In this document: in pieces, positions 1 to 64,000 of the stretch
How the letters are laid out: the number at the start of each line of letters is the position of its first letter
Numbering within the stretch: the stretch's first letter is position 1
Origin: Thermoanaerobaculia bacterium
Lineage (GTDB): Bacteria; Acidobacteriota; Thermoanaerobaculia; Gp7-AA8
DNA: 64,000 nucleotides
Assembly (NCBI GenBank): GCA_034665065.1
Contig: JAXDGL010000008.1
Coordinates: 319,412 to 383,411 of the forward strand
Direction: 5' to 3'
Notes under the pieces: model-generated
Told to the model about the DNA's origin: nothing
The model's database searches: none
What the model saw: only the letters and a program-made list of their open reading frames with translations
Position numbers and translations under genes: made by a program

Positions 1-79
1 GGTTTCGTCAGTGCACGATCATTCGTCGAGCCACCTGGCCAAACGGCGCCTGACCACTTCGTGCTCCATGTAGGTGCGC

Positions 80-760
80 CTACGGGCGTTGTTGCCCTCT
101 CCGCGCCACGATCGACATGAACTCCTGGCGCGTTCGTTCATCGCTGCGGAACTCGCCGCGCAGCACGTTGGTCTCCATGAACGACGATTCCTGCTCCACG
201 CCGCGCATGACCATACACATGTGAATGCCGCCCATCCAGACGGCGATGCCGCGTGGCTCCAGAATCCGCTCGATCGTATCGGCCACGTCGTGGGCGAGAT
301 GCTCCTGCGACTGCAAGCGCCGCATGTGCACTTCGACGATGCGCGGAATCTTCGACGCGCCGATGATCATCGTCTCCGGAATGTAGCCGACGATGAAATG
401 GCCGAAGAACGGCAGGATGTGATGCGCGCAGAGCGTCTTGTACGTTCCGCCGATCACGACGAGGTTCTGGCACTGCTCGTCTGCCGCCGAACATGCTTTG
501 CGAAAAAGCGTCGTCAGTTTCTTGATGTCGGTGTAGTCGTAGCCGCTCGTCATCGTCACGAGCGACTCCGCCCATCGCCGCGGCGTGTCGCGAATGTTCT
601 CGTCTTCCATGTCGACGTGCAGAAGTTTGAGCGCTTCGCGAAGGTGATGTTGTAGCCGCTCGCGATCGACGGAAGGCCGCGGCATCGCCAGCAAGCGATC
701 CTCGACGATCGCTTCAACCTCTGGCTCGATGATGAGATCTGTAGGGAGTTGGCTCTTCAT
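80..760 (-). CDS. folE: GTP cyclohydrolase I
   Basis: 226-aa ORF with the conserved FolE C-terminal core (…GGIHMCMVMRGV…, HHILPFFG). Complete, stop at 80. Confidence 0.85.
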   Translation of the reverse strand: MKSQLPTDLIIEPEVEAIVEDRLLAMPRPSVDRERLQHHLREALKLLHVDMEDENIRDTPRRWAESLVTMTSGYDYTDIKKLTTLFRKACSAADEQCQNLVVIGGTYKTLCAHHILPFFGHFIVGYIPETMIIGASKIPRIVEVHMRRLQSQEHLAHDVADTIERILEPRGIAVWMGGIHMCMVMRGVEQESSFMETNVLRGEFRSDERTRQEFMSIVARRGQQRP

Positions 761-819
761 ATCGTGAGAGAGTTTACGTGATATATCGTTTTACAAGCCT
801 AAGTTTGTTAAAGTAGTAA

Positions 820-850
820 TTGACAACTGAATGAGCGTTCATTCATACTC
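820..850 (+). promoter_or_regulatory. sigma70-like promoter with embedded palindromic operator
   Basis: AT-rich upstream region. TTGACA at ~820-825, a CATACT/TACTCT -10 candidate at ~843-850, and a perfect inverted repeat TGAATGAgcgTTCATTCA (~828-845) between them. Followed by an AAGGAG RBS and the ATG at 917. Confidence 0.4.
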
Positions 851-916
851 TCTTTCGCGCTGTCTTACCGCGGCGGAATGAATCGTGTAATCAGCCCCAG
901 CCGAAGGAGTTTTCAA

Positions 917-2821
917 ATGGCCGAAGTCAAATCACAGGGTGCCGTCGATGCGATGGATGTCGCCGAGGGTGCGCGCGAGACCGAGTGGGAAAAGCCGTCG
1001 TTTGTTGGGGATCTTTTTCTCGGCAAACTCAATCTCGATCTGATTCATCCGTTCCCCGAGCAGCCGGAAGCGGATCGCGCAGAGGCCGATGATTTTCTTG
1101 CGCGCATGGAGCGATTCCTCGCGGAGAACGTCGATGCAGAGAAGATCGATGAACAGGGCGAATACGACTACTCGCTCTTCGACGGACTGAATCAACTCGG
1201 CGCCTGGGGCATGAAGATCCCGAAAGAATATGGCGGCCTTGGATTCAGCGCCACGAACTACAACCGCGCCATCGGACTCGTCGCGACGTGGTGCGGATCG
1301 ACGGTGGCCTGGCTTTCCGCGCATCAGTCGATCGGCGTTCCGCAGCCGCTCAAACTCTTCGGTACACCCGAGCAGAAGAAAAAGTATCTGCCGCGTCTCG
1401 CCAACGGAGCGATCTCCGCGTTTGCCTTGACCGAGCCGGGCGTCGGATCGGATCCGGCTAAGATGGAGACGACAGCAACCAAGTCACCCGACGGCAAGGG
1501 CTGGATCATCAACGGCCACAAGCTCTGGTGCACAAACGCCACGAAGGCCGAGCTTCTCGTGGTCATGACGCGTACCGCTCCGAAGATCGTCAACGGCAAA
1601 GAGAAGAAACAGATCACAGCGTTCATCGTCGAGACGAACAGTCCAGGGTTTTCGATCGAGCATCGCTGCCAGTTCATGGGGCTGCGCGGCATCGGCAACG
1701 CCCTGATCAAGTTCGACAACGTCTACGTTCCGAATGAGAACCTCCTCTGGGGAGAAGGCCTCGGACTCAAGCTCGCGCTGATCACGCTGAACACAGGTCG
1801 CCTCACGATTCCTGCCGGTTGTGCTGCGGCGGGGCGAAAGATGGTCGACATCGCCAAGGACTGGTCGAATGAGCGCGTGCAGTGGGGCGCTCCAATCGGC
1901 AAGCATGAAGCCGTGGCAGCGAAGATCGCCTGGATGGCGTCGCACACGTTCGCGATGGAAGCGATCGTCTGGCTGACGTCCGGTCTCGCTGATCGCGGCA
2001 ACGTCGATCTGCGGCTCGAAGCGGCGATGGCGAAACTCTTCAACACCGAAGTAGCGTGGACGATCTCCGATCACCTCGTGCAGATCCGCGGCGGACGCGG
2101 ATATGAAACGTCGCAGTCGCTGCGCGCACGTGGCGAGAAAGCCTATCCGGTCGAGCGGATCATGCGCGACATGCGCATCAACCGCATCTTCGAGGGCACG
2201 AGCGAGATTCAGCACCTCTTCATCGCCCGCGAGGCAGTCGATCCGCACATGAAGCGCGGCTTCAAGATCCTCCAACCCGAAACCCCGACCGGCGAAAAGA
2301 TCAGCGCCGCGGCGAAAGCGGGCCTGCACTACGCCGGCTGGTATCCGTCGCGCTACCTCGGCTGGTCGCGTTTCCCGAAGTTCAGCGAGTTCGGCAAGCT
2401 GACGGGACACATGGGCTACATCGAGCGCACGTCGCGCCATCTCTCGCGCTCGATCTTCCACGCAATGATGCGCTTTCAGGCGAAGCTCGAGCGCAAGCAG
2501 ATGGTGCTCTTCCGCATCGTCGACATCGGCACGGACCTCTTCGCCATGGCTGCAGCAATCAGCTACGCCACGATGCTCGCCAAGAAAGGCGGCGCCGAAA
2601 AGAAGAACGCCGTCGACCTCGCCGACGTCTTCTGCCGCGAAGCGCGCATGCGCATCGACGCGAACTTCCACAATCTCTTCACCGATCACGATGACGCGGC
2701 CTACAAGCTCGTGATGAACCTACTCAAGGGCGAGTTCGACTGGTTCAAAGGCCAGGTCGTCGAAGAGCCTGTGATGCCGACTCCGGAACAGATCGAAGAG
2801 GCGATGGCGAAGCTGGCGTAA
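917..2821 (+). CDS. long acyl-CoA dehydrogenase (~634 aa, FadE-like)
   Basis: ACAD family motifs (GLRGIGNALIKFDNVYVPNENLLWGEGLGLKLALITLNTGRL; C-terminal FEGTSEIQ). The ORF track starts at 878; the ATG at 917 has a strong AAGGAG RBS 10 nt upstream. Confidence 0.85.
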   Translation: MAEVKSQGAVDAMDVAEGARETEWEKPSFVGDLFLGKLNLDLIHPFPEQPEADRAEADDFLARMERFLAENVDAEKIDEQGEYDYSLFDGLNQLGAWGMKIPKEYGGLGFSATNYNRAIGLVATWCGSTVAWLSAHQSIGVPQPLKLFGTPEQKKKYLPRLANGAISAFALTEPGVGSDPAKMETTATKSPDGKGWIINGHKLWCTNATKAELLVVMTRTAPKIVNGKEKKQITAFIVETNSPGFSIEHRCQFMGLRGIGNALIKFDNVYVPNENLLWGEGLGLKLALITLNTGRLTIPAGCAAAGRKMVDIAKDWSNERVQWGAPIGKHEAVAAKIAWMASHTFAMEAIVWLTSGLADRGNVDLRLEAAMAKLFNTEVAWTISDHLVQIRGGRGYETSQSLRARGEKAYPVERIMRDMRINRIFEGTSEIQHLFIAREAVDPHMKRGFKILQPETPTGEKISAAAKAGLHYAGWYPSRYLGWSRFPKFSEFGKLTGHMGYIERTSRHLSRSIFHAMMRFQAKLERKQMVLFRIVDIGTDLFAMAAAISYATMLAKKGGAEKKNAVDLADVFCREARMRIDANFHNLFTDHDDAAYKLVMNLLKGEFDWFKGQVVEEPVMPTPEQIEEAMAKLA

Positions 2822-2844
2822 CGTGGAACGCATATAATCGGCGC

Positions 2845-4065
2845 ATGCTCAGCTCGCCCACGCCGCTTCTGCGGCGCGTAGCCATCGAGAATTTCAAGAG
2901 CATCGCAAAGTGCCGCGTAGATCTCGCTCCGCTGACGATCCTCGTCGGGCGCAACGGTTCTGGTAAGAGTAACTTTCTCGACGCACTGAAATTTGTTGCC
3001 GACGCGCTTCAGACGTCACTCGATCACGCGATCCGAAGCCGAGGAGGTATCGACGATGTGCGCCGTCGAAGCACCGGCCATCCCCGAAACTTTGGGATAC
3101 GTCTGGAGCTTCTTCTTCCAAACCTTCATAGGGCGGACTTCACATTCGAGATTGCCTCTCGTCCCGGAGGATCGTTCGCCGTAAAGAACGAAGAGCTTAA
3201 TGTAGTTTCGCCGAGCGGCTCGAAAACGGCAAATTATCACCGCGAGGAAAGGAGGGTTTCTTCCGAGAGCCATACAACAATGCCTCCTGTGCTCGACGAC
3301 CGCCTCTTTCTCGTCAACGCCGCTGGCCTTCCGGAATTTAGGCCCGCATATGATGCCCTCGTTGCGATGGGTTTCTATAACCTTGATCCCGAAGCGATGC
3401 GGGAGCCGCAGGCACCCGACGCTGGAGAGTTGTTGCATCACGATGGAAGTAACATTGCCAGCGTAGTGGGACGTTTGTCGGCACATCCGTCGGACGTTTT
3501 AGCTCGGATCAGTGACTACCTCCGGCACATTGTTCCTGCCGTCGAAAGTCTAGAGCGAGCACCTCTTGGACCGCGCGAGACGTTGCAGTTTTTGCAGAAG
3601 GTAAAAGGCTCTAAGTACCCGTGGCGTTTCTATGCCTCCAGTATGTCGGACGGCACGCTTCGGGCTCTCGGCGCGCTTGTCGCGGTTACACAATTTGCGG
3701 AAGGCGCACAGACGGTGCGACTAGTTGGTATAGAGGAACCTGAAACCGCACTTCATCCTGCCGCCGCTGGAGCGCTTATGGATGCCTTAAGGGAGGCGAC
3801 GAAACACACTCAGGTGATTGTGACCACGCATAGTGCCGATCTGCTTGATCAAGTCGATATCGATCGTGACGGGCTGCTGGTTGTCGTGTCGACAGACGGC
3901 GTCACCAGAATCGCCCCGGCGGATGAAGCTAGTATCAACGTTGTTCGTGAGCATCTCTACTCAGTCGGTGAACTGCTGCGAGCGGATCAACTTGTCCCCG
4001 ATCCTACAAGTCTCGAAGAACAGGATCAGCTGGAGTTGTTCTCAACCGGCACCGCGGCCCAATGA
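2845..4065 (+). CDS. ABC/OLD-type AAA ATPase (AAA_21/AAA_15-like)
   Basis: Walker A VGRNGSGKSNFLDAL near the N-terminus. Walker B/D-loop region RLVGIEEPETALHP and TTHS near the C-terminus. Architecture matches ATPase subunits of OLD/PARIS/AbiL/Gabija-like systems. Confidence 0.8.
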   Translation: MLSSPTPLLRRVAIENFKSIAKCRVDLAPLTILVGRNGSGKSNFLDALKFVADALQTSLDHAIRSRGGIDDVRRRSTGHPRNFGIRLELLLPNLHRADFTFEIASRPGGSFAVKNEELNVVSPSGSKTANYHREERRVSSESHTTMPPVLDDRLFLVNAAGLPEFRPAYDALVAMGFYNLDPEAMREPQAPDAGELLHHDGSNIASVVGRLSAHPSDVLARISDYLRHIVPAVESLERAPLGPRETLQFLQKVKGSKYPWRFYASSMSDGTLRALGALVAVTQFAEGAQTVRLVGIEEPETALHPAAAGALMDALREATKHTQVIVTTHSADLLDQVDIDRDGLLVVVSTDGVTRIAPADEASINVVREHLYSVGELLRADQLVPDPTSLEEQDQLELFSTGTAAQ

Positions 4066-4649
4066 GCCGCTTGGCCGTCTTCCCGATCGTCGAAGGGCAC
4101 GGCGAAGTCGAGTCGATTCGCACTCTGGTTACGCGCATCTGGACGGAACTTCTCCATCAGGACTACGTAGTTGTCTCGCGTCCTTTGCGCATTCCTCGGT
4201 CGAAAATCACGAAGAGCGCCGAGATTCGCCGGGCTGTAGAGCTCGGCCGCCGGAAGTTGCAATCCGAGCTCACGGATCGCCGACTGGTCCTTGTACTTTT
4301 CGACGCAGACAATGATTTGCCGTGCAGGATTGCGCCCCAGGTTCGCTTGCTTCTGCCTGACCCTGGAATCGACGTCAGCATCGTGGTGGCCAATCTGGAA
4401 TACGAGACGTGGTTCGTCGGTGCCGCAGAGTCGCTGAGCGACTTCATCGATGTGCCAGCTCATGTTCCCGATTCACCTGAGACAGAGCGGTGCCGCAAAG
4501 GTTGGGTCGAGCAACGAACGAAGTCAGGGCGATACAGCGAAACGATCGACCAGCCGAGGTTCACTGCTCGGATGGATCTCATCGCCTGTCGCAGACGGTG
4601 CCCTTCGTTCGACAAATTATGCCGTGAGCTGTTCGCTTACACCGTTTAA
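4062..4649 (+). CDS. TOPRIM-like (DUF4276-type) partner protein
   Basis: 195 aa. Start overlaps the ATPase stop (ATGA, translational coupling). Conserved Glu in FPIVEGHGE and LVLFDADND (DxD) resemble a TOPRIM catalytic core. Family assignment is from memory of DUF4276-like proteins. Confidence 0.65.
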   Translation: MSRLAVFPIVEGHGEVESIRTLVTRIWTELLHQDYVVVSRPLRIPRSKITKSAEIRRAVELGRRKLQSELTDRRLVLVLFDADNDLPCRIAPQVRLLLPDPGIDVSIVVANLEYETWFVGAAESLSDFIDVPAHVPDSPETERCRKGWVEQRTKSGRYSETIDQPRFTARMDLIACRRRCPSFDKLCRELFAYTV

Positions 4650-4870
4650 TCCCGAATCTTTTCTTCGTCATCCGCCGTCTCGCTTCCCTTGTACGTCGCC
4701 AGACAGTCGCCGCACAACATGTCGCTGTTGTTGTCGCCGGGTGCGGGAACGAAGCCGTCACGCTGCACGACTTCGAGGAAACAGGCCGTGTACTCCTCAG
4801 GCATCTCACCGCGAACGCTCGCGGTTCGGCCGCAGTCGCGGCATCGAAGGAGCGTCTGCCCTTCCATCAC
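4646..4870 (-). CDS. small zinc-ribbon protein
   Basis: 74 aa with CRDCGR…CGDC (two CxxC pairs). Its start overlaps the stop of the upstream peptidase gene by 4 bp (ATGA). Confidence 0.45.
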   Translation of the reverse strand: MMEGQTLLRCRDCGRTASVRGEMPEEYTACFLEVVQRDGFVPAPGDNNSDMLCGDCLATYKGSETADDEEKIRD

Positions 4871-6582
4871 TTTTCTCCGGCCGCGGGAAAGACGGGTGTG
4901 ATGTCGACGGGGATGTCCTTCAGCGTCGCGTTGACTGCGGCCATCTCCGGCGTTTCCTTTCCGTAGCGATCGAGCAGCGCTTTCGCGCGCGGATAGTCAC
5001 CCGTCGCTTCGATCGTCAACAGTTCCGTGGCGAGATCGCGGACTGCGTCGCGCGATTTCGCGAAGTCGACGGTGAAGCGGCCGCCCGCGATCGGCGTGAC
5101 CGCGCCTTTCTCGCGCAGCCAGTTCCACTGAATCGCGGTACCGCGTCCGTGCGCTTCTCCGACTCCGAATCGTGTCGAGCGGAACATGAGGCCGGCGTAG
5201 GTCGCCAGCAGTTGGCGTTCATTGAAGGCAGTGACGAGTCCGTGCTGCTGTGCATAGAGAAGATTCCAGACGCCGAGAACGTCGGCCTTGCACTCTTCGA
5301 CGGTCGAGAAAAGCTCTTTGAGCGGGATGCGTACCTCGACGCGTTTGCCGTCCGCTTGCGTCAGGAATCCTGGCCCGAGGCCGTGGGAGAGCTCGTGGAA
5401 GAGAACGTGATTGAAGAACGCATCGAACGAGACGAGACTTTGCAGCGACGAATCGAGCACGCGCGCGGCGATCGGCTTGCCGCTCTGCCGGAACTTGGCA
5501 TCCATCACGTTCTTGAGCAGGACTTTCTTCGAACCTTTCTTCTCGCGCACCACTTCGTCGTTCGGCAGATTGAACGCCGCAGTCTGCACGCCGTTGCGCG
5601 CGTCGCCGGCGGTGTAGAGCTCCTGCACGACTTTGATCGGCGACTCGCTGCCGCGGTTGGGATTCTTGTACTGCTCCGGCTCCGGCAGATTCTTCTCCAT
5701 GTCCGGAAGCGCCTTCGCATACGCGGCGAGCTTCGCGCTTTCGGGTTTATCGACGACGGTCACGAACGACTCGTACGACGCTTTGTAGTTGAAGAGATTG
5801 TCTTCGTAGACTTCGTACGGACCGATGACGACTTCGATGTTGCCGGCGAGGTCCATCCAGGCCATGTCACTCTCTCGATAGTTGTCGGAGAGCAGCGCGT
5901 CGGCGCGGGCGGAGAGAAAGCGCTTCAGCGTTGCATCGGTCGTGATCGCCGCGGCCTCGCGAAGATTTTGCGCAGCCGGCTTCAGGTAGTCAGCGTAGTA
6001 GGCGGCGTACGGAATGCCGACGAGGTTCGTACCATCGCGCCGGACGACGGCGAAGAGTCCCTCCAGCTCCTCCTTCTGCGATGGATGCGCGGCAACGTAG
6101 CGCTCGAATTCATCCTTCGTGATGTCGGACGGATAAAACGCGGCGCCCGGCGGCTTCGCGCCTGCGGTTCCGAAAGGCGCGATGAACGGCTCGTCGCTCT
6201 TCAATCGGTCCCAGCGGCCTTTGTTGGCGATGAAGTAGTCGAGAGCCGCTTTCTGGAGTGGCCCTCCAGCGCTGGCATCGCCGAGCTTTTTCAGAAGCAG
6301 CGGATTCTCTTCGCTGACCTGTCGCCAGTAGATCTCCTCGATTTGCTTCGACGCCTCGATCAGCTTGGCCACGACCTGACGCTCATTGTCATTGAGCAGC
6401 GCGTGGTCGTAGTCGATGACCGTGCGCGGAAGCTGGGCCATGCGCTGCGCCGTATCGGGCGCGATCGGGGATGACGCAGCCGCCGTTGATGGTGTTGCCG
6501 CCGGAGCGGTTGACGTCGGAGTGGTTGCTGTCTGGCACGCCGTGGCGGCGGCAGCAATGAGGAGGATCAGTCGTTTCATCAC
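4867..6582 (-). CDS. secreted/lipoprotein HEXXH zinc metallopeptidase (DPP-III/M49-like)
   Basis: N-terminal signal with lipobox-like …AATACQ, a Thr/Ala/Pro-rich linker, and an FHELSHGLG HExxH motif. 571 aa. Confidence 0.7.
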   Translation of the reverse strand: MMKRLILLIAAAATACQTATTPTSTAPAATPSTAAASSPIAPDTAQRMAQLPRTVIDYDHALLNDNERQVVAKLIEASKQIEEIYWRQVSEENPLLLKKLGDASAGGPLQKAALDYFIANKGRWDRLKSDEPFIAPFGTAGAKPPGAAFYPSDITKDEFERYVAAHPSQKEELEGLFAVVRRDGTNLVGIPYAAYYADYLKPAAQNLREAAAITTDATLKRFLSARADALLSDNYRESDMAWMDLAGNIEVVIGPYEVYEDNLFNYKASYESFVTVVDKPESAKLAAYAKALPDMEKNLPEPEQYKNPNRGSESPIKVVQELYTAGDARNGVQTAAFNLPNDEVVREKKGSKKVLLKNVMDAKFRQSGKPIAARVLDSSLQSLVSFDAFFNHVLFHELSHGLGPGFLTQADGKRVEVRIPLKELFSTVEECKADVLGVWNLLYAQQHGLVTAFNERQLLATYAGLMFRSTRFGVGEAHGRGTAIQWNWLREKGAVTPIAGGRFTVDFAKSRDAVRDLATELLTIEATGDYPRAKALLDRYGKETPEMAAVNATLKDIPVDITPVFPAAGEK

Positions 6583-6603
6583 ACTCTCCTTCAGAACGCG
6601 GGA

Positions 6604-7254
6604 TTGTACGTGAGCCGAACGCTCTGCTATCGTCAGGCCACTTCCAGCCGAGGTTCTCTATTGATCATCGAGTGCACGAGCTGTCACGCGCGGTATCAGT
6701 ACGACGAGGACCGCTTCGACCGGAAGCCGGTGAAGAAGATCAAGTGCGCCAAATGCAGCACGGTGTTCGAGATCCAGAATCCTGCGTTCGCCGAGAAACC
6801 GGAGCCGTCCACCGGTGAGTCGACGTTCGCGCGGCGCGAGGAGACCCGCACGCGCGCGCCCGAACCGAAAGAGACGAAGGAGACGACCGAGGAGTCGCGC
6901 CTCCCGGATCGCGGCACCGGTCCGCGGCCAGCACAACCACAGTTGCCAACGGGCAGGCGCATTTCGATCGCCGTCATCGCCGGGACGGACGCCGGGATGG
7001 TGTATCGAGTAGAGAAGCCGCGCATCACGATCGGACGCGCCGGCGCCGACTTGACCATCAACGACGGCGAGGCGTCGCGCCAGCATGCCGCGATCGAAGT
7101 GCGCGACACGGTCATCACCGTCGAGGATCTGAAGTCGACGAATGGAACGCTGATCGACGGCGAGAGGATCATCCAGCCGGTCGAGCTTCAGGACAAGGCG
7201 GAGTTCCAGATCGGCGGCACGACGCTGATGCTGATCATGACGGACGATGGGTGA
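6604..7254 (+). CDS. FHA-domain protein with N-terminal MJ0042-type zinc ribbon
   Basis: CTSCHARYQYDE…KCAKCSTVFE zinc ribbon. C-terminal FHA domain (ITIGRAGADLTINDGEASRQHAAIE…STNGTLIDGERI). The likely true start is the TTG at 6661 (MIIECTSCH…). Confidence 0.8.
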   Translation: MYVSRTLCYRQATSSRGSLLIIECTSCHARYQYDEDRFDRKPVKKIKCAKCSTVFEIQNPAFAEKPEPSTGESTFARREETRTRAPEPKETKETTEESRLPDRGTGPRPAQPQLPTGRRISIAVIAGTDAGMVYRVEKPRITIGRAGADLTINDGEASRQHAAIEVRDTVITVEDLKSTNGTLIDGERIIQPVELQDKAEFQIGGTTLMLIMTDDG

Positions 7255-7537
7255 TTGATTGCGCTTCGCGCGTTGTCGGTTGTCGGTTGGTTGCGCTTCG
7301 CGCGTTGTCGGTTGTCGGCGCTTCGCGCCTTTTCTAGAACGATCCTGCCCCGTCTTGGGCGGCGAGTATTCCAAGCATGAAGAGTTCGATCAGCTCCCGA
7401 ATTCGACACTGGCGCAGACAACGCGCGAAGCGCAATCAACCGACAACCGACAACGCGCGCAGCGCAATAAGACAACGCGCGAAGCGCAATCAACCGACAA
7501 CCGACAACGCGCGAAGCGCAACAAGCGCAGCGCAATA
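7255..7537. repeat. composite direct+inverted repeat of a ~36-bp GC-rich unit
   Basis: Unit TTGATTGCGCTTCGCGCGTTGTCGGTTGTCGG occurs twice in direct orientation (7255-7328) and twice as reverse complement (7419-7537). Can fold into a long hairpin with a ~90-nt loop. Confidence 0.8.
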
Positions 7538-7553
7538 CCGATACACTCTCCGC

Positions 7554-8345
7554 GTGGACGCACTCCGCACGCTCTATCGCTATCGCCAGCTCATCGCGGC
7601 GCTCACCGCGCGCGATCTGAAGGCGCGGTACCGCGGCTCGATCCTTGGCTTTTTTTGGTCGCTGGCCAATCCGCTGCTCCTTCTGGCCGTCTATACGATC
7701 GTCTTCACCTTCTTTTTTCCGTCGAGTCTCATTCATCCCTATCCGTTGTTTCTCTTCTCCGGAATCCTGCCGTGGACCTTTTTCTCGGCGGCGGTACTCG
7801 AGTCGACGTCGGCGATCTCTTCGAACGCGGGGCTGATCAAAAAGGTGATGTTTCCCGCGGAGGCGCTGCCCTTGGTGACGGTGGCATCGCATCTGGTTCA
7901 CTTCGTTCTCGCCATGCCCGTCCTTTTGCTGGCCACGCTTGGCTTCGCGCTGCATGGCGACATTACGATCACCATGAACATCCTACTGGTGCCGCTGCTC
8001 ATGATTCTGCAGACGCTCTTCGTCGCCGGCATCGCCATGACCGTGTCGTCCGCGTCAGTGCTCTTTCGCGATCTGCGCGACATCCTCACGAACCTGATGC
8101 AGCTCGGATTCTTCGTGACGCCGATCCTCTTTCTGGTCGACCGCGTTCAGTCGCGCCCTCTCCGTGCGCTGCTGCGGCTCAACCCGATGACGCCCTTCGT
8201 CGTCTCGTATCAGGACGTGCTTTTCTTCGGACATCTGCCGGGCATCGCCGACATTCTGCTGATCCTCACGTACGCATTCGGATCGCTGGCGATCGGCGTG
8301 ATGGTGTTCGGCAGGCTGCGCGACACGCTGGCCGAGGCAATCTAG
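7554..8345 (+). CDS. ABC-2 type transporter permease (Wzm/KpsM-like polysaccharide exporter)
   Basis: LRTLYRYRQLIAALTARDLKARYRGSILGFFWSLANPLL is the typical ABC-2 N-terminus, followed by six predicted TM helices. The ORF track starts at 7377 inside the repeat region; the GTG at 7554 is the likely start. Confidence 0.8.
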   Translation: MDALRTLYRYRQLIAALTARDLKARYRGSILGFFWSLANPLLLLAVYTIVFTFFFPSSLIHPYPLFLFSGILPWTFFSAAVLESTSAISSNAGLIKKVMFPAEALPLVTVASHLVHFVLAMPVLLLATLGFALHGDITITMNILLVPLLMILQTLFVAGIAMTVSSASVLFRDLRDILTNLMQLGFFVTPILFLVDRVQSRPLRALLRLNPMTPFVVSYQDVLFFGHLPGIADILLILTYAFGSLAIGVMVFGRLRDTLAEAI

Positions 8346-8406
8346 CGGGCGCAACTGATCGCCGACGACTCACAGGAAGACCGCAACTCAAGCGGCTTCC
8401 GCGTCG

Positions 8407-8606
8407 AAAATGTTGAATGTTGAATGTTGAATGTTGAATGTTGAGTGTTGATCGTGCGCCGCCATCCTCCGTTCGTTCAACACTCAATACTCATCATTTA
8501 CAATTTAATGAATCCAACATTTAATATCCATCATTTAACATACAATATTAACATCCGCCATTTAACACTCAACATTTAACATTCAACATTCAACATTCAA
8601 ATGTTC
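8407..8606. repeat. AT-rich imperfect palindrome built from TTGAATG heptamer arrays
   Basis: 5x tandem TTGAATG (8409-8445) and its reverse complement CATTCAA x3 (8580-8606) flank a ~120-bp AT-rich core carrying repeated CATTTAACA-like motifs. Sharply lower GC than surrounding DNA. Confidence 0.8.
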
Positions 8607-8749
8607 GCTGAACCAGAATCATCGTTCTGCGCGAAGATTCTCAGCATCCAAGGTACAGCCGGCCTGGAAGACGCTTCGGCGCCGGCAACGGAACGACGAA
8701 CCCCCGCTCCCCACACCCATCCCGTATCATGTCGCGCCGCGGAGGTCGA

Positions 8750-10372
8750 ATGTCCAGACGTCTCCTCTGTTTCTCGTTCTTACTTCTTCTCGTTTCGCTT
8801 CCGGCTCTTGCCGACTCGCCGGGCGTGTACGCAATCACGGGTGGCACGATCCACCCGGCCAGCGGGCCGGAGATTGCGAACGGCGCGGTGATCATTCGCG
8901 ACGGTCTGATCGAATCGGTGGGCTACGCGGTGGCCATCCCGCTCGACGCCACGGTCATCGACGTGAAAGGGGGCCACATCTACCCCGGCCTCATCGATGC
9001 GATGACGTCGCTCGGTTTTCCAAGTGCGAGCGCGCCACGACGACGCGGTGGTGGGGGAGCAGCGGCGCGCGCGCCGGCAGCCGATCCGTTGCCCGAAACG
9101 GGGCCGTCGTTTCTCGCCTTTCGCGAGGCGAAGCTCTCCGACGATGACGTCGACGCCAAGCGCGCCACCGGCGTGCTGACGATCGTCACCGCACCTTCGT
9201 TCGGCATTTTTAACGGCCAGGCCGTCGCGCTGAACCTCGGCGGCGGGACGATGGAATCGCGCGTCGTTCGCAATCCCGCATGGCAGCAGATCTCGTTCAA
9301 TCCGCGGCCCGCGTGGACGTATCCCGATTCGCTGATGGGCGTGATCTCGTACATCAAACAGACGCTGCTCGACGCGCAGCAGCACGCGGTTGCGAAGTCG
9401 ATTTACGACAAGAATCCGGCCGGCTACAAACGTCCTGACGAGAGTCCATCGCTCGACGCCCTCGGCTCCGTGCTGCGCCGCGACGTGCCGCTCCTCTTCG
9501 TCGCCGACAGCGAGTTGATGATCCGTCGCGCCGAAGCAATCGCCAAAGAGTTCAACGTGCGGCTGATCATCGCCGGCGCGCGGCAGGGCTACAAGATCGC
9601 CGATGAGTTGAAATCGATCGGCGCGCCCGTGCTGGTCTCGACGAAATGGCCCGTCGCGCCGGCGGAGAAGGAGGATCGCGACGAGCAACCGCTGCGCGTC
9701 ATCCGCGACCGTCAGCTCGCGCCGACCACTCCCGCGGTGCTGGCAAAGAGCGACGTGCTCTTCGCGCTCGTCAGCGGTGCCGGGAAGACCGGCGACTTCA
9801 TTCCCGGGATACGCAAAGCGATCGAGAACGGGTTGTCTGCGGACGACGCGTTGCGCGCCACGACGATCAACGCAGCGAAGATCGCCGGCATCGACCGGCA
9901 GCTCGGATCGCTCGATCGCGGCAAGATCGCGAACATCGTCATCACCGACAAGCCGATCTTCGACAAGGAAGCGAAGGTGAAACGGATCTTCATCGACGGC
10001 CGCGAATCGAAAGTAGCTGTCGAGGATGAGAAAAAGAAACCGAGTGGCGGGACGGCGACGGCGGGAGCATCGGCGTCGAGCATCGACGGCAGTTGGAGCT
10101 TCATCGTCAAGACCACCGCCGGCGACGCGAACATCTCCGCGACTCTGCGCGTCGAGAATGGCCAGATCAGCGGCACGTTCTCCGGCGACCGCGGCTCCGG
10201 CAGCATCGGCAACGGAACGTTCGACGGCACGACGGTCGAGTTTTCGATCGCCGGCCGCGGCAAGGAAGAGGCGGGCGACTGGCTGTTCCACGGCACGCTG
10301 CACGGCGCGAACATGGAGGGAACTGTAGCGACGACGCTCGGCACGTTCCCGTTCACGGGGAGTAAGAAATGA
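8750..10372 (+). CDS. secreted amidohydrolase-family protein (paralog 1, metal-binding HxH replaced)
   Basis: Signal peptide [21 protein letters not shown]. Amidohydrolase fold motifs ([17 protein letters not shown]; C-terminal [13 protein letters not shown]). The canonical HxH after the GLID motif is absent. Confidence 0.8.
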
Positions 10373-10416
10373 AAATCATAAAAGACGTTGTCGGTTTTCG
10401 GTTGTCAGTTGTCTGC

Positions 10417-10566
10417 CATTCCGAGCCCGGCGGCGCCCCGGAGGGGCAAAGTACGGCGAGGAATCCCCTGCCGTTCGCCTCTACCGCCGCCCGCCCTTCG
10501 TTTCAAGAAGGGGATTCCTCGCCGCGCTCCACCCCTCCGGGGTTTCGCCGGCTCGGAATGACAGCG
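10417..10566. repeat. MITE-like palindromic element, family A copy 1
   Basis: Termini CATTCCGAGCCCGGCG … CGCCGGCTCGGAATGACAGCG. Inner inverted pair GAGGAATCCCCT/AGGGGATTCCTC. Related copies at 13401-13460 and 28873-29082. Confidence 0.8.
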
Positions 10567-11940
10567 ATGCCGCTGCTCCTCGCAGTTGCAGCGTTTGCGC
10601 AGACAACTCCTCCAACCAACGACATCCTCATCCGCGACGCGACGATCCTCACGATTACGCATGGCAAGATCGAGCATGGATCGATCCTCGTGCATGGCGG
10701 GAAGATCGCCGCGGTCGGCGGGAATGATCGCGTGACGGCGCCGGCGAATGCGACGGTCATCGACGCTGCCGGCAAGTTCGTGATGCCCGGCATCATCGAC
10801 ACGCACAGCCACTCCGCGGTCGAAGGAAGCGTCAACGAAGTCTCGCTGCCGAACACCGGGATGGTGCGCATCGGCGACGTTCTCACCAACGAAGACATCG
10901 ACGTCTATCGCCAGCTCGCCGGCGGGACGACGACGGCGCTCGTCCTGCACGGCTCGGCGAATCCGATCGGCGGCCAGTCGCAGATCGTGAAGTGGAAGTG
11001 GGGACATCCCATCTCCGAATGGCCGGTCTCCGATGCCCCTCGCACGATCAAGTTCGCCCTCGGCGAGAATCCGAAGTCGTCGAACTTCCGGCCGCCGCCG
11101 GGGATCCCTGCGCAATACCCGCAGACGCGCATGGGCGTTGAGGAAGTCATCCGCCAGTCGTTCACCGATGCGAAGGATTATCTGGCGCGATGGGACGACT
11201 TCGACGCGCGCAAGAAGCGTGGCGAGAATCCCATTCCGCCGCGGCGCGATCTCCTGATGGAGACCATGGCCGACATCCTACGCGGCAAGATTGACGTCCA
11301 CTCGCACTGCTACCGCGCCGACGAGATCATGATGCTGCTCAATGTCTCCGACGAGCAGGGCTTCAAGATTCGCGAGCTGCAGCATGTGCTGGAAGGCTAC
11401 AAAGTGGCGAAGGAGATCGCCGCGCACGGAGTCGGGGGCGGCACGTTCATCGACTGGTGGGGATTCAAGGCCGAGGCCTATGACGCGATTCCGTACAACG
11501 TGGCGCTGATGGATCGCGCCGGCGTGCTGACGTCCGTGAACTCAGACTCAGGCGAGCTGGCGCGGCATCTCAATCAGGACGCCGCGAAAGCGATGAAGTA
11601 CGGTGGACTGTCGGAAGAAGAAGCGCTGAAGCTCTGCACACTCAACGGCGCGAAACAGCTCCGGCTCGATCATCGAATCGGATCGGTCGACGTGGGCAAG
11701 GACGCCGATCTCGTGATCTGGAACGGCCATCCGCTGTCGGCGTACTCGCGCGTCGAGACGACGCTCGTCGATGGCGAGATCGTGTTTGACCGCCAGCGCG
11801 ATCTGGCCATGCGCGCGCAATTAGCCGCGGAAAAGAAGGATCGTTTGAAGAAAGAAGCGGACGACGAAGCAAAGAACAAGAAGCCATCGAAGCCCGGCAA
11901 GAGCGACGAAGAGACGAAGCCGGAGGCAACCAATGATTAA
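10558..11940 (+). CDS. secreted amidohydrolase (paralog 2, intact HxH)
   Basis: Signal peptide [29 protein letters not shown] metal-binding motif. C-terminal [15 protein letters not shown]. The ORF-track N-terminal extension (10369-10557) is translated MITE sequence. Confidence 0.85.
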
Positions 11941-13282
11941 CCTGGGACCGCGGGCGTCCCGCCCGCATTCGACGCCTCCAGTGCTGAGATTGATAGTCGC
12001 GCTTCTCCTCGCCACATCGGCTTACGCGCAATCGGTCATCCCGAACAGTCCCGGCAAGAAACCGACCTTCGCCATCCGCAACGCCACGATCGTTCCGGTG
12101 ACTTCGCCGCCGATCGCGAACGGCACGATCGTCTTCGCCAACGGCGTCATCACGGCCGTCGGCGCCAACGTCACCGTTCCCGCGAACGCGACCGTCATCG
12201 ACGGAACGGGCCTCTTCGTCTATCCCGGTCTCATCGACAGCGGCTCGCATGTCGGACTCGAAGAGATCAGCGCCGTTCCCGGCACCGTCGACACCGCGGA
12301 GTTGGGCGATATCAATCCGAATGCGCGCGCCGAGGTTGCGGTGAATCCGCATAGCAACGTGATACCGGTGACGCGCGTGAACGGAATCACAACTGTCGTC
12401 AGCGAGCCTGAGGGAGGCATCATCTCCGGCTCGTCGGCGATGATCCAACTCGCCGGATGGACGCCGCAGGAGATGACGCTCAAGGCGCCGCTGGCGATGC
12501 ACATCCACTTCCCGCGCTTGCGGACCAATGCGTTCGACGAAGTTCCGCAGGATGAAGAGGCCACGAAAGAAGCGGCGAAGAATTACACGAAACAGATCGA
12601 CAAGCTGCGCGACACGTTGCGCGACGCGCAGGCATACGGGCGGGCATCCGCGGCGCGCACGAATCATCCAGAGATCAAGCGCGTCGATCGCGATTTGATG
12701 CTCGAAGCGCTCGTTCCGGTCGTCGAAGGACGCGAACCGGTGGTGATGCACGCGAACCTGGAGCGCGATATCCGTGCGGCGATCAAGTTTGCCGATGAAT
12801 TCAAATTGAAAGTGATTCTCGCTGACGCCGAAGATGTGGCGAAGGTCATTCCCGAACTGAAGTCGCACAAGATCCCGGTGATTCTCGGGCCGATCCTCTC
12901 GATGCCGCCGCGCGAAGACGATCCGTACGATCTCGTCTACGGCAACGCCAGGACGCTGTTCGACGCGGGCATTCCGTTCGCGATTCAGTCGCTCGATGCG
13001 CACAACGCGCGCAATCTACCGTATCAGGCCGCTGCGTGCGCGGCGTTCGGGTTGCCGAAAGAGGAAGCGTTGCGCGCGGTGACGATCGCGCCCGCGCAGA
13101 TTTTCGGGATGGCCGATCGAATCGGATCGCTGGAGGCGGGGAAGCTGGCGAACATCATCGTCACGGACGGCGATCCGCTGGAGATCGTTACGCACGTGAA
13201 GCGGCTGTTCATCGGCGGGGAGGAGATCTCGCTGGAGACGAACCAAACGTTGCTCTACGAGAAATTCAAGGCGAGGCCGTGA
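11933..13282 (+). CDS. secreted amidohydrolase-family protein (paralog 3, HxH degenerate)
   Basis: Overlaps paralog 2 by 8 bp. [15 protein letters not shown] (SH instead of HxH). C-terminal [16 protein letters not shown]. Confidence 0.8.
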
Positions 13283-13298
13283 AGCCTCTCGGCGGTCA

Positions 13299-13386
13299 CC
13301 AGTGATCAGTGATCAGTGATCGGTGGTCAGAAAGTCAGGACGCTGGATAGCGATTCCTGATCTGGTCACTGATCACTGATCACTTG
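13299..13386. terminator. hairpin of inverted AGTGATC heptamer arrays
   Basis: AGTGATCAGTGATCAGTGATCGG … CTGGTCACTGATCACTGATCACT, immediately after the amidohydrolase 3 stop. Confidence 0.55.
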
Positions 13387-13400
13387 ATTGTCGCTTCGTG

Positions 13401-13460
13401 GGCGGAGATTCCTCGCCACCCGCCGCTCCGCCCGCTCGGAATGACAGCGAGAATGACAGC
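13401..13460. repeat. family A MITE half-copy
   Basis: GGAGATTCCTCGCC…CGCTCGGAATGACAGCGAGAATGACAGCG matches the right half of the family A element. Confidence 0.6.
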
Positions 13461-13497
13461 GCAAAATTCGGCGCGCTGCGTGTGAGAGATCGTGTCG

Positions 13498-13632
13498 TCA
13501 GCGATAGATCATCGCCGCTGTCGCCGAGATGATGAGCGACGCGGTCCAGAGGATCGTGAATACACGCCACGATTGCCGGCCGCTGCGTAGATCGAACGAT
13601 GTTTCGCTAACGAACTGCTTGATCTGGGTCAT
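13498..13632 (-). CDS. 44-aa hydrophobic peptide (hypothetical)
   Basis: Not in the ORF track (<60 aa). MTQIKQFVSETSFDLRSGRQSWRVFTILWTASLIISATAAMIYR. A GGAGAA RBS lies 6 nt upstream, directly downstream of the 13672-14007 gene on the same strand. Confidence 0.3.
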   Translation of the reverse strand: MTQIKQFVSETSFDLRSGRQSWRVFTILWTASLIISATAAMIYR

Positions 13633-13671
13633 CTGACGTTCTCCGGGCTCGCGGTTTTGCACATCTCATGC

Positions 13672-14007
13672 TCAGTTGTTGACGGTGTTGAGTGGATTGA
13701 CCGGAGCGGTCTGCTCTGGCTCCGAGGTTTGCGCCTGTTGGATGGGAACCGTGCGAGTGCCGAACGCGTCGATCGGCCACACATCGAGCGGCAGCGTGCG
13801 TCCGTTGGCGGCGAGGTAGACCGTCTCGCTCGTGAGCAATTCGATCGAGCCATTCGCAGGGATCGCGAAGCGCTCGCCGGCGTAGGTGAACATCGCGCCG
13901 GGCGTTCCCACGAACTTGTACGAGACGGTTCCTTTGTGGCAGACCGGGGCGGCGACTGGCGCGTGGTGGAGGAGGGCGGCGAGGGTGATTGCGTGCAGGA
14001 TGTTCAT
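13672..14007 (-). CDS. small secreted hypothetical protein
   Basis: Signal peptide MNILHAITLAALLHHAPVAAPV. ~111 aa after the internal Met. The longer ORF-track version starts at 14037. Confidence 0.5.
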   Translation of the reverse strand: MNILHAITLAALLHHAPVAAPVCHKGTVSYKFVGTPGAMFTYAGERFAIPANGSIELLTSETVYLAANGRTLPLDVWPIDAFGTRTVPIQQAQTSEPEQTAPVNPLNTVNN

Positions 14008-14169
14008 GCCCTGGACATACTCCAAGGGCGGTACCATGCAAGAATCTCAGTAGAATCAACGACTTAGTAAATCGTGCGCGATTTGAACGTCGCGAAATCA
14101 GACAGAGTGTCCTGATATCGTACGGTGAGAGATTCGCCTGATCGCGTGTATAGTCCGCCCAGTTCTTTC

Positions 14170-14335
14170 CCAATTTCTCTGAGTCAGTGAACGGGAAGCC
14201 GGTGTGATGCCGGCGCGGCCCCCGCCACTGTGACCGGCGACAACTCGCTCCACGATAGCCACTGCATCTACCGATGCGGGAAGGCGGCGCGACGAGGATG
14301 ACCCGGAAGCCAGGAGACCGGCTGGCTCGGAACCC
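14170..14335 (+). ncRNA. cobalamin (AdoCbl) riboswitch
   Basis: GGGAAGCCGGTGTGATGCCGGCGCGGCCCCCGCCACTGTGACCGG … GGGAAGGCGG … B12 box GAAGCCAGGAGACCGGC, directly upstream of the btuB-like receptor. Confidence 0.8.
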
Positions 14336-14371
14336 ACTTTTGATTCTCTTCTTCGGAGGGAAGGAGTCGTC

Positions 14372-16204
14372 ATGAAGCGTGTTCTCGCTGCGTCTCTGCT
14401 TTTTGCTGTTTCCTCGTTCGCTCAATCCACCCCACAACCCGTAACCATCAACGACCAGATCGTCGTCACTGCCTCGTCGTTACCGGAGACCTTGCAGGTC
14501 ACTCCTGCCGCTGTCAAGGTCATCACGCGTGCCGACATCGCCGCGCGCGCCGCGCGCGATGTCGCCGACGTTCTTCGCGAAGTTCCCGGCCTCGTGCTCG
14601 CGCGCAGCGGCTCGCCCGGCAAAGCGACCTCGCTCTTCACGCGCGGCGCGGCGTCGACGCAGACGCTCGTCCTCTGGAACGGGATCGCGTTGAACAATCC
14701 CTATTTTTCCGGCTACGACTGGGGACGTTTTTCGACCGCCGGCGTCGAACAGATCGAAGTCGTACGCGGACCCTACTCCGCGCTGTACGGTTCAGAAGCG
14801 ATGGCGGGAGTGATCAACGTATTGACCGCGCCGCGCACGAGCGCCGTTCATGGCGACTTCGAGAGCGGTAGCCATGGCTTGCGCAATGCCGCGCTCAACG
14901 CGACGTACGCCGCGGAAACGATCCAGGCCGCCGGCAGCTACGAGCATCGCGCCGATGATGGTTTCAACGCCAATGACGATTTCCGCCAGAACAGCGCCGG
15001 CGCGAACGCGAAATGGATTCCGTCCGACTCCTTTTCCATCGGCGCTTCCGGCCGCCACACTTCCTACGACCTCGGCATCCCCTTCAACACAAATGCCGCA
15101 GGCACCGCACTCGTGCCGAGCCTCGATCGCCGTCAGAGCGGGACGGAGACGCAGATCGCCATTCCGGTTAGTCTGACGCTCGGCCGCTTCATCAGCGATC
15201 TGACGCTCTCCGACAATCATCGCCGCGATGATTTCTCCGATCCTGCCGATCCGTTCACGACATCGACGTCGACCGATGCGAAGACGCGCCGCGCACGCTT
15301 GACGACGCGGTTTGTTACATCGGTAGGTACGATCGTCGCCGGCGGCGAGTACGAGCGCGACCTCGTCAGCGACGTCACCAACTACGGTCCGAATTTTCTC
15401 GCCAAGCGGCGCACCGATCACTCCCTCTTCATCGAAGACCGCTATTCGCATCCCATCAGCCAGACCACGCACTTCGAGCTCAGTGCCGGCGTCCGGCGCG
15501 ACCGCTTCGATACGTTCGGTGGACAGACGTCACCGCGCGTCGCCGCGGCCATCGTTCGAGGAACGACGAAATGGCGCGCCGCCTATGGCACCGGCTTCCG
15601 CGCTCCCTCCCTCGGCGAGTTGTACTACCCGTTCTTCGGTAACGCCGCGCTGAAAGCGGAGTCCAATCGAAGCTATGAGATCGGCTACGACGCGCCGATG
15701 GGACGCGACGGACTCTTCTCGCTGACATACTTCAACAGCCGTTACCGCAATCTCATCACCTTCGATCCCGTCACGTTCATCTCGCAGAACATCGGACGCG
15801 TGCGCGCCGACGGCGTCGAGGTCGGGATCACCAATCAGGTGAGCGCGAACGTCTACACCGCCTTCAGCTACACGTACCTGCATCGCGACGAAGATGAGAA
15901 GACCGGCCTGCGCCTGCTCCGCCGCCCGAAGCACTCCGGATCACTGGCGACCGGCTATCGCAACGGCGCGATCGACACGAACATCGCCATCCTCCGCACC
16001 GGCGAGCGCGACGACTCGCAAGCCGTTCTTCCATTCGGCCGCGTAACCAACAAGTCCTACACGACGATCGACGTCAACGTGCAATACCACATGGCGCACG
16101 TCTCCCCATTCGTAAAGATCGAGAACCTGCGCAACACGGCGTACCAGGAAGTCGTCGGCTACGCATCGCCGGGGCGAAGAGTGATCATCGGCGTGAAGTT
16201 CTAA
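14372..16204 (+). CDS. btuB: TonB-dependent outer-membrane cobalamin receptor
   Basis: Signal peptide, TonB-box/plug region (DQIVVTASS…VVRGPYSALYGSEAMAGVINVLT), C-terminal beta-barrel ending in F. Preceded by the B12 riboswitch. Confidence 0.85.
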   Translation: MKRVLAASLLFAVSSFAQSTPQPVTINDQIVVTASSLPETLQVTPAAVKVITRADIAARAARDVADVLREVPGLVLARSGSPGKATSLFTRGAASTQTLVLWNGIALNNPYFSGYDWGRFSTAGVEQIEVVRGPYSALYGSEAMAGVINVLTAPRTSAVHGDFESGSHGLRNAALNATYAAETIQAAGSYEHRADDGFNANDDFRQNSAGANAKWIPSDSFSIGASGRHTSYDLGIPFNTNAAGTALVPSLDRRQSGTETQIAIPVSLTLGRFISDLTLSDNHRRDDFSDPADPFTTSTSTDAKTRRARLTTRFVTSVGTIVAGGEYERDLVSDVTNYGPNFLAKRRTDHSLFIEDRYSHPISQTTHFELSAGVRRDRFDTFGGQTSPRVAAAIVRGTTKWRAAYGTGFRAPSLGELYYPFFGNAALKAESNRSYEIGYDAPMGRDGLFSLTYFNSRYRNLITFDPVTFISQNIGRVRADGVEVGITNQVSANVYTAFSYTYLHRDEDEKTGLRLLRRPKHSGSLATGYRNGAIDTNIAILRTGERDDSQAVLPFGRVTNKSYTTIDVNVQYHMAHVSPFVKIENLRNTAYQEVVGYASPGRRVIIGVKF

Positions 16205-16270
16205 TCTGCGTTTATCTGCGACATCTGCGGAACAGCTTTTATCCGCAGATGAACGCAGATTTACGCAGAT
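16204..16270. terminator. ATCTGCG-repeat hairpin
   Basis: ATCTGCGtttATCTGCGacATCTGCGG…CCGCAGATgaaCGCAGATttaCGCAGAT directly after the btuB stop. The same motif family recurs at 38241-38300 and 44090-44176. Confidence 0.6.
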
Positions 16271-16532
16271 GGAACCCTGGGAACGCGGGCGTCCCGCCCG
16301 CCGAGTGACATATACGGCCTGCATGAACGCATCGCCGCGGAACGCTGGCGTCTCGCCGGCTGGCCCGGCGCGCGTCCTCGCCGCCGAATGGTGAAGTTTG
16401 CGCCGGCGTTGTGTTACCAGCGAGAGATTCGGCAGCGAGACGCAGCCGATCCAGCCGGCGGGGACGCCAGCGTTCCGCCGCGTAAACTTGCGTTCGCGGT
16501 AGGTGTCACAGCGGGCGAGACGCCCGCGTTCC
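16268..16532. repeat. nested GC-rich palindrome (GGGAACGCGGGCGTCCCGCCCGC family)
   Basis: Outer arms CCCTGGGAACGCGGGCGTCCCGCCCGCC (16272-16300) and GCGGGCGAGACGCCCGCGTTCCCAGG (16505-16530). Inner arms at ~16340-16370 and 16448-16480. The same motif recurs at ~11945. Confidence 0.6.
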
Positions 16533-16678
16533 CAGGCTCACGCTGGCCATGCCATCGCCTCCGCGAGTCCTGGCAACGCGGCCGACAACTTCGTCGATGC
16601 AGGTGCCGGCGATCCCGTCCAGCTCGGGGGCCAGCACGCCGCTGACGCCGTCTCCGCGAGCTGCGCCAGAAGTACTGC

Positions 16679-16861
16679 GTGACACAGCGACAGCTCTCCT
16701 TCGCGACGGGACTCACCGAGGGATACATCAGCAACATGGAGAGAGGCCTGAAGGTACCCAGTCTCACCACGATCCTCCGCCTCGCTGTGGCCCTTGGCTG
16801 CAAGGTAAAGTTAGTGTCGATCTTCGACAAGACCGACCTGCCGGCGATCCTTCCGAGATGA
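16679..16861 (+). CDS. XRE-family HTH fragment (possibly truncated)
   Basis: 60 aa, LSFATGLTEGYISNMERGLKVPSLTTILRLAVALG. This is helices 2-5 of an HTH_3 fold; helix 1 is missing. Lower-GC neighbourhood. Confidence 0.4.
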   Translation: MTQRQLSFATGLTEGYISNMERGLKVPSLTTILRLAVALGCKVKLVSIFDKTDLPAILPR

Positions 16862-16961
16862 TCACTCTTGTTGCCGTTCACCGTCCCACCAATAATGATT
16901 AGCCGCTGCCGAACTCATAGCTGGCTCGCACGACGCGTCGCTTTCCGCGATAATCCATGTT

Positions 16962-17921
16962 GTGATGGACACCCTCGAAGATAAGGCGCGCATCCTGCTG
17001 GAGGCCGCCGAACAGGCCGGCTGGTCCGATGCACCAAGCATTGTTCAGAGAGTTAAAGGCCTTCAACGCGGGATTCCGGCGGAAGATGAATTGTCCGTCA
17101 TCCTACACTGGCTGGGACGCTGCAAACTAGTACACAAGTTAGATCAGACGCAATACCCTGCAACGTCTCGTGCGCAATGGCGAGTTCCCGACCTGCTCGC
17201 TTTTTTCGATTACGGCGGTCATACAGTTCCTGTGCTGATCGAAGTCAAGCGTACGAAGCGAGACAAGCTAAAGTGGAAGCGCCAATATCTTGAGAGCCTC
17301 CAGTCGTATTCCGAAGCCGTCGGAATCCCTCTCTTAATCGCGTGGAAGTTCGCGTCGCTGTGGTGCTTGTTCGAGCCGTGTCACTTCCGGCTCGCTCATA
17401 CCAATCTCCACGCCAGATTCTTAGATGTCATGCCTCACACGTTAATGAGTGTCCTGGCGGGCGACTTTTCCTTTGCCCTTCATCCCGGGGTCGCGTGGCA
17501 TCTGCACTGGCGCAAGTTAAAGAACACCGGTCCCCAAGGCTGGCATCTTCAGGTTGAACGATCGTACGTGACCAACGTGGCTGGTAACGAAGTTCAATCT
17601 GCACCAGGCATTTTGCCGCTCCTCGCGTGCTTTCCAAATTACTCCGAACATAGGCATACACGAACACATATCCATCAAACGTTCACGGTACCAAGTGGTG
17701 GGGCCGCCGAATTCGCCCACCGTTGCCTCAGTCAACTCGTCGCCGTGTTCGGCGGCCGCGATAGACCGAAGAGCTGGCGCGCGTATCTTCAAGGCACGCG
17801 GCTGCCCACGCTCGCCGAAAACTTCCACGACACCGTTCATAACCTCGGTTCCGGATTTGTACATCACCTTTTCCGCGTCAGACCCGTCGCCACTCCCGCG
17901 TTCTTGCCGAGGTCGGGCTAA
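16962..17921 (+). CDS. hypothetical protein, possible PD-(D/E)xK nuclease-like
   Basis: 319 aa. Markedly lower GC than flanks. PDLLAFFDYGG…VLIEVKRTK resembles a D…E-x-K nuclease core. Confidence 0.5.
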   Translation: MMDTLEDKARILLEAAEQAGWSDAPSIVQRVKGLQRGIPAEDELSVILHWLGRCKLVHKLDQTQYPATSRAQWRVPDLLAFFDYGGHTVPVLIEVKRTKRDKLKWKRQYLESLQSYSEAVGIPLLIAWKFASLWCLFEPCHFRLAHTNLHARFLDVMPHTLMSVLAGDFSFALHPGVAWHLHWRKLKNTGPQGWHLQVERSYVTNVAGNEVQSAPGILPLLACFPNYSEHRHTRTHIHQTFTVPSGGAAEFAHRCLSQLVAVFGGRDRPKSWRAYLQGTRLPTLAENFHDTVHNLGSGFVHHLFRVRPVATPAFLPRSG

Positions 17922-18092
17922 CTCCTCGGAGCATCCGGTCGCGTGCTTTCGTTGGCCCGGCGCCCGAGCCGCCTTGCGCAGCAGCCGGCGCGCTACTCTG
18001 CACTGCCGCATGAAGGAACGCGGCGGCTGAGCGAAAGAAACGTTCGCCATGCTAGCCGTTCGCGCACAAATCGTGCTTCGCCATCCCTCGCC

Positions 18093-19871
18093 ATGGCGAA
18101 AAACACCTCTGACTTCCTGATCGAACGTCTCAACGCCTGGGGCGTCAAGCGCGTTTATGGCTATCCCGGCGATGGCATCAACGGCATCCTCGGCGCGCTT
18201 GATCGCGCGGATGGCGCTATCGACTTCGTCCAGGTGCGGCATGAAGAGATGGCGGCGTTCATGGCTTGCGCGCACGCCAAGTTCACCGGGGAAGTGGGCG
18301 TCTGCATCGCCACGTCGGGGCCGGGCGCGATTCATCTGCTCAATGGTTTGTACGATGCCAAGCTCGATCATCAGCCGGTCGTGGCGATCGTCGGGCAATC
18401 GTCGCGGCTGGCGATGGGTGGGAGCTATCAGCAGGAAGTCGATCTGCAAACGCTCTTCAAAGATGTGGCGAGCGAGTATTGCCAGACTGCGATGGCGCCC
18501 GGCGCGGTGCGGCACCTCGTCGATCGCGCCATCCGCATCGCGCTGGCCGAGCGCTCCGTCACCTGCATCATCATTCCCAACGACGTGCAGGAAGAGCCGT
18601 GGGAGGATCCGCCGCACGAGCATTCCACGATTCACTCCGGCGTTGGTTACTCGAGTCCGCGCATCATTCCGGCTAACGAAGACCTGCACCGCGCCGCCGA
18701 TGTTTTGAACGCCGGCAGCAAGGTGGCGATGCTCATCGGCGCCGGGACCTTTCGCGCGATGGACGAAGTGATCGAAGTCGCCGATCTTCTCGGCTGCGGC
18801 GTCGCCAAAGCGCTCCTCGGCAAGGCCGCACTCCCCGATGATCTCCCATTCGTCACCGGATCCATCGGCCTCCTCGGCACGAAGCCGAGTTGGACGATGA
18901 TGTCGGGCTGCGACACGCTGCTGATGGTCGGGTCGAGTTTTCCGTATCCCGAATTCTTGCCCGAGGATGGGAAGGCGCGCGCGGTGCAGATCGACATCGA
19001 CGGACGGCAGCTCTCGATTCGCTATCCGATGGAGGTCAACCTCATCGGCGACAGCAAAGAAACGTTGCGCGCACTCATCCCGCTTCTGCAGCGAAAGAGC
19101 GATCGTAGTTGGCGACAAATGCTTGAAGATGCCATTCGCGAATGGTGGGAAGTGATGGACGCGCGCGCGATGGACGACGCCGTGAATGGCATCAACCCGC
19201 GGCGCGTGTTTCACGAGCTGTCGCGGCGGCTGCCTGACAACTGCATCCTCTCCGCCGACTCCGGCACCACCGCGAGCTGGTACGCGCAACATCTTCGCTT
19301 CCGCCGCGGCATGATGGGATCGCTCTCCGGCAATCTTGCCACGATGGGACCCGGCGTGCCGTACGCGATCGCCGCAAAGTTCGCGTTTCCGGAGCGCGTG
19401 GCCATCGCCTGCTGCGGCGACGGCGCGATGCAGATGAACGGGCTGGCCGAGTTGCTCACGGTGGCGAAGTATTGGAAGGAGTGGTCGAATCCGCGGCTCG
19501 TCGTCTGTGTCCTCAACAACCACGACCTCAACATGGTGACGTGGGAAGAACGCGTACTTGCCGGAGATAAGAAGTTCGAAGCGTCGCAGAACGTGCCGGA
19601 ATTCAACTACGCGAAGTTCGCCGAGTCGATCGGATTGCGCGGCGTTCGTGTCGAAGATCCGGAGCGTGTTGGCGCAGCGTGGGACGAGGCGCTGTCCGCG
19701 GACCGGCCTTGCATCCTCGATTTCCGCACCGATCCGGACATTCCTCCGCTGCCGCCGCACATCACGTTCGAGCAGGCGAAGAATTTTGCATCAGCAGTTC
19801 TTCATGACCCCAGCCGCAGCGCGATCATTCGCAATGCGATGAAGCAGTTGATGGATTCGTTCAGTAGTTAG
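18093..19871 (+). CDS. poxB: pyruvate oxidase / pyruvate dehydrogenase (quinone)-like TPP enzyme
   Basis: Strong collinear similarity to E. coli PoxB from memory (N-terminal GVKRVYGYPGDGINGI, GPGAIHLLNGLYDA; TPP-binding GDGAMQMNG; C-terminal EQAKNF). The ORF track's upstream extension (17943) is not supported. Confidence 0.85.
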   Translation: MAKNTSDFLIERLNAWGVKRVYGYPGDGINGILGALDRADGAIDFVQVRHEEMAAFMACAHAKFTGEVGVCIATSGPGAIHLLNGLYDAKLDHQPVVAIVGQSSRLAMGGSYQQEVDLQTLFKDVASEYCQTAMAPGAVRHLVDRAIRIALAERSVTCIIIPNDVQEEPWEDPPHEHSTIHSGVGYSSPRIIPANEDLHRAADVLNAGSKVAMLIGAGTFRAMDEVIEVADLLGCGVAKALLGKAALPDDLPFVTGSIGLLGTKPSWTMMSGCDTLLMVGSSFPYPEFLPEDGKARAVQIDIDGRQLSIRYPMEVNLIGDSKETLRALIPLLQRKSDRSWRQMLEDAIREWWEVMDARAMDDAVNGINPRRVFHELSRRLPDNCILSADSGTTASWYAQHLRFRRGMMGSLSGNLATMGPGVPYAIAAKFAFPERVAIACCGDGAMQMNGLAELLTVAKYWKEWSNPRLVVCVLNNHDLNMVTWEERVLAGDKKFEASQNVPEFNYAKFAESIGLRGVRVEDPERVGAAWDEALSADRPCILDFRTDPDIPPLPPHITFEQAKNFASAVLHDPSRSAIIRNAMKQLMDSFSS

Positions 19872-19925
19872 TTGTAGTCTTTCAGTAAATACGTCGATGA
19901 ACTGCGGGTACCGCGGAAGAATCCG

Positions 19926-21701
19926 ATGATGACAACTGATCTGGCCGTTGCGCTTCGAAAAGACGGGTACAAAGCTGCATGGTTCGCCATCGCCATCCTC
20001 GCCGCGCTTCCGTTGCGTGCACAGACTCCGCCGACGGATGTTCTCCTCGATCAGATCGCGGGACTGGTCGACCGCGGCAAGGTCAATGTGCAGGTCGATC
20101 TGCAGGCCGGGCGCGCCGCGATCACTCCTGAATGGACGCTTGAAGTCGCCGGAACGCCGCAGGCCAGCCTCGCCATCGAAGCGGATCAGGGGCGGGTACG
20201 GCGCGTCGACATCGCGGTGACCGGCGGCGAGTTGCTGATCGAGGGCAGAGGTCTGCGGCCTCAACTTTCAATCGAAGGCTTTCGCTTCGAAGAGGGAAAA
20301 GGAATCACGGAGGCACGTTTTCGCGGCCGAGGGATATGGAGGCCGGTCATTGGGCTTTTCCGGACACTGGCTGGACCGGCGCTGCGCCATCTGGAGATCC
20401 CTACCGACATCAAATCGATTCTTCGCGGCGATCTCTTCACGTCGAAGAAAAGCTCGAGCGGAAGCACCGACTCATTTCTCGGGCTTGTCCGCGAGGTGCA
20501 CATCAACAACACAGAGTTCGTGGCATTCGCCGGCTATCCGCTCGGCATCGGAGAGACGATCGATTTGCGAACGGCTGCGCATCCCAGCTCGGGAACGGCG
20601 CTCCGTGCGGCGATCGACAAGGCGACGTTCCGCCCCGCGCGCGATGGACAACCGGCCCAATTCGAAGCCGATGGCCGCATCGACGGCGAGATCGAGAATG
20701 GCTCGGTAGCCTTCGTCGGCAGCCGCTGCACGTTCTCGCACGGTGAGCTGAAGGAAGGCGCATTCCATGCGTCATCGAGCAAGGACGGCAAGCCGGAAAC
20801 ATCCTTTTCCGCCACCGCTCTCACTCTCGATCTCACCTCGGGAGAATTCCGGTGGCCGGGCGGACCGAAGATCGGCGTGGACGCGCCGTCGCACTTCGCC
20901 GTTCGATCGCTTCACGTGCGTCCCGATGGACGCTACTCCGGTATCGTCGACGCCGCGTTGTTCGGAAAGGTCGGAGCCATCGAGCGCGCGGGAACGATCG
21001 TGTCCGCAAGGGACATCGAGTTGCGCACGCACGGAGCGACGATCGCCGACGGGAAAGCGACCGGCGACGTGACGGTTGCCTTCCAGTACCGCCTCGACCA
21101 CAAGCTCGTCGTCCGTTACCCGGTCCAGGAATTAGGCGAACGGCAGGTACCGCTGGAGCTTCAAGGATCCTTCGCCGCTGATTTCCATTTCAAGGATGCA
21201 GGAGGCGATGAAGGGGAAGTCACCGGTGCCTATCAGTTCACGATGCCGTGGGCGCCGGTCGAGAAGGCTGCGTTCGAAGTGCTGCGCGCGCGATGGCGGA
21301 AAGACATCGCGCCGGCTATTCGCGAAGTCGACTTCGTGATCGAGCCGAAGCGTTTCGGTCCCTGCGGGCGCGATTGCTTCCTTCTCGATGTCGTGCTGAC
21401 CGCCGAAAAGCCAAAGAAGAAAGGGTTTCTTTTTCAGCAGATCTGCAACGCGGAAGGGAAAGCAGCGCTGGTGGTCGACACGCCAAGCCGCAGTCTGCGC
21501 CTGAGCAATCTTCAGGTCGAGCCGCGATGCGAGGGCGTCTTCGGCATGTTGGTCGATTTTGCCGCGCCGTTTCTGATGAAGAGCTACAGCGACGTAACGC
21601 TCCTGCAGATGCCCGCCGATCTCCCCTTCACCATCGAGTCCGTCGGCACGGGCACAGACTCGATCTCCATCGGCGGAAAAATCGCGTTTGCGATGAAGTA
21701 G
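19926..21701 (+). CDS. secreted hypothetical protein
   Basis: 591 aa. Signal peptide AWFAIAILAALPLRAQ. No recognisable catalytic motifs. Confidence 0.55.
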   Translation: MMTTDLAVALRKDGYKAAWFAIAILAALPLRAQTPPTDVLLDQIAGLVDRGKVNVQVDLQAGRAAITPEWTLEVAGTPQASLAIEADQGRVRRVDIAVTGGELLIEGRGLRPQLSIEGFRFEEGKGITEARFRGRGIWRPVIGLFRTLAGPALRHLEIPTDIKSILRGDLFTSKKSSSGSTDSFLGLVREVHINNTEFVAFAGYPLGIGETIDLRTAAHPSSGTALRAAIDKATFRPARDGQPAQFEADGRIDGEIENGSVAFVGSRCTFSHGELKEGAFHASSSKDGKPETSFSATALTLDLTSGEFRWPGGPKIGVDAPSHFAVRSLHVRPDGRYSGIVDAALFGKVGAIERAGTIVSARDIELRTHGATIADGKATGDVTVAFQYRLDHKLVVRYPVQELGERQVPLELQGSFAADFHFKDAGGDEGEVTGAYQFTMPWAPVEKAAFEVLRARWRKDIAPAIREVDFVIEPKRFGPCGRDCFLLDVVLTAEKPKKKGFLFQQICNAEGKAALVVDTPSRSLRLSNLQVEPRCEGVFGMLVDFAAPFLMKSYSDVTLLQMPADLPFTIESVGTGTDSISIGGKIAFAMK

Positions 21702-21850
21702 GTCCTCGTTGGCGGATACTGCGTGTGGGACGTACCGAATCGCGGATCGCCCGACACGATCGATGCGCTTGACCGCTGCACGTTCGTCTGCCGCTGGGAG
21801 TTAAGCGGAGTGCCGCTCCATCTCGGACGCCATCCGAGTTTTCTTCGCGT

Positions 21851-21880
21851 CCTCCGCGTCTCCGCGTGAAACGGTTTTGA
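21851..21880. repeat. family C repeat (CCTCCGCGTCTCCGCGTGAAACGGTTTTG)
   Basis: Same ~30-mer recurs at 27131-27183 (as a full palindrome) and 36238-36270. Confidence 0.7.
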
Positions 21881-21893
21881 CTCTCTCGAAACG

Positions 21894-24797
21894 TCACGGC
21901 GGCCCGAACAGATCCTCCGGGATCTCAACGCGCGGCAGCTCTACGGAAACGCGCAGCGGGAGCGCGATGGGTGGCTCGACCTTCAGGCCGAGCGCCGAGA
22001 CAGACGGCGTCTGAATCTCTCGCTTGACTGCGATTCGCGGCTCGGTGCCGATCCGGATGGCGCTGCTCATCTGCAAGGGCACGAGGGTGGCGCGCGACAG
22101 CGCATGGAACGCGTCGTCGAGCGCGCGTCGTTGCGAGGACGGCATCGCGCCGAACGCAGCGACCGGCATCGGATGCGGCGACGTCGTGTGTACGATGCGT
22201 AAGTCTTTCGCATGATCGGCGAGCAATGGGTTTGATTCAGAAACGAGCGCGGCGTCCGTCCGGCCGTAGAGCGCGTTCGCGAGCGCGGTGAGATCGTCGG
22301 CGACGCGATTCGTTACGGTGACGCCGTCATCGCCGAGGGAGTCGACGGCGCTGATCATCTTGCCGCGAAGGTCGGGAAGAGATTTGGCAATGCTGCGGAC
22401 AGGAACGACGACGACGCGGCGGTAGGTCGTCCGGCCATCGCGGCTGAGGGTGTAGCGCGGCGTGAATCCACCATAGAGAAACTCCGGATTGGCGATCACG
22501 ACACCGACACTCTCGCTGTTCGCTTTGATGAACGCCCGCGCATCGTCGGCGCGGCGGAAGAGCTCCGTCTTCAGCGGGAGGGACGAGGCCGCGGCCAAGC
22601 TGTTGACGATCGCTGTGGCCCCCTCGGCGAGCTTCTTCTCGTTCTCCGCCGGTGAGTCGGGAAGGAACACGACGACTGTGAGCCGCTGCTGCGGCGCGCT
22701 CGCGTCAATCGGCAGGGATGACTCCTCGACTGGCTGCGCCGCCTCCAGATTCTTTTTCGCCATCGCTGCGAGTGGAGCGGGAAGATCGCCTGCGATTGCG
22801 CGCGTCAGCGCATCGCGCGCGGGAGCCTCCGAACCTGCGACGAGATCGGCGGTGCCGCGCAGAAACAGTGCGATCGATCGCTGTCGATCGCCCGTGGCGT
22901 TGATGCGATCGGCGATTTGCCGCGCGCGTCGCGCGGCCGCTTCGTCCTGCCGTGCGACTGCTTGATCGAGATCGGCCGCCGCCTGCGACAGAAGCGCGAT
23001 CGTCAGCGATTGACGGGCGCGGGCGCAGACGTCGGCCGCCGGGCCCAGAACGAGCTCGAGTGACGGACCGCGAGAGTTTCCCCACCCCGATGGCCTATCG
23101 CAACGGATCGCCGACAGCAAATCCGCTGTATCGTCATATCGCTTGTCCGCCATTGCCACTTCGCCTGCTGCGAGCGCAACTTCGTTCCAGTCAGCAAATG
23201 CCTTGTGCGCGGCCGCAAGGTGCGGTGACGCTTCAGGATTTCGTCCCACTTGCCACAGCAGGATGCCTGCATCGCCACGCGCAACCGGCGACGCACTCTG
23301 CGCGAGCGTTCGCGCCGCAGTCTCACGTTTCCCATCCAGCGCCTCGAGAACGGCGGTAACGTCCGGACTCGTGGCGTGCAGCGCGCGAAGCGTCGATGCA
23401 TTCGGATTCTGACGAGCATTGATGATCGCCAGCTCGTTGCGCAGCACTTCGCGTCTCGGTTCGCGCGCCAGAAGCGATTCGATCGCGGCGCGCTCTCCGG
23501 CGAGATCGTTGGCGTCGCGTGCAACCAGCGCGCGCTCGAGGGTCACGACCTTATTTGAAGGCGCCGCCGCTTGCGCGCGATCGAGGAGCGATTTCGCGTC
23601 GTCGAGGCGTTTGTCATGTCGCGCCATCCGGCCGAGGAGGAGCAGCGATTCGGCGTCGTTGGCGTCGAGTTTCAGAGCGTCTTCGAGTGACGCACGAGCT
23701 CCCGATTGATCGCCGCGCGCGAGCTGCGCACGTCCGAGGATCCGCAGCGCGGCGCGCTTCGAATCGGCGTCGAAATGCGGCATCCCGTCGTGCAACCACT
23801 TGATCGCCTCGTCGTGTCTCGCAGCGCGAAACGAAATCGTCCCGAGGTGCAGATAGGCCAGCGGCAGCGTCGCGTCGCTGGCGAGCGCTTTCTTGTACTC
23901 CTCCTGCGCGCGATCGTTCTTCCCTGTGGTGAAGAAAAGAAAACCGAGGTTGTAGTGCGCGGCGGTGGTGTTCTCGAGGCCGGCGGATTTCTGATAGGCG
24001 TCGATGGCCTCGTTCCACTTGCTCTGTTTGAGATAAATCGCGCCGAGGTTCGCGTAGGCGCGGGCGTGGATGGCCTCGACCGGTTGATGCTTCGCGAAGG
24101 CCTGATCGATCGGAGCCAGCGCCATGTGATAGGCGTCGAGCGCTTCGTCGTAGCGGCCGGCCTCGAACAGAACGGCGCCGAGGTTGTAGTAAGCGCGCAG
24201 CATCTTCTTGTCGAGATCGAGGGCTTTTCGGAACGCGGCGATGGCCTCGTCGTTTCGGGAGAGCGCGACGAGCAGATTGCCGCGGCTGAACTGGTATCTG
24301 GCGTCGTCGGGTGCGAGTTGCGTCGCCTGGTTGATCGCGGCGAGCGCATCGTCGTTGCGATTCAACGAGCGGAGAATCGTGGAGCGCAGGGCATGCGACG
24401 CGGCGTCGCGCGGGCTCTTCTCGATCGCCGAGTCCACGTACTTCAGCGCGTCTGCATGTTTGCCGAGCTGCTGTGCGGCCGCGGCTGCGTTCGAAAAAAG
24501 CGCGCGGTCGGACGCACCGTTGGCGATTCCGTGAAGGAACACTTCGTACGCCTCGGTCGTCTTTCCACGCTCGAAATAGATCGCGCCGAGGTTCATGTAG
24601 GCCGACGACAAGGACGGCGCGACCTCGATGACGCGCCAGTAGGCCGCGATGGCGTCATCGAAGCGCTTGGCGTCGCGCGCGCGATCGGCGTCTTCCATCA
24701 GACTGCGCGCGACTTCGGGCATTTCCTGCGCGCGCGCTGCCGGTGCGAGCATCGCAATCGCGATCAAAGCCGTGGCGAGGATGCGGTTCAGCATCAC
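21894..24797 (-). CDS. large TPR-repeat protein (secreted)
   Basis: 967 aa. Signal peptide. More than 10 TPR-like units (AYxNLGxxYxxxGxxxEAxxxYxxAL). Confidence 0.85.
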
Positions 24798-25489
24798 ACT
24801 CCGGCCATCGACGCGGCGATCGACTGAAAAATGCCAAGCCCGTCGCTGTTGCCGAGCAGCGCCTCGGCGCAGCGTTCCGGATGCGGCATCATCCCCAGCA
24901 CGTTGCGGCCCTCGTTGCAGATGCCTGCGATGTTCCGCGACGATCCGTTCGGATTCGCTTCACGCGTGAGGCGTCCCTCGGCGTCGCAATAGCGAAAGAT
25001 CACCTGACGATTGCGTTCGAGCGCATCGAGCGTGGCGTTATCCGCGAAGTAGTTCCCTTCGCCGTGCGCGATCGGCATGCGCAGGATTGCGCCGCGCTCG
25101 AGCTCGCAGGTGAACGGAGTGTCGGTCTCTTCGACGCGCAAAAAAACTTCGCGTCCGAGAAAGCGGAGATGCTCGTTGCGCATCAACGCTCCCGGCAGCA
25201 GTCCCGCCTCGGTGAGCACCTGAAATCCGTTGCAGATGCCGAACACGAGACCGCCACGATCGGCGTGCGCGCGAATCGGCTCCATCACCGGCGCGAACTT
25301 CGCCAGCGCGCCGGCGCGAAGGTAATCGCCGTACGCGAAGCCACCGGGAACGATCACGCAGTCGGCGCCGCGAAGGCCGGTCTCCTTGTGCCAGAGCACG
25401 TCGACGTCCGCGCCGAGGAGGTCGCGCGTGACATGAACCGCATCGTGATCGCAGTTCGAGCCGGGCAGGAGGACGACGCCGAATTTCAT
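24794..25489 (-). CDS. purQ: phosphoribosylformylglycinamidine synthase subunit PurQ (glutaminase)
   Basis: [16 protein letters not shown]…GICNGFQVL…MPHPER class-I glutamine amidotransferase triad context. Confidence 0.9.
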
Positions 25490-25556
25490 GCAGCGTTGAT
25501 TCTATGCGGAGGGTGATGACGTGTCATGCGCGGCGGGGAGGACGGGTGCGCAGTTC

Positions 25557-25748
25557 CCTGTCATCCTGAGCCGCCGATGTCCCGGCAGGGGCTGAGGACG
25601 GTCGAAGGACCCCTTCTTCGTGCCATGATTCTTTCCGCCGCCGCCCCTTCAACCAATTAGGGGGTCCTTCGACCGTCCTTCGCCGCCGGGCACGTACGGC
25701 GCGAGAGCAAAGAGTTGAGCGGGCGGCTTCGGCGGCTCAGGATGACAG
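25557..25748. repeat. MITE-like palindromic element, family B copy 1
   Basis: Termini CTGTCATCCTGAGC … GCTCAGGATGACAG. Inner arms GGTCGAAGGACCCC / GGGGGTCCTTCGACC. Second copy at 33621-33804. Confidence 0.8.
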
Positions 25749-25783
25749 CATCGGTGGGCGGCGCGGCGGAAAGTCCTGAGTAC

Positions 25784-26860
25784 TTACTTCGCTACTGCCG
25801 CGCGCGGCGCTTTATAAATCGTCAGGAATCCGGCGCGGTCGGTGACGATCACCGTGTTGCTCTTGCGGTCGTAGGCCATGGCGTAAGCAGCAACGCCGTA
25901 GAGCGAGGCGGGAGTCACGCGGCGGTTGCCGCCGGCAAAACCGCCATTCGCGGCGCAACGGCGCTCGGCGAAGAGGAGCAGGTCGGATGACGCGAGTGCG
26001 GCGATCTGCGCGCCGCTGCCTTCGGGGAGGCAGATCGAGTCGCTGCTGGTGAGATCGCCGAAGTCGATGGCCATGCGCATCTGACCGTTGGTTCCCGCGG
26101 CCATCTGCTTCACCGGCTTCCCGACGCTGATCGCTTTCTCGAACAGCGATCCGCGGCTGAGCGCGACCAGCGCCTGGTCATTCGCGGCGAAGAGCGCTTC
26201 CTCGATCGTCTTATCGGTTTGCAGCGGCTCGCGCGCAAGCTCGGCGAACGTTGTCGTGTCGTAAAGCGCGACCGAGGTTGCCTTCGTGTTGCCGAAGTCC
26301 TCGGTCGCGACGACGGCGAGCAACGAACCGTTCGCGCTCGCGGCGATCGCCATCGGATCGTCGAGGTTGATCGTGTGCAGCTCTTTTTCACCCTCGGCGT
26401 CGTAGACATGAACGTGGCGGCCGAGCGTGTAGAGATACCGTCCCTTCGGATCGGGAAGCGCGTCGCGGATTGGTTCTCCCTCGGTCGTGATCTCGCGGCG
26501 CACGGCGAGATCGGGAAGCGAGAGGATCGTCGTGCTCTCGTCGCTGCCGTTGGCGATGTAGAGGCGCGTGCCGGCGGCGTTGATGCGCATCGTTACCAGC
26601 TCTTTGGTCGAGGCGATGTCAACGGAGTCGAGCACGAGTCGCTGTTTGACGGCGCCCGTTTTCGGATCGATGGCCACGACTGCCTGCGGTTTGGCCACGC
26701 CGGCGTAGATCGTGCCGTCGTTGCCCACCGCGACGCCGTGCGGATCGCCGGGAAGCTCCCAGCGCTTGACGATTTTCTGGTCGCGCGTGACGACGGACGT
26801 GAGCGGTTGCGCGGCGAGAGGAATCGCCAGCGCGAGAAGCAGCGCGACGCTACTCGTCAA
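25784..26860 (-). CDS. YVTN/NHL-type beta-propeller protein (secreted)
   Basis: Repeated …GVAVGNDGTIYAG… / …RLYIANGSDES… beta-propeller blades. Signal peptide VALLLALAIPLAAQ. The start (TTG/GTG) abuts purS, so the exact start is uncertain. Confidence 0.65.
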   Translation of the reverse strand: MTSSVALLLALAIPLAAQPLTSVVTRDQKIVKRWELPGDPHGVAVGNDGTIYAGVAKPQAVVAIDPKTGAVKQRLVLDSVDIASTKELVTMRINAAGTRLYIANGSDESTTILSLPDLAVRREITTEGEPIRDALPDPKGRYLYTLGRHVHVYDAEGEKELHTINLDDPMAIAASANGSLLAVVATEDFGNTKATSVALYDTTTFAELAREPLQTDKTIEEALFAANDQALVALSRGSLFEKAISVGKPVKQMAAGTNGQMRMAIDFGDLTSSDSICLPEGSGAQIAALASSDLLLFAERRCAANGGFAGGNRRVTPASLYGVAAYAMAYDRKSNTVIVTDRAGFLTIYKAPRAAVAK

Positions 26861-27098
26861 TCGTGTACGAAAAATTCTCGATGACGGTGTTGGCGAGCAG
26901 CCGCTCGCACATCTGGCGAAGCTGGCGTTCGATTTCTTCGCGAGGCTGACCACTGTCTGCAAGCGTGACCCGAAACAGCTTGCCGGCGCGCACATCTTCC
27001 ACCCCTGCGAATCCAAGCGTGCTCAGCGAATGCTGGATCGCCTTTCCCTGCGGGTCGAGGACGGATGGCTTGAGCTCGACGATGACGGTGGCTTTCAT
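26850..27098 (-). CDS. purS: phosphoribosylformylglycinamidine synthase subunit PurS
   Basis: 82 aa. MKATVIVELKPSVLDPQGKAIQHSL…RVGKLF PurS signature. Confidence 0.85.
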   Translation of the reverse strand: MKATVIVELKPSVLDPQGKAIQHSLSTLGFAGVEDVRAGKLFRVTLADSGQPREEIERQLRQMCERLLANTVIENFSYTIDE

Positions 27099-27130
27099 GT
27101 GGTGATGATATCTCTCACAAAAGAGGAACG

Positions 27131-27183
27131 GTCACGCGGAGACGCGGAGACGCGGAGGGAAGTGCTCCGCGTCTCCGCGTGAA
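27131..27183. terminator. family C perfect palindrome
   Basis: TCACGCGGAGACGCGGAGACGCGGAGggaagtgCTCCGCGTCTCCGCGTGA between convergent/divergent genes. Confidence 0.6.
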
Positions 27184-27256
27184 AGCCTTTGCGGTTGTGT
27201 TAACCAACGAACACCCACACCGTATTAGCTCCCGAGTTTTCAATTCGGAGGGTTCC

Positions 27257-27763
27257 ATGAACGAAGTATTCATTCTGATTCCAATCGTCATCTCCATCGG
27301 CTTCTTTGCGATGGTGGCATTCATCGTTTGGGCCGCGACGAGCGCGAAGAACCGGCGCGCGGCGCTCCAGGCAGATGTCCAGACGCGTCTCATCGATAGG
27401 TTCAGCAACGCGCCGGAGTTCGTCGATTTTCTCAACTCGGATACAGGCAAGCAGTTCCTGACCGGCGTCGACAAGATGCCGCAACTGATGGCGCGCGACC
27501 GCATCATCGGCGGCGTTTCCCGCGGCGTGATCATCATGCTCCTCGGCGCGGCCTTCATCGCCATCTGGATCGCCGACAGCAACATCGACTTCATGTACCC
27601 CGGCTTCATCCTCATGGGACTCGGCATCGGGTTCTTCATCTCGACGCTGGTCTCGCTCAAAATGTCGCAGAGATTCGGACTGATCGGCGACGATACGCCG
27701 ACGCCGCGCGAGATCGTGAACCAAAGGCTCGACCGCCGTGATGCGACGGAAACGCAGGCGTGA
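27257..27763 (+). CDS. membrane protein (hypothetical)
   Basis: GGAG RBS. Predicted TM segments (IPIVISIGFFAMVAFIVWAA; IIMLLGAAFIAIWIA; FILMGLGIGFFISTLVSL). First gene of a sigma/anti-sigma operon. Confidence 0.6.
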   Translation: MNEVFILIPIVISIGFFAMVAFIVWAATSAKNRRAALQADVQTRLIDRFSNAPEFVDFLNSDTGKQFLTGVDKMPQLMARDRIIGGVSRGVIIMLLGAAFIAIWIADSNIDFMYPGFILMGLGIGFFISTLVSLKMSQRFGLIGDDTPTPREIVNQRLDRRDATETQA

Positions 27764-27848
27764 GGCGGACGTGTTCGTGGAAAATGCCCTGACCTCGCCG
27801 TTCGGAGCCTCCGTGCAAACGGCGGCTCCGCAACGGCCTCAACGACCG

Positions 27849-28346
27849 ATGGACGAACCAGCATTCGAGGCCTTCTATCGCAAGACGGCCGGAGGTATCT
27901 GGTCGTACATCTATCGGATGACGGGCGACGCGGCGATGGCGGACGATCTGCTGCAGAAAACGTTCTTCAAGTTCATCCGCAGCAATCCGGGGATCACGGA
28001 TGAGGATCACCTTCGCCGCTACGTCTACAGGACTGCGACGAATCTCGTCTTCGATCATTTCCGCGAGACGAAGCGGGAACGGACGCGCGCGCTCGATTGG
28101 ATTCCTGCCGAGGCGCGGCCGGATCGGAGCGATTTGCGGAATGACATGGCGCGCGTCTTCGCCGATCTGAAGCCGCAGGAGCGCGCGCTGTTGTGGCTGG
28201 CGCATGTGGAAGGAAATTCGCACGAGGAGATCGCCGAAGCGATCGGCGTAAAATCGAAGAGTATTAAGGTGATGCTTTTTCGTGCACGAAAACGGCTCGG
28301 CGAGATGTTGACGAAGAAAGGTCTGGCACCGGAGGTGACGCGATGA
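27849..28346 (+). CDS. ECF (sigma-70 family) RNA polymerase sigma factor
   Basis: Region 2 (DLLQKTFFKFIR…YVYRTATNLVFD) and region 4 (LKPQERALLWLAHVEGNSHEEIAEAIGVKSKSIKVMLFRARKRL). Confidence 0.85.
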   Translation: MDEPAFEAFYRKTAGGIWSYIYRMTGDAAMADDLLQKTFFKFIRSNPGITDEDHLRRYVYRTATNLVFDHFRETKRERTRALDWIPAEARPDRSDLRNDMARVFADLKPQERALLWLAHVEGNSHEEIAEAIGVKSKSIKVMLFRARKRLGEMLTKKGLAPEVTR

Positions 28347-28828
28347 CGGCGGAATGCGCATTCGAAGCGAACGTCCTCGACGCGGTCGCAAACGGTTCGT
28401 GGACGGAATCACTGCGCGCGCACGTCGCGTCGTGCGATGACTGCGCGGCGGCGGCCACGGTGGGTCCATGGTTGACGCAATTCGCGGGAATCGACGAGCG
28501 CGAGCACATTCTTCCCGATCCCGCAGTGTTGTGGCTGAAAGCGAAGTTGCTTCGTACCAGCTCGGCGGTCGAGCGGGCGTCGCTGCCGATCACGCGGCTT
28601 CAGATCGCGGCGTATCTGATCATCGCCGCCGGCTGGGCCGCGATCCTGACGTGGAAATCGAGCGCGCTTCAGGCCTGGATCGACCACCTCTCCCCCGGCC
28701 ACATGATCCTCGGCGCGACCGGTGCGCAAGCGAGCGCGTCGATCTCGATCAGCGTGCTCATCGCCGTCATCGCCCTGGCGTCAGCGACCGTCGGTGTGGC
28801 CATGCACACGATTCTGGCGGAGGAGTGA
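28343..28828 (+). CDS. anti-sigma factor (zinc-finger, membrane-anchored)
   Basis: 4-bp overlap with the sigma gene. HVASCDDC (HxxxCxxC zinc anti-sigma motif). A TM segment follows (IAAYLIIAAGWAAILTW). Confidence 0.7.
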   Translation: MTAECAFEANVLDAVANGSWTESLRAHVASCDDCAAAATVGPWLTQFAGIDEREHILPDPAVLWLKAKLLRTSSAVERASLPITRLQIAAYLIIAAGWAAILTWKSSALQAWIDHLSPGHMILGATGAQASASISISVLIAVIALASATVGVAMHTILAEE

Positions 28829-28872
28829 ACGTGAATCGTGAGACGCGAGCAACGCTGACTCCTCGCGCGTTT

Positions 28873-29082
28873 GTCATTCCGAAACGGCGAAACCGCGGGG
28901 GCGGACAGGGCGGTGGGAGCGGTGGAGCACGGAGAGGAATCCCCTGACGCTGGCCATGGCTTCGCTTCGTAGGCGGGGGATTTCTCATCGTGCTCCGCCG
29001 CTCACACCCGCCCTCCCACCCCCGCGGTTCCGCCGATTCGAAATGACAGCCGTGTTTGATCGGCCCTTTCGAAATGACAGGC
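28873..29082. repeat. MITE-like palindromic element, family A copy 3
   Basis: GTCATTCCGAAACGGCGAAACCGCGGGGG … CCCCCGCGGTTCCGCCGATTCGAAATGACAGC (+ second TTTCGAAATGACAGG tail). Inner GAGGAATCCCCT / GGGGGATTTCTC. Confidence 0.8.
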
Positions 29083-29115
29083 GGTGGCTGATCCACATAG
29101 AGGCGACGCTGCCCG

Positions 29116-29862
29116 TCAGAACGTCGCCCACAGCAGTACGCGCTTGAACGTGTAGAAATACGGCCGGTGCTCACCGAGCTGTTTGACCAGTCGCTCGGTG
29201 TACTGAGCGAGAAACTCTTCGTAGCGTTCGTCTGCGAGCGCTTCGCGATACGGCGTCAATGTCGAGCCCTTCGTCCATTCGACGACATCACGCGTTGACG
29301 GCAGCACGTGGCCGTAGACCTGAAGCCGCACGTGTTGCCGCGCGAAACCGATGTGATGCAGCAGCGAGGCATAGCGCTCGGGTAGCAGCACGTTGACTGT
29401 GCGCGGCTCGATGCCGAACGACGCCGCGAGCTCGGCGGCGATGCGATGCGAAGGATGATCGTGATTCGCAGGCATCTGCACGGCGATCTGTCCATGCGGC
29501 GCGAGAAGAGCGGCGAGCCTTGTGAAGAGACGCACGTGATCGCCGATCCAGTGCAGCGCAGCGTTAGAGAAGACGAGATCGAATGGACGATCAGCGACGA
29601 AGCCCTCGATCTTGCCACGCTGGAAGTGCAGCACTTCGGAGTCGAACGAATTCGATTTCAATAGCATCGTCTCCGAGCTGTCGATCCCGATCGTCTCCTC
29701 GGCGGCGAGATTTTCGTGCAGCGCGCGCGTCAGCTCGCCCGTGCCGCAACCGAGGTCGACGACGCGCATGCGTGGCCGCCGCTCGATCAGCGCGACAAGA
29801 TCGTGAAACGGCAGCGCGCGCTCGTCTTTGAATCGTTCGTATTGCGTTGGATCCCAGCTCAC
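29116..29862 (-). CDS. tam: trans-aconitate 2-methyltransferase
   Basis: VSWDPTQYERFKDERALPFHDL…VVDLGCGTGELT (SAM-binding) …FDLVFSNAALHW. GTG start overlaps the upstream gene stop (GTGA). The remainder of ORF 29116..31026 is an Arg-rich artefact. Confidence 0.8.
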   Translation of the reverse strand: MSWDPTQYERFKDERALPFHDLVALIERRPRMRVVDLGCGTGELTRALHENLAAEETIGIDSSETMLLKSNSFDSEVLHFQRGKIEGFVADRPFDLVFSNAALHWIGDHVRLFTRLAALLAPHGQIAVQMPANHDHPSHRIAAELAASFGIEPRTVNVLLPERYASLLHHIGFARQHVRLQVYGHVLPSTRDVVEWTKGSTLTPYREALADERYEEFLAQYTERLVKQLGEHRPYFYTFKRVLLWATF

Positions 29863-32747
29863 CTCAAGTGATCCCAATTCATGATCGCGTTCGTGACCAG
29901 CGCGTAGCTGCCTTGCGTGTTCTGACGCCACATCGGATTGTTGGCGAAGAGGAGGATGTGGCCTTTGCCGCGCGGACAATCGATGACGAGCGGTTTGCCG
30001 GCGATCTCGTCCCCGCCTTCGAGCATGCCGGACATCAAGAGTTGGTCCGCTTGCTTCGCGAACGACACGATGACGCGCGGCCGATCCTCGGCGCGGATCT
30101 GTGCGTAGTCGGAGTTCCATGGCGCGTCTTCGGGCGTTTGAAATCCTTCCTCGCCTGGCGCCGGCTTCGGACGTTCCGGCATCGGCGTGAAGGTGCGGCC
30201 TTGCGCGATGTCGGGATCGTTCTTGCCGCCGCGCCCACTCGGACGTGACTCCGGTGGTGGCGCATTCTGACCGACCTGGAAAATTGGCGATCCGGCGTAG
30301 TAGACCGGCATCGTGTCGTCGTAGCCGGCGGCGATCGGACTCTTTTTGTCGGTGATCGATGCGAGAAGGATCGTGCCCGGCGCGCGCAGTTTCTGCGGCT
30401 CGATCACGCGGACCCATCGCGCCAGTCCGTACTGCACGGCCCAGACCGACGTGTCGCGCGCGGTGATCAGCAGGCCGCCCTCTTCGACGAAGCGCGTCAG
30501 GTGATCGACGCCGGAGAGGCCGAGGCCGGGACGCATGTCGTCGGTTTCGTCGATGCCGCCGAGGTTTGGCGTGATCTCGGTCTTGTGCCACGGAAGAGGA
30601 GGGCCGGGTGGAAGGCCGTTCACGATCTCTGCGGATGAGTTGGAACCGCCTGTCGGCGCGAAGAGGATGACGTCGAACTTCTCGCGGAGATTCGCCGCCT
30701 TCGCCACTTCCTGCGTCGAGATGTAGGTGAAGGGGATGCCCAGCGATTCGAGTCCGAGGCGGAACCATCCTTCGTCCTGCGTGCGAAGCCAGGTGTGAAG
30801 GATGGCGATGCGGGGAAGGTGGAGCTCGTGCGTCTTCGTTGCGGCGGCGGCCGCTGCGGTCGCGACGACCGAGCCCGCGGCGTACTTCCTTGTTCCCGAT
30901 GTGAATGCCTCGTCCGCGATGAGCCAGCGAGCCTTGGGTGCAGCCCAAACAGCGCGCGCAACGCTGGTGTCCGCGGCGTTTTCGAGAATCAGCGGCGATG
31001 AGCTCTCGGGCGTTGATCCGCTCCACGCATGCATCGGAACTTTGAGCACGTCGGGATTCGCGACGCGTTTGAAGTCGACGTTCTTGAGATAGCCGAGCGT
31101 CCAGCCGGTATCGTCGTACACCTTCTCGTCGCTGCGGACGTATTGAATATCGAGCATCGCGTCGGCGAGGCGCGAGTAGGGCTGATCCATGCGGACGATG
31201 AAGCTGCCCTTTGCGAAGGTGATTGGGGCGTTTGGATCGGGCTTGGGTGCACGTAGGTCGGACTCTCCAGTCCGACTCTTTTCCGGCGTCGCTTCAGAAG
31301 TCTGTCGGACTGGAGAGTCCGACCTACGTTCCGCGGAGGCTTCAGGTTTGGGCGCTGGCGGCGGCCAATTCGCAGCCACACTGAATGGCGCATCAGACTG
31401 CTGTACTTCGACTCCGTGCGTGCGTAGAAGATTCATCAGATCGGTGAGCTGACCTTGTCGTTTCTGCGCGCCGTCGAAGACCCATGCTGCGGGACCTTCG
31501 TTCGCCGCTTTGGCCATCGAGCGCTTGCCGAGCAGGTAGAACTGATCGAGGAAATGCTGACGTCGATCGGCGAAGTCGGAGAGCGCGAGCAGCAGTCCGC
31601 TCTGCTGATAGTTGATGTTGTTGCGCAGCGACCACTTCACGGTGCTGAGGGGCGGATTGGGTCGGAACCAGGCGCGGTCGCTCTGTCCGCGCACGACGCG
31701 GTCGGCCGTGATCGGAAAGCGATTGCCGAACGTCTCGTAGAAACGGCCGATGGCGTTGTGTCCCTGGCCGGCCCACATCATGTAGTTCGGGGCCCAGCCG
31801 TCATAGAAGCCGTACGTCCAGACGCCAGGCAGTCCGCGTTTGGTCAGCTCCTGCACTTCATGCCACGCCATGCGCTGCCACTCATCGATGACGAGCGGAT
31901 CGAGCGATGGGTTGTACGGACCGGTGCCCGTCGAGATGTAGAGAAACGGCACCGACTCGTGAAGATCGTGGATGACCTGCGGGTGGAACTCGAAGAACGT
32001 ATGCAGCACGTTGCGGCTGAGCGCGAGGGCGAGGCCGAGGTTGTCGCGATTGTTGTCGTGGGCAACGTAGTGGCCCCAGTAGACGAGTGGAGGAACGGGA
32101 CGATTCGGATTGGCGTCGCGCCAGCGGGCGAGATCGACCTGACGGTCGCGGCCATCGACTTCGACGACGGGCGTGATGAGGACGATGACGTTGTCGCGGA
32201 TCTTGCGAATCAGCGGCGAGTCTTCGACGGCGAGACGATACGCGAGCTCCATCAGCATCTCGGGGCTGCCAGTTTCCGGCGAGTGAATCGAGCCGGTCAT
32301 GTAGTAGATCGGCTTGCCGGTGGCGATGAGCTTCGATGCGTCGTCATCCGTCAGCGTGCGCGGATCGGCGAGTCGTTTGGTGACGTCACGATAGCGATCG
32401 AGATGCGCGATCGTCTCGTCGGAGGCGACAGCGACGGCGATCATCTCGCGTCCTTCTTCACTCTTGCCGATCGAGAACACTTTCACGCGCGGTGACGCCG
32501 ACTCGAGCGCGCGCATATAGCGGTTCACATCCTGCGAGTAGGTGAGGTGGCCGTCCGCTCCCGCGATGTAGCCGAAGAATTTCAACGGTGTCGGCACGCG
32601 CGACGAAGCCGGCAGGTGATCGACCATCTCGGTCGTGAACTGCGGTCCGGTCGTGAACTGCTTGATCTGCCGCGTGTAGTCGGCGTCGTTCTGTTGCTGC
32701 GCAACGGCCGTTGTGGCGAAGAGAATCGCGAGTGCGAAGCGTTTCAA
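29859..32747 (-). CDS. M14-family zinc carboxypeptidase-like large secreted protein
   Basis: 962 aa. Signal peptide. M14 core context (…YYMTGSIHSPETGSPEM…VYWGHYVAHDNNRDNLGL…HDLHESVPFLYISTG). Confidence 0.8.
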   Translation of the reverse strand: MKRFALAILFATTAVAQQQNDADYTRQIKQFTTGPQFTTEMVDHLPASSRVPTPLKFFGYIAGADGHLTYSQDVNRYMRALESASPRVKVFSIGKSEEGREMIAVAVASDETIAHLDRYRDVTKRLADPRTLTDDDASKLIATGKPIYYMTGSIHSPETGSPEMLMELAYRLAVEDSPLIRKIRDNVIVLITPVVEVDGRDRQVDLARWRDANPNRPVPPLVYWGHYVAHDNNRDNLGLALALSRNVLHTFFEFHPQVIHDLHESVPFLYISTGTGPYNPSLDPLVIDEWQRMAWHEVQELTKRGLPGVWTYGFYDGWAPNYMMWAGQGHNAIGRFYETFGNRFPITADRVVRGQSDRAWFRPNPPLSTVKWSLRNNINYQQSGLLLALSDFADRRQHFLDQFYLLGKRSMAKAANEGPAAWVFDGAQKRQGQLTDLMNLLRTHGVEVQQSDAPFSVAANWPPPAPKPEASAERRSDSPVRQTSEATPEKSRTGESDLRAPKPDPNAPITFAKGSFIVRMDQPYSRLADAMLDIQYVRSDEKVYDDTGWTLGYLKNVDFKRVANPDVLKVPMHAWSGSTPESSSPLILENAADTSVARAVWAAPKARWLIADEAFTSGTRKYAAGSVVATAAAAAATKTHELHLPRIAILHTWLRTQDEGWFRLGLESLGIPFTYISTQEVAKAANLREKFDVILFAPTGGSNSSAEIVNGLPPGPPLPWHKTEITPNLGGIDETDDMRPGLGLSGVDHLTRFVEEGGLLITARDTSVWAVQYGLARWVRVIEPQKLRAPGTILLASITDKKSPIAAGYDDTMPVYYAGSPIFQVGQNAPPPESRPSGRGGKNDPDIAQGRTFTPMPERPKPAPGEEGFQTPEDAPWNSDYAQIRAEDRPRVIVSFAKQADQLLMSGMLEGGDEIAGKPLVIDCPRGKGHILLFANNPMWRQNTQGSYALVTNAIMNWDHLR
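31251..31329. repeat. perfect intragenic palindrome inside the M14 peptidase CDS
   Basis: ACGTAGGTCGGACTCTCCAGTCCGAC …31-nt loop… GTCGGACTGGAGAGTCCGACCTACGT. Translated in-frame as …RRSDSPVRQTSEATPEKSRTGESDLRAP…. Confidence 0.75.
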
Positions 32748-32901
32748 GGAGACTCCTTTTTGCGGCTGCGGGAGTAGCGAAGGGACTGCGGCCGCGGCTT
32801 CGGTGCTGGGGTGCGGTCCGCGACGCGAGACAGAGCTTATCGAGTTACAGCCCGCATCGAAAGGAATCGTTGCCGTCGTCCGAACGCCCGCAGATCATGA
32901 C

Positions 32902-33522
32902 TTACATCAATATGCCATTCCTCACGAAATCTGAGAGATCCTTGATGATCTGCGCAGCGGGCTTTCCGAAGGGCTCGGGGACGTTGAAGAGAATCTCGAT
33001 CGTGAAGTAGTTGAAGAAGACGCGCGAGGTGATCAGGAGAGCGGCAATCGGCGTGACCGACGGGCGAAGGCGTTGCTTGATGGTGCCGAGTGCTTCTTCG
33101 CCGACGAAGGCACCGAAGCGCTGGCCGAGGCCGCCGTAGAACCTGCGGATGTGTGTTCCTTCGAATTCGATGACGTCGACGAAGATCAGTGCGAAGTAGG
33201 GCTTGAACTCGCGGATGGAGTCGCGCGCGGCTAGTCCGAGCTGCTCGATATTGTCGGGAAACTGTCCGATCGATAACGCGCGCGTGTAGGGATAACGCTT
33301 CGTTTCCGTGATGCTCCAGAACTCGTCGAGCAGCGAGCGGAAGATCGACTCTTTGTCGGGGAAGTGATGGTAGACATTCCCGGTAGAGATTCTCGCTTTC
33401 TCGGCGATCTCGCGCACGGTTGTGGCGCGAAATCCCTGATGGGAGAACAACTGCAGCGCGGCGTCGAGCACCTGCCGCCGGCTGCGCTCCGACTTCTCCT
33501 CTCGTTGCATGGGCACCTGCAA
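32902..33522 (-). CDS. TetR-family transcriptional regulator
   Basis: N-terminal HTH RRQVLDAALQLFSHQGFRATTVREIAEKARISTGNVYHHF. Confidence 0.85.
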   Translation of the reverse strand: MQVPMQREEKSERSRRQVLDAALQLFSHQGFRATTVREIAEKARISTGNVYHHFPDKESIFRSLLDEFWSITETKRYPYTRALSIGQFPDNIEQLGLAARDSIREFKPYFALIFVDVIEFEGTHIRRFYGGLGQRFGAFVGEEALGTIKQRLRPSVTPIAALLITSRVFFNYFTIEILFNVPEPFGKPAAQIIKDLSDFVRNGILM

Positions 33523-33620
33523 TGATGACTGTCCGCGCGAAGGATAGGTTCAAAACGATGGCGCGCGTTAGTCCATCGCATTAATAGACGGACGCGTTGT
33601 TGGGTTTTCACACATCCAAA

Positions 33621-33804
33621 CTGTCATCCTGAGTCGCCGAAGGACACGAAGTGCCGGAGGACGATCGAAGGACCCCCTGCTTCGCCGCGACGGTCTTGTT
33701 GCGTCGCGTTTAGAGCAATTGGGGGGTCCTTCGACCGACCTTCGCCGCGATGCCTGCCGGTGCATGAGCAGAGTGGAGGCGCGGCTCGGCTGCTCAGGAT
33801 GACA
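33621..33804. repeat. MITE-like palindromic element, family B copy 2
   Basis: CTGTCATCCTGAGTCGCCG…GATCGAAGGACCCCC…GGGGGGTCCTTCGACC…GCTCAGGATGACAG. Collinear with the copy at 25557-25748. Confidence 0.8.
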
Positions 33805-33869
33805 GTGTCGAATGGCCGCGCTCTTGGTGGAACACCTCGCCTCTCCCTCCCTGTTCTAAACTCCGACTC

Positions 33870-36002
33870 ATGTCCATTCACGCGCGTGTCGACGCGCTCC
33901 TCGGGCGGCTCGCTTCCACGCCGCAGTTTCCCACGCAGGGTCAGACGATTTTCGTCGACCTCGAGCGTCAGGAAGTGCGGCGCGCCTACATCCCCCTCCG
34001 CGTCGTCGAATCGCTCCTCGGCGGTCGCGGCGTGAACATGTACCTCCTCCACAACCTGCTCGATGAGACGCTCGATCCGATTCATCCTCACATTCCGCTG
34101 ATCTTCGGCACCGGCATCCTGACCTCGATGGTGCCGTCGGCGTCGCGCGGCAATGTGACGTCGTGGTCTCCTGAGTCGCGCGTCCTGATGGATTCGAACG
34201 CCGGCGATTACTTCCCGTCGTTCATGAAGCTCAATGCGATCGATCACCTCGTGCTCTACGGCAAAGCTGCGAAGTGGACGCTGCTTCATTTCGAGGGGAA
34301 CGAGCCGAAGTTCATCGACGCCGCGCCGTGGGTCGGTCTCGACAACATCGATCTTCGCGAACGGATCGCCGCAGATTTTCACGGGGTCGAAGGGAAGGAC
34401 TACGGACTCGCTGCGATCACGACCGCGGGCGAGAATCTCGTCCTCTGCTCCGGCATCATGGCCGGTCCGAAAGCCATCTACGCGCGCGGCGGTCCGGGCG
34501 CAAAGATGGGCGGACTGAATCTAAAAGCAGTTTTGATTCAGGGGCGTGCCGCCGATCTCACCACCGCGCGTCCGCACAAACTGCGCAATCGCGACGTCGC
34601 GCTCAAGCTCCTCTCGACATCCGTCGTCAAGAACGCGCTGAAGAAACGCGGTACGCCATTCCTCTACAAACCCTCGCGCATGCTCGGCGCGATGGGAACG
34701 AAGAACAACCAGGAGACGACGTGGACCGATAAGCTCGACGCCGAGAACATCGACCCGTACCGTCCCGGGATGGAGGGTTGCTTCGCCTGTCCGGTGAATT
34801 GCCGTCCGCTGAATGACATGAGTGGGGGTGGGGAGTGGGGAGTGGGGAGTGGGGAGTCTTCTGTGCGGGAGTCGGGAGTCGGGAGTCGGGAGTCGGAGAG
34901 AGAAACCTTCGTCCACTCAGTGCGTGAACAGAAAGCAGAACTAGAGAGCGGAGAGCGTGAGAATGTTGACGCGCTGCATTCCGCTCCGACCCTCGACTCC
35001 CGAAAACCGACTCCCGCGCCAGACAAATACATCAAAGGCGACGGCCCCGAGTACGTCACGCTCGGCAAGTTCGGACCGAACATCGGCATCAGCGAAGTCA
35101 CGCAGGTTCTTCGTCTCAACAACATCTGTAACGACCTCGGGCTCGATACCGCGTCCGCTGGATCTGCGATCGCATGGGCGATGGAGCTGTATCAGCGTGG
35201 CATCATCACAATCGAGCAGACGAAGCTCGATTTGACGTGGGGCAACTACGACGTGATCGAGCAGTTGTTGTTCATGATCGCGAAACGCGAGGGGATCGGT
35301 GACGCCATCGCTGATTCGTCGCAGGCCGTGGCCAACGGCAAGTATCCCGCTGAAGCGCTCGACTATCTGATGGCGGTGAAAGGACTGACACAGAGCGATC
35401 CTCACGACGCGCGCATTCTCAAGGCGTTCGCGCTCGGACTCGCCGTTGCCACGCGCGGGATGGATCATCTTCGCAACCGCGTCACGCTGGAGATCAACGC
35501 CAAAATCAACGACTCGCCGGATTTCAAAGCGGAGTTGTATGGCGGCGCCGTGTCCGCGGAGCCGAACAGCTACGAAGGCAAAGAGATCGCTGTCCGCCGC
35601 TGCGAGAACATCTACGCGGTCGGCGATTCGGTGGGCATGTGCCGATTCACGACGAAGCTCTTCAACTCGCCGTCGTTGCCGGGCTATCCGGAGTTCGTCG
35701 ATCAGGTGGCGAACGTCACCGGCATCGAGCTGACGAACGAACAGATCGACCACATCGGATTAAACGTCATGGGCGTCGAGCGTCTCATCAATCAGAAGAT
35801 CGGCGTGACGCGCGCGGATGACACGCTGCCGAAACGCTGGTTCGAAGAAGCAATCGGGGTCGGTCCGTACAAGGGCGAGAAAATCGATCGCGGCGAGTTC
35901 GACAAGATGCTCTCGCGCTTTTACGAGATCTCGAACCTGACCGCGGAAGGCCTGCCGAAGCCGGAATGGCGCGAAGAGCTCGAAGAGGTTCTGGCGTCAT
36001 GA
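33870..36002 (+). CDS. aor: aldehyde:ferredoxin oxidoreductase (tungsten/molybdopterin AOR family) with ~70-aa in-frame repeat-derived insertion
   Basis: AOR N-terminal domain. 4Fe-4S Cys motif GCFACPVNC. AOR-like C-terminal domain. 710 aa, versus ~600-aa AORs recalled from memory. Confidence 0.85.
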   Translation: MSIHARVDALLGRLASTPQFPTQGQTIFVDLERQEVRRAYIPLRVVESLLGGRGVNMYLLHNLLDETLDPIHPHIPLIFGTGILTSMVPSASRGNVTSWSPESRVLMDSNAGDYFPSFMKLNAIDHLVLYGKAAKWTLLHFEGNEPKFIDAAPWVGLDNIDLRERIAADFHGVEGKDYGLAAITTAGENLVLCSGIMAGPKAIYARGGPGAKMGGLNLKAVLIQGRAADLTTARPHKLRNRDVALKLLSTSVVKNALKKRGTPFLYKPSRMLGAMGTKNNQETTWTDKLDAENIDPYRPGMEGCFACPVNCRPLNDMSGGGEWGVGSGESSVRESGVGSRESERETFVHSVREQKAELESGERENVDALHSAPTLDSRKPTPAPDKYIKGDGPEYVTLGKFGPNIGISEVTQVLRLNNICNDLGLDTASAGSAIAWAMELYQRGIITIEQTKLDLTWGNYDVIEQLLFMIAKREGIGDAIADSSQAVANGKYPAEALDYLMAVKGLTQSDPHDARILKAFALGLAVATRGMDHLRNRVTLEINAKINDSPDFKAELYGGAVSAEPNSYEGKEIAVRRCENIYAVGDSVGMCRFTTKLFNSPSLPGYPEFVDQVANVTGIELTNEQIDHIGLNVMGVERLINQKIGVTRADDTLPKRWFEEAIGVGPYKGEKIDRGEFDKMLSRFYEISNLTAEGLPKPEWREELEEVLAS
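34822..35028. repeat. intragenic heptamer-array palindromic element (GGGGAGT / CGGGAGT arrays)
   Basis: GGGGAGT x4, CGGGAGT x3, then inverted CTCCGACCCTCGACTCCCGAAAACCGACTCCCGCG. Translated as MSGGGEWGVGSGESSVRESGVGSRESERETFVHSVREQKAELESGERENVDALHSAPTLDSRKPTPAP inside the AOR. Confidence 0.75.
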
Positions 36003-36226
36003 TCACTGTCCGACTGCCGGAGCCGCTTCGCGAAGGCCGCAGCGAAGTGATGACGATGAATGCCGCATCCATCGACGAGATCATCGCCCGGCTCGATCTT
36101 GCCGGCGACCGCGATGAGCTCTTCAACTTTGCCGTGAATGGCGAGCTGATTCTGCACGGCGAGAAAAACGTCGTGCTGAAGAACGGTGACGAAGTGGAGA
36201 TCGTCGTTGCCTTCGCAGGCGGGTAA
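35999..36226 (+). CDS. moaD: MoaD/ThiS-family sulfur-carrier protein
   Basis: 75 aa ending …VVAFAGG (C-terminal Gly-Gly). Start overlaps the AOR stop (ATGA). Confidence 0.75.
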   Translation: MITVRLPEPLREGRSEVMTMNAASIDEIIARLDLAGDRDELFNFAVNGELILHGEKNVVLKNGDEVEIVVAFAGG

Positions 36227-36237
36227 CCTCGCTCCGC

Positions 36238-36270
36238 GCCCTCCGCGTCTCCGCGTGAAACGGTTTTGGC
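36238..36270. repeat. family C repeat copy
   Basis: CCCTCCGCGTCTCCGCGTGAAACGGTTTTGG. Confidence 0.7.
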
Positions 36271-36304
36271 CTGAACCGCCTCGCCCCAGATAAACTTCAC
36301 AGCG

Positions 36305-37561
36305 ATGACCACCTTCCAGACTCCACGCGACGGCGAGCGGATGATCGCGGTCGAAGAGGCGCAGGAGCGCGTGCTCGCGGAAGTGGAGACGCTGAGCGTT
36401 GATGACGTGGCGTTCATCGACGCTCATGGCCGCGTGCTCCGCGAAGATGTTCACGCCACGTACGACATTCCGCAGAAGGACAACACGGCAATGGATGGCT
36501 ACGCGGTGCGCGCGGACGACATCGCGGCGGCGACGGCCGACGCGCCGGTGTCGCTCAAAGTCATCGAAGATCTCCCCGCAGGAACTGTGGCCACGCAAAT
36601 CGTCAAACCGGGCACCGCCATTCGCATCATGACCGGCGCGCTGATGCCTGACGGCGCCGACACGGTCGCGCACGTCGAGATCACCGATGCAGGCAGCGAT
36701 GTCGTCCGAGTCTTTCGTCCGATGCGGCGTGGCGTGAACATCCGCAAGCGCGGCGAGGACATGCACACCGGCGATGTCGTGCTGTGCGACGGCACGCCGA
36801 TCCACGCAGCGGAAGTCGGCGTCCTGGCGAGCGTGCAGAGGGCGAGTGTGCGCGTGGGGCGTCGTCCGACCGTAGCGATTCTTTCGACGGGCGACGAGAT
36901 CATCGACATCGGCGACGCCGTCACTCCGGGCAAAGTCGTGAATTCGAACTCGTACTCGCTCGCGGCGCTGGCGCGGGAGGCGGGCGCGATTCCCCGAATG
37001 ATCGGCATCGTGCGCGACACGCGCGAGGCCACCATCGCCGCCATCGAGTCGGCGCTCGAATCGGATTTCATCATCTCGTCGGGCGGCGTTTCCGTCGGTG
37101 CCTACGACTTCGTGAAAGACGCGCTCGACGCACTCGGCGCCGAGACGAAGTTCTGGCAGGTGGCGATGAAGCCCGGCAAGCCGGTCGTGCTCTCGCGGCT
37201 TCGCGGCCGGCTCTACTTCGGCCTGCCCGGAAATCCGGTCTCCTGCATGGTCTCCTTTCTTTTGTTCATCGCGCCGGCGATTCGGAAGGCGATGGGGCAG
37301 AAGGAGAATCTGCTTCCGCCGATTGTGCGGACGCGCGTGCTGGCATCGCTGAAATCGCGCGGCGACCGGCGCAACTACATGCGCGTACGCGTCGCCGCGC
37401 GTGACGGCGAGCTCGTCGCGCAGCCGATGACGTCACAAGGCTCCGGCGTCTCGACATCGATGGTGCAGGCAAACGGCCTCGTGATCGTGGAGACCGGGGT
37501 CACCGCAATCGAGGCCGGAACGCTCGTGCCGACGGTGCTGGTCGGACCGGTACAGTCGTAG
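36305..37561 (+). CDS. moeA: molybdopterin molybdotransferase MoeA
   Basis: MoeA N-terminal, MPT-binding (GD…ILSTGDEI…SGGVSVGAYD) and C-terminal domains. Start may be the internal Met at 36341. Confidence 0.85.
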   Translation: MTTFQTPRDGERMIAVEEAQERVLAEVETLSVDDVAFIDAHGRVLREDVHATYDIPQKDNTAMDGYAVRADDIAAATADAPVSLKVIEDLPAGTVATQIVKPGTAIRIMTGALMPDGADTVAHVEITDAGSDVVRVFRPMRRGVNIRKRGEDMHTGDVVLCDGTPIHAAEVGVLASVQRASVRVGRRPTVAILSTGDEIIDIGDAVTPGKVVNSNSYSLAALAREAGAIPRMIGIVRDTREATIAAIESALESDFIISSGGVSVGAYDFVKDALDALGAETKFWQVAMKPGKPVVLSRLRGRLYFGLPGNPVSCMVSFLLFIAPAIRKAMGQKENLLPPIVRTRVLASLKSRGDRRNYMRVRVAARDGELVAQPMTSQGSGVSTSMVQANGLVIVETGVTAIEAGTLVPTVLVGPVQS

Positions 37562-37714
37562 GATCCCGCGATAACGGGCAACTTCGACGATCACGTTTGG
37601 GAGCTCTCGATCACGACAGCACTCGCATAGACAGCACTCCCTGTATGGCTGCGAACTGAAGGCTACGCTGATCGGGTGTGGCGTTTTTTTTGAGAAAACA
37701 GCGTGGAGCGATTA

Positions 37715-38128
37715 TCAATCGCGGCGATTAGCGAAAAGCGCGGGTGCGACCACCCACGCGATCAGCAGCACGCAACGCAATCCTCCGTGATCGGGCGAGC
37801 CGAGGAGCGCGAACCATTGATGCCCGGAGCTCATTCTCATGATGATCTCTGTGGCGATCCCGAACAGGAGCCATGCTGTCCCCGTAAGAAGGGCGTGATC
37901 GAGTGTGGCCTCGTGTGTGGCAAATCGAATGTACGTTGCTGCGGCTGCAACGATCGCAAGTACCTCGAGGACGACGCATGCCACCGGCATGGTCGCGCTC
38001 GTCGACTGGTGGATGCTGGCGACCAGCACTGCTGCGATGATCCAGAATACGAATACGAGCACCGCCCTCAGTGCCGCATTCAGTTTTCGCGGTGTAACGC
38101 GCGCCTCCGAGCGAGTCAAGGTCGTCAT
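37715..38128 (-). CDS. membrane protein (hypothetical)
   Basis: Internal Met start MTTLTRSE… gives ~137 aa with 3-4 TM helices. The ORF-track N-terminal extension runs through the island inverted repeat and is unlikely. Confidence 0.5.
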   Translation of the reverse strand: MTTLTRSEARVTPRKLNAALRAVLVFVFWIIAAVLVASIHQSTSATMPVACVVLEVLAIVAAAATYIRFATHEATLDHALLTGTAWLLFGIATEIIMRMSSGHQWFALLGSPDHGGLRCVLLIAWVVAPALFANRRD

Positions 38129-38240
38129 ACCGGCCTCCTGACGTACGCAACAGAAGGCGTACCGGGGCCTCGTAAGGAAGTGCGAAGCAGGGTACGGATA
38201 ACTCGTTAAGAGTGGGTTAAGAGTTTCGAAAGGGGCGCGC

Positions 38241-38334
38241 GTCCGCAGATTACGCAGATGTTCGCAGATGAAGATTGATTCCAATCTGCGTCAATCTGGG
38301 TAGTGGTCTAGTTTGACCGAAGGTTTGTAACATG
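38241..38334. repeat. left terminal inverted repeat of the 5.9-kb lower-GC island
   Basis: CCGCAGATTACGCAGATGTTCGCAGATGA…CTGGGTAGTGGTCTAGTTTGAccgaaggtTTGTAACATG. The reverse-complement partner lies at 44038-44176. Confidence 0.7.
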
Positions 38335-38622
38335 TTTGCGGGTACGCCATCACTACCTCAATTCACGGGAAAGCTCTTCGTTCGCGAGTCTGACGAACGT
38401 CTCGACTACGACACTCCGCAGTTGATCCGCGACGCGCTGCACGATCTGGCCTTCGATGTCGTGGTAGAGCCCCTGCTGTTCTTCGTCATCGCCCCGGCCA
38501 GTTCATGATTCCGGTTTCAGAGCAGGCGTCAGTCATCGCTCCAACATTTGCCGAAAGACGAAACCATTCGTCCGCGAATCTCTCGCCGTGCTCGCGCGTG
38601 ATCACATCGACGATATCCAAGC

Positions 38623-38883
38623 TCATTCCGTCTCCCTGCTCTCCAGAACGGCGACATAGACCGCTTCGTCAGCTCGCGACAGCTCAAACAGTTCCACGAT
38701 GTAGACGGGACGAGAGAGCATTTCGGAAGCGGTTTCCGCAAGGGCGATCATGAGGCGGCGTGTTGGCTCACACTCACCCCCGCGCAACCGCCGAAACTGC
38801 GAAGGGCTGATCCCGGCGCGCTTCGCGAACACAGAACCCCTGACACCACACGCCCGCATGAAACGCATCGAACCGCGTCGCAC
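38623..38883 (-). CDS. XRE-like HTH regulator (divergent from 39004 gene)
   Basis: VFAKRAGISPSQFRRLRGGECEPTRRLMIALAE resembles an HTH_3 helix-turn-helix. Confidence 0.45.
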   Translation of the reverse strand: MRRGSMRFMRACGVRGSVFAKRAGISPSQFRRLRGGECEPTRRLMIALAETASEMLSRPVYIVELFELSRADEAVYVAVLESRETE

Positions 38884-39003
38884 GGCGTTCCTTTATGCGG
38901 CGCTCCCGGCGCTCTGGCATCGGCCACGTTTTCCTTTGCACACCGATAGCATGTCACACTCATAGCATGACTAGCAACAGGAACATGGACGCACACTCAA
39001 AGC

Positions 39004-39231
39004 ATGGCTGTTCGTCCGGTCGAGAAGTTCGCCGCGCACCTTCGCGAGTTGCGCGAGAAGCGTGGACTCTCGCAGACGAAGCTCGCGGAGCTGGCCGGGC
39101 TCAATCGGAACTACGTCGGCGACGTGGAACGCGGTCGCCGGAATCCATGCTTCGATAACATCATCAAGCTGGCCGAGGGGTTGAACGTCTCGCCATCGGA
39201 ACTCTTCCGGCCATTTGACAAACGGCGGTAG
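39004..39231 (+). CDS. XRE-family HTH transcriptional regulator
   Basis: LRELREKRGLSQTKLAELAGLNRNYVGDVERGRRNPCFDNIIKLAEGLNVSPSELF is the canonical HTH_3. Confidence 0.8.
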   Translation: MAVRPVEKFAAHLRELREKRGLSQTKLAELAGLNRNYVGDVERGRRNPCFDNIIKLAEGLNVSPSELFRPFDKRR

Positions 39232-39249
39232 CGAACCGATACTCCCTTT

Positions 39250-39516
39250 ATGCCAAAGGGGTCAAGCAAGCGCCCGAAGAAGCGCGAGGACGAAGCGCAG
39301 GCCGCCGTCCGCGTCATGAACACGATCGCCGCGAGGTCTGAGGCGGACGCGCTCGATGATGCACCGGTTGAGATCACTGACGCCATGCGCGCCGCTGCCG
39401 CCGCGTTCGGGCGCATGGGCGGAAAGATTGGCGGACCGGCGCGAGCGGCGAGCATGAGCGCGAAGCGGCGCTCCGAGATCGCCAAGAAAGCTGCGCGTGC
39501 GCGTTGGCAAAGGTAG
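39250..39516 (+). CDS. hypothetical small basic protein
   Basis: 88 aa. Lys/Arg-rich ends. 18 nt downstream of the XRE gene. Confidence 0.4.
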   Translation: MPKGSSKRPKKREDEAQAAVRVMNTIAARSEADALDDAPVEITDAMRAAAAAFGRMGGKIGGPARAASMSAKRRSEIAKKAARARWQR

Positions 39517-39656
39517 CCCGCTCGGATCAAGGCAAGCGAGGTTACCGGAGTCGTTAGGGTGAGTGCTAAAGTGTAGGCGAGCAAAGACACGAAAACCGGC
39601 TGGCAGGTCGGTCGTGCGAAGTTACGTGAGGGGCAATCGAGCGTGGAGATCTTGCC

Positions 39657-40247
39657 ATGCCGATGTTTGCTTGTCAAAGCAGTCCAGGATCATCAAGTCA
39701 ACCGATTGCAGCGTACGGGTTCCCAATGCCGCTCGCCGAAAGTGATATCAAAGAGCTGTTGAGCTTTACCTACATGCGGGCCATCGCCGCAAGGGCTGGG
39801 TTCCGCGTCAATCATCCGTACCCTGACCGCCAACATGATGACTTGCAAATCGACTCGTGCGGTCGATTAGAGCCGGACGGCTGGAGTGCAGCGCGCATCG
39901 ATTTTCAGGTCCGAGCAACAACCACGATCCCCCTTGCTGATGGCGGCGAATTCGGATTCCAGGTCGAAAGGTCTCTGTATGATGACCTTCGGGATGATAG
40001 GCGCTGCGCACCTTTGTTGCTGGCTGTCTTCATAATGCCGCCGAACCCCGAGCAATGGCTGAGCGCTACTGCCGCCGAACTGATCACACGCCACTGCGCC
40101 TATTGGGGCAACATTAAGGGCGCGCCGCCTATCGAGGCAGAGTCTCGCGTCCTACACGTCAAACGCGCCAACACACTCACGGCGGCTTCGCTAACCGATT
40201 TGATGAGGATCGCCGGACGGCGGCAGGAGATTGGCGATGCTTTATAA
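39657..40247 (+). CDS. DUF4365-like hypothetical protein
   Basis: 196 aa. Lower-GC codon usage. Loose resemblance to the DUF4365 family (recalled). Confidence 0.5.
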   Translation: MPMFACQSSPGSSSQPIAAYGFPMPLAESDIKELLSFTYMRAIAARAGFRVNHPYPDRQHDDLQIDSCGRLEPDGWSAARIDFQVRATTTIPLADGGEFGFQVERSLYDDLRDDRRCAPLLLAVFIMPPNPEQWLSATAAELITRHCAYWGNIKGAPPIEAESRVLHVKRANTLTAASLTDLMRIAGRRQEIGDAL

Positions 40248-41367
40248 AGGTCTGCCGGTCGACTCCCTGAAGCATGTCAATTACATTGCCGTGCGCAATT
40301 ACATCAAGAGCCGTGGCTGGACCAGGATCGGTAACGGCACAGGCACGGCATTGTTTCGCTCTCCGAGCGATCCAGATGCTGAAGTACTCTTGCCTCTGTC
40401 GAAGATGTTCTCTGACTATTCGATGCGCATAGGAGATCTGATCCTAGCGGTGTCGGAAATCGAACAGATTCCCCCGGTACGGTTGATGGCTGATCTACTG
40501 TTGCCGCCCAGCGATATATTGCGTTTCAGTGTTCAAGCGACGGACACGTCTAGCGGTACCGTGCAATTCGACAGCGGCATGGATTTGTACGCCGGTATTC
40601 GCACAGCAATGCTAAGTTCTGCGAGAGCCGCCGAACATCCCGAGAAATATTTCGAGCGCCTAAAGGATTCGGACGACTTTGTGTCGCAGTGCCGACTTGG
40701 ACAGACGGAGTTCGGCAGTTTTACCGCCACGTTTGTGTGTCCTGTTGAGGCGCTGCCTGAAATCGACGTGCAGCCTGATCTCTTCGCTGATTTAGCACAC
40801 GCGCCGACTGCTAGAGAACCATTCGCGCGCAAAGTCACGCGGACACTCATGCAGGCTGTCGCTATCGTCGCTAACGCCATTGCAAATGATACCGTGGCTG
40901 ATTTGATTGCCTCGACAGGGCCGGTTAGCGCGAATCTATGTGAAGCGTTGTTAAGGATGGAGCCGGTACAGGACGGTCAATTGACAGTCGCCTCAAGCTG
41001 GGCGCGTGTATTGATTCCACCGGCCGATACCGCTGCTTATGTTGTAATACCAAAAGAATACTTCGGTCCCATTGCGGAGATCGCGACTGCGCTTCGTCCT
41101 TCAAAGGAACCAAAGGATGCACCTTTCGTAGGCAAGGTCATTACGTTGGCCGGACAGGAGCACGATGGCGAGCTGTCCGGTCCAGTGACACTTTACATCT
41201 TGACGGATGACGAGCCGGTCCGCGCTCGGGTGAGTCTGAGCCACGATGACTATATGAAAGCTTACGACGCGCACGGTAGAATGACGGCGGTTTCTATTAC
41301 CGGGAAATTGAAGCGCGCCTCACGATCGGCTGAGATCATCGATTACACCGATTTCAAACTTGTTTAG
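40231..41367 (+). CDS. hypothetical protein (partner of 39657 gene)
   Basis: 378 aa. Overlaps the upstream gene by 17 nt. No recognisable motifs. Confidence 0.55.
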   Translation: MAMLYKGLPVDSLKHVNYIAVRNYIKSRGWTRIGNGTGTALFRSPSDPDAEVLLPLSKMFSDYSMRIGDLILAVSEIEQIPPVRLMADLLLPPSDILRFSVQATDTSSGTVQFDSGMDLYAGIRTAMLSSARAAEHPEKYFERLKDSDDFVSQCRLGQTEFGSFTATFVCPVEALPEIDVQPDLFADLAHAPTAREPFARKVTRTLMQAVAIVANAIANDTVADLIASTGPVSANLCEALLRMEPVQDGQLTVASSWARVLIPPADTAAYVVIPKEYFGPIAEIATALRPSKEPKDAPFVGKVITLAGQEHDGELSGPVTLYILTDDEPVRARVSLSHDDYMKAYDAHGRMTAVSITGKLKRASRSAEIIDYTDFKLV

Positions 41368-41586
41368 TAGCTCGCTATCCACGTCCTGTCCCTCCCATAT
41401 CGATTCCGCTTTCGGTGTGCGTTGGTCCCTGTTGGTCCAAGGCCGGTCCAGCCACCTGCGAGAGCGTGGCGTGACGCACCGACAGCAGCCGCCGTGTGTT
41501 ACGATCCTGTCGGGCGGTAGTGGCGACTGATCATCGTTCCGACGCCGGACAGCTCGCGCCCGGTCCGCCCGAAGTGCGTTCCTAGC

Positions 41587-42435
41587 GTGGGCAGGAGCGC
41601 GAGCGTGAGCGTGAAACGACGGCGGAAGAGTGCGCGCGCAGACGAGTCTCTCGCCGATTTACAAAGCACCGATCCCTTCGCAGATATCGACTTTATCTCC
41701 TCGCAGCTATGCAATGAGCGATCAGGATGGAGCGACCCGCCCGCCGAAGACATCGTTACTCTGCAAGTGTCAAGGACGGTCCAAGCCTCCTTCAGCACTC
41801 GCGCGTTAGTTGCCGGCTTAATGGTCGGATTTGACGACATTCTTAGCACTTCGCCACGCGGTTCCGAGTTCGAAGCATCACTCCGCGAGTTAATGAGTCG
41901 CCGCCCCGACCTCTCGGAGAGCGAAGCGCGCACAGCCCGCCTAAAGCTGCACGCAGCCGCTGTCCAAATTTTCACCTCCGAGGCGGCCAGAGCATTTGAG
42001 CAGTTGATTCCACAGTTGCTGAGCCTCGCTGTCACCGTTGCCGTCGCCGCAGCAGAGCCGATTGCGGCTGAAGCCGCGCAGGGGTATCAGCCTCGGGACA
42101 TTAAGACCGGCGAGAGAATACGTTTCACGTTTCCCAAAGAGAGAAAGATCGAGTGGCGCGAGGGAATCTTGCGAGACACAGAGAGTGAAATCCGGAAGAT
42201 CCTCGGGAAGCTTAAAAGCTCTCCAGGGGCAAAAGGTACCGCAACGCGCGACCTTCACGCCTTTCAGCGGCGCGAGGAAGTATTTGCTCGTGAGAAAGCG
42301 AGCGGCAAGAGCGACCGACTCGCGTGGACGGCGGCGAAGGCTACCGTGCAGAACGAATTCCCCAAGCTACGCAAAGAAGCTACCTATGAAACTGCTATGA
42401 GGCGCGGTAGGCGGATCGCTCCCCCGAAGAAATAG
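41587..42435 (+). CDS. hypothetical protein
   Basis: 282 aa. Competes with the antisense ORF 41499..42035. The plus-strand ORF is favoured by length and codon bias. Confidence 0.4.
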   Translation: MGRSASVSVKRRRKSARADESLADLQSTDPFADIDFISSQLCNERSGWSDPPAEDIVTLQVSRTVQASFSTRALVAGLMVGFDDILSTSPRGSEFEASLRELMSRRPDLSESEARTARLKLHAAAVQIFTSEAARAFEQLIPQLLSLAVTVAVAAAEPIAAEAAQGYQPRDIKTGERIRFTFPKERKIEWREGILRDTESEIRKILGKLKSSPGAKGTATRDLHAFQRREEVFAREKASGKSDRLAWTAAKATVQNEFPKLRKEATYETAMRRGRRIAPPKK

Positions 42436-42718
42436 AGGAGAGTAATTCATCGCCCCATCTAATCCCGCCCGCACAATTCTTGCCCCCATCGAAAGCAAAG
42501 AATCTTCTATCCGATATTGCTCGCGCAGAAATGGCGTGCTTCACTCAGCTCCACAAGCCGAAGCCTGTTTGCGGCGGGGGGAAAGGAGTTGATGTGCATG
42601 AGAAGACTGCAAGCCGTCCGCGTTCTGGTCACCGACGCGGAGAGCGGCCAGAAACACGAACGCCGTCTCGGGTAGTTGCTTGACCGGCAACCGAGACGGC
42701 GGGTGGTGATCCTGCGAT

Positions 42719-42795
42719 GCTCCCGTAGCTCAATCTGGACAGAGCGGCGGTCTACTAAACCGACGGTGTGGGTCCGAGTCCCACCGGGAGCGCCA
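42719..42795 (+). tRNA. tRNA-like gene with atypical anticodon (parses as ACU)
   Basis: Cloverleaf: acceptor GCTCCCG/CGGGAGC, D-arm GCTC-AATCTGGACA-GAGC, anticodon arm GCGGT-CTACTAA-ACCGA (G27·A43 mismatch), T-arm GTGGG-TCCGAGT-CCCAC, discriminator G, CCA. The short variable loop is inconsistent with Ser. Confidence 0.55.
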
Positions 42796-42906
42796 ATTCT
42801 ATTCGCACGCGGGCTGCCGGTCCAGCGGTAGCTCGATATTGTTACATCTTCAATCTTCACCCCTCAAGCATTGACGTTCTGACCCCTCAAGCATATATTT
42901 TCTTAC

Positions 42907-43791
42907 ATGAACAAACTCTCCAGTGACGCCCGCGCCCGCATCATCATGGCTCTGATCGAAGGCAACTCGATCGCGTCTACGTGCCGGATGACGGGCGCGG
43001 CAAAGATGACGGTGCTGAGTCTCATCCGCGAAGTCGGCACCGCATGCGCCGCGTTCCATGACGCGGTTGTGCGCGACCTCGCAACGGAGCGCGTGCAGGC
43101 CGACGAAGTATGGTCGTTCTGCGGCATGAAGCAGAAGAACGTCCCTGCCGACTTGCAAGAGACGGTCGGCATCGGCTCGATCTGGACGTGGACGGCGCTT
43201 GATGCGGACACGAAGCTGATGATTTCTTGGCTGGCGAGTAACCGTAGTGCGGAAGCTGCGAACGCGCTCCTCGCTGACCTCAAGTCCCGCACGTCGGCAT
43301 CGAACGAAATCCAAATCTTCTCGGATGGACTGGCGTAGTACATCGATGCGGTCCGGCAGAGCTTCGCACCCGGTGAAGCGAACCTTGGTCAAGTCGTGAA
43401 AACCTACGAAACCAGTAGTCCGCAGCCGGGCATGAATCCGAACAGTGCGGCGAGTAGGTATTCACCGGGACGCCTGCTCTCGATCGAGAAAACTGCACCT
43501 CTCGGCACGCCGGACATGAAGCACGTTTCGACCTCGTTCATGGAGCGGTTCAACCTCACGCTCCGCATGCAGAACCGGCGCTTCACGCGCCTGACGAATG
43601 GCTTCTCAAAGAAGTTCGAGAACCATTGCCACATGCTTGCAATGACGATGGTTTACTACAACTTCTGCCGGAAGCATCAGTCACTGAAGGGCCGGACGCC
43701 CGCGATGGCGGCGGGACTTACCGAGTATCGTTGGACGGCGGCGGATCTGCTGTCGCTGGAGATGTGGAGCGCGGCGGAAGCGGCAGCCTAG
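42907..43791 (+). mobile_element. IS1-family DDE transposase interrupted by a single in-frame TAG
   Basis: Recalled similarity to E. coli IS1 InsA HTH (ARIIMALIEGNSIASTCRMTG) and InsB (DEVWSFCGMKQKN; …IFSDGLA*YIDAV…; ERFNLTLRMQNRRFTRLTNGFSKKFENHCHMLAMTMVYYNF). ORFs 42907-43338 and 43396-43791 share a frame; the TAG at 43336-43338 is the only interruption. Confidence 0.75.
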
Positions 43792-44037
43792 CGCAGCCGC
43801 TTGCGCAGCTCACGCCGTATCTGATCCGCTATTTCGTCATCAGACTTCCCATGGTCTACGACGAACTCCACCAACGGATCACGGAGGATATGCACGTGCC
43901 ATTCGTTATTCGTTTGGCTGCCAACGATGCTCCATAGCGCGGTTACGCCGAATTCACCCTCGACAATAGGTTTCGCGATGGCCGTCAATTTGGATTGCAT
44001 GATTGTGGAGGGGTCGCTGGCCCCCGTTCCCTACCCC

Positions 44038-44176
44038 ATGTTACAACTTCCACTTCAAACTAGACCACTACCCAGATGTGTGCAAATGGACGGTTTCATC
44101 TGCGCCGATGTTGGTCCGCGACACAGGTGTATGCAGAGGAAGGGCTTATCTGCGAACATCTGCGTCATCTGCGGAT
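44038..44176. repeat. right terminal inverted repeat of the island
   Basis: CATGTTACAActtccactTCAAACTAGACCACTACCCAG…ATCTGCGAACATCTGCGTCATCTGCGG is the reverse complement of 38241-38334, with a ~50-nt indel. Confidence 0.7.
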
Positions 44177-44865
44177 CAAACTGGTTCGGCGATGAACCGG
44201 TAGCCAACCCATGGCTCGGTCACGATGTATTGCGGCTCGGAGGGATTGGGCTCGATTTTCTTACGCAGTGAGCTCATGTGAACGCGCACGGTGTCGGCGC
44301 TCGTGCTTGGAGCGGAGCGCCAGACGCGGGCGATGATCTGCTCGATGAACATCGGCTTCCCCGCGTTTGTGGCGAGCAGCTCCAGCAGTGAGAATTCGGT
44401 CGGGGTGAGGCGCACTTCGCGGTCGTCCTGCACAACTCGGCGGCGTTCGAGGTCGATGGTCAGGTCCGGAAACGCGAGAGTGGTCGCGGTGGGCGTCGTG
44501 GTCCGGCGGAGATGGGCGCGGACGCGGGCCAGGAGCTCGGCCATGGAGAAGGGCTTGGTCACGAAGTCGTCGGCGCCGAGGTCGAGGGCTCGGACTTTGT
44601 CGGCATCGGCGCCGCGGACGGAGAGCACGATGATGGGTATTCGCGATGTTGCGCGAATGCCGGCGATCAAATCGAATCCGTCCGAGCGCGGCATGGCAAG
44701 ATCGGTCAGTACGAGATCGGGCGCCTGCGATTGAAACGCGCCTATCGCTTCGCTTCCGTCGGCCGCGGTCGATGTCGTGTAGCCGGCTGCGCGGAGTTCT
44801 TTCGACAGCGATTCGCGAATGGCGGGATCGTCGTCGGCGATGAGAATCACGTTCGAGATGGTCAT
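44176..44865 (-). CDS. OmpR/KdpE-family response regulator
   Basis: Receiver domain (ILIADDDPAIRESL…DLVLTDLAMP) and winged-helix output (RLTPTEFSLLELLATNAGKPMFIEQII…VWG). Confidence 0.9.
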   Translation of the reverse strand: MTISNVILIADDDPAIRESLSKELRAAGYTTSTAADGSEAIGAFQSQAPDLVLTDLAMPRSDGFDLIAGIRATSRIPIIVLSVRGADADKVRALDLGADDFVTKPFSMAELLARVRAHLRRTTTPTATTLAFPDLTIDLERRRVVQDDREVRLTPTEFSLLELLATNAGKPMFIEQIIARVWRSAPSTSADTVRVHMSSLRKKIEPNPSEPQYIVTEPWVGYRFIAEPV

Positions 44866-46352
44866 GAAGATTCCTCGCCTGTGAGTAATGCTGCGGGAAG
44901 ATCGATGCGCGCGATGGTACCGCCGCCCGGCCGCGGTGCCAGTCCAATGCTGCCGCCGTTTGCCGCGGCAAGGCTGCGCGCGATCTCCAGCCCCAGTCCG
45001 CGCTGGGCAACGTCGGCGGTCTCCGTTGCCACGTTGCCATCAGCGTCGACGACGCCTGGCGGGAGCCCAGGTCCGCGATCGAGAATCTCGATGCGCACTT
45101 TCTCGTGATCGAGTGGATGATTGCGCGCCACGAGCTCGATCGGTGCCGCGGCAGGAGAAACGCGGTGGGCGTTTTCGAGGAGGTTGACCAGAATCTCCAG
45201 CGCCAGTGAGGGATCGACGTTGGCGTCGGCGCAGTCAGGCTCGACGTGCAGCGTGATCGGGCGTGCGCTGAAGACGATCGGCAGGTTTTCGCGCACGGCG
45301 CGAAAGAGATCGGCGGGAGGTGTCGGCTCGCGCCGCGGTTTTGCTTTTCCAGCTTCGAGCCTCGCCATCGCCAGCAGGTTGTCGATGCGCCGCCGCAGGC
45401 GCGCGGTCTCTTCCGCAATTGCCGCGGCATCTTCGAGGAGCTCCGGATCGGCACCGGCACGGCGGCGAATCGACTCGGTGCGGATCGTCACGGCAGTGAT
45501 CGGCGTGGTGAGATCATGCGAAATGGCTCGAAGAAGTGATGTCTTGAGCGCTTCGCTTTCGCGCAAGGCCTGGACGTGCGCGTTCTCTTCGATGAACCGT
45601 TCACGCTCGACTGCCAGGGCCACAAGGCGCGATGCGGATTCCAGTGCCTGCTTCGATGCTTCGGTTCCGCGGGCGACCAGCGCTCCGGTGGTCTTGCCGC
45701 CGACGATGAGCGGGAGATAGACATCGCGGCCCAGAGGCGACGGAAACTCCAAAGGCTCCTTGTGCCGGCCCACGCCGGCGATCAGGTCTTCGATCTCCTC
45801 CGGCTTGTCGCCGATCCAGGAGATGACGTTCTGCCGGAAGGGGCTGCCATCGAAGAGGACGAGTCCTCCGCCGCGCGCGCCGAGGAGTTGCAGGGCACGG
45901 CCGGCGGCTTCGCCGAGCGCGCCGACGCGGTTGGAAGCAGTGAAAAGGTCGATGCTCAATCCGTAGAGCGTCTCCAGCTCCATGCGCCGCTGCTCCGCCT
46001 TCTCCGCCTGGACACGCGCCGCGACGACAAGGCGGTTCACGGTGACGGATGCGATGAGAAATGACGCAAGCGCGAACCAGTTGGCCGGGTTCTCGATCGT
46101 GAATGTGTAAAGCGGCGGAAAAAAGAAAAAGTTGTAGCAGAGGGTGGCGATGACCGAAGAAACCGTTCCGGCCAGCAGTCCGCCCCACACGGAGATCAAC
46201 AGGACGACGATGAGGTAGGCGAAGCCGATCGTGCTTGGGTTCAGCCCGAGGGCGCTGCCAGCGGCGGTGACGAGAGCGAGCGATCCCAGCGCTCCGGTCC
46301 AGATGCTCACCTGTCTGGTTTGGCGGATCATGCGGGAAACAGTGAAACACAA
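44862..46352 (-). CDS. sensor histidine kinase, KdpD C-terminal-like (DUF4118-GAF-HisKA-HATPase)
   Basis: 4 TM helices, GAF-like segment, H-box LRAISHDLTTPITAV, HATPase G-boxes (ILDRGPGLPPG; GLGLEIARSLAAANGGSI). Lacks the KdpD N-terminal sensor domain. Confidence 0.85.
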   Translation of the reverse strand: MCFTVSRMIRQTRQVSIWTGALGSLALVTAAGSALGLNPSTIGFAYLIVVLLISVWGGLLAGTVSSVIATLCYNFFFFPPLYTFTIENPANWFALASFLIASVTVNRLVVAARVQAEKAEQRRMELETLYGLSIDLFTASNRVGALGEAAGRALQLLGARGGGLVLFDGSPFRQNVISWIGDKPEEIEDLIAGVGRHKEPLEFPSPLGRDVYLPLIVGGKTTGALVARGTEASKQALESASRLVALAVERERFIEENAHVQALRESEALKTSLLRAISHDLTTPITAVTIRTESIRRRAGADPELLEDAAAIAEETARLRRRIDNLLAMARLEAGKAKPRREPTPPADLFRAVRENLPIVFSARPITLHVEPDCADANVDPSLALEILVNLLENAHRVSPAAAPIELVARNHPLDHEKVRIEILDRGPGLPPGVVDADGNVATETADVAQRGLGLEIARSLAAANGGSIGLAPRPGGGTIARIDLPAALLTGEESS

Positions 46353-46360
46353 GGACTAGC

Positions 46361-46445
46361 GATGGGCGATGAACGATGAACGACGAGGGTGAAGGATGAA
46401 CGACGAGGCTACATGATCGTTAGTATGCGTTCATCCTCACCCCGC
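46361..46445. repeat. palindrome of GATGAACGA units
   Basis: GATGGGCGATGAACGATGAACGACGAGGGTGAAGGATGAACGACG…CGTTCATCCTCACCC in the divergent intergenic region. Confidence 0.55.
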
Positions 46446-46500
46446 CTCGGTTCCTGGAGTCCTGGACTAATGTCGATACCTTTGTCTATACTATTTGTTC

Positions 46501-46740
46501 ATGAAGGAGAGGGCAAAGATTTTCCAAAACGGAGGAAGCCAGGCAATCAGGCTTCCGAAGTCCTGCCGCTTTGATGACGGCCAGCATGAGGTGCTCGCCA
46601 AGCGTGTTGGCCGCCGTGTCATCCTGGAAGTGGCCGATGAGTGGACCGACGACTTTATCGCGGCGCTCGGCGCATGGAAAGAGTCGATCGAGAGGCCCCG
46701 TTCTCGGAGCATTTCAAAACTGAGAGATCCATTTGAATGA
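46501..46740 (+). CDS. vapB: VapB antitoxin (AbrB/SpoVT fold)
   Basis: MKERAKIFQNGGSQAIRLPKSCRF… is the AbrB-type swapped-hairpin N-terminus. 4-bp overlap with vapC. Confidence 0.8.
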   Translation: MKERAKIFQNGGSQAIRLPKSCRFDDGQHEVLAKRVGRRVILEVADEWTDDFIAALGAWKESIERPRSRSISKLRDPFE

Positions 46741-47135
46741 GCCTGGCGTTCATGCTCGACACCGATACCGTGAGTTTCGCCTTGCGCGGACAAGGGCGGG
46801 TCGGCACCGCTATCCTCAAGCACCGTCCTTCTGATCTCTGCGTGAGTGTTATCACTGTGGCCGAGTTGCGTTACGGCGCGACGCGGCGCAAGTCGGCAAA
46901 GCTGCATGAGCTGATCGGCACATTTACGCGCAACGTGGAAGTCGTGCCATTTGATGACCCCAGTGCTCTGGAATTCGGACGCATCGCCAGCCATCTTGCA
47001 GATGCCGGTTCACCAATCGGCGAGCTCGATACCCTGATTGCTGCACATGCGATGAGCCTTGATCTGACACTCGTTACGAACAATGGGAAGCATTTCGGGC
47101 GCGTGCCGGGACTGAGGCTTGACAACTGGTTGTAG
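46737..47135 (+). CDS. vapC: VapC PIN-domain toxin
   Basis: MLDTDTVSF…ITVAELRYG…LDTLIAAHAMSLDLTLVTNN conserved PIN acidic residues. Confidence 0.85.
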   Translation: MSLAFMLDTDTVSFALRGQGRVGTAILKHRPSDLCVSVITVAELRYGATRRKSAKLHELIGTFTRNVEVVPFDDPSALEFGRIASHLADAGSPIGELDTLIAAHAMSLDLTLVTNNGKHFGRVPGLRLDNWL

Positions 47136-47320
47136 CCGGCGCCTACCATCGCTGCCGACCGAGGCGCGAGACCAATCGTTGCCGTTTCATCACGCCGGTT
47201 CCGTGCAGCTGCGAATCGAGCCCGGACATTTTTTCGATGAATCTGGCACCATTGCATCCAATCGTTCATCGTCGATCGTAAGTCTGCCGGTACGCAAAAC
47301 AACTTGAAGAGGAGATTTCT

Positions 47321-47683
47321 ATGAATAGCCGTGATCTTGCCCGTTATCTCGTACTCGGTGGTGTCGTCGCCGGCCTGACCGCCGGAACCAATCTGCGTGC
47401 CGGCCAGACGAAGTCGTCCGCGCTTTCGCTCAACCAGTCGTCGCAGGCCGTGAAGATGGCCGACACTGCGAAGGCTGCTGACAAGCACGCCTGTAAAGGC
47501 CTCAACGGCTGTAAGGGCCAGGGCGCCGACGGCAAGAATGAATGCAAAGGCCAGGGTTCCTGCGCGTCGAAGGAGTACAAGCACGACTGCGCCGGCCAGA
47601 ACGCCTGCAAGGGCCAGGGCGCTGGCGGCAAGAACGAGTGCAAAGGCAAGGGCGGCTGCGCCGTTCCGCCGAAGGCGTCGTAG
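47321..47683 (+). CDS. Cys/Gly/Lys-rich secreted RiPP-precursor-like protein (bufferin-like, 8 Cys)
   Basis: Signal peptide, then two half-repeats CKGLNGCKGQGADGKNECKGQGSCA / CAGQNACKGQGAGGKNECKGKGGCA (8 Cys). Immediately upstream of a DUF692/MNIO gene. A rho-independent hairpin follows (CCGGGGACGGGCgaatGCCCGTCC). Confidence 0.65.
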   Translation: MNSRDLARYLVLGGVVAGLTAGTNLRAGQTKSSALSLNQSSQAVKMADTAKAADKHACKGLNGCKGQGADGKNECKGQGSCASKEYKHDCAGQNACKGQGAGGKNECKGKGGCAVPPKAS

Positions 47684-47721
47684 TAGTTCCGCTCCCGGGG
47701 ACGGGCGAATGCCCGTCCTTT

Positions 47722-47862
47722 GGGGTGGGGAGTGGGGGTGAAGTTAGAAGGGTGAAGAGTGAAGAGTGAAGAGTGAAGGGTGAAGAGTGAAAGTAAGACA
47801 ACTAATCCCTCTTCACACTTCACACTTCACTCTTCACACTTCACCCCTACTCCTCACCCCCA
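47722..47862. repeat. heptamer-array palindrome (GGGGAGT / GTGAAGA arrays)
   Basis: GGGGTGGGGAGTGGGGGTGAAG…GTGAAGA x5 … inverted TCTTCAC x4 …CCCCTACTCCTCACCCCCAC. Lies between the precursor gene and the MNIO gene. Confidence 0.75.
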
Positions 47863-47869
47863 CAAAACC

Positions 47870-48859
47870 ATGAATCGATTCCAACTTCCTGACCTTGGTA
47901 TCGGCATCGGCCTGAGGACCGTGCATTACGCGCACATCCTCGACAACGATCCGGCCATCGACTGGTTCGAAGCGCTCTCTGAGAACTATCTCGATACTGG
48001 TGGCCGTCCGCGTTACGTGCTCGAGAAAATCGCGGAGCGCTATCCGATCGTTCTGCACGGCGTGTCGATGTCGATCGGCGGAACCGATCCGCTCGACTTC
48101 GACTACCTTCGCAAACTGAAAGCGCTGGCACGTTCCGTCAATGCGCGCTGGATCTCCGATCATCTCTGCTGGACTGGAGTCAGCGGCCGCAACGTACACG
48201 ATCTGCTACCGATGCCTTACAACGAAGAGTCGCTTCGTCACACCGCGGAGCGCGTGCGGACCGTTTCCGAATTTCTGGAGACGCCGCTCGTCGTCGAGAA
48301 TCCATCGTCGTACGTCGAGTTCAAAGCATCGACGATGACGGAGTGGGATTTTCTCGCCGCGCTGGGCGAGCAGAGTGATTGCGGCTTGCTCCTCGACGTG
48401 AACAACATCTACGTCAGCTCGTTCAATCACAGTTTCGATCCGAATACCTACGTCGACGCGATCCCCGCCGACCGCGTCGTACAGGTTCATCTCGCCGGCC
48501 ACGCCAATCACGGTACGCACATCATCGACACGCACGACAACTTCGTGATCGACGAGGTGTGGCAGCTCTACGCACGCGCTAGCGCACGCATCGGCAATGT
48601 CTCGACGCTGATGGAGTGGGATGCGGATATCCCCGATTTCGAGACGGTGCATGCCGAGGCGCGGAAGGCGGAGGCGTTTCGTGAATCGGGGAGTGGGGGG
48701 TGGGGAGTGGGGAGTGGGAGAAAAGGCGATACGCTCCAAGCTGCGATCGCCGAGTCGCAAGTAGAAGACTCAGCGCCCGCCGAAACTCCGGTCCTCTTAT
48801 CCCCGAAACCCGACCACCGACATGCGACTCCCGCAACAGAGGCTCCCCTTGCCATCTGA
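47870..48859 (+). CDS. DUF692 / MNIO family enzyme (MbnB/BufB-like) with repeat-derived C-terminal extension
   Basis: MNRFQLPDLGIGIGLRTVHYAHIL…DWFE…ENY xylose-isomerase-like TIM-barrel signature of DUF692. The C-terminal ~55 aa (…ESGSGGWGVGSG…SPKPDHRHATPATEAP) is encoded by a GGGGAGT-family repeat (48686-48850). Confidence 0.85.
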   Translation: MNRFQLPDLGIGIGLRTVHYAHILDNDPAIDWFEALSENYLDTGGRPRYVLEKIAERYPIVLHGVSMSIGGTDPLDFDYLRKLKALARSVNARWISDHLCWTGVSGRNVHDLLPMPYNEESLRHTAERVRTVSEFLETPLVVENPSSYVEFKASTMTEWDFLAALGEQSDCGLLLDVNNIYVSSFNHSFDPNTYVDAIPADRVVQVHLAGHANHGTHIIDTHDNFVIDEVWQLYARASARIGNVSTLMEWDADIPDFETVHAEARKAEAFRESGSGGWGVGSGRKGDTLQAAIAESQVEDSAPAETPVLLSPKPDHRHATPATEAPLAI

Positions 48860-49661
48860 TCTCGCGCTGGCGCCGTTGCAGGAATGGATGCAGGCCGTCG
48901 TGACGCATCCCGGTGACGTGCACGACGCTGCCAAAGCGGCGGCGATCGATATCGACTCGATTGTGCTGCCGTCGAAAACGTTGCAGCCGCTGCAGCGCGT
49001 TGGCATCTATCACAGCATGTATTTGCTGCGGATGATCGAAGCGCTTGAGATCGATTACGCCGCGCTCGCGCATTTCATCGGCGGGCACGCGTTCGGGCAT
49101 CTCGTGTCCGACTACGTACAGCGCTTTCCATCCCGAAGCTGGACGTTGAACCGGCTCGGCGATCATCTCCCCGAGTTCATCGCCGGCTCGACGATGAAGC
49201 GGCGTGTGTTTCTCTCCGAGATGGCGCGGCTGGAGCTGGCGATGACGCATGTGTTCGAGGCGGAGGAAGCCGAAGCACTGCCGGCGGACGCGATCGGTGC
49301 GGTGCCGCCGGACAAGATCGAGACGCTTCGCTTCACGCCGATTCCCGGACTCCGGCTTCTGGAATTCGGGTACCAGATCAACGACGCGTTTCAGTCGTGG
49401 CGCGAAGAACGCGTCGTCACACCGGTGCGCGGGAAATCGTGGCTTGCCGTTCATCGACGCAACTACGCCGTCTTTCGCATGCCGCTCTCGAAGGAGGCGT
49501 TCGCATTTCTCGACGCACTCATTTCTGGCGAGACGATCGGTGGTGCGATCATGATGTTTCGCCGCCGGTTTCGGCGGATGCCAGAACAGCAGGAGCTTTT
49601 CGGCTGGTTCCGCGACTGGAGCGAGGCGGGACTCTTTGCAGCAATCGACGCCACCGGATAG
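48822..49661 (+). CDS. DUF2063-family protein (MbnC/BufC-like)
   Basis: 279 aa. Overlaps the MNIO 3' end. LQEWMQAVVTHPG… N-terminal region typical of DUF2063 partners of DUF692. Confidence 0.7.
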   Translation: MRLPQQRLPLPSDLALAPLQEWMQAVVTHPGDVHDAAKAAAIDIDSIVLPSKTLQPLQRVGIYHSMYLLRMIEALEIDYAALAHFIGGHAFGHLVSDYVQRFPSRSWTLNRLGDHLPEFIAGSTMKRRVFLSEMARLELAMTHVFEAEEAEALPADAIGAVPPDKIETLRFTPIPGLRLLEFGYQINDAFQSWREERVVTPVRGKSWLAVHRRNYAVFRMPLSKEAFAFLDALISGETIGGAIMMFRRRFRRMPEQQELFGWFRDWSEAGLFAAIDATG

Positions 49662-49670
49662 GAGAACGCG

Positions 49671-50147
49671 ATGATCGGCAAGCTGGTGCAGTGGTACGAC
49701 GTGGTCATGTCGCGCGGATTCGACAAGCTCCGCAGTCCTCTGCTGCTCGCGCTTCGTTTGATCTTCGGTTGGGGACTCTTCCAGACCGGTAAGGGCAAGC
49801 TGGAGAACATCGACCGTTTCACCGACTTCCTCACACATCTTCACATTCCAATGCCGGGTTTCAACGCGCACTTCGTGGCGACACTCGAATGCGCCGGCGG
49901 TTTGCTTCTGCTCATCGGCCTGGCTTCGCGACTGATCGCGATTCCTCTGACGATCAACTTCATCGTTGCGTACCTCACCGCCGATCACGAGGCGCTTGTG
50001 GGGTTTTTCAAAGATCAGGAAGCGTTCACGAGCGCGGCGCCATTTCTTTACCTGCTCGTTTCGCTGATCGTGCTCGCGTTTGGTCCCGGACTCTTCTCGC
50101 TCGACGCGCTCATCCGGCGCGTTTTTCTGCGCCGCCGGACGGCCTGA
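49671..50147 (+). CDS. DoxX-family membrane protein
   Basis: 4 TM helices (LLALRLIFGWGLFQTGKGKL…). Last gene of the operon. Confidence 0.8.
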   Translation: MIGKLVQWYDVVMSRGFDKLRSPLLLALRLIFGWGLFQTGKGKLENIDRFTDFLTHLHIPMPGFNAHFVATLECAGGLLLLIGLASRLIAIPLTINFIVAYLTADHEALVGFFKDQEAFTSAAPFLYLLVSLIVLAFGPGLFSLDALIRRVFLRRRTA

Positions 50148-50205
50148 GCGGCGACTCACCTATTGGCCGTCAAGCCGTTCGAGAACGTCCGGGCGCATTT
50201 CGGGC

Positions 50206-50691
50206 TCACTCGGCGTCGATGCAGAGGTTCGTGTTGGTGGTGACGGCAGCCGGTGCTTCCTCGATCAGCCGGCGTGCGCCGGCGAAGCGCCGCGCCCAAT
50301 GCGTGGCATTCAGCGAGGCGATGGCGACGCCGTGCCGCGCGGCGTGAACGAAATGCCCGCCGCCGATGTAAATGCCGACATGCGAAATTCCTCGAAGGCG
50401 GCCTCCGTGAAAGAAGACGAGATCGCCCGCTATCAGCTCCTCGCGTGCGACGGCGCATCCCTGCTTGAATTGGCGCGCCGCCGTTCTCGGCAACGCGACA
50501 CCGACGACGCGAAATGCGCGCTGCACGAGCGCTGAACAATCGAGTCCCTTCGGCGAATCGCCGCCGAGCCGGTACGGGAAGCCGGCAAACGTTCTGGCCA
50601 TCTCGACGACCATCGTCGTGGCCGGCGCGGCTCCGGTCGATTGCGCTGATGCAGTCGTCGTCACACCGCACGCCAGAAATAAAACCAGCAT
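50206..50691 (-). CDS. NlpC/P60 (C40) peptidase lipoprotein
   Basis: Internal start MLVLFLACG (lipobox). YRLGGDSPKGLDCSALVQRAF…GDLVFF…ISHVGIYIGGGHFVHA carries the Cys/His catalytic motif. Confidence 0.7.
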   Translation of the reverse strand: MLVLFLACGVTTTASAQSTGAAPATTMVVEMARTFAGFPYRLGGDSPKGLDCSALVQRAFRVVGVALPRTAARQFKQGCAVAREELIAGDLVFFHGGRLRGISHVGIYIGGGHFVHAARHGVAIASLNATHWARRFAGARRLIEEAPAAVTTNTNLCIDAE

Positions 50692-50694
50692 CAG

Positions 50695-51099
50695 CACGAG
50701 CGATGAAGATTGCCTGCTTCTCTCACGCGGGCGGCTGACACAACGATGGCGGCACTCGCCGCAGTTGAATAGATGCGCGGTCACGAGACTCCCCGCTCCG
50801 GTGAACACGAGAACGGTCTCCGCCGGCCCGTGCAGAAGCAACCTGCTTCCGATGATCGCGGCCAGCCCGGCGCCGATGCCGATCCGCGGAAGCAATGCGC
50901 CATTGCGGCGGAACGACGCGCGTATGGCGGAGAGGCCGATGAGCAGGGAAATGCCGGCGATCCATGTCTCGGCGGTTTCGCTGTGCTTCGCGGCCGCCGG
51001 AAGCGAAACGAGAATCAACGGCGTGGCCAGACAGTGAATGGCGCAGAGGATGGATACTGCAGCTCCGGCGCGGTCGATCCTCGTCTGCGATGTTTGCAC
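50695..51099 (-). CDS. MerC-like membrane domain (in-frame with the NlpC/P60 gene, no intervening stop)
   Basis: ILCAIHCLATPLIL…FNCGECRHRC. Paired Cys motifs at both ends of a 4-TM segment, as recalled for MerC mercury transporters. Confidence 0.4.
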
Positions 51100-51415
51100 T
51101 CAGTCCACCTCCGGATTCGAGTGGCAGACGGTATTGGACCAGCGCTCGTCTTCGCCAGCGATTCTCTGCCTGTGCGCAAAAAGCATCGATGAGAGGTCGT
51201 TCCGGTTCAATCAGCGGTACGAGCAAGCTCCCGGCTCCGTCCGCTTAGCCGCTGGTCTCGCAAGACGGACGTGATACTGCATGCAGCACGATGCTACAGC
51301 GAAGTACCGCGGCCCGAGTGGCAGTCGTTCCGGTGTGATTGCCGTTCACCGGGTGAATGGTTCCATTCATTGAAAAACGCTCTTACCACGCGGACGGCGC
51401 GGGCATCGTGCGCGG

Positions 51416-53605
51416 ATGTACCAATCGACGCGACGTTTCCTCCCTCTCACTCTTCTCACCTTTCTTCTCGCCGGATCACTTTTTGCGCAGACCTCCGGGA
51501 CTCTGACCGGCAAAGTTACGACGGGCGCCGGCGCACCGGTCGCCAGTGTGGACGTTCAGCTCGTCGATCTGCGACGCAGCACGACGGCTGACACATCCGG
51601 CGCGTATCGATTCGACGCCGTTCCGCCCGGCCGGCACCTCGTGCAGGTGGTCAGCGCACGCGCCGGCACTTCGGTGCGCCAGATCGATACCTCTGGCGCG
51701 AACACAACGCTTGACGTCGTCCTCGACCTCGCCGTTCACCGCGAGGAAATCGTCGTCAGTGCCACCGGCGGTCCACAGATGGCCTCGGAAGCTGCGCAAC
51801 CGGTGGACGTCATCTCCGGCACCGACCTTCAGGCGCGACAGCAGCCGACCCTCGGCGAAACGCTGGCCAATGAGCCTGGCGTTTCCTCAACCGGATTCGT
51901 CCCAGGCTCCAGCCGTCCGCTCATCCGTGGCCTCGGCGGCGACCGCATCCGCATTCTGGAGGATGGCATCGGCACCGGCGACGCGTCGAACGTCAGCCAG
52001 GATCACAACGTCACGATCGATCCGGTCAACGCCCGCAGCATCGAGATCGTGCGCGGACCGGCCACGCTTCTCTACGGGAGCAATGCCATCGGCGGCATCG
52101 TCAACGTTCTCGATGATCGCGTTCCCACCAGCGCGGCGAAAGGGATCAACGGCTCGGTAGACCTGCGCGGCACCTCGAATGCGCATGAGCGCAACGGCGA
52201 GATCTCGTTGGACGGCGGCAGCGGCATGTTCGCCTGGCACGGCAATTACGGACAGCGGAAGACCGGAGACTACGACACGCCGATCGGCAAGCTGTTCAAC
52301 AGCGATATCGACGCGAAGAACGGTGCCCTCGGCGCGTCGCTCGTCGGCGCCAAAGGCTTTCTTGGGCTCGCCTACAGCGGTTACGACACGAACTACGGCG
52401 TCTCGAATGCCGGACCGGGCGTTGAGCCCGAGGAAGTCGTGCGCATCGACATGCGAAACCGGAAGTGGGACCTGCGCTCCGAGCTCGAAGGCGGCGGTGG
52501 TCCGTTCAGCCGCTACCGCTTCCGCTTCGGACGGTCGGATTACACGCACTCCGAGGTCGCCGACGGCAATACGAACATCACGTTTCACAACAAGTTCAAT
52601 GAAGGCCGCCTCGAGGCGACGCAGCAGGCGTTTGGCGCGCTCACAGGCTCGATGGGTGTGCAATTCTCGAAACGCGATTTCTTTACCACCGGCGAAGAGC
52701 TTCTTCCGCCGACCCTGACGAAGAACATGGCAGCCTTCATCTTCGAGGAGGCGGGGAAGGGCACGTGGCGTTTGCAGTTCGGCGGGCGCTTCGAGAATCA
52801 GAAGGTGAATGTTGCGTCGGACGAACTGCCGGACCGCAGGTTCAACGGTCTGTCAGGCTCGGGCGCGCTTGTATACGTGCCGAACGCCGGCTACTCGGCG
52901 TCGTTGGCGCTGTCGCACTCGGTTCGCGCCCCGGTAGCGGAGGAGCTGTATTTCCGCGGCGCGCATGAGGCGACGTTCCAGTTTGAGATCGGCGATCCGA
53001 ACCTTCGCAAAGAAACGTCGAACGGCCTCGATCTTTCCTTTCACAAGCGTACCGGCATGGTGACGGGGACGGTCAGCGTCTACGCGAATCGCTACAACGG
53101 CTACATCTTCCAGGATCCCACCGGCGACGAAGAGGAAGGCTTTCCGGTATTTGTCTTCGCGCAGCGCGATGCGAAGTTCAACGGTGCGGAAGGTCACGCC
53201 GACATCTCGCTCTATCACACGGATCCGAATCATCTGGCGCTGGAGATCACCGGCGACTACGTTCACGCCGGCCTGTCGAATGGCGGAGGTCCGATCCCGT
53301 TCATTCCGCCTGCTCACCTCGGCGTCGGCCTGCGATTTCAGGGAGAAGCGCTCTATTTGCTGGCCGAGGCGCGGCATGCGGCGAAACAGGATCGCGTAGC
53401 GGACTTCGAGACGACCACCCCCGGGTACACGCTCCTGAACGCGGCGATCGGCTACCGGTTCTTCGCCGGCAATACCGTCAGCGATGTCATGTTGCGCGGA
53501 AGCAATCTGACCGACAAGCTGGCCCGCAACCACGTCAATCCGCTCAAGGACGCAGTGCCGCTGCCGGGCCGCGACATCACGTTGTCATATCGACTCACGT
53601 TCTGA
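51416..53605 (+). CDS. TonB-dependent receptor with N-terminal carboxypeptidase-regulatory-like domain
   Basis: Signal peptide. CarbopepD_reg (GTLTGKVTTGAGAPVASVDVQLVD…), plug (IEIVRGPATLLYGSNAIGGIVNV), barrel ending LSYRLTF. Confidence 0.85.
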   Translation: MYQSTRRFLPLTLLTFLLAGSLFAQTSGTLTGKVTTGAGAPVASVDVQLVDLRRSTTADTSGAYRFDAVPPGRHLVQVVSARAGTSVRQIDTSGANTTLDVVLDLAVHREEIVVSATGGPQMASEAAQPVDVISGTDLQARQQPTLGETLANEPGVSSTGFVPGSSRPLIRGLGGDRIRILEDGIGTGDASNVSQDHNVTIDPVNARSIEIVRGPATLLYGSNAIGGIVNVLDDRVPTSAAKGINGSVDLRGTSNAHERNGEISLDGGSGMFAWHGNYGQRKTGDYDTPIGKLFNSDIDAKNGALGASLVGAKGFLGLAYSGYDTNYGVSNAGPGVEPEEVVRIDMRNRKWDLRSELEGGGGPFSRYRFRFGRSDYTHSEVADGNTNITFHNKFNEGRLEATQQAFGALTGSMGVQFSKRDFFTTGEELLPPTLTKNMAAFIFEEAGKGTWRLQFGGRFENQKVNVASDELPDRRFNGLSGSGALVYVPNAGYSASLALSHSVRAPVAEELYFRGAHEATFQFEIGDPNLRKETSNGLDLSFHKRTGMVTGTVSVYANRYNGYIFQDPTGDEEEGFPVFVFAQRDAKFNGAEGHADISLYHTDPNHLALEITGDYVHAGLSNGGGPIPFIPPAHLGVGLRFQGEALYLLAEARHAAKQDRVADFETTTPGYTLLNAAIGYRFFAGNTVSDVMLRGSNLTDKLARNHVNPLKDAVPLPGRDITLSYRLTF

Positions 53606-53608
53606 GCG

Positions 53609-53923
53609 ATGGCCGAGGTCCAGGGCGTCTTCGAGCAAGCCGTGTTGATCGCGGTGGCGACCCTGGACCGCGAGTCGTCGGGTGCAACGATCGTTGCCGC
53701 GGTGCGCGAGCGGCTGCAACGCAACGTGCACTCCGGCTCGGTACACAGCACGTTGCAACGGCTGGAACAGAAGCAGTTGATCACGTCGCGGAAGGGCGCG
53801 ATGCCCGACCGCGGCGGCCGGCCAAGACGTTATTTCGCGGTCAACGAAGAGGGCATTCGCGCGTTGCGCCGCGCGAAGGTGGAGATCCAGCGAGCGTGGG
53901 GCGATTTCGTCGCGGAGCGATAA
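53609..53923 (+). CDS. PadR-family transcriptional regulator
   Basis: IAVATLDRESSGATIVAAVRERL…GSVHSTLQRLEQKQLITS…RRYFAVNEEGIRAL matches the PadR winged-helix pattern. Confidence 0.6.
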   Translation: MAEVQGVFEQAVLIAVATLDRESSGATIVAAVRERLQRNVHSGSVHSTLQRLEQKQLITSRKGAMPDRGGRPRRYFAVNEEGIRALRRAKVEIQRAWGDFVAER

Positions 53924-54171
53924 GGGATCGCGCGCGGACTCAACTTCCGGTGGGTCTCAGGATCGGAGCGGGGTAGCTCGGAACAATCGTCGCAGTAACA
54001 ATCGTGAGCCGTGATTCAACGCCTGGCGAATCAGCATCCGATCGAAGCGATGGAAATCTCGGCGGTCTCGTTCTCGACTTCTTCGAGCGGCTTTTATCAC
54101 GCCGGCATTCTGACAAATCAAACCCGGCGCGATGGGGACTTTGTGCTCAAACTACCGGCTTTCGTCGGGCA

Positions 54172-54951
54172 TCACAGCCGCAGCAGCCGCTCGCGCAGCA
54201 GCCGCGAATGAAAGCGGCTCGTTTGCAGCTCCTGTCCGTTGGATAGCAGCAGCACGAAGGTTCCGCCGGGCATCGGCGTGGCTTTGGTGATCGTGTTGAT
54301 GTTCGCCAGCGTGCCGCGGCTCAGGCGGATGAACTCTTCGCGATCGAGCCGCGCTTCGAGATCCTTCAAACGATAGGAGATCGTGTGCTTCACGCCGCGA
54401 ATGGTCGTCAGATGCAGCAGCTCGCCGTCGGCGATCACGGAGGCGACCTCATTGACCGGCACGAGCACGATCTCGTTCTTGCGGCGGACCGGAATGCGCC
54501 GTAACGGACCCGCGCTCGTGGCCTCGAACGCGCTTGCGGCTGTGCGGACATTCTTCACGGCCGCTGCGCGGGCATCATCGCGATCGAGGCGGTCGATGGC
54601 GCGGCTCACCGTTTCGCGCAGGCGCGCGGCATCGACGGGCTTGAGGAGATAATCGACAGCATTCAGCTCGAAGGCGCGCACGGCGTATTCGTCGTAGGCT
54701 GTTACGAACGCGATCATCGGCATCAAGCCGCGCTTGATGAGGCGCACCACGCCGATGCCGTCGACTTCCGGCATCTGCAGATCGAGTAGCGCCAGATCGG
54801 GTTTCTCGCGCTCGATCAACTCGACCGCAGCCGCTCCGTCCGTGGCCTCTCCGACGATCTCGACGTCGTGGAAGCGCCGCAGCATCGACAGCAACAGAGA
54901 TCGCGCCGGCCTCTCATCATCGGCGACGATCACGCGCAACCGGTCTCTCAT
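54172..54951 (-). CDS. LytTR-family response regulator
   Basis: Receiver domain (VIVADDERPARSLL…DLALLDLQMPEVDG) plus LytTR DNA-binding domain (…LHLTTIRGVKHTISYRLKDLEARL…FIRLSRGTLANI). Confidence 0.9.
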   Translation of the reverse strand: MRDRLRVIVADDERPARSLLLSMLRRFHDVEIVGEATDGAAAVELIEREKPDLALLDLQMPEVDGIGVVRLIKRGLMPMIAFVTAYDEYAVRAFELNAVDYLLKPVDAARLRETVSRAIDRLDRDDARAAAVKNVRTAASAFEATSAGPLRRIPVRRKNEIVLVPVNEVASVIADGELLHLTTIRGVKHTISYRLKDLEARLDREEFIRLSRGTLANINTITKATPMPGGTFVLLLSNGQELQTSRFHSRLLRERLLRL

Positions 54952-56750
54952 GCGCGCCTCGCGATCGGGAGGAGGATCTCGGCGCGCGTTTCGTCAGCCG
55001 TAGCGACGAGCGTCAGACTGGCGGCATCGCCGTACTGATGGCGCAGGCGCGCATCGAGGTTCGAGAGCCCTACGCCCTGCTGCCGGCCGCGGATGATGTC
55101 CGACTCGGTCGCCCGAGCGCCGCTGTTGCGGACAGTAATCGCCAGGATGTCGCCGTCGGAGCGGCTCTCGATGCTGACGCGCCCGCCGCTTCTGCAGTTG
55201 GCGATGCCGTGCTTGATGGCGTTCTCGACGAGCGGCTGGATCATGAGCGCCGGCACGCGGATTCCCCGCAGCTCGCCGGGGACGTCGATGTCGATGCGCA
55301 GTCTTTCTTCGAAGCGTGCGCGCTCGATCTCGAGATAGGCGCTGACCAGGTCGATCTCGTCGCCGAGCGTGGTGGCGGCATCCGCGGAACGGAGGACACC
55401 GCGCAGCAACGCCGTCAGCTTCATCAGCGTTCCGTGGGCGCGCGTTGGCGAAGTCTGGATGAGGTAGCCGATCGTGTTCATGGCGTTGAAGAGGAAGTGC
55501 GGATTCACCTGCGCGCGAAGCGCTCGCAACTCGGCTTCCGTGGCCAGCCTGCTTTGTTGATAGCGCTCGCGCTCGAGCCGGATGGTGTCGATGCGGCGCG
55601 CCGCCAGCAGTGCCATATTCTCGAGCATGGCCAGATCGTCGGAGAGCAAACGACGGCCCCCGGCAAGCGGACCAATCACGAGCGCATAACGCGGCGGCTC
55701 CGTCGTCCGAATGGACATCACGTCGTCACCGGCATCGAGACCCTCTTCGATCCATCGCATCTCATCGGCTGCCAGCGGCGACCGCAATGCATCGGCGAGA
55801 GCATTCATCACCGCAGGCGGCTCTTCCAGCGCACCCAGGGATTGATCGAAATCCTCGCGAAGGCGTTTGTAGTCGACGCGATGCAAGACGACGCGATCGA
55901 CGATCCACGCGGCTCCTCGGCACAACGGTGGATAGAGGAGGGCCAGCCCGGCCCAGAGAATTACGGAGACGCCGACCGCGACCGGATCGCTGCGGAAGTC
56001 ATGCTGCGCGAGGAGTGGCACTTCCACGCCGACGTACAGCCCCGAGGCGATGGCGACGAGCGCGAAGAGGGCGATGGCGCGCTTCAGAAAAAGATCCGCC
56101 AGCGCGAATCGGAAGTCCTGGTAGAGGATCGCGAAAATCAATGGGATCGATGCGTGATGTCCCGCCAGCTCGATGAACCACGATTCCGTTGCACCTTCGC
56201 GGTGACTGAGATGCAAGGCAGAGACAGCGAAGACCGCCAGCGCGACGATCGACCAGCCGCGCGCCGAACCGGTTCGGCGGCGTGTCAGCAGAAAGAGCGG
56301 AATCGTCAGCGCGAGGTAGAACCAGGTGAGTGTCTGCAGAGCGACAACCGAAGGCACTGGCGCGCCGCTGGAAGCCGCTCGGAACATGAGCGTTTCGGCA
56401 ACGGTGCTGATCGCATACGAACCCCAGACGATCGCGGCCGCGGTTCGGCGATGACGCGCCTCCGACTGCGATCGGAGGACGGTGTGGACGACGACAGCAG
56501 GCAGAAACCCGAGGGCGCTGTACGCCGTCGCGATCAGAAAAGGGGATGCGTCGCCGCCCGCGAAGTCGCGAATTCCGAATGCGGCGAGGCCGCTGACGTT
56601 CCAGATGAGTCCGAGGATTGCTGTGACGAGCGGAAGGCGATCGTCGCCCACGCGCCGCCGCACGACCAGCGCGAAGAGCATCGCGTAGAGCGCTGCGCCG
56701 GTCAGGAAGCCAATCAGGTGCACCAGTGCGGCGACGTTGTGGGGCGGCAT
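54948..56750 (-). CDS. LytS-type sensor histidine kinase
   Basis: Multi-TM N-terminus. H-box NPHFLFNAMNTI (His_kinase/LytS type). HATPase (ENAIKHG…GVGLSNL). 4-bp overlap with the RR gene. Confidence 0.85.
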   Translation of the reverse strand: MPPHNVAALVHLIGFLTGAALYAMLFALVVRRRVGDDRLPLVTAILGLIWNVSGLAAFGIRDFAGGDASPFLIATAYSALGFLPAVVVHTVLRSQSEARHRRTAAAIVWGSYAISTVAETLMFRAASSGAPVPSVVALQTLTWFYLALTIPLFLLTRRRTGSARGWSIVALAVFAVSALHLSHREGATESWFIELAGHHASIPLIFAILYQDFRFALADLFLKRAIALFALVAIASGLYVGVEVPLLAQHDFRSDPVAVGVSVILWAGLALLYPPLCRGAAWIVDRVVLHRVDYKRLREDFDQSLGALEEPPAVMNALADALRSPLAADEMRWIEEGLDAGDDVMSIRTTEPPRYALVIGPLAGGRRLLSDDLAMLENMALLAARRIDTIRLERERYQQSRLATEAELRALRAQVNPHFLFNAMNTIGYLIQTSPTRAHGTLMKLTALLRGVLRSADAATTLGDEIDLVSAYLEIERARFEERLRIDIDVPGELRGIRVPALMIQPLVENAIKHGIANCRSGGRVSIESRSDGDILAITVRNSGARATESDIIRGRQQGVGLSNLDARLRHQYGDAASLTLVATADETRAEILLPIARRA

Positions 56751-56835
56751 TCGAGTTGATTATGACGAGAAGGTTCCGACCTGCAAGGCGAGGCCGGTGA
56801 ATGGTTGGTTTCGGGTGATGAATGGTTGGATCTTG

Positions 56836-56998
56836 CGGTTGCGCGGTTGCGCGGTTGCGCGGTTGCGCGGTTGTGAGGTTACGGAGTTGCGAGGTTTCTG
56901 AGTAGATCCTTCGCAGCAACCCAGCAACCCAGCAACCCGGCACCTCAGCACCTCAGCAACCAACAACTCAGCAACCGCGCGAGACCGCAACCCACTGC
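56836..56998. repeat. imperfect palindrome of GGTTGCGC octamer arrays
   Basis: GGTTGCGC x4 + GGTTGTGAGG… then inverted CAGCAACC x3, CAGCACCT x2…. Confidence 0.7.
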
Positions 56999-57027
56999 AT
57001 TCTGTTATCGTCGCGCTCTCTCCTCGA

Positions 57028-57125
57028 GGAGGCGAATGGGGTCTGGTGGCTCCCGCGGTCTTCAAAACCGTTGTTTCGGCGCGGAAGCGTCGAAGGGTCG
57101 GTTCGATTCCGACGCGCCTCCGCCA
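57028..57125 (+). tRNA. selC: tRNA-Sec (selenocysteine, anticodon UCA)
   Basis: 98 nt. Acceptor GGAGGCG(A)/GCGCCTCC, 6-bp D-stem with 4-nt loop (GGGGTC-TGGT-GGCTCC), anticodon loop CTTCAAA (UCA), long variable arm, T-arm GTCGG-TTCGATT-CCGAC, discriminator G, CCA. Confidence 0.8.
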
Positions 57126-57527
57126 TCTAAAACCCTCGCTCCCAAGTCGTCAGAACCCTAGTCTCCCTCGACGTCACCTGAGGCTCGGCGCTGCCTTCGC
57201 TGCGAGCGCTTAATCGCAAAATAACCTTCCGTTCGCCAAAACTTAATCCCCATGGTCCGCAAACGGCCTCACTATGACCGATGTGTGGTTGTGTGTCCAT
57301 TTTTATATAGTATTTTTGGAAACTAGTCCTTAAGTTCATTCTGATACTGCTGCCGTAATAACGCACGTATCTATATGAAAATAAAGGACTTGCACTTTTT
57401 AAACGAACTGCTACAGTGCCCTCCCCAAAGTCGACACGATCGGCTTAGGTCCAATCCAAATAACTCACGAAACCCCTGTAAAAGGTCATCGCGCCTGCAT
57501 CTGGCGCTACCCACAAAAGGAACCCGA

Positions 57528-60500
57528 ATGAAACGAGCTCTTCCCTTTCTTCTTTTGTCGCTTCTTCTCGTCGGATCGCTCGATGCCGCGCCAGGTCGCC
57601 GCCACAAGAAAGTGGCGCAGTCCGAGGTTACGGTGGAGGCGGAGGTGGAGGCAGGCAAGGCGCTTCGTGCCGCCGTTGGCGAGAGGGAGAGGAAGTCGAA
57701 TGAGGATACGGGTACCATCGTAGCCAAGCCGGTGCCGATTCCGTTTGGACCCCCGATTGAGCTGCAACTGAAGCGCGCTGACAGCCGCAAGTTCGATCTG
57801 CGCTCCCTCCCAAGGACGCAGCCGGTACAACAGGAGCGCGCGGAGCTTCCGGAGCCGGCGTTCCACCCTGTCACCGTCCAGGCGACTGGTGTTCCGCCGA
57901 CGGCCAATCTGCCCGCTGTGCCTCTTCCATCGGCTCCGGCGCCACCGCCGATCGCAGTCTACGAGGGGCTCGATCGTTTCAATTGGGGAGCCGGCAGTCC
58001 TCCCGATACGAATGGTGACGTCGGTCCGAACAACTACATTCAGACCGTCAACTCCTCGATTGGCGTGTACCGGAAGTCCGACGGCTTCCAGCAGGCGGCA
58101 TTCACGTTCAACACGTTCATGAGCCAGGGCAACTTCGGCAATCTGTGTGACACCAACAATTTCGGCGATCCGGTCGTCCTCTACGACACATTCGAAGACC
58201 GCTGGATCATCACGGACTTCGCGTTTGTGCTCGACGGCGGCGGCAATGTGGTCGCTCCTGCCTACCAATGTTTCGCTGCCTCGATGACTGGCGATCCGGT
58301 CGCCGGCGGGTGGAACTTCTACTCCATCCAGATCTCGGATGCTCTCAACGATTATCCGAAGTTGGGCATCTGGCCGGACGGTCTTTACATGTCCGCGAAC
58401 ATGTTCACCTTCGGCGCCGGCTCCGCGTTCACGAGCGCCCGCGCCTGGGCCTTCAACAAGGCGCAGATGTATGCCGGAAGCCCGACCGTGAAGGTGGTCT
58501 CCTTCAACATTCCCGGCGGCGATTTCACGGTCATCCCCAGCAACGCACGCTTGCAGACAGGCACGCCGCCACCCGGGCGTCCCAATCTGTTCACCTCCAG
58601 CTGGCTCTTTACGAACGCTCTGACCGTCTATCAGTTCCACGTTGACTGGAACAGCATTTCGCAGTCGACGTTCACGGGCCCGGATACACCCATTGCCGCT
58701 ACGAGCTGGCCGAACGCTGCCGTCGCGAACGCCGCGCAGCCGGGTACGGCTACGCTCCTCGATGTCCTTCAGATCCGCGCCATGGTGCAGAACCAGTACA
58801 CGAACTTCGGCGGCACCGAGTCGTTGTGGATCCCTCATACGGTTCGCCGAGGAAATACGAGTGGATTCGCTGCGCCGCGCTGGTACCAGGTGAACGTCAC
58901 CGGCGGCGCGGTCAACCCTGCTATCCCACAAGCGGCGACGTGGGATCCGGACAATGCCAACGTCGTCAATCGCTTCATGCCCAGTCTGGCGCTTGACCGG
59001 GCCGGGAACATGGCCATGGGCTACAGCACCTCGAGTGGGACGGTCTTTCCCTCGATCATGTATGCGGGCCGGCTGGCAGCCGATGCGGTCAATACCTTCA
59101 GCCAGACCGAGCAGACGTTCTTTACCGGCACCGCTTCACAAACAGGTACGACTCGATGGGGTGACTACAGCGCTATGACGCTCGACCCGGACGGTTGTAC
59201 GTTCTGGTACACGACCGAGTATGCAAATCCGGCGGACCAGACCTTTAATCATCGCTGGCTGACCAAGTTCGGCTCGATCGGAGCATTCCCCGGATGCACC
59301 CCGGTTGGAGCGGGTGGTACGGTTTCCGGTACGGTGACCGCCGCGGCCGGCGGCGCGCCAATCAGCGGCGTCACGGTGCAGTTGGGCGCGGGGCGTTCGA
59401 CGACCACTGACGGCTCGGGCAATTACTCGTTCACCAGCATTCCCGCGGGCACCTACCCGACGATAACCGCGAGCAAACCAGGATTCGTCTCAGGATCCGC
59501 GTCGTCGATCGTCGTCACTGACGCCGGCACCACGACGCAGAACTTTTCGCTGGCCGCTGCTGCGTCGAGCTCCTGCCTCACCGACACCACACAGTCCGAT
59601 TTCTTGACTGGCGTTACTTCCGCAACCGTCGACATCAACACATCTCCCGGCGACGTCACATTGTCCAATGCACCGACCTCTGACCAGGCGAACACCGCCG
59701 GCACGACAACCGGAACCGGCTTTGGCACCCCTGCCTGGACCGGTCAGACCTTCATCGCGGGAGTCAGCGGTCTACTCGTGAAAGCCGATGGCCAGCTCTT
59801 CTGCAACGGTTGCGGCGCGACACCTCCGGACCTCACGCTTTCCCTCCGCGCGACTTCGGCTGGTTTGCCGACAGGCGCTGATCTCGCCACCGCGACGGTC
59901 CTCGGTGCGCAGTTTGCCAGCGGTGCGTCCGTCCTCTTCACGGCGACCTTCGGCTCGCCGGTCTCGATCACTTCCGGAACGCAATACGCTCTGGTCCTGC
60001 GGCCGGTCTCCGCTCCGGCGGGCTCCGGCTATTTCTGGATTCGCTCTTCGCCGAGCACGTACACCAACGGTTCGCGTGTTCTGTCGGCCGACAGCGGCGG
60101 CACATGGTCCGCCGATACCACGCGCGATTACAACTTCAGAACGTACGTTCAGGTCGGCTATGCAGCAGCAGGCAACTTCGTGTCGTCTCCCAAGGATTCC
60201 AATCCGGGAGGCGGACTGACGCCGATCTGGTCGACGTTCTCATGGAACGGTTCCACTCCCGCGAATACATCGTTGCAGTTCCAGCTCGCCGGATCGAATA
60301 ACGTCAACGGACCGTTCAACTTCGTCGGACCGGACGGCACCGCGGGAACATTCTTCACGACCTCACCGGCGCAGCTCTCGCCCCAGTTCTACAACTTCCG
60401 GTTCCTCGAGTACAAGGCATTCCTTGCCACCACCGATCCCAACGTCACGCCCACGCTCAGCGACGCCACCACCTGCTTCAACGACGTCGATTGCAGCAGT

Positions 60501-62930
60501 ACGGCGGCTACGATCACGCCAACACCGGCAGCGGTCTGCACAAACTCGACCGGCAATACCGCCGCTGGTCCGGCTGGCATGATCTCTTACGCATGGGGCA
60601 TTGCCAACGGCACGATCACCTCCGCGACGAACATGCAGAGCATCACCTATACGGCCGGTGCGTCTGGTAGCGTCACGTTGAATCTCACCGTCACGGCAGC
60701 AAACGGATGCATCATCTCCGGCTCGACGCCGGTTACGATCAACCCTATACCGGCCACACCAACGATCACCGCGGGCGGGCCGACGGCATTCTGCAGCCCC
60801 GGCAGCGTCACGCTCACATCGAGCAGCGCTTCGGGTAACCAGTGGTACCTCAACGGAAACCCGATCGGCGGCGCCACGAACAACACCTATGTCGCCACCG
60901 CATCGGGTAACTACACGACCGTTGTCACAGCGCTCGGCTGCAGTAGCGCGGCCTCGAATTCCATCGCTGTGACCGTCAACCCGATCCCGGCCACGCCCAC
61001 GATCACTCCCGGAGGAGCGACGACGTTCTGCGCCGGCGGAAGCGTGACGCTGACGTCGAGCAGCGCAAGCGGCAATCAGTGGCTGCTCAACGGCAATCCG
61101 ATCGGCGGTGCCACGAACACGACGTACAACGCGACGGCCAGCGGCAACTACACGGTCACCGTGACGACGAGCGGCTGCACCAGCGCGCCATCATCGGCAA
61201 CGACCGTGACCGTGAACCCGATCCCGGCCACGCCCACGATCACTCCCGGAGGAGCGACGACGTTCTGCGCCGGCGGAAGCGTGACGCTGACGTCGAGCAG
61301 CGCAAGCGGCAATCAGTGGCGGCTCAACGGCAATCCGATCGGCGGTGCCACGAACACGACGTACAACGCGACGGCCAGCGGCAACTACACGGTCACCGTG
61401 ACGACGAGCGGCTGCACCAGCGCTCCGTCTTCGGTCACGACCGTGACGGTCAACCCGCTTCCGGCCACACCGACGATTACACCCGGAGGCCCGACGACGT
61501 TCTGCGCCGGTGGCAGCGTGACGCTGACCTCTAGTAGCGCGTCCGGCAATCAGTGGTATCTGAACGGCAACCCGATCGGCGGTGCCACGAATACAACGTA
61601 CTCCGCCACCGCCTCAGGCAGCTACAAGGTCGTCGTGACGGCAAGCGGATGCAGCAGCGCTCCATCGGCGGCCACGAATGTAACTGTCAATCCCAACCCC
61701 AACGCCACGATCACGGCGCCGGCCAGCGCGGCAACAGGGTCGACCGGCAACATCGCCTCCGTCGCCAACGCCGGAGTCGGCGCCACCTATAACTGGAGCA
61801 TCACCAACGGCACGATCACGGCGGGCACGGGCACCAACAGCATCACCTTCACTGCCGGCGCGGTGGGAACGTTGACGCTCAACGTCACCGTGACTACGAG
61901 CGCCGGTTGCAGCGACGCCAAATCGGCCAACGTCAACGTCGTCGTTCCACCCGTGACCGTAACCTCGGTGTCGCCGACCGGCGGCACGATCGCAGGCGGC
62001 TCGGCAGTGACGATCAACGGGACAGGCTTCGCCAGCGGTGCGAGTGTCACCTTCGGAGGAGCGACGGCGACGAATGTCGCTGTTGTCAGCGCCATCAAGA
62101 TCACGGCCAGGACTCCAGCCCACGCGCTTGGCGCCGTCAACGTGACGGTGACGAACGTCGATACGACGAGCGGCACGCTCGTCGCCGGCTATCTCTACAA
62201 GGCCCAGCAATTTGATCCGAACAACGACGGCACGATCACCTCGTCGGACATTTTCTATCTTGTGAACTACCTCTTCCTTGGCGGTCCCGCGCCGAGCGCT
62301 GCGGCGGGTGTGTTGTCAGGTGATGCGAACGGCGATGGAGTTGTCAACGCGTCCGATATTTTCTACCTCGTGAACTATCTCTTCCTCGGCGGCCCGCGGC
62401 CTAACGCGGTTCCGACTCTGACGCCTTCCGCTCTTTCGGCGGGCACGACGGAGACGGGCGCGATCGAGGGCTCGATCACGCTTGGCAAACCGTTGCAGCG
62501 CAACGGCCGCTACGTCGTCCCGGTCGTGATGTCGATCGTCCCGGGCTCGATCACCCCGCAGTCGATGGCGTTGCGCGTTCACTTCGACGGGGAAGGAAAC
62601 GTCGGTACTGTGTCCGTTCGTAAAGCAGGTGCGGCGAATGATCTTGCAGTGCCGTTTGAGATCGCGCGCAACGTGGACAACGATCTGTCTTACCTTGTTT
62701 CCTATGGCGGGCTGAATCTTGGACAAAGCCGTTCGGCGGTCGTCGCCGAAATCGAGATCGATTCGGTGGACGGAGCCGTAGGTCTCAGCATCGATCCGCA
62801 GTTGACAATGATCGGCGATCAAGCCGGCCAGGAATCGGCGACGGTTGCGAATGGAAAGCTTCAGGTCAAGGGCGCATCGATTGGCAAGACCCTCATGAAA
62901 CCGAATGCGCATGGAAACGAAGTGAATTAA
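57528..62930 (+). CDS. giant secreted multi-domain protein with Ig-like tandem repeats, a dockerin module and a C-terminal cohesin-like domain
   Basis: Signal peptide MKRALPFLLLSLLLVGSLDA. 5 near-identical ~80-aa repeats (PIPATPTITPGGATTFCAGGSVTLTSSSASGNQW.LNGNPIGGATNTTY.ATASGNYTVTVTTSGC). Dockerin duplicated segment DPNNDGTITSSDIFYLVNYLFLGG / DANGDGVVNASDIFYLVNYLFLGG. Confidence 0.8.
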   Translation: MKRALPFLLLSLLLVGSLDAAPGRRHKKVAQSEVTVEAEVEAGKALRAAVGERERKSNEDTGTIVAKPVPIPFGPPIELQLKRADSRKFDLRSLPRTQPVQQERAELPEPAFHPVTVQATGVPPTANLPAVPLPSAPAPPPIAVYEGLDRFNWGAGSPPDTNGDVGPNNYIQTVNSSIGVYRKSDGFQQAAFTFNTFMSQGNFGNLCDTNNFGDPVVLYDTFEDRWIITDFAFVLDGGGNVVAPAYQCFAASMTGDPVAGGWNFYSIQISDALNDYPKLGIWPDGLYMSANMFTFGAGSAFTSARAWAFNKAQMYAGSPTVKVVSFNIPGGDFTVIPSNARLQTGTPPPGRPNLFTSSWLFTNALTVYQFHVDWNSISQSTFTGPDTPIAATSWPNAAVANAAQPGTATLLDVLQIRAMVQNQYTNFGGTESLWIPHTVRRGNTSGFAAPRWYQVNVTGGAVNPAIPQAATWDPDNANVVNRFMPSLALDRAGNMAMGYSTSSGTVFPSIMYAGRLAADAVNTFSQTEQTFFTGTASQTGTTRWGDYSAMTLDPDGCTFWYTTEYANPADQTFNHRWLTKFGSIGAFPGCTPVGAGGTVSGTVTAAAGGAPISGVTVQLGAGRSTTTDGSGNYSFTSIPAGTYPTITASKPGFVSGSASSIVVTDAGTTTQNFSLAAAASSSCLTDTTQSDFLTGVTSATVDINTSPGDVTLSNAPTSDQANTAGTTTGTGFGTPAWTGQTFIAGVSGLLVKADGQLFCNGCGATPPDLTLSLRATSAGLPTGADLATATVLGAQFASGASVLFTATFGSPVSITSGTQYALVLRPVSAPAGSGYFWIRSSPSTYTNGSRVLSADSGGTWSADTTRDYNFRTYVQVGYAAAGNFVSSPKDSNPGGGLTPIWSTFSWNGSTPANTSLQFQLAGSNNVNGPFNFVGPDGTAGTFFTTSPAQLSPQFYNFRFLEYKAFLATTDPNVTPTLSDATTCFNDVDCSSTAATITPTPAAVCTNSTGNTAAGPAGMISYAWGIANGTITSATNMQSITYTAGASGSVTLNLTVTAANGCIISGSTPVTINPIPATPTITAGGPTAFCSPGSVTLTSSSASGNQWYLNGNPIGGATNNTYVATASGNYTTVVTALGCSSAASNSIAVTVNPIPATPTITPGGATTFCAGGSVTLTSSSASGNQWLLNGNPIGGATNTTYNATASGNYTVTVTTSGCTSAPSSATTVTVNPIPATPTITPGGATTFCAGGSVTLTSSSASGNQWRLNGNPIGGATNTTYNATASGNYTVTVTTSGCTSAPSSVTTVTVNPLPATPTITPGGPTTFCAGGSVTLTSSSASGNQWYLNGNPIGGATNTTYSATASGSYKVVVTASGCSSAPSAATNVTVNPNPNATITAPASAATGSTGNIASVANAGVGATYNWSITNGTITAGTGTNSITFTAGAVGTLTLNVTVTTSAGCSDAKSANVNVVVPPVTVTSVSPTGGTIAGGSAVTINGTGFASGASVTFGGATATNVAVVSAIKITARTPAHALGAVNVTVTNVDTTSGTLVAGYLYKAQQFDPNNDGTITSSDIFYLVNYLFLGGPAPSAAAGVLSGDANGDGVVNASDIFYLVNYLFLGGPRPNAVPTLTPSALSAGTTETGAIEGSITLGKPLQRNGRYVVPVVMSIVPGSITPQSMALRVHFDGEGNVGTVSVRKAGAANDLAVPFEIARNVDNDLSYLVSYGGLNLGQSRSAVVAEIEIDSVDGAVGLSIDPQLTMIGDQAGQESATVANGKLQVKGASIGKTLMKPNAHGNEVN

Positions 62931-62948
62931 GACGGCAAGAGGAAAGAA

Positions 62949-63629
62949 ATGAACGATCACGTCATTGCAATGAAGATTCGTCGTGCAGCCATCCTTGTCG
63001 CCGTGGCCGCTCTGCTATGCGCTCCTGCCGCATGGCCGGCGGTGCTCACACCCGATTCGGTCACGGTGGCAACCGTCAACGGCCCGCAGTACTCGCAGGT
63101 CGACGTGCCTGTGTACATTCGCGATCTCTCAGGAACTCCTCTGGGTCTGGACCAACCACCGGGGTCGCGCATCCAGGCATACAGCCTTACCGTGAACTAT
63201 TCGCCGGCGTCGGCGGTGCAATCGATCAGCTTTTCGAGAGCGGGCATTACGACGCCGCTGACACCAGCATTTGAAAGCAGTCCTTCCAGCGCTGGATCGA
63301 TCTCGCTGCTCGATTCTTTTCAGGAGTCGACCAATCCCATTCCGTTCACACTCAATGCAGCCGCACCGGGAAACCAGGTGGCTCATCTGCTGGTCACGCT
63401 CGCTCCTTCCGCTACGCCAGGCACGGTCATCACGCTGACGCTCGACCCCACGCTCACCCAGCTCTCTAACGACAGCGGCACGACGTCGGAGTCGACAACG
63501 GCGGCCACGCTCACTCTCGTCAATGGCGCGATCACGGTCGTCCCTTCGGTTCCGGCGATGTCGCACACCCTCCTTCTGTTGCTGGCTGTTTCTCTGGCAT
63601 TCATCGGATCGCGTATCATCCGCTTCTAG
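62949..63629 (+). CDS. cohesin-like protein with C-terminal hydrophobic anchor (PEP-CTERM-like tail)
   Basis: Signal peptide. VDVPVYIRDLSGTPLGLDQPPGSRIQAYSLTVNYSPASAV resembles the cohesin beta-sandwich start. C-terminal VPSVPAMSHTLLLLLAVSLAFIGSRIIRF. Confidence 0.6.
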   Translation: MNDHVIAMKIRRAAILVAVAALLCAPAAWPAVLTPDSVTVATVNGPQYSQVDVPVYIRDLSGTPLGLDQPPGSRIQAYSLTVNYSPASAVQSISFSRAGITTPLTPAFESSPSSAGSISLLDSFQESTNPIPFTLNAAAPGNQVAHLLVTLAPSATPGTVITLTLDPTLTQLSNDSGTTSESTTAATLTLVNGAITVVPSVPAMSHTLLLLLAVSLAFIGSRIIRF

Positions 63630-63708
63630 TCATCCCACTTTGCGTGTGCGGCCCGGATTCTCGTCCGTGCCGCACATCGTCGTATGTCACCAATTCCCAG
63701 GACACCTC

Positions 63709-64000
63709 ATGACCTCGAAGCAATCCCCCGCGGTGCTGTTGCTGTTGATTTTTCTGGTACTGATCACGGCGTTCGCTGCCTTGCCGGCATCAGCGCAGGA
63801 CGCGGTGACGATCGGCACGGTCACCGCGAGCGGCAACACGGTCGATGTTCCGGTCTACATCCGCGACGCTTCAGGCACGCCGTTGGGCCTCGATCAGCCG
63901 GCGGGGTCGCGTATCCAGTCGTTCAGCATCACGGTGAACTATTCTCCGTCGTCGGCGGTACAGGCGGTCAGTTTCTCGCGAGCGGGAATCACATCGTCGT
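63709..64000 (+). CDS. cohesin-like paralog (partial, runs off window)
   Basis: VDVPVYIRDASGTPLGLDQPAGSRIQSFSITVNYSPSSAVQAVSFSRAGIT is near-identical in motif to the 62949 gene. Confidence 0.6.
   Translation, partial: MTSKQSPAVLLLLIFLVLITAFAALPASAQDAVTIGTVTASGNTVDVPVYIRDASGTPLGLDQPAGSRIQSFSITVNYSPSSAVQAVSFSRAGITSS

What the first reader, a model, noticed from the sequence alone, without database searches (positions are those of the whole stretch)
34822..35028. In-frame insertion of a heptamer-array palindromic element inside the aldehyde:ferredoxin oxidoreductase gene, next to the Fe-S cysteine motif
The AOR ORF is ~100 aa longer than typical (710 aa). The extra segment is exactly a repeat element: GGGGAGT x4 and CGGGAGT x3, followed by their inverted complement. 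It is translated as a Gly/Ser/Glu-rich ~70-aa loop (GEWGVGSGESS…SRKPTPAP) immediately after the conserved CxxCxxxC motif. This resembles Rickettsia palindromic elements and Correia-like insertions that survive in-frame inside ORFs.
Basis: seen in the sequence. Interest (0 to 1): 0.75.

Follow-up and report, generated by a model that had tools for sequence, protein, structure and literature searches.

The report
Repeat hairpin translated inside enzyme gene
A 201-base hairpin made of 7-base repeats sits in frame inside a conserved tungsten/molybdenum oxidoreductase gene of a soil acidobacterium and is translated as a floppy surface loop; it is a new example of a known kind of "junk DNA inside a working gene".

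Summary
The AOR-family gene (33870-36002, 710 aa) carries a 201-nt in-frame element (34821-35021) six residues after the CxxCxxxC motif. The element has GGGGAGT x4 (plus one GGGGGT) and CGGGAGT x4, not x3. Only the CGGGAGT array has an inverted partner (34 nt, 85%).

About 100 orthologues from Thermoanaerobaculia have 8 residues at this site. Thirty have an insert of 11-67 residues, and the window's is the longest. The typical insert is a ~100-nt hairpin with four heptamers per arm. The arms co-vary (GGGGAGT/ACxCCCC or CGGGAGT/ACxCCCG). All 15 DNA copies have lengths divisible by 3 with no stop codon. Flank dN/dS is 0.02-0.06. The insert is the only long low-confidence stretch attributable to the element in an otherwise good AOR model.

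The element belongs to a dispersed G-rich heptamer hairpin family, which is one of many period-7 array hairpins in these genomes. Its units are stop-free in every frame.

Best reading: it is passenger repeat DNA tolerated in a permissive loop. It evolves by slippage, fold-back template switching and allele exchange.

Filled alleles are strongly non-monophyletic, and whether that reflects recombination or repeated gain is unresolved. It is an analogue of Rickettsia palindromic elements built from Xanthomonas/Nostoc-type heptamer arrays.

The parts
33870..36002 (+). AOR-family tungsto/molybdopterin oxidoreductase gene, 710 aa. It is intact and under purifying selection.
   Evidence: ORF. Pfam AFOR_N + AFOR_C. 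1AOR at E = 1.6e-65. AF2 model pTM 0.85, with Foldseek 1aor_A TM 0.86. dN/dS is 0.043 against L161. C304, C307, C311 and C591 are invariant in alignment A5.
34779..34802 (+). Codons for the C304-x2-C307-x3-C311 [4Fe-4S] ligand motif (CFACPVNC).
   Evidence: Translation. It aligns to the CxxCxxxC motif of 1AOR (CYACPIGC).
34821..35021 (+). The whole inserted element: 201 nt = 67 codons, replacing the 8-codon loop found in empty alleles.
   Evidence: Filled/empty alignments. Length is divisible by 3 with no in-frame stop.
34824..34857 (+). Outer G-type array: GGGGGT + GGGGAGT x4. It has no complementary partner and forms a canonical G-quadruplex motif on the sense strand.
   Evidence: It is unpaired in the MFE fold. 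G4 motif scan. It is shared with the closest relative L161.
34858..34865 (+). Spacer CTTCTGTG between the two arrays. It is specific to the window.
   Evidence: no match elsewhere.
34866..34898 (+). Inner C-type 5' arm: CGGGAGT x4 + CGGAG. It is absent from L161. It is 100% identical over 33 nt to the C-type AOR allele of L086 and 97% identical to L007.
   Evidence: (complementarity score 21 against 8 for the outer arm).
34899..34983 (+). Enlarged loop. About 60 nt (34900-34959) have no counterpart in any relative or elsewhere. The right end (GCGCTGCATTCCGC) matches the L007 loop. It encodes ERETFVHSVREQKAELESGERENVDALHSA.
   Evidence: A low-confidence helix is predicted at residues 341-359.
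34984..35017 (+). 3' arm (CTCCGACCCTCGACTCCCGAAAACCGACTCCCGC), complementary to the inner C-type arm. It is translated as APTLDSRKPTPA.
   Evidence: the repeat finder pair I1, 34 nt at 85%. Fold.
35022..35030 (+). GAC-AAA-TAC (D-K-Y) directly 3' of the element. Lys is found here in all 30 filled alleles, whereas the nearest empty alleles have Gln (CAA). The A extends the basal stem (TGTCGG/CCGACA) in the relatives.
48688..48845 (+). A second member of the same G-type family: GGGGAGT-type x4, GGGAGAAAAGG...GCTCC, and a distant GACTCCCG 3' arm. It is read in the same peptide phase (GSGGWGVGSG...KPDHRHATPA) as the C-terminal tail of the bufferin maturase BufB, and it overlaps the start of the next gene.
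   Evidence: present in L161 with a loop 60 nt shorter; the MNIO_BufB profile ends at residue 268 of 329.
47726..47860 (+). Nested array hairpin between the bufA-like gene and bufB. The outer units are GGGGAGT-like and the inner arms are GAAGAGT x6 / CTTCACA x5.

Best explanation
What it is. The feature is a real, translated, in-frame insertion of a heptamer-array quasi-palindrome. It lies in a hypervariable loop of an AOR-family oxidoreductase, six residues after the CxxCxxxC cluster motif.

Which family it belongs to. The element is a member of a dispersed hairpin family with the layout [G/C]GGGAGT array - GGAGAAAG...GCTCC - complementary array. That family is one of many period-7 array hairpins that occupy gene ends in soil Thermoanaerobaculia genomes.

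Why it persists inside this gene. First, the loop tolerates anything from 5 to 67 residues. Second, the units GGGGAGT, CGGGAGT, ACTCCCC and ACTCCCG contain no stop codon in any frame. Because 7 is not a multiple of 3, every frame yields the same Gly/Ser/Glu-rich peptide from the 5' arm and the same Thr/Pro-rich peptide from the 3' arm. These peptides are low-complexity and disordered.

What selection does. Selection acts only to keep the length a multiple of three. The DNA itself turns over quickly by three processes: repeat slippage, fold-back (quasi-palindrome) template switching that re-matches the two arms, and exchange of short segments between AOR alleles.

The window copy. It is a composite. 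An L161-like G-type 5' arm is joined to an L007/L086-like C-type hairpin, with about 60 nt of extra loop.

Shown versus inferred. Shown: the insertion, its translation, the permissive loop, family membership, fast turnover and arm covariation. Inferred: neutrality (passenger status) and the template-switch and allele-exchange mechanisms.
For: Indel and boundaries.

Gene function and selection: dN/dS is 0.017-0.063 in filled and empty lineages alike. All four cluster cysteines are invariant. The model is a confident AOR fold in which the insert residues 320-382 have pLDDT below 50.

Frame: all 15 DNA copies have lengths of 60-201 nt that are multiples of 3, with no in-frame stop. The ~100-nt copies are mostly open in all three sense frames. 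Most other heptamer units in these genomes contain stops.

Permissive loop: the span is 30, 33, 36-95 or 71 residues in different clades.

Dispersed family: about 14 non-AOR copies occur in 411 kb, nearly all within about 30 codons of an ORF end. Arrays of period 7 number 32, against 2 of period 8 and 0 of periods 4-6 and 9-12, in 362 kb.

No consistent need for the structure: folding z-scores run from -8.6 (L082) to -1.1 (L161). Half-elements L009, L086 and L088 have lost the 3' arm (z = +0.25), and P0063 is an 11-aa remnant. Sense and antisense RNA energies show no bias.

Arm co-evolution: the complementarity matrix separates G/G and C/C alleles. Unit-position-1 pairs are C-G in 5-6 sequences and G-C in 3, and only L161 breaks them. 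L001 (G/G) and L081 (C/C) differ by about 6% in the flanks. L082 has changed A to G in three 5' units to match its 3' arm.

Fast turnover: inserts are 15-24% diverged where the backbone is 1.4% diverged. The window gained 96 nt since its split from L161.

Allele exchange: P0015 is identical to L082 over alignment columns 261-527, including the insert, but has 36 differences outside that stretch.

Literature: template switching homogenises inverted-repeat arms (PMC7202029, PMC8604942).
Against: No experiment shows that the protein is made or that the loop is neutral.

Filled alleles occur in at least 6 well-supported lineages interleaved with empty ones. The flanks follow the clade tree right up to the junction. 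If recombination did this, the exchanged tracts must be very short, which is awkward for ordinary homologous exchange.

Persistence of a strong hairpin and a G4 motif on the sense strand over dS of at least 0.3-0.9 could indicate selection rather than neutrality.

The mosaic P0015 could be a metagenome assembly chimera.

The window-specific 96 nt are seen in this assembly only.

I could not compute solvent exposure or the distance to the cluster from the model.
Confidence: 0.72

Rival explanations
1. Recurrent, site-specific insertion. The hairpin family is mobile, in a REPIN-like or IS200/605-like manner or through templated insertion at a small pre-existing palindrome (TGTCG...CGACA). It has entered the same AOR loop independently in six or more lineages.
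For: Filled alleles are non-monophyletic with 93-100% bootstrap support, on the whole gene and on each half (protein tree and distances). Flank haplotypes follow the clade tree up to about 4 nt on the left and about 10-25 nt on the right of the element, so there is no visible conversion tract. The family is dispersed and shares a loop design. Other array-hairpin families match non-syntenic places in L161. Crown-clade empty sites carry a 5-bp inverted repeat flanking the 8 codons.
Against: There is no target-site duplication, because the element replaces about 18-24 nt. The loops of elements in different lineages are homologous: L002, L004, L010 and L081 share GAGAAAGA..GGTTTTGCTCC, and P0013 and P0004 encode similar peptides. 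All 30 filled alleles share Lys after the element even where their nearest empty relatives have Gln, which fits one allele moving. Insert similarity tracks backbone distance. One clear mosaic exists. No transposase was identified, though none was searched for.
Confidence: 0.2
2. The insert is functional. Either the disordered Gly/Ser/Glu-Pro/Thr loop beside the [4Fe-4S] cluster tunes docking of the electron-transfer partner, or the mRNA hairpin or G-quadruplex pauses ribosomes just after the cluster-binding motif emerges, helping cofactor insertion.
For: The position is immediately after the cluster motif. A distant subfamily has a conserved structured 41-aa segment in the same loop. The element has been retained over dS of at least 0.3. 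Arm complementarity is restored repeatedly. Four-unit arrays equal four G-tracts, as in the G4-forming arrays of Xanthomonas and Nostoc (PMC4692102).
Against: Most close orthologues lack the insert, with equally low dN/dS. The peptide sequence is unconstrained and evolves more than 10 times faster than the backbone. The hairpin decays (L161) or is half-deleted (L009, L086, L088) without loss of the gene. There is no strand bias in RNA stability. Length varies from 11 to 67 aa.
Confidence: 0.1
3. Contingency locus. Slippage by one heptamer unit shifts the frame and switches the enzyme off and on (phase variation).
For: A 7-nt unit changes the frame with every unit gained or lost. Heptamer tracts drive phase variation in some pathogens (background in PMC4692102 and PMC4679880).
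Against: All 19 close loci and all 30 proteins are in frame. The arrays have only about 4 units. Length differences between alleles are multiples of 3, not of 7.
Confidence: 0.03
4. Artefact, pseudogene, or an ancestral segment lost elsewhere.
For: Repeats are prone to assembly error. The window-specific 96 nt are unique to this assembly. A 41-aa segment exists at this site in distant homologues.
Against: The insert is present in many independent assemblies, including a complete chromosome. The frame is intact and dN/dS is about 0.04. The spacer and the 60-nt loop are novel sequence that chimeric joining would not create. The insert is not homologous to the 41-aa segment, and all deeper clades are empty.
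Confidence: 0.02

Closest known systems
Rickettsia palindromic elements (RPE; Ogata et al. 2000, as summarised in PMC10969869)
   Same: Both are multi-copy palindromic elements of about 100-150 bp. Both are found in frame inside unrelated housekeeping genes, are translated as an extra peptide, and are tolerated at positions compatible with the fold.
   Different: This element is in a free-living soil acidobacterium, not an obligate intracellular alphaproteobacterium. Its arms are tandem heptamer arrays rather than unique sequence. Its peptide is low-complexity and unconserved, whereas RPEs encode conserved peptides. Nearly all other copies sit at gene ends, whereas about half of the RPEs of some families are intragenic. 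No sequence relationship was tested or is expected.
G-rich heptamer simple-sequence repeats: Xanthomonas GGGAATC and Nostoc/Anabaena GGGGA(C/T)T, also called STRR (PMC4692102; Mrazek 2007 as cited in PMC4679880)
   Same: The unit is 7 nt beginning with G3-4. Arrays typically have four units, giving a G4 motif. Arrays often occur as a convergent pair that can form a stem-loop. They are dispersed, lie mostly within about 50 bp of gene ends, and are rare on the coding strand inside ORFs.
   Different: The unit sequence (GGGGAGT/CGGGAGT) and the phylum differ. Here the paired arrangement has a conserved loop design and behaves as one element. This copy is deep inside an ORF on the coding strand and is translated. 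Arm covariation and filled/empty polymorphism are documented here.
MITEs and REP/REPIN elements (Correia, ERIC, BOX, REP; PMC10969869, PMC3733652, PMC3116915)
   Same: They are small, non-coding, hairpin-forming, dispersed repeats, mostly intergenic, that occasionally make in-frame fusions.
   Different: There is no target-site duplication at the one site with filled and empty alleles. There is no GTAG/CGTC tag. No parent transposase was identified. The arms are internally periodic.
Quasi-palindrome template-switch mutagenesis (PMC7202029, PMC8604942)
   Same: It is a process that makes imperfect inverted repeats more perfect and produces multi-nucleotide, complementary changes in both arms. 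It matches the G/G to C/C arm switches, the A to G corrections in L082 and the new matching arm in the window.
   Different: It is a mutational mechanism, not an element family. Its action here is inferred from sequence patterns only.

Membership tests
AOR family (tungsto/molybdopterin aldehyde:ferredoxin oxidoreductase-like) | AFOR_N and AFOR_C domains and the overall fold | tested here: met
   PF02730 at 2.2e-40 and PF01314 at 1.2e-92. 1AOR at E = 1.6e-65. Foldseek 1aor_A TM 0.86.
AOR family (tungsto/molybdopterin aldehyde:ferredoxin oxidoreductase-like) | Four Cys ligands of the [4Fe-4S] cluster (CxxCxxxC plus a distal Cys) | tested here: met
   C304, C307, C311 and C591 are invariant in 93 sequences. 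They align to the 1AOR motifs CYACPIGC and GLCLF.
AOR family (tungsto/molybdopterin aldehyde:ferredoxin oxidoreductase-like) | Aldehyde-oxidising activity and the canonical active-site Glu (Glu313 in the P. furiosus enzyme, from my own knowledge) | tested here: not met
   The aligned position is Val (GPEYVT against GPEYES). NCBIfam finds no equivalog (PRK09849 scores 75 bits against a cut-off of 868). The substrate is unknown, so 'AOR-family' is safer than 'AOR'.
Rickettsia palindromic elements (RPE) | Palindromic element of about 100-150 bp present in many copies | tested here: met
   Hairpins of 87-201 nt. About 14 further copies in 411 kb.
Rickettsia palindromic elements (RPE) | In-frame insertion in an ORF, translated, at a structurally permissive place | tested here: met
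   Translation is inferred from frame conservation, not observed.
Rickettsia palindromic elements (RPE) | Sequence belongs to one of the RPE families and encodes their conserved peptide | not tested
   No RPE library was available. The peptide here is unconserved and the host is unrelated, so this is an analogue and not a member.
MITE | Target-site duplication flanking the element | tested here: not met
   Filled/empty alignments show replacement of about 18-24 nt and no duplication.
MITE | Terminal inverted repeats related to a parent insertion sequence | tested here: inconclusive
   The whole arms are inverted repeats. No parent IS was searched for or seen.
REP / REPIN | Short palindrome with a conserved GTAG or CGTC tag, and an associated RAYT gene | tested here: not met
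   No GTAG or CGTC tag at the ends of the 12 elements listed. A RAYT gene was not searched for.
G-rich heptamer SSR / STRR-type arrays (Xanthomonas, Nostoc) | Tandem 7-nt units starting with G3-4, typically four units | tested here: met
   four units in nearly every AOR allele. Period 7 accounts for 32 of 34 arrays.
G-rich heptamer SSR / STRR-type arrays (Xanthomonas, Nostoc) | Frequent convergent (array plus inverted array) pairs, dispersed, mostly at gene ends | tested here: met
G-rich heptamer SSR / STRR-type arrays (Xanthomonas, Nostoc) | G-quadruplex formation | not testable with these tools
   Only the motif is shown. All plus-strand G4 motifs in the window lie in these elements.
Phase-variable contingency locus | Repeat-number variants that shift the frame among close strains | tested here: not met
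   All loci are in frame, and lengths differ by multiples of 3.
Intein, intron or translational bypass | Segment removed from the RNA or protein, so its frame need not be kept | tested here: not met
   15 of 15 lengths are divisible by 3 with no stops. No Rfam family matches.

The most novel reading that the evidence does not exclude
The period-7 array hairpins may be products of a dedicated, still unknown mechanism. This could be a structure-specific or site-specific insertion and copying system, for example fold-back-primed synthesis or a hairpin-recognising HUH or other enzyme. Such a mechanism would build matched heptamer arrays on both arms and could re-enter the same target repeatedly. 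The AOR loop would then be a recurrent target, gained six or more times. That would explain three things at once: the strict period of 7, the diversity of units, and the strongly non-monophyletic filled alleles with no visible conversion tracts.
Probability: 0.15. Interest if true: 0.85.

Novelty: new variant of a known kind. Interest (0 to 1): 0.55.

Why it matters
It extends the phenomenon of selfish or passenger palindromic DNA inside working genes from Rickettsia to a free-living soil phylum. It also gives a simple rule for which repeats can survive in ORFs: units with no stop codon in any frame, inserted in a permissive loop.

The site offers a natural series for studying how quasi-palindromes evolve. 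The states seen are empty, near-perfect hairpin, decayed hairpin, half-element, remnant and composite. The series shows concerted arm changes and also shows how disordered loops arise in enzymes.

The strongly supported interleaving of filled and empty alleles is unexplained. It makes the question of recombination versus targeted re-insertion directly testable.

Practically, annotators should expect low-complexity GEWGVGS / TPDSRLP peptides in Thermoanaerobaculia proteins to be translated repeat DNA, not domains.

Tried and rejected
1. The first AlphaFold job used 46 sequences that were more than 82% identical. It gave mean pLDDT 44 and was discarded. A second job with 93 sequences worked.
2. 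Rfam showed no family at the element, only far-sub-threshold plant miRNA hairpin hits.
3. A sliding-window search for a conversion tract around the insert was uninformative. In L082/L005 against L008 the pair is about 6% diverged throughout. In sub-clade A the apparent peak was an alignment artefact from insert edges. After masking, the flanks simply follow the clade tree.
4. A donor search for the window-specific 60-nt loop in the window and all 163 loci found nothing.
5. Homology of the insert to the 41-aa segment of the MoaD-AOR fusion subfamily was rejected.
6. An RNA-level reading (a functional antisense or sense hairpin) was rejected. The periodic A.C mismatch would be a G.U pair on the other strand, but sense and antisense energies show no consistent bias.
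7. A literature search for heptamer hairpins in Acidobacteria returned nothing relevant. A search for the AOR ferredoxin-docking surface was also unproductive.
9. No search for a RAYT or IS200-type transposase was made.
Full report
**1. Observation**

ORF 33870..36002 (+) encodes a 710-aa protein with AFOR_N and AFOR_C domains. It is related to P. furiosus AOR (1AOR, E = 1.6e-65).

The sequence runs as follows after codon M317 (ATG, 34818-34820):
- AGT, then GGGGGT and GGGGAGT x4 (34824-34857)
- the spacer CTTCTGTG
- CGGGAGT x4 plus CGGAG (34866-34898)
- an 85-nt loop
- a 3' arm (34984-35017) that is 85% complementary over 34 nt to the CGGGAGT arm
- CA, then GAC-AAA-TAC (D-K-Y)

The double-unit pattern occurs 10 times in the window against 0.12 expected. 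As single-stranded DNA the region folds at -45 kcal/mol against -32.3 +/- 3.2 for shuffles (z = -3.98). The outer GGGGAGT block is left unpaired.

It is wrong in three details. There are four CGGGAGT units, not three. Only that array has an inverted partner. The element explains +59 aa, not about 100.

**2. It is an insertion**

Among the 120 best homologues, all from Thermoanaerobaculia or Acidobacteriota MAGs, about 100 have exactly 36 residues from CFACPVNC to GPEYVT (...NDMSNDLNVRHDKYVKG...). Fifteen have 39-65 residues, and the window has 95. Genome and metagenome loci add DNA for 14 filled and 6 empty alleles.

The typical filled allele is a 99-105-nt near-perfect hairpin. It has four [G/C]GGGAGT units, a loop beginning CGGAGAAAG and ending GCTCC, and four complementary units. 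DNA-fold z-scores are -5.3 (L004), -3.6 (L007) and -8.6 (L082). The empty site scores -0.2.

Other acidobacterial clades have 30-33 residues at this span. A distant subfamily at 57-61% identity consists of 774-aa MoaD/ThiS-AOR fusions. It has a conserved, non-repetitive 41-aa segment at the same loop, which is not homologous to the insert. The loop is therefore intrinsically permissive, and the insert is lineage-specific.

**3. The gene works and the insert is translated**

dN/dS of the flanks is 0.017-0.063 in filled and empty lineages alike. The four cluster cysteines are invariant.

All 15 DNA copies are 60-201 nt long, are multiples of 3, and have no in-frame stop. This excludes splicing, bypass or pseudogenisation.

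With a diverse alignment, AlphaFold gives pTM 0.85 and a complete AOR fold (1aor_A TM 0.86). Residues 320-382, exactly the insert, have pLDDT below 50. By alignment, the insert falls between residues 306 and 307 of 1AOR, just after cluster ligand Cys295. That this region lies near the protein surface is from my own knowledge of the 1AOR structure and was not computed here.

**4. Why this element can live in an ORF**

Because 7 mod 3 = 1, a heptamer array reads the same 7-aa period in all three frames.
- GGGGAGT gives GEWGVGS.
- CGGGAGT gives RESGVGS.
- ACTCCCC gives TPHSPLP.
- ACTCCCG gives TPDSRLP.

None of these contains a stop. Most other units in these genomes (AATGTTG, GAAGAGT, CAGTGAT, GACGAAT, AATTGAC, TTCTGAA) do contain one. 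Only the total length has to be a multiple of 3.

**5. The element class**

In 362 kb of Thermoanaerobaculia DNA, arrays of three or more units have period 7 in 32 cases and period 8 in 2 cases. No arrays of period 4-6 or 9-12 were found. Most have an inverted partner within 350 nt, and the units are very diverse.

The G/C-type family has about 14 non-AOR copies in 411 kb, almost all within about 30 codons of an ORF end. Examples:
- A hairpin at the 5' end of a kinase gene in L006 and L009.
- The window's 48688-48845 copy, read in the same peptide phase as a roughly 60-aa tail of the bufferin maturase BufB.
- A probable in-frame copy in a type IIG restriction-modification enzyme in L004.

The architecture matches the G-rich heptamer arrays of Xanthomonas (GGGAATC) and Nostoc (GGGGA(C/T)T). 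[quoted passage not shown] Heptamers are the commonest long SSR class in many bacterial genomes (PMC4679880). All plus-strand G4 motifs in the window lie in these elements.

**6. Evolutionary dynamics**

(a) *Fast turnover.* Inserts are 15-24% diverged at 1.4% backbone divergence. Overall, insert similarity tracks backbone distance (Spearman -0.31, p = 5e-10).

(b) *States.* The alleles seen are near-perfect hairpins (L082), a decayed hairpin (L161, z = -1.1), half-elements lacking the 3' arm (L009, L086, L088), a remnant (P0063), expanded loops (L001, WIN) and a composite (WIN).

(c) *Arm covariation.* G-type 5' arms go with ACxCCCC 3' arms, and C-type arms go with ACxCCCG. The three unit-position-1 pairs are C-G in 5-6 sequences and G-C in 3, and only L161 breaks them. 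Sister alleles L001 (G/G) and L081 (C/C) are about 6% apart in the flanks. L082 has A-to-G changes in three 5' units that remove the periodic mismatch.

(d) *The window allele.* Relative to L161, its closest relative (dS 0.43), it has 96 extra nt. These are the spacer, a CGGGAGT x4-CGGAGA block identical to the L086 allele, and about 60 nt of orphan loop. The new arm matches the 3' arm with a score of 21, against 8 for the old arm. These concerted, complementary, multi-nucleotide changes are what quasi-palindrome template switching produces (PMC7202029, PMC8604942). This is an inference.

**7. An unresolved pattern**

On insert-masked trees, the filled alleles are not monophyletic. DNA bootstraps, given as whole gene / 5' half / 3' half:
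- (L002, L004, L163-empty): 100/98/97
- (L001, L081, L162-empty): 100/93/99
- (L005, L082, L008-empty): 100/100/100
- (L006, L086, L089-empty): 100 (whole gene)
- Monophyly of the filled alleles: 0

Deeper clades are all empty. Empty alleles of the window's sub-clade share their own motif (HDxSVxHDQY), so they are vertically inherited.

Flank polymorphisms follow the clade tree up to the junction. Only the site and the next codon (Lys in all 30 filled alleles, Gln in the nearby empty ones) track the filled/empty state.

Evidence for one origin plus allele exchange:
- Loops are homologous across lineages.
- Lys is universal in filled alleles.
- P0015 is a mosaic. It is identical to L082 over about 267 residues including the insert, with 36 differences outside. 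It could also be an assembly chimera.

Evidence for repeated gain:
- No conversion tract is visible.
- The family is dispersed.

The Lys codon adds one base pair to the basal stem. It could therefore be a by-product of palindrome extension rather than a linkage marker. I favour exchange at roughly 3:1 but cannot settle the question.

**8. Comparison and verdict**

Functionally this works like a Rickettsia palindromic element: repeat DNA translated in a tolerant part of an essential-type enzyme (PMC10969869). It is not a member of that family. It also fails the MITE test for target-site duplication and the REP tag test. Structurally it belongs with the G-rich heptamer SSR pairs known from Xanthomonas and Nostoc.

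I rate it a new variant of a known kind. It is real, well supported and moderately interesting. It leaves one open question (recurrent gain versus recombination) and one open mechanism (why period 7, and how both arms acquire matched arrays).

Noticed in passing
window 7255-7525, 8409-8600, 13300-13384, 27134-27180, 36232-36256, 47726-47860, 56835-56976; also L001-L016 and L081-L089: These genomes are full of 'array plus inverted array' hairpins whose arms are tandem 7-nt units (rarely 8-nt) of many different sequences. In 362 kb, arrays of three or more units have period 7 (32 cases) or period 8 (2 cases) and no other period from 4 to 12. Why the period is 7, and how both arms get matched arrays, is unexplained.
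   Followed up: partly
window 47321-49661: A bufferin-type RiPP operon. It has a BufA2-like Cys-rich precursor (weak hit), the MNIO maturase BufB (365 bits) and a DUF2063/HvfC_N-type partner. Array hairpins sit in both intergenic junctions: 47726-47860 after the precursor gene, and 48688-48845 as a translated BufB tail that overlaps the next start codon.
   Followed up: partly
L004 17810-17920 (minus strand), ORF 14989..18225: A type IIG restriction-modification enzyme (1078 aa) appears to carry a C-type element in frame at about residues 100-145 (SRGSGVGAGS...STPDSRPTAP). Profile matches start only at about residue 182, so its intragenic status is probable but not proven.
   Followed up: partly
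window 33600-33830 versus L001/L081/L002/L004 about 9700-9990: The TetR-AOR intergenic region holds a nested hairpin in four relatives: outer arms AATTGAC/GTCAATT and inner arms ACGCGGAG/CTCCGCGT. In the window it holds unrelated sequence, including a palindromic GTCATCCTGAG...-type element (33621-33683). That element matches L161 4541-4706 in both orientations at a non-syntenic place.
   Followed up: partly
window 7260-7520: A composite repeat (GCGCTTCGCGC plus GTTGTCG units and their complement) matches L161 7568-7741 at 89-94% identity at a non-syntenic locus, so this family is dispersed across genomes.
   Followed up: no
window 56835-56976 and 57028-57121: An octamer-array hairpin (GCGGTTGC x8 / CAGCAACC x8) lies about 50 nt upstream of a tRNA-Sec gene (Rfam 71 bits).
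   Followed up: no
window 14168-14340: A cobalamin riboswitch (Rfam 113 bits).
   Followed up: no
window 33870-37561; L019-L079; P0121-P0240: This AOR clade has Val where P. furiosus AOR has the active-site Glu (GPEYVT against GPEYES), and it has no NCBIfam equivalog. The gene is followed by MoaD/ThiS-like and MoeA genes. A related subfamily in Proteobacteria, Desulfuromonadales and Thermoplasmatota is a 774-aa MoaD/ThiS-AOR fusion with a conserved 41-aa segment in the same loop.
   Followed up: partly
P0015 versus L082 (alignment columns 261-527): P0015 is a mosaic AOR allele. Its central ~267 residues, including the insert, are identical to L082, with 20 and 16 differences on either side. 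This is either recombination between lineages or a metagenome assembly chimera.
   Followed up: partly
window 60739-61666: A 237-nt tandem repeat with 3.9 copies at 83% identity, probably a repeated protein domain.
   Followed up: no
window 37686-44121 versus L161 13756-16267: Synteny with the closest relative is interrupted. About 6.4 kb in the window, including a tRNA at 42719-42792, replaces about 2.5 kb in L161.
   Followed up: no

Follow-up and report, generated by a model that had tools for sequence, protein, structure and literature searches.

A two-gene cassette of the phage defence candidate PDC-M02 type, with a variant nuclease motif, in a Thermoanaerobaculia genome

Introduction

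What is the role of two overlapping genes, one of them encoding a nuclease-like domain, that sit in a segment flanked by inverted repeats in a metagenome-assembled genome of Thermoanaerobaculia (Acidobacteriota)? The DNA considered here, referred to below as the window, is a stretch of 64,000 nt from one contig of this genome. An earlier note, made from the sequence alone, had described the pair as the main cargo of an island and had proposed that it could be a toxin, abortive infection or defence module carried by a degraded integrative element.

DUF4365, the domain in question, is known as DREN in the SPARDA short-Argonaute systems, where it is the collateral DNase effector (PMC12205087, PMC10810196). 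On its own the DREN domain is an inactive monomer, and it gains activity when it forms tetramers on a sensor filament (PMC12205087). The DUF4365 nucleases that have been characterised cut non-specifically and are immune effectors (PMC12205087, PMC10810196). For one of them, TmuRE, Q62 and K64 have been proposed as the active site, and the Q62A/K64A mutant served its authors as the inactive control (PMC10810196).

Results

Two overlapping genes under selection

The two open reading frames lie on the plus strand at 39657-40247 (196 aa) and 40231-41367 (378 aa, starting with TTG), and at this maximal extent they overlap by 17 nt, exactly as the earlier note had stated. The gene calls of the source contig and the homologues place both starts further downstream, however: the first gene (A; 39726-40247, plus strand, 173 aa) would begin at ATG 39726 and the second (B; 40237-41367, plus strand, 376 aa) at ATG 40237, and these are probably the true starts. 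An AGGAG motif resembling a Shine-Dalgarno sequence, read off the plus strand at 40225-40229 within the 3' end of A, precedes ATG 40237 by 7 nt, so that the actual overlap is likely to be 11 nt; its position inside the end of A suggests that translation of B is coupled to that of A. Overlapping stop and start codons are present in 50 of 58 intact homologous pairs, among them overlaps of 4 nt (n=23), 11 nt (n=18) and 17 nt (n=4).

A and B are genuine genes and not chance reading frames. Measured against the closest relative, dN/dS is about 0.10 for A, and pN is 0.19 versus a pS of 0.77 for B, a pattern of substitution indicating that purifying selection acts on both. The GC content of B (53.4%, versus 62.3 +/- 2.3% in the other ORFs; z = -3.8) is lower than that of any other longer ORF in the window, and that of A is mildly low (57.9%; z = -1.9). 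The low GC reported for the pair in the earlier note is accordingly clear for B and only modest for A; the distinct codon usage that it had also reported was not recovered, a simple and rather crude codon-usage distance having given no outlier.

A copy of the catalogued cassette PDC-M02

Searches against PADLOC placed both proteins in the same candidate system. A matches 25 PDC-M02A models, the best at 1.6e-37 (residues 24-189 of the 196-aa ORF, model positions 1-164 of 167), and B matches 36 PDC-M02B models, the best at 3.6e-101 (residues 12-377, model positions 9-371 of 374), with no other named system matched by either protein in this search. On the strength of these matches the pair is almost certainly a member of PDC-M02, represented here by an intact copy under selection. 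It resembles other members in that the models are matched over their full length, that A is followed by an adjacent B on the same strand and that relatives are embedded in type I restriction-modification (RM) operons. No architectural difference from PDC-M02 was apparent; what distinguishes the present copy is a QVR motif in place of QxK, Leu in place of Asn at position 84, and its location behind an XRE regulator resembling C proteins, within an inverted-repeat segment.

The PDC systems (phage defence candidates) were drawn from genes that lie within BREX, DISARM or type I RM loci (Payne et al. 2024, bioRxiv 10.1101/2024.01.29.577857). PDC-M02, which is cassette CAS_00021 with 894 occurrences in RefSeq, is the second most abundant multi-gene candidate of this guilt-by-embedding catalogue; it is a candidate by virtue of such embedding, and the authors offer the PDCs without tests (bioRxiv 10.1101/2024.01.29.577857). 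We found no report of an experimental test of any PDC-M02 member in the literature searched, and some other PDC candidates gave no defence on testing (PMC12409345). The kind of pair found in the window is thus already catalogued, and the window contributes another copy of a widespread uncharacterised cassette.

Co-occurrence of the two genes was assessed over 80 loci from Planctomycetota, Myxococcota, Armatimonadota, Pseudomonadota, Bacteroidota, Acidobacteriota and Chloroflexota. In 75 of them (75 of the 78 that could be assessed) B is immediately preceded, on its own strand, by a homologue of A; two of the other five are interrupted by a contig end and three have no A. The distance matrices of A and B correlate with r = 0.77 in the analysis of 58 intact pairs. 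A conserved third gene was also sought by clustering the neighbours over 70 loci and was rejected, only A and B being recurrent. As judged from these comparisons, A and B form a two-gene module that is conserved and inherited together and travels between genomes as a unit. The earlier note had named two observations that would tell against its proposal, namely that the two genes do not consistently co-occur and that their homologues sit in metabolic operons; the counts above are opposite to the former, and inspection of the neighbourhoods did not find the homologues embedded in the way described by the latter.

A stand-alone nuclease domain with a variant catalytic motif

The product of A matches the Pfam family DUF4365 (PF14280, PD-(D/E)xK clan) with 39.2 bits, above the gathering cut-off of 24.3 and over positions 2-138 of the 139-position model, and its structure model adopts a PD-(D/E)xK restriction-endonuclease-like fold of the Hjc-like kind. 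The nuclease-like character that the earlier note had attributed to the gene is therefore upheld by the domain match as well as by the predicted fold. No additional domain is present in the 173 aa of the protein, and a PDB sequence search with A yielded no meaningful match. Compared with archaeal Hjc Holliday-junction resolvases and with the homing endonuclease I-Ssp6803I, A is 9-15% identical, possesses an extra C-terminal beta/alpha extension and, unlike them, is encoded in a mobile or defence-related rather than a housekeeping context.

A carries the same type of nuclease domain as SPARDA, the active-site motif is the same in its family, and SPARDA shows that a DREN domain is able to act as an oligomerisation-activated, non-specific immune nuclease. 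In contrast to SPARDA, however, A stands alone, with neither an APAZ domain nor an adjacent short pAgo (MID-PIWI) gene. Since neither A nor B contains APAZ or an Argonaute, guide-dependent sensing is not expected.

An alignment of 68 relatives defined E10, D34, D39 and Q61-x-K63 as the conserved residues of the family, with Lys at position 63 in 64 of the 68. The present copy retains E10, D34, D39 and Q61, but has Arg instead of the catalytic Lys at position 63, so that the Q-x-K motif typical of DUF4365/DREN domains is not intact and reads QVR; in addition, Leu84 replaces the conserved Asn84. QVR and Leu84 are shared by four distinct sequences, namely this copy and three close relatives, at identities down to 69%. 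Outside this subclade Arg63 occurs in none of the 68 aligned family members, and more distant relatives have QLK at the same motif. Given the changes from Lys63 to Arg and from Asn84 to Leu, the nuclease chemistry in this lineage may be altered or weakened. Nevertheless, the intact frames, the existence of a QVR/L84 subclade, the dN/dS of about 0.10 for A and the constraint on B argue that the genes are maintained in this lineage, possibly with a modified function.

The partner protein

B, the cassette-specific partner of A, could not be placed in a family by searches of Pfam, NCBIfam and PHROGs, apart from one PHROG of unknown function. A profile built for B recovered 7,110 metagenome cluster representatives (at 50% identity), and nearly all of the best 150 listed are 366-418 aa long. 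The protein thus has thousands of relatives, yet neither a Pfam family nor a solved relative: a PDB sequence search with the profile gave no meaningful match, and comparison of the whole B model with the PDB by Foldseek returned nothing at E<=1e-3 and no full-length counterpart.

The structure model of B is nonetheless a confident one, and predicts a C-terminal OB fold and a small alpha-beta3-alpha module of the HicA/dsRBD-like kind, which, judging from the order of secondary-structure elements, would occupy residues ~294-376 and ~16-76, respectively. The small module is akin to HicA toxins and to the YcfA-like dsRBD fold (PDB 1whz, 6g26) at the level of the predicted fold only, as no HicA or HicB Pfam match was obtained for B or for 32 homologues even at E<=5. 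The central region of the protein is conserved, with the motifs GQTExGS, EPFxR and SANLC(E/D)AL, and has no identified fold. Those modules of the model that can be recognised are of types that bind single-stranded DNA or RNA. Neither Argonaute nor APAZ appeared among the structural matches of B, and its top matches include no modified-base reader fold of the SRA, YTH or winged-helix type.

An inverted-repeat segment with a variable slot

The pair resides in a 5.9-kb segment (38242-44175) bounded by imperfect inverted repeats of ~95-140 nt, with cores of 28 nt (96% identity) and 23 nt (100%). Sequence comparison delimited a left arm at 38242-38335 and a right arm at 44037-44175, the latter abutting the kdpE stop codon. 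A related metagenome contig, L096, has both arms as well, and the window contains no further copy of the repeats. L096 is ~80% identical at the nucleotide level and is alike in its repeats (3430-3476 and 9690-9747) and in its backbone, which comprises small HTH genes, the XRE gene, an 88-aa ORF (orf88), a slot, a tRNA gene and IS1. Its segment points the other way with respect to kdpE, which suggests that the segment has been inverted by recombination between the repeats or has moved as a unit.

Homology between the two contigs ends at the stop codon of orf88 and resumes near 42598, thereby delineating a variable cargo slot (39517-42597) that holds A, B and one further ORF. This last ORF, located downstream of B on the plus strand (41587-42435; 282 aa at its maximal extent, called as 204 aa from 41821), is outside the conserved cassette; it has no match in Pfam, PADLOC, NCBIfam or the PDB and no homologue in 82 related loci. 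The L096 slot (5738-6469) contains instead an unrelated 243-aa gene with no Pfam or PADLOC match. As the backbone is kept and the content of the slot is different, A and B represent exchangeable cargo and the XRE module a part of the backbone, and the earlier note was right to describe the pair as cargo. Together with an extra DUF3800 gene in L096, described below, the alternative cargo hints that this backbone is a hotspot for defence-type genes.

The backbone gene for the XRE-family HTH regulator (39004-39231, plus strand, 75 aa; HTH_3, 1e-17) encodes a protein resembling the controller (C) proteins of RM systems, with PADLOC matches to Control_protein (2.6e-20) and capH (1.2e-14). It is separated from A by orf88 (39250-39516, plus strand), an Ala/Arg-rich backbone ORF with a 91-aa counterpart in L096 and a weak PHROG match only, and by a gap of 210 nt. 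A small HTH-like gene of 86 aa (38623-38883, minus strand) is divergent from the XRE gene and has a homologue in L096 and in a further locus, L081; its match to HTH_31 (6.8e-4) is below the cut-off. Of the divergent CI/Cro-like XRE pair that the earlier note had placed upstream of the cassette, the XRE regulator is thus solid, whereas its partner rests on a weak HTH match. In the 120-nt intergenic region between the two, ATAGCATG occurs twice in direct orientation, at 38946 and 38962 (16 nt apart; 38946-38969), and these copies may be operators; a different duplicated motif, CTTAGCCCCGGG, occupies the corresponding place in the closest relative of the cassette.

That closest relative has a 44%-identical XRE gene upstream, and the XRE gene is likewise kept in L096, which has no A and B. 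We considered the XRE pair as a part of the cassette and ruled this out, since, apart from the window, only the closest relative and the L096 backbone have it, and 80 other loci lack it. The arrangement recalls C-protein-controlled RM systems in that a regulator with Control_protein matches precedes the nuclease gene, both here and in the closest relative. It differs from them in that no methyltransferase is present here and that the regulator is not kept with the cassette elsewhere, while persisting in L096 without it.

Towards the right arm, the segment contains a disrupted IS1-family transposase gene (42907-43791, plus strand; NCBIfam transpos_IS1, 1.2e-11, below the cut-off) consisting of two ORFs (42907-43338 and 43396-43791), the L096 orthologue of which is intact and 295 aa long. 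A correspondence between this element and the IS1595 element beside the closest relative was ruled out, as they share no similarity. No integrase or recombinase ORF was found between 38.2 and 44.2 kb, nor were att direct repeats or a tRNA-derived direct repeat; the segment is flanked by the inverted repeats only. A tRNA-integrated element would be expected to have an integrase and att repeats, and this interpretation was set aside. The degraded integrative element of the earlier note is thus not established, the segment offering inverted repeats and a broken IS1 instead, and is only one possible description of it. Just past kdpDE, at 46495-47135, there is a VapBC-like pair (an AbrB-type antitoxin ORF and a PIN-domain toxin), and a tRNA-SeC gene is located at 57028-57125.

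An atypical tRNA gene in the segment

The tRNA gene of the backbone (42719-42795, plus strand; ARAGORN; Rfam tRNA, 59.4 bits) has the anticodon ACU, a short variable loop and the T loop UCCGAGU, in which C55 takes the place of the near-universal U55. ARAGORN labels it Ser(ACT); the short variable loop, however, indicates that it is not Ser-like. Its A20, C35, U36 and G73 look Arg-like by the identity rules of E. coli. The L096 homologue (6588-6664) retains the ACU anticodon and C55, and its anticodon and T stems have changed in a compensatory way; the structure of the tRNA therefore appears to be under selection. One possibility is that an island-borne tRNA-Arg(UCU/ACG) has mutated and would now read a Ser codon, another that the gene is a tRNA-like element. 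In L096 the tRNA gene is followed by an extra DUF3800 gene (6635-7405), which matches PADLOC DUF3800_VII.

Genomic contexts of the relatives

Scans of the pooled neighbours against PADLOC and Pfam revealed only a subset associated with type I RM, and a tblastn count made afterwards found the order hsdM-hsdS-A-B-hsdR in 9 of the 80 loci. The closest relative (68% identity), which has a divergent HTH/XRE pair upstream, neighbours the IS1595 element, a CAP12-type TIR protein, HigBA, a DpnII-like enzyme and BrnTA. Copies on plasmids were found in Gluconobacter, Phaeobacter, Pusillibacter and others, sometimes adjoining RelE/ParE genes or integrases; cultured bacteria with the pair include Gluconobacter albidus (pGS1191_1; A0U94_RS14320/25), Phaeobacter inhibens M623 and Archangium gephyra SDU49. 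On one viral contig (IMG/VR) the pair is flanked by a CI-like repressor and a serine integrase, the setting being a prophage lysogeny region; a tblastn search of phage GenBank records gave no match. Most loci have no recognisable defence genes adjoining, and some have ordinary neighbours. The recurrence in defence islands asserted in the earlier note has its counterpart in the type I RM operons, plasmids, toxin-antitoxin/defence islands and prophage region listed here.

One lineage has B without A. In this case (homologue P0035; loci L087-L089, 11 contigs) no DUF4365 gene lies upstream of B, which is accompanied by a VapBC pair on one side and by a type III RM system (methyltransferase, helicase, RE_endonuc) on the other. 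The presence of B without A beside type III RM raises the possibility of a separate role for B.

Discussion

The genomic contexts make a role of the pair in defence or against mobile elements somewhat probable. Taken as a whole, the explanation that we prefer, in which this copy of PDC-M02 is a sensor-effector immune module, has in our estimation about an even chance of being correct. B, translationally coupled to A, would bind A and hold it inactive or monomeric; on recognising a cue from the invader, most plausibly single-stranded DNA or RNA, B would change its assembly state, whereupon A could oligomerise and cut DNA, resulting in abortive infection or in destruction of the invader. The cassette would be a mobile unit, found here as slot cargo of the inverted-repeat segment behind a C-protein-like XRE regulator. 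The specific model within this explanation, that B senses single-stranded nucleic acid and licenses the oligomerisation-dependent cutting by A, draws on analogy with DREN in SPARDA and on the predicted folds of B, and we advance it tentatively, as something falling a little short of an even chance. Counting against the preferred explanation are the lack of recognisable defence genes beside most loci, Arg63 and Leu84 in this copy, the occurrence of B without A and the failure of some other PDCs.

The fold of A, that of restriction endonucleases and Hjc, is also compatible with a two-subunit restriction-like enzyme conferring direct immunity instead of abortive infection, in which B would tell foreign DNA by some mark, for example a modification or an unusual structure, and recruit A for its cleavage, in the manner of a type IV or methyltransferase-less system. 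The frequent nesting of the cassette in type I RM operons, or near type III RM or DpnII-like genes, the likeness of the upstream regulator to RM controller proteins and the lack of a methyltransferase in the cassette all fit this picture; the top structural matches of B, however, include no SRA, YTH or winged-helix reader, its modules being of ssDNA/RNA-binding types, and the characterised DUF4365 nucleases cut non-specifically, so that we regard such an enzyme as rather unlikely. Tight gene coupling, residence on plasmids and mobile islands beside RelE/ParE, HigBA, BrnTA and VapBC pairs, the HicA-like small module of B and, in this lineage, the XRE regulator upstream would also suit an addiction module of the toxin-antitoxin style, with A as a toxic nuclease and B as its neutraliser, which would stabilise plasmids and islands rather than stop phages. 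We consider this improbable: the putative antitoxin would be large (376 aa) and encoded downstream, unlike in typical type II systems, RM operons and a prophage lysogeny region are settings in which defence genes are typically embedded, and B persists without A, whereas an orphan antitoxin would be expected to be lost.

A junction-resolving, Hjc-like nuclease acting with an OB-fold, single-strand-binding B could alternatively serve mobile elements as an accessory of DNA repair or recombination. The patchy, horizontally transferred distribution and variable contexts of the pair, the absence of linkage to recombinase or replication genes beyond one prophage integrase, the nesting in RM operons and the immune-effector role of the characterised DUF4365 members make this the most improbable of the readings weighed here. 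The remaining alternative concerns the present genome, in which the pair might be a functionally dead remnant, having lost its catalytic lysine (K63R, together with N84L). The uniqueness of Arg63 among the 68 aligned members outside its own subclade points in that direction, as do the use of a Q62A/K64A DUF4365 mutant as an inactive control (PMC10810196) and the broken state of the neighbouring IS1 transposase; but both frames are intact, QVR and Leu84 persist together in four distinct sequences down to 69% identity, and dN/dS is ~0.10 for A, with B strongly constrained, so that a dead remnant is very improbable as well.

Our preferred reading, a sensor-effector module, can be carried one step further. 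PDC-M02 would then be an immune module of a new mechanistic kind, a counterpart of SPARDA that does without Argonaute, in which a B protein of undescribed overall fold would sense single-stranded nucleic acid of the invader and license DREN oligomerisation, and in which the QVR/L84 site of the present lineage would have been remodelled under selection, with altered activity or a non-catalytic role. As a composite of these parts, this proposal is speculative and, on present evidence, unlikely.

For the window itself the outcome is a modest one, consisting of the correct annotation of a catalogued candidate and of a natural Lys-to-Arg active-site variant, which might be useful in structure-function work. 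Should the proposed mechanism be true, the collateral DREN nuclease of short-Argonaute systems would have been recruited by a second, unrelated sensor, and PDC-M02 would add one more widespread defence system and, possibly, a new nucleic-acid-triggered nuclease tool.

What the first reader, a model, noticed from the sequence alone, without database searches (positions are those of the whole stretch)
42719..43791. tRNA-like gene with anticodon parsing as ACU next to an IS1-family transposase broken by a single in-frame TAG
The 77-nt element folds into a canonical cloverleaf with T-loop and CCA, but the only 7-nt anticodon loop with U33/R37 is CUACUAA. This gives anticodon ACU, which is not used by standard bacterial decoding, and the short variable arm is not Ser-like. 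110 bp downstream, one reading frame encodes a complete IS1-type transposase (HTH + DDE; DEVWSF…SDG…ERFNLTLR) interrupted only by an amber codon at 43336-43338. The simplest explanation is a decayed tRNA plus nonsense-mutated IS. Odd tRNA and stop-codon read-through are worth excluding. My anticodon parse does not give CUA, so direct amber suppression is not supported.
Basis: seen in the sequence. Interest (0 to 1): 0.5.

Follow-up and report, generated by a model that had tools for sequence, protein, structure and literature searches.

The report
Transposon tRNA paired with AGU-rich transposase
The odd tRNA is not a decayed host gene: it is a conserved passenger of a small transposon whose transposase gene is packed with the one rare codon (AGU) this tRNA reads, which suggests the element tunes its own transposase through a private tRNA. 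The stop codon in this copy is an ordinary knockout mutation.

Summary
ARAGORN and Rfam call a 77-nt tRNA at 42719-42795 with anticodon ACU. An IS1-like transposase gene follows at 42907-43791 with one in-frame TAG. The TAG is a plain TAC(Tyr)->TAG mutation: the four closest intact copies carry TAC.

The tRNA is not decayed. It lies inside a ~5.9 kb element (about 38243-44174) bounded by terminal inverted repeats. The same element sits at different chromosomal sites in 11 lineages (Thermoanaerobaculia where the record names an organism). Nine carry tRNA(ACU), one tRNA(GCU), one none.

Across 10 distinct tRNA copies, 97.6% of pairs hold and 11 of 21 pairs show compensatory changes. The loop YU-ACU-AA is invariant apart from one GCU.

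The main new result concerns codons. Transposase genes of these elements use AGT 93 times and AGC 21 times in frame. In the six elements with gene calls this is 30 AGT per 1000 codons, against 4.9 in the element's other genes and 2.5 in host genes. AGT is fixed at three Ser positions in 10-11 of 11 genes, while other synonymous sites are scrambled.

The best reading is an element-encoded AGU decoder coupled to transposase translation. The amino acid it carries is unresolved: identity rules predict Arg, codon context looks Ser-like. No description of this was found in the searchable literature.

The parts
38243..38335 (+). Left end of the transposon. It has outer CGCAGAT-type subterminal repeats (38243-38272), the conserved terminal-repeat core GGTAGTGGTCTAGTTTGA (38299-38316) and the inner TTGTAACATG (38326-38335).
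   Evidence: The core occurs exactly twice in the window, in inverted orientation, with 0 expected by chance. The same pair bounds the element in L003, L085, L086, L089, L092 and L093. The outer boundary is approximate.
38623..38883 (-). Leftward small ORF with a weak HTH_31 match, part of a divergent cro/cI-like pair.
   Evidence: Pfam HTH_31, E 6.8e-4. The block 38635-39507 is 78% identical to L003. Equivalent genes occur in the other copies.
39004..39231 (+). Rightward 75-aa HTH_3 (Cro/C1-type) gene, a conserved core gene of the element.
   Evidence: Pfam HTH_3, E 1e-17. A 75-87 aa HTH_3 gene sits at the same place in most other copies; none was called in L086-L088 or L101.
39250..39516 (+). 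Conserved 88-aa basic protein (MPKGSSKRPKK...) of unknown function, a core gene of the element.
   Evidence: A near-identical ORF is in L003 at 5181-5471. An 81-92 aa gene follows the HTH_3 gene in most other copies. No Pfam or PADLOC match.
39657..41367 (+). Variable cargo: two genes matching the candidate anti-phage system PDC-M02 (A = DUF4365, B = 378 aa).
   Evidence: PADLOC PDC-M02A E 1.6e-37 and PDC-M02B E 3.6e-101. Pfam DUF4365. This cargo differs between copies.
41587..42435 (+). 282-aa cargo ORF with no family match.
   Evidence: No Pfam or PADLOC hit. The exact product is not on record (JGI called a 204-aa gene here).
42661..42701 (+). Conserved hairpin upstream of the tRNA (11-bp arms, 19-nt loop).
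   Evidence: The inverted repeat is 100% complementary (I20). L003 keeps it with compensatory changes: CGCCGTCTCGG/CCGAGACGGCG against GGCCATCTCGG/CCGAGATGGCC. Function unknown.
42719..42795 (+). tRNA gene with anticodon ACU (34-36 at 42753-42755). Features: A20, C35, U36, A37, 4-nt variable loop, G73, encoded CCA.
   Evidence: ARAGORN. Rfam 59.4 bits. Family covariation: 97.6% of cells paired, 11/21 pairs with double changes, 0/500 shuffles as high. Family model R1 scores 88.7 bits.
42810..42835 (+). Terminator-like hairpin after the tRNA.
   Evidence: Terminator scan. L003 has a hairpin plus T-run at the same place. Not seen in L086 or L093.
42859..42904 (+). Transposase promoter TTGACG-17-TATATT (42871-42899), overlapped by two direct repeats ACCCCTCAAGCAT (operator-like).
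   Evidence: Promoter scan, 10/12 matches. The same promoter sits at the same place in L086 and L093. Repeat D9. The repeats are conserved in other copies.
42907..43791 (+). IS1-like DDE transposase pseudogene. It has TAG at 43336-43338 (Tyr144 in relatives) and Phe138 at 43318-43320. Eight in-frame AGT codons lie at residues 6, 38, 111, 114, 170, 171, 180 and 183 (42922, 43018, 43237, 43246, 43414, 43417, 43444, 43453).
   Evidence: Translation. Alignments. Codon counts of AGT 8 and AGC 2 at GC3 0.77.
43788..44000 (-). 70-aa ORF between the transposase gene and the right end (cargo, unknown function).
   Evidence: Called as a gene in the source contig. No Pfam or PADLOC match.
44030..44174 (-). 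Right end of the transposon. It has the inner CATGTTACAA (44036-44045 on +), the core GGTAGTGGTCTAGTTTGA (44055-44072, minus strand) and outer CGCAGAT repeats (44146-44174). It abuts the stop codon of the kdpE-like response-regulator gene (44176-44178).
   Evidence: L086, at a different chromosomal site, has the same outer repeats, so they belong to the element.

Best explanation
The 77-nt gene is an intact, selected tRNA with anticodon ACU. It travels as a fixed passenger of a 4.7-6.3 kb transposon bounded by terminal inverted repeats.

From left to right in most copies the element carries:
- a cro/cI-like pair of helix-turn-helix genes;
- an ~88-aa gene;
- variable defence or toxin-like cargo;
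- the tRNA;
- an IS1-like DDE transposase gene with its own repressible-looking promoter;
- sometimes more cargo.

The tRNA most likely works in translation as a Watson-Crick decoder of AGU. AGU is a codon the high-GC hosts almost never use, yet the element has concentrated it in its transposase gene: 8-10 AGU per ~292 codons. Half of these sit in one 14-codon stretch.

Transposase synthesis, or the exact protein made, would therefore depend on the element's own tRNA. No consensus promoter precedes the tRNA, so it appears to be transcribed at the tail of a cargo operon. That would add a second, translational key to transposase production, on top of transcription.

Shown:
- conservation and covariation of the tRNA;
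- its position inside the element;
- the frame-specific, gene-specific and site-specific AGT bias.

Inferred:
- that the tRNA is expressed, charged and used at those codons;
- that this gates or tunes the transposase.

The amino acid is unresolved. By known identity rules only arginyl-tRNA synthetase fits (A20, C35, U36, with an irrelevant acceptor stem and discriminator). That would make AGU ambiguous between Ser and Arg. The codon context does not show Arg.

In this window the transposase is dead (TAC->TAG and Ser138Phe) while the tRNA is intact.
For: 1. The tRNA is real and selected.
- Tool calls.
- In 10 distinct copies, 97.6% of cells pair and 11/21 pairs show changes on both sides. Covariation is 0.495 against 0.130 in shuffles, and 0/500 shuffles reach it. 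Slid controls give 34-49% pairing.
- The loop YU-ACU-AA is invariant, with GCU in L040 and L101.

2. It belongs to the element.
- The GGTAGTGGTCTAGTTTGA repeats flank it in the window (38299 and 44072) and in L003, L085, L086, L089, L092 and L093.
- The flanking host genes differ between these copies.
- Of 11 element lineages, 9 have ACU, 1 has GCU and 1 has none.

3. Codon coupling.
- In 6 elements, the transposase genes have AGT 53 / AGC 11 (30.5 AGT per 1000 codons).
- Other genes of the same elements have 32/105 (4.9 per 1000). Flanking host genes have 40/239 (2.5 per 1000). Fisher p = 9e-16 and 6e-26.
- The T-fraction of AGY is 0.79. For all 15 other NNY pairs in the same genes it is 0.02-0.47, at GC3 0.76-0.84.
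- The bias exists only in frame: frame 1 has 93/21, frame 2 has 45/85, frame 3 has 25/22.
- Ser111 and Ser183 are AGT in 11/11 genes and Ser114 in 10/11.
- By contrast, 14 invariant TCN-Ser columns average 2.9 different codons and none is uniform.
- Relatives without the tRNA have AGT 120 / AGC 379. L028 has the same terminal-repeat core next to its transposase gene and no tRNA in the 2.7 kb held upstream; it has 1/7.

4. Arg prediction.
- A20, C35 and U36 are present in the 12 copies, although L085 has only one G before the A.
- The discriminator is G, C, A or U, and the acceptor stem is free to vary.
- The best canonical tRNA against the family model is a tRNA-Arg at 74.5 bits (Thr 72.6, Trp 36).
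- At residue 38, AGT alternates with CGN (Arg) in 3/11 genes. The position is K/R in 71/77 distant homologues and R in 31/117 close ones.
- A34 is almost exclusive to tRNA-Arg(ACG) in bacteria (PMC11415595).
Against: - No expression or charging data exist.
- Host tRNA-Ser(GCU) can read AGU by wobble, so dependence on the element tRNA cannot be absolute.
- L102/L103 keeps an AGT-rich intact transposase gene (8/1) with no tRNA within 8 kb.
- L101 has GCU yet keeps 7 AGT / 1 AGC.
- L031 (ACU) and L040 (GCU), with distant transposases, show no AGT enrichment.
- The 11 genes share ancestry, so the Fisher p-values overstate independence. The argument rests on retention of AGT against synonymous turnover.

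Against Arg specifically:
- At AGT columns, homologues without the tRNA show no preferred residue (G 18%, E 11%, K 11%, D 11%, S 8%). The best BLOSUM fit is Ser.
- Ser111 aligns with Gly in 75/77 distant homologues.
- Among 117 close homologues, positions 111, 170, 180 and 183 never become Arg or Lys; the rare changes are G, T or A. Position 114 changes to N, G, I and one K.
- An Arg-charged GCU variant would also hit the common AGC codons.
Confidence: 0.6

Rival explanations
1. One reading: a decayed host tRNA gene that happens to lie next to a nonsense-mutated insertion sequence, with no functional tRNA and no link between the two.
For: The TAG is indeed a plain nonsense mutation. The tRNA has a 27:43 mismatch and C55, and ACU is not a standard bacterial anticodon. 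The folding energy is not unusual.
Against: The same ACU tRNA lies inside the same repeat-bounded element at unrelated loci in at least 9 lineages. Compensatory changes occur in all four stems. The window and L003 tRNAs are 75/77 identical against 83% for the flanks. The 'defects' are shared family traits. No tRNA fragment is duplicated in the window, as an integration site would leave.
Confidence: 0.03
2. Deliberate recoding or ambiguous decoding. The tRNA is arginylated by host ArgRS and inserts Arg at AGU in competition with Ser-tRNA(GCU). The transposase is then made as Ser/Arg isoforms, for example active enzyme against inhibitor, in a ratio set by the tRNA level. This is a sharper version of the best explanation.
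For: The ArgRS identity set A20/C35/U36 is conserved, while the acceptor stem and N73 vary freely. At positions 111, 114 and 183, AGT is kept against both Ser synonyms (nucleotide data) and Arg codons (protein data), as if it had its own meaning. Residue 38 alternates AGT and CGN and is K/R in 92% of outgroups. Single-ORF relatives lack the IS1 frameshift that normally sets the inhibitor-to-transposase ratio (my knowledge of IS1).
Against: The Codetta-like test gives no Arg signal. There is Gly at column 118 in 75/77 outgroups. Proteome-wide Ser->Arg errors would be costly, especially for the GCU variants (L040, L101). L102 has no tRNA.
Confidence: 0.25
3. General codon-supply passenger, like phage tRNAs: the tRNA simply helps translate the lower-GC, AGN-richer genes of the element or benefits the host, with no special tie to the transposase.
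For: The window element is lower in GC (0.56-0.59 against about 0.62) and richer in AGT, AGA and AGG than host genes. Other element genes are slightly AGT-richer than host genes (T-fraction 0.23 against 0.14, p = 0.03).
Against: The enrichment is about 6-fold stronger in the transposase gene than in the other element genes, and is site-specific. The tRNA lacks the long variable arm that bacterial seryl-tRNA synthetase needs (my knowledge of SerRS identity), so it is unlikely to supply Ser.
Confidence: 0.07
4. Not a decoder at all. The tRNA-shaped RNA would be a processing or insulation signal (an RNase P/Z cut site separating the upstream operon from the transposase mRNA), or a decoy for an anticodon-loop nuclease or defence system.
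For: A tRNA sits 96-125 nt upstream of the transposase start in 10 of 11 lineages, and other tRNAs (Leu-UAG, UUA, UGC) occupy the same place in distant relatives L052 and L056. The cargo is defence-like. No consensus promoter precedes the tRNA.
Against: It explains neither the invariant anticodon nor the in-frame AGT bias. In L089 the tRNA is 1.6 kb away on the other strand. Codons matching the other tRNAs are not enriched in L052 or L056, so those cases may be a different phenomenon.
Confidence: 0.05

Closest known systems
bldA tRNA-Leu(UAA) and rare TTA codons in Streptomyces
   Same: In a high-GC organism, a very rare codon is concentrated in particular regulatory genes, so their translation depends on one dedicated tRNA (PMC10732093 for the UUA system; otherwise my knowledge).
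   Different: bldA is a chromosomal, canonical tRNA and the only decoder of UUA. Here the tRNA is on a transposon, has an anticodon absent from the standard bacterial set, and lacks the identity elements for the amino acid its codon specifies. The host can also read AGU by wobble. The target is the element's own transposase.
Phage-encoded suppressor tRNAs in stop-codon-recoded phages
   Same: A mobile element encodes a non-standard tRNA that allows or changes translation of a subset of its own genes, giving temporal control (my knowledge of Borges et al. 2022).
   Different: Those tRNAs read stop codons and their target genes contain in-frame stops. Here the codon is a sense codon, the genes look intact under the standard code, and the carrier is a ~5 kb transposon, not a phage. 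The TAG in this window is unrelated.
tRNA-ProX / ProRSx mistranslating tRNAs of Streptomyces and relatives
   Same: These are natural bacterial tRNAs whose anticodon does not match their body identity, and they carry A34, which is otherwise almost exclusive to tRNA-Arg(ACG) (PMC11415595; PMC10404621).
   Different: tRNA-ProX comes with a dedicated synthetase isoform and has A33 and other odd features. Here no synthetase is co-encoded, U33 is normal, and the tRNA is coupled to a codon bias in one adjacent gene.
Phage and plasmid tRNAs that match element codon usage
   Same: A tRNA gene carried by a mobile element, with a matching codon over-represented in element genes.
   Different: Those are canonical isoacceptors serving many genes. 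Here the anticodon is non-canonical and the enrichment is confined to one gene.
IS1 family insertion sequences, including members with passenger genes
   Same: The DDE transposase is weakly similar to IS1 InsB and is named an IS1 family transposase by sources. It has terminal inverted repeats.
   Different: HMM scores are below the family cut-offs. There is a single ORF without the insA/insB' frameshift. The element is 4.7-6.3 kb with ~90-nt composite ends and subterminal repeats, a cro/cI-like module, cargo and a tRNA. No tight inverted repeats surround the transposase gene alone.

Membership tests
Canonical elongator tRNA | Cloverleaf with 7-bp acceptor, 4-bp D, 5-bp anticodon and 5-bp T stems, maintained by covariation | tested here: met
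   Rfam 59.4 bits. 97.6% of cells paired and 11/21 pairs with compensatory changes across 10 copies.
Canonical elongator tRNA | 7-nt anticodon loop with U33 and purine 37 | tested here: met
   CUACUAA in the window; YU-NCU-AA in all 12 copies.
Canonical elongator tRNA | Anticodon belongs to the standard bacterial decoding set | tested here: not met
   The anticodon is ACU. In bacteria A34 is almost exclusive to tRNA-Arg(ACG) (PMC11415595).
Canonical elongator tRNA | T-loop T54-U55-C56 | tested here: not met
   The window has UCCGAGU, with C at 55. C55 is shared by L003, L086, L092, L093 and L101. L089, L091, L104, L031 and L040 have the normal UUC.
Bacterial tRNA-Ser (ARAGORN's label) | Long variable arm (class II tRNA), the main SerRS identity element | tested here: not met
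   The variable region is 4-5 nt in all copies. The ARAGORN label follows the anticodon only.
tRNA-Arg (identity set for ArgRS) | A20 in the D-loop, C35, and U36 or G36 | tested here: met
   GG-A in the D-loop, C35 and U36 in the copies; L085 has only one G before the A. The identity rule is from my knowledge of E. coli and T. thermophilus ArgRS. A20 also occurs in a host tRNA-Thr, so it is not exclusive.
tRNA-Arg (identity set for ArgRS) | Actually charged with arginine | not testable with these tools
   This needs in-vitro charging or mass spectrometry. The codon-context test gave no Arg signal.
Amber suppressor / pyrrolysine tRNA | Anticodon CUA at positions 34-36 | tested here: not met
   No register gives CUA with U33 and R37. 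A genuine CUA tRNA with the same anticodon arm exists in a viral contig (L002) and looks like a Trp-derived suppressor, but the family model scores tRNA-Trp at only 36 bits.
Programmed stop-codon read-through in the transposase | The in-frame stop is conserved among homologues | tested here: not met
   TAC in the 4 closest copies and sense codons in all 10 others. Y, H, Q, L, A, D, E or S in 19 homologues.
IS1 family | Transposase reaches the family HMM cut-off | tested here: not met
   NCBIfam transpos_IS1 48.8 bits against cut-off 100. Pfam DDE_Tnp_IS1 22.1 against 24.1. It is a distant relative only.
IS1 family | insA/insB' arrangement with a -1 frameshift; compact ~0.8 kb element with inverted repeats next to the transposase gene | tested here: not met
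   Single ~292-codon ORF. The ends lie 4.7-6.3 kb apart. No inverted repeats within 450 nt of the gene in 50 relatives. The family definition is from my knowledge.
tRNA gene used as an integration site of a genomic island | Direct repeat of the tRNA 3' part at the far end of the island; integrase next to the tRNA | tested here: not met
   No second copy of either tRNA half within 3 mismatches in 64 kb. No integrase is present, and the tRNA is internal to the inverted repeats.

The most novel reading that the evidence does not exclude
A transposon carries a private genetic-code element. Its non-canonical tRNA(ACU) would be charged with arginine by the host ArgRS and would make AGU ambiguous between Ser and Arg. 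The transposase gene would have evolved fixed AGU codons so that the active form, or the active-to-inhibitor ratio, of the transposase is set by the element's own tRNA. This would be sense-codon recoding used as a transposition switch.
Probability: 0.25. Interest if true: 0.92.

Novelty: new variant of a known kind. Interest (0 to 1): 0.78.

Why it matters
Mobile-element tRNAs are usually seen as codon-usage helpers, and rare-codon control (bldA) as a chromosomal curiosity. Here a 5-6 kb transposon keeps a tRNA whose anticodon is absent from the standard bacterial set. Its own transposase gene, and only that gene, has accumulated and frozen the matching rare codon.

If the coupling is functional, it is a new way for a transposon to control or privatise transposase synthesis at the level of decoding. 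If the tRNA is arginylated, as identity rules predict, it would be a natural case of sense-codon ambiguity maintained by a selfish element.

This is directly testable. The tRNA, the AGU codons and the transposase can be moved to a model host, and the residue at AGU can be read by mass spectrometry.

It also gives annotators a concrete rule. 'tRNA-Ser(ACT)' calls next to IS1-like genes in Acidobacteriota are not pseudogenes.

The elements also carry candidate defence systems as cargo, so they are relevant to how defence genes move.

Tried and rejected
1. Amber link. No loop register gives CUA, and the TAG is not conserved.

2. TAG stop-codon preference inside elements. In the window element 7 of 11 called genes end in TAG, but across six elements the counts are 24/61 inside and 15/59 outside (p = 0.12). 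Dropped.

3. tRNA as an att site or primer-binding partner. No second copy or complement of either tRNA half occurs in the window.

4. Isotype by similarity. BLAST against E. coli genomes gave nothing. Phage tRNAs gave a mixture of Lys, Trp, Leu, Arg and Asn. The shared anticodon arm with tRNA-Trp (L004) and a CUA suppressor (L002) was a product of the search pattern. The family model scores Trp poorly.

5. AGU = Arg recoding tested Codetta-style. There is no consistent amino acid at AGT columns in homologues lacking the tRNA, and Ser fits as well as any. Left unresolved, not proven.

6. DNA-motif avoidance of AGC. Rejected, because the bias exists only in the reading frame.

7. Generalisation to other tRNAs upstream of distant relatives (L052 Leu-UAG, L056 UGC/UUA, L031 ACU). 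No matching codon enrichment.

8. Insertion preference next to host tRNA genes. Rejected for the core clade, because the tRNA lies inside the repeats and moves with the element. It is not excluded for L052 or L056.

9. Compact insertion sequence. No inverted repeats close to the transposase gene in 50 relatives.

10. Viral origin. Scanning viral contigs for the terminal-repeat core gave 4 loci without tRNAs.

11. Literature. Six searches found no description of an ACU tRNA on a transposon or of an AGU-biased transposase gene.
Full report
**1. The observation**

ARAGORN finds two tRNAs in the window. One lies at 42719-42795 (+), labelled tRNA-Ser with anticodon act. The Rfam tRNA model matches the same 74 nt at 59.4 bits (gathering score 29) in the same register, with one non-canonical pair at 27:43.

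Read directly, the gene is:
GCUCCCG UA GCUC AAUCUGGACA GAGC G GCGGU CUACUAA ACCGA CGGU GUGGG UCCGAGU CCCAC CGGGAGC G CCA.

The only loop with U33 and R37 gives ACU. The variable region is 4 nt.

The frame 42907-43791 translates to 294 codons with one internal stop, TAG at 43336-43338.

**2. The TAG is an ordinary knockout**

A search of the protein collection returned thousands of homologues. The best 120 are 62-91% identical and about 291 aa, and several sources name them 'IS1 family transposase'.
- In an alignment of 19 of them, the TAG column holds Y in the closest ones and H, Q, L, A, D, E or S in the rest.
- At the nucleotide level the four closest copies have TAC. The change is therefore TAC->TAG.
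- This copy also has Phe for Ser138 (TTC at 43318-43320), next to the catalytic SDG. That position is Ser in all 19 aligned homologues.
- The protein is only a distant IS1 relative by HMM: NCBIfam 48.8 bits against a cut-off of 100, and Pfam 22.1 against 24.1.

**3. The tRNA is part of a transposon**

The window comes from a 453-kb JGI metagenome contig. I scanned one genome per species for the anticodon arm with a free anticodon.

This gave a Thermoanaerobaculia MAG locus (L003) with the same ACU tRNA, the same upstream hairpin and an intact copy of the transposase gene. BLASTN shows that window 42581-43784 matches L003 at 83%, and 38635-39507 matches at 78%. It also revealed short inverted matches.

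Those short matches are terminal inverted repeats with the core GGTAGTGGTCTAGTTTGA followed by TTGTAACA. The core occurs exactly twice in the window (38299 on +, 44072 on -) and twice in L003.

I then fetched contigs that encode graded homologues (63-91% identity). In the seven lineages checked (window, L003, L085, L086, L089, L092, L093) the repeat core bounds a 4.7-6.3 kb element; only one core was seen in L104, none in L101 or L102, and L091 matched none in the scan of all loci.
- In most copies each has a divergent cro/cI-like HTH pair, an 81-92-aa gene, variable cargo, the transposase gene and a tRNA.
- They sit among different host genes.
- Outside the core lie element-specific subterminal repeats. 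The window and L086 share the CGCAGAT type although they are at different loci, so these repeats belong to the element.

Of 11 lineages, nine carry tRNA(ACU), one carries tRNA(GCU) (L101) and one carries none within 8 kb (L102/L103). In L089 the tRNA is 1.6 kb from the transposase gene on the other strand. No fragment of the tRNA is repeated in the window.

**4. The tRNA is under selection**

Ten distinct NCU tRNAs were aligned and scored against the cloverleaf.
- 97.6% of cells pair.
- 11 of 21 pairs have changes on both sides.
- The covariation score is 0.495 against 0.130 in shuffles, and 0 of 500 shuffles reach it.
- Partners slid by 1-3 columns pair in only 34-49% of cells.

The loop YU-ACU-AA is invariant, except for GCU in L040 (and later in L101). 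The window and L003 tRNAs differ at 2 of 77 positions, although the region as a whole is 83% identical. The 27:43 mismatch and C55 recur in several copies, so they are family traits and not decay.

**5. Which amino acid?**

There is no long variable arm, so by known rules SerRS should not charge it. There is no G3:U70, no G-1 and no fixed A73, so AlaRS, HisRS and LeuRS are also unlikely. Among synthetases that read the anticodon, only ArgRS accepts C35 with U36. Its other determinant, A20, is present in the copies, although L085 has only one G before the A. The identity rules themselves are from my knowledge.

The acceptor stem and discriminator (G, C, A or U) vary freely, which suits ArgRS. 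Against the family model, the best canonical tRNA in about 650 kb of loci is a tRNA-Arg(UCG) at 74.5 bits. Thr scores 72.6, and Trp only 36. A20 also occurs in that tRNA-Thr. BLAST to phage tRNAs was uninformative.

**6. The codon link**

Listing codons in the transposase alignment showed Ser columns that are always AGT.

Counts:
- In eight core genes AGT:AGC is 69:18. In 77 distant relatives it is 120:379.
- In 20 long ORFs outside the element in this window (taken as host genes) it is 64:220.
- The T-fraction of AGY is 0.79. Every other NNY pair in the same genes has 0.02-0.47, at GC3 0.76-0.84.

Using the source gene calls of six elements:

| Gene set | AGT | AGC | AGT per 1000 codons |
|---|---|---|---|
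| Transposase genes | 53 | 11 | 30.5 |
| Other genes of the same elements | 32 | 105 | 4.9 |
| Flanking host genes | 40 | 239 | 2.5 |

Fisher p is 9e-16 for transposase against other element genes, and 6e-26 against host genes.

The bias is confined to the reading frame: 93:21 in frame, 45:85 and 25:22 out of frame. So it acts at the level of decoding, not on a DNA motif.

It is also site-specific. Ser111 and Ser183 are AGT in 11 of 11 genes, Ser114 in 10 and Ser170 in 9. By contrast, 14 invariant TCN-Ser columns average 2.9 different codons and none is uniform. Four or five AGT codons fall within the clade-specific insertion TSSPQPGMNPNSAASRY. L028 has the same terminal-repeat core next to its transposase gene and no tRNA in the 2.7 kb held upstream; it has AGT 1 and AGC 7.

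The p-values ignore shared ancestry. The stronger argument is that AGT is retained while other synonymous sites have turned over, against a strong GC3 pressure.

**7. Does AGU mean something other than Ser?**

I asked what homologues lacking the tRNA have at the columns where the core genes use AGT.
- Control codon groups recover their own amino acid: TCN gives S at 43%, CGN gives R at 66%, GGN gives G at 68%.
- AGT columns give G 18%, E 11%, K 11%, D 11% and S 8%. The best BLOSUM fit is Ser (0.21), about equal to Glu (0.19).
- Column 41 (residue 38) is K/R in 71 of 77. It is CGN in three core genes and R in 31 of 117 close homologues, which fits Arg.
- Column 118 (residue 111) is Gly in 75 of 77.
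- Among 117 close homologues, positions 111, 170, 180 and 183 never become R or K.

So no single alternative amino acid is supported. In the 11 genes with nucleotide data, positions 111 and 183 are never replaced by Ser synonyms (114 only by AAT). In the protein data, 111 and 183 are never replaced by Arg or Lys (114 has one K). That pattern is compatible with a codon kept for its own sake, or with ambiguous decoding. It does not decide between them.

**8. Regulation context**

A promoter, TTGACG-17-TATATT, lies between the tRNA and the ATG (42871-42899). It is found at the same place in L086 and L093. Two direct repeats, ACCCCTCAAGCAT, overlap it.

No consensus promoter precedes the tRNA. In several copies the tRNA starts a few nucleotides after the stop codon of the upstream cargo gene, for example in L092. 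I infer co-transcription with that operon. If so, the transposase would need both its own transcription and the operon-borne tRNA.

**9. Comparison and verdict**

The closest analogies are:
- bldA and its TTA codons;
- phage suppressor tRNAs that gate late genes;
- the A34-bearing tRNA-ProX family (PMC11415595, PMC10404621, PMC10732093);
- codon-matching phage tRNAs.

None combines a transposon carrier, a non-canonical sense anticodon and a codon bias confined to the transposase gene. Six literature searches found no description of this.

The window's own copy is a dead transposase with an intact tRNA. The general finding is a new variant of tRNA-based control, with a real possibility of sense-codon ambiguity.

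Noticed in passing
window 39657-41367: The element's cargo genes (DUF4365 plus a 378-aa protein) match the PADLOC candidate anti-phage system PDC-M02 A and B (E 1.6e-37 and 3.6e-101). Other copies carry Fic, DUF3800, P63C, SecB-like plus HTH, or Trypsin_2 instead. These transposons therefore shuttle defence- or toxin-like cargo.
   Followed up: partly
L091 3584-3670; L056 1016-1189: Long-variable-arm tRNAs with anticodon UUA (ochre-suppressor-like; the L091 copy has C33) sit just upstream of tRNA(ACU) or of the transposase gene. L056 also has a tRNA(UGC) without the G3:U70 alanine identity pair. More non-standard tRNAs travel with this transposase family.
   Followed up: partly
L092, L093-L096, L101, L102, L104 (about 4.4-10.7 kb in each locus): In five lineages the element lies next to a lexA-like (LexA_DNA_bind + Peptidase_S24) plus HTH_31 gene pair, with a GGDEF (and often CsgG) gene on the other side; in four of them (not L102) the tsaD and valS genes lie beyond the lexA-like pair. 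This means either one ancient insertion inherited vertically or a preferred target site.
   Followed up: no
L102/L103 8001-8876: An intact AGT-rich transposase gene (8 AGT, 1 AGC) with no tRNA within 8 kb either side, even with the family covariance model run without filters. The tRNA may be supplied by another copy, or it may have been lost.
   Followed up: partly
L002 2246-2322 (350-kb viral contig) and L004 148-222: A viral tRNA(CUA) shares its whole anticodon arm, including the G27.A43 mismatch, with a Saccharibacteria tRNA-Trp(CCA). It is probably a Trp-derived amber suppressor in a large phage, unrelated to the window's tRNA.
   Followed up: partly
L097 8837-9098: Two copies of the terminal-repeat core lie in inverted orientation only about 260 bp apart in a viral contig. 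This may be a miniature non-autonomous derivative of the element.
   Followed up: no
window 42859-42904: Two direct repeats, ACCCCTCAAGCAT, overlap the -35 and -10 of the transposase promoter and are conserved in other copies. They look like operators. A GTTACA motif resembling the inner part of the terminal repeat lies just upstream (42838-42860).
   Followed up: partly
window 42661-42701: An 11-bp-stem hairpin upstream of the tRNA is kept in L003 through compensatory changes. It is absent from more distant copies. Function unknown.
   Followed up: partly
window 14168-14340 and 57028-57121: A cobalamin riboswitch (113 bits) and a selenocysteine tRNA (71 bits). These are ordinary chromosomal features and not linked to the finding.
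   Followed up: no
window 43456-43458 and equivalents: The Arg codon right after the fixed AGT183 is the rare AGG or AGA in 10 of 11 genes (CGG in L093). This gives a conserved AGU-AGR pair of rare codons before the invariant YSP motif.
   Followed up: no
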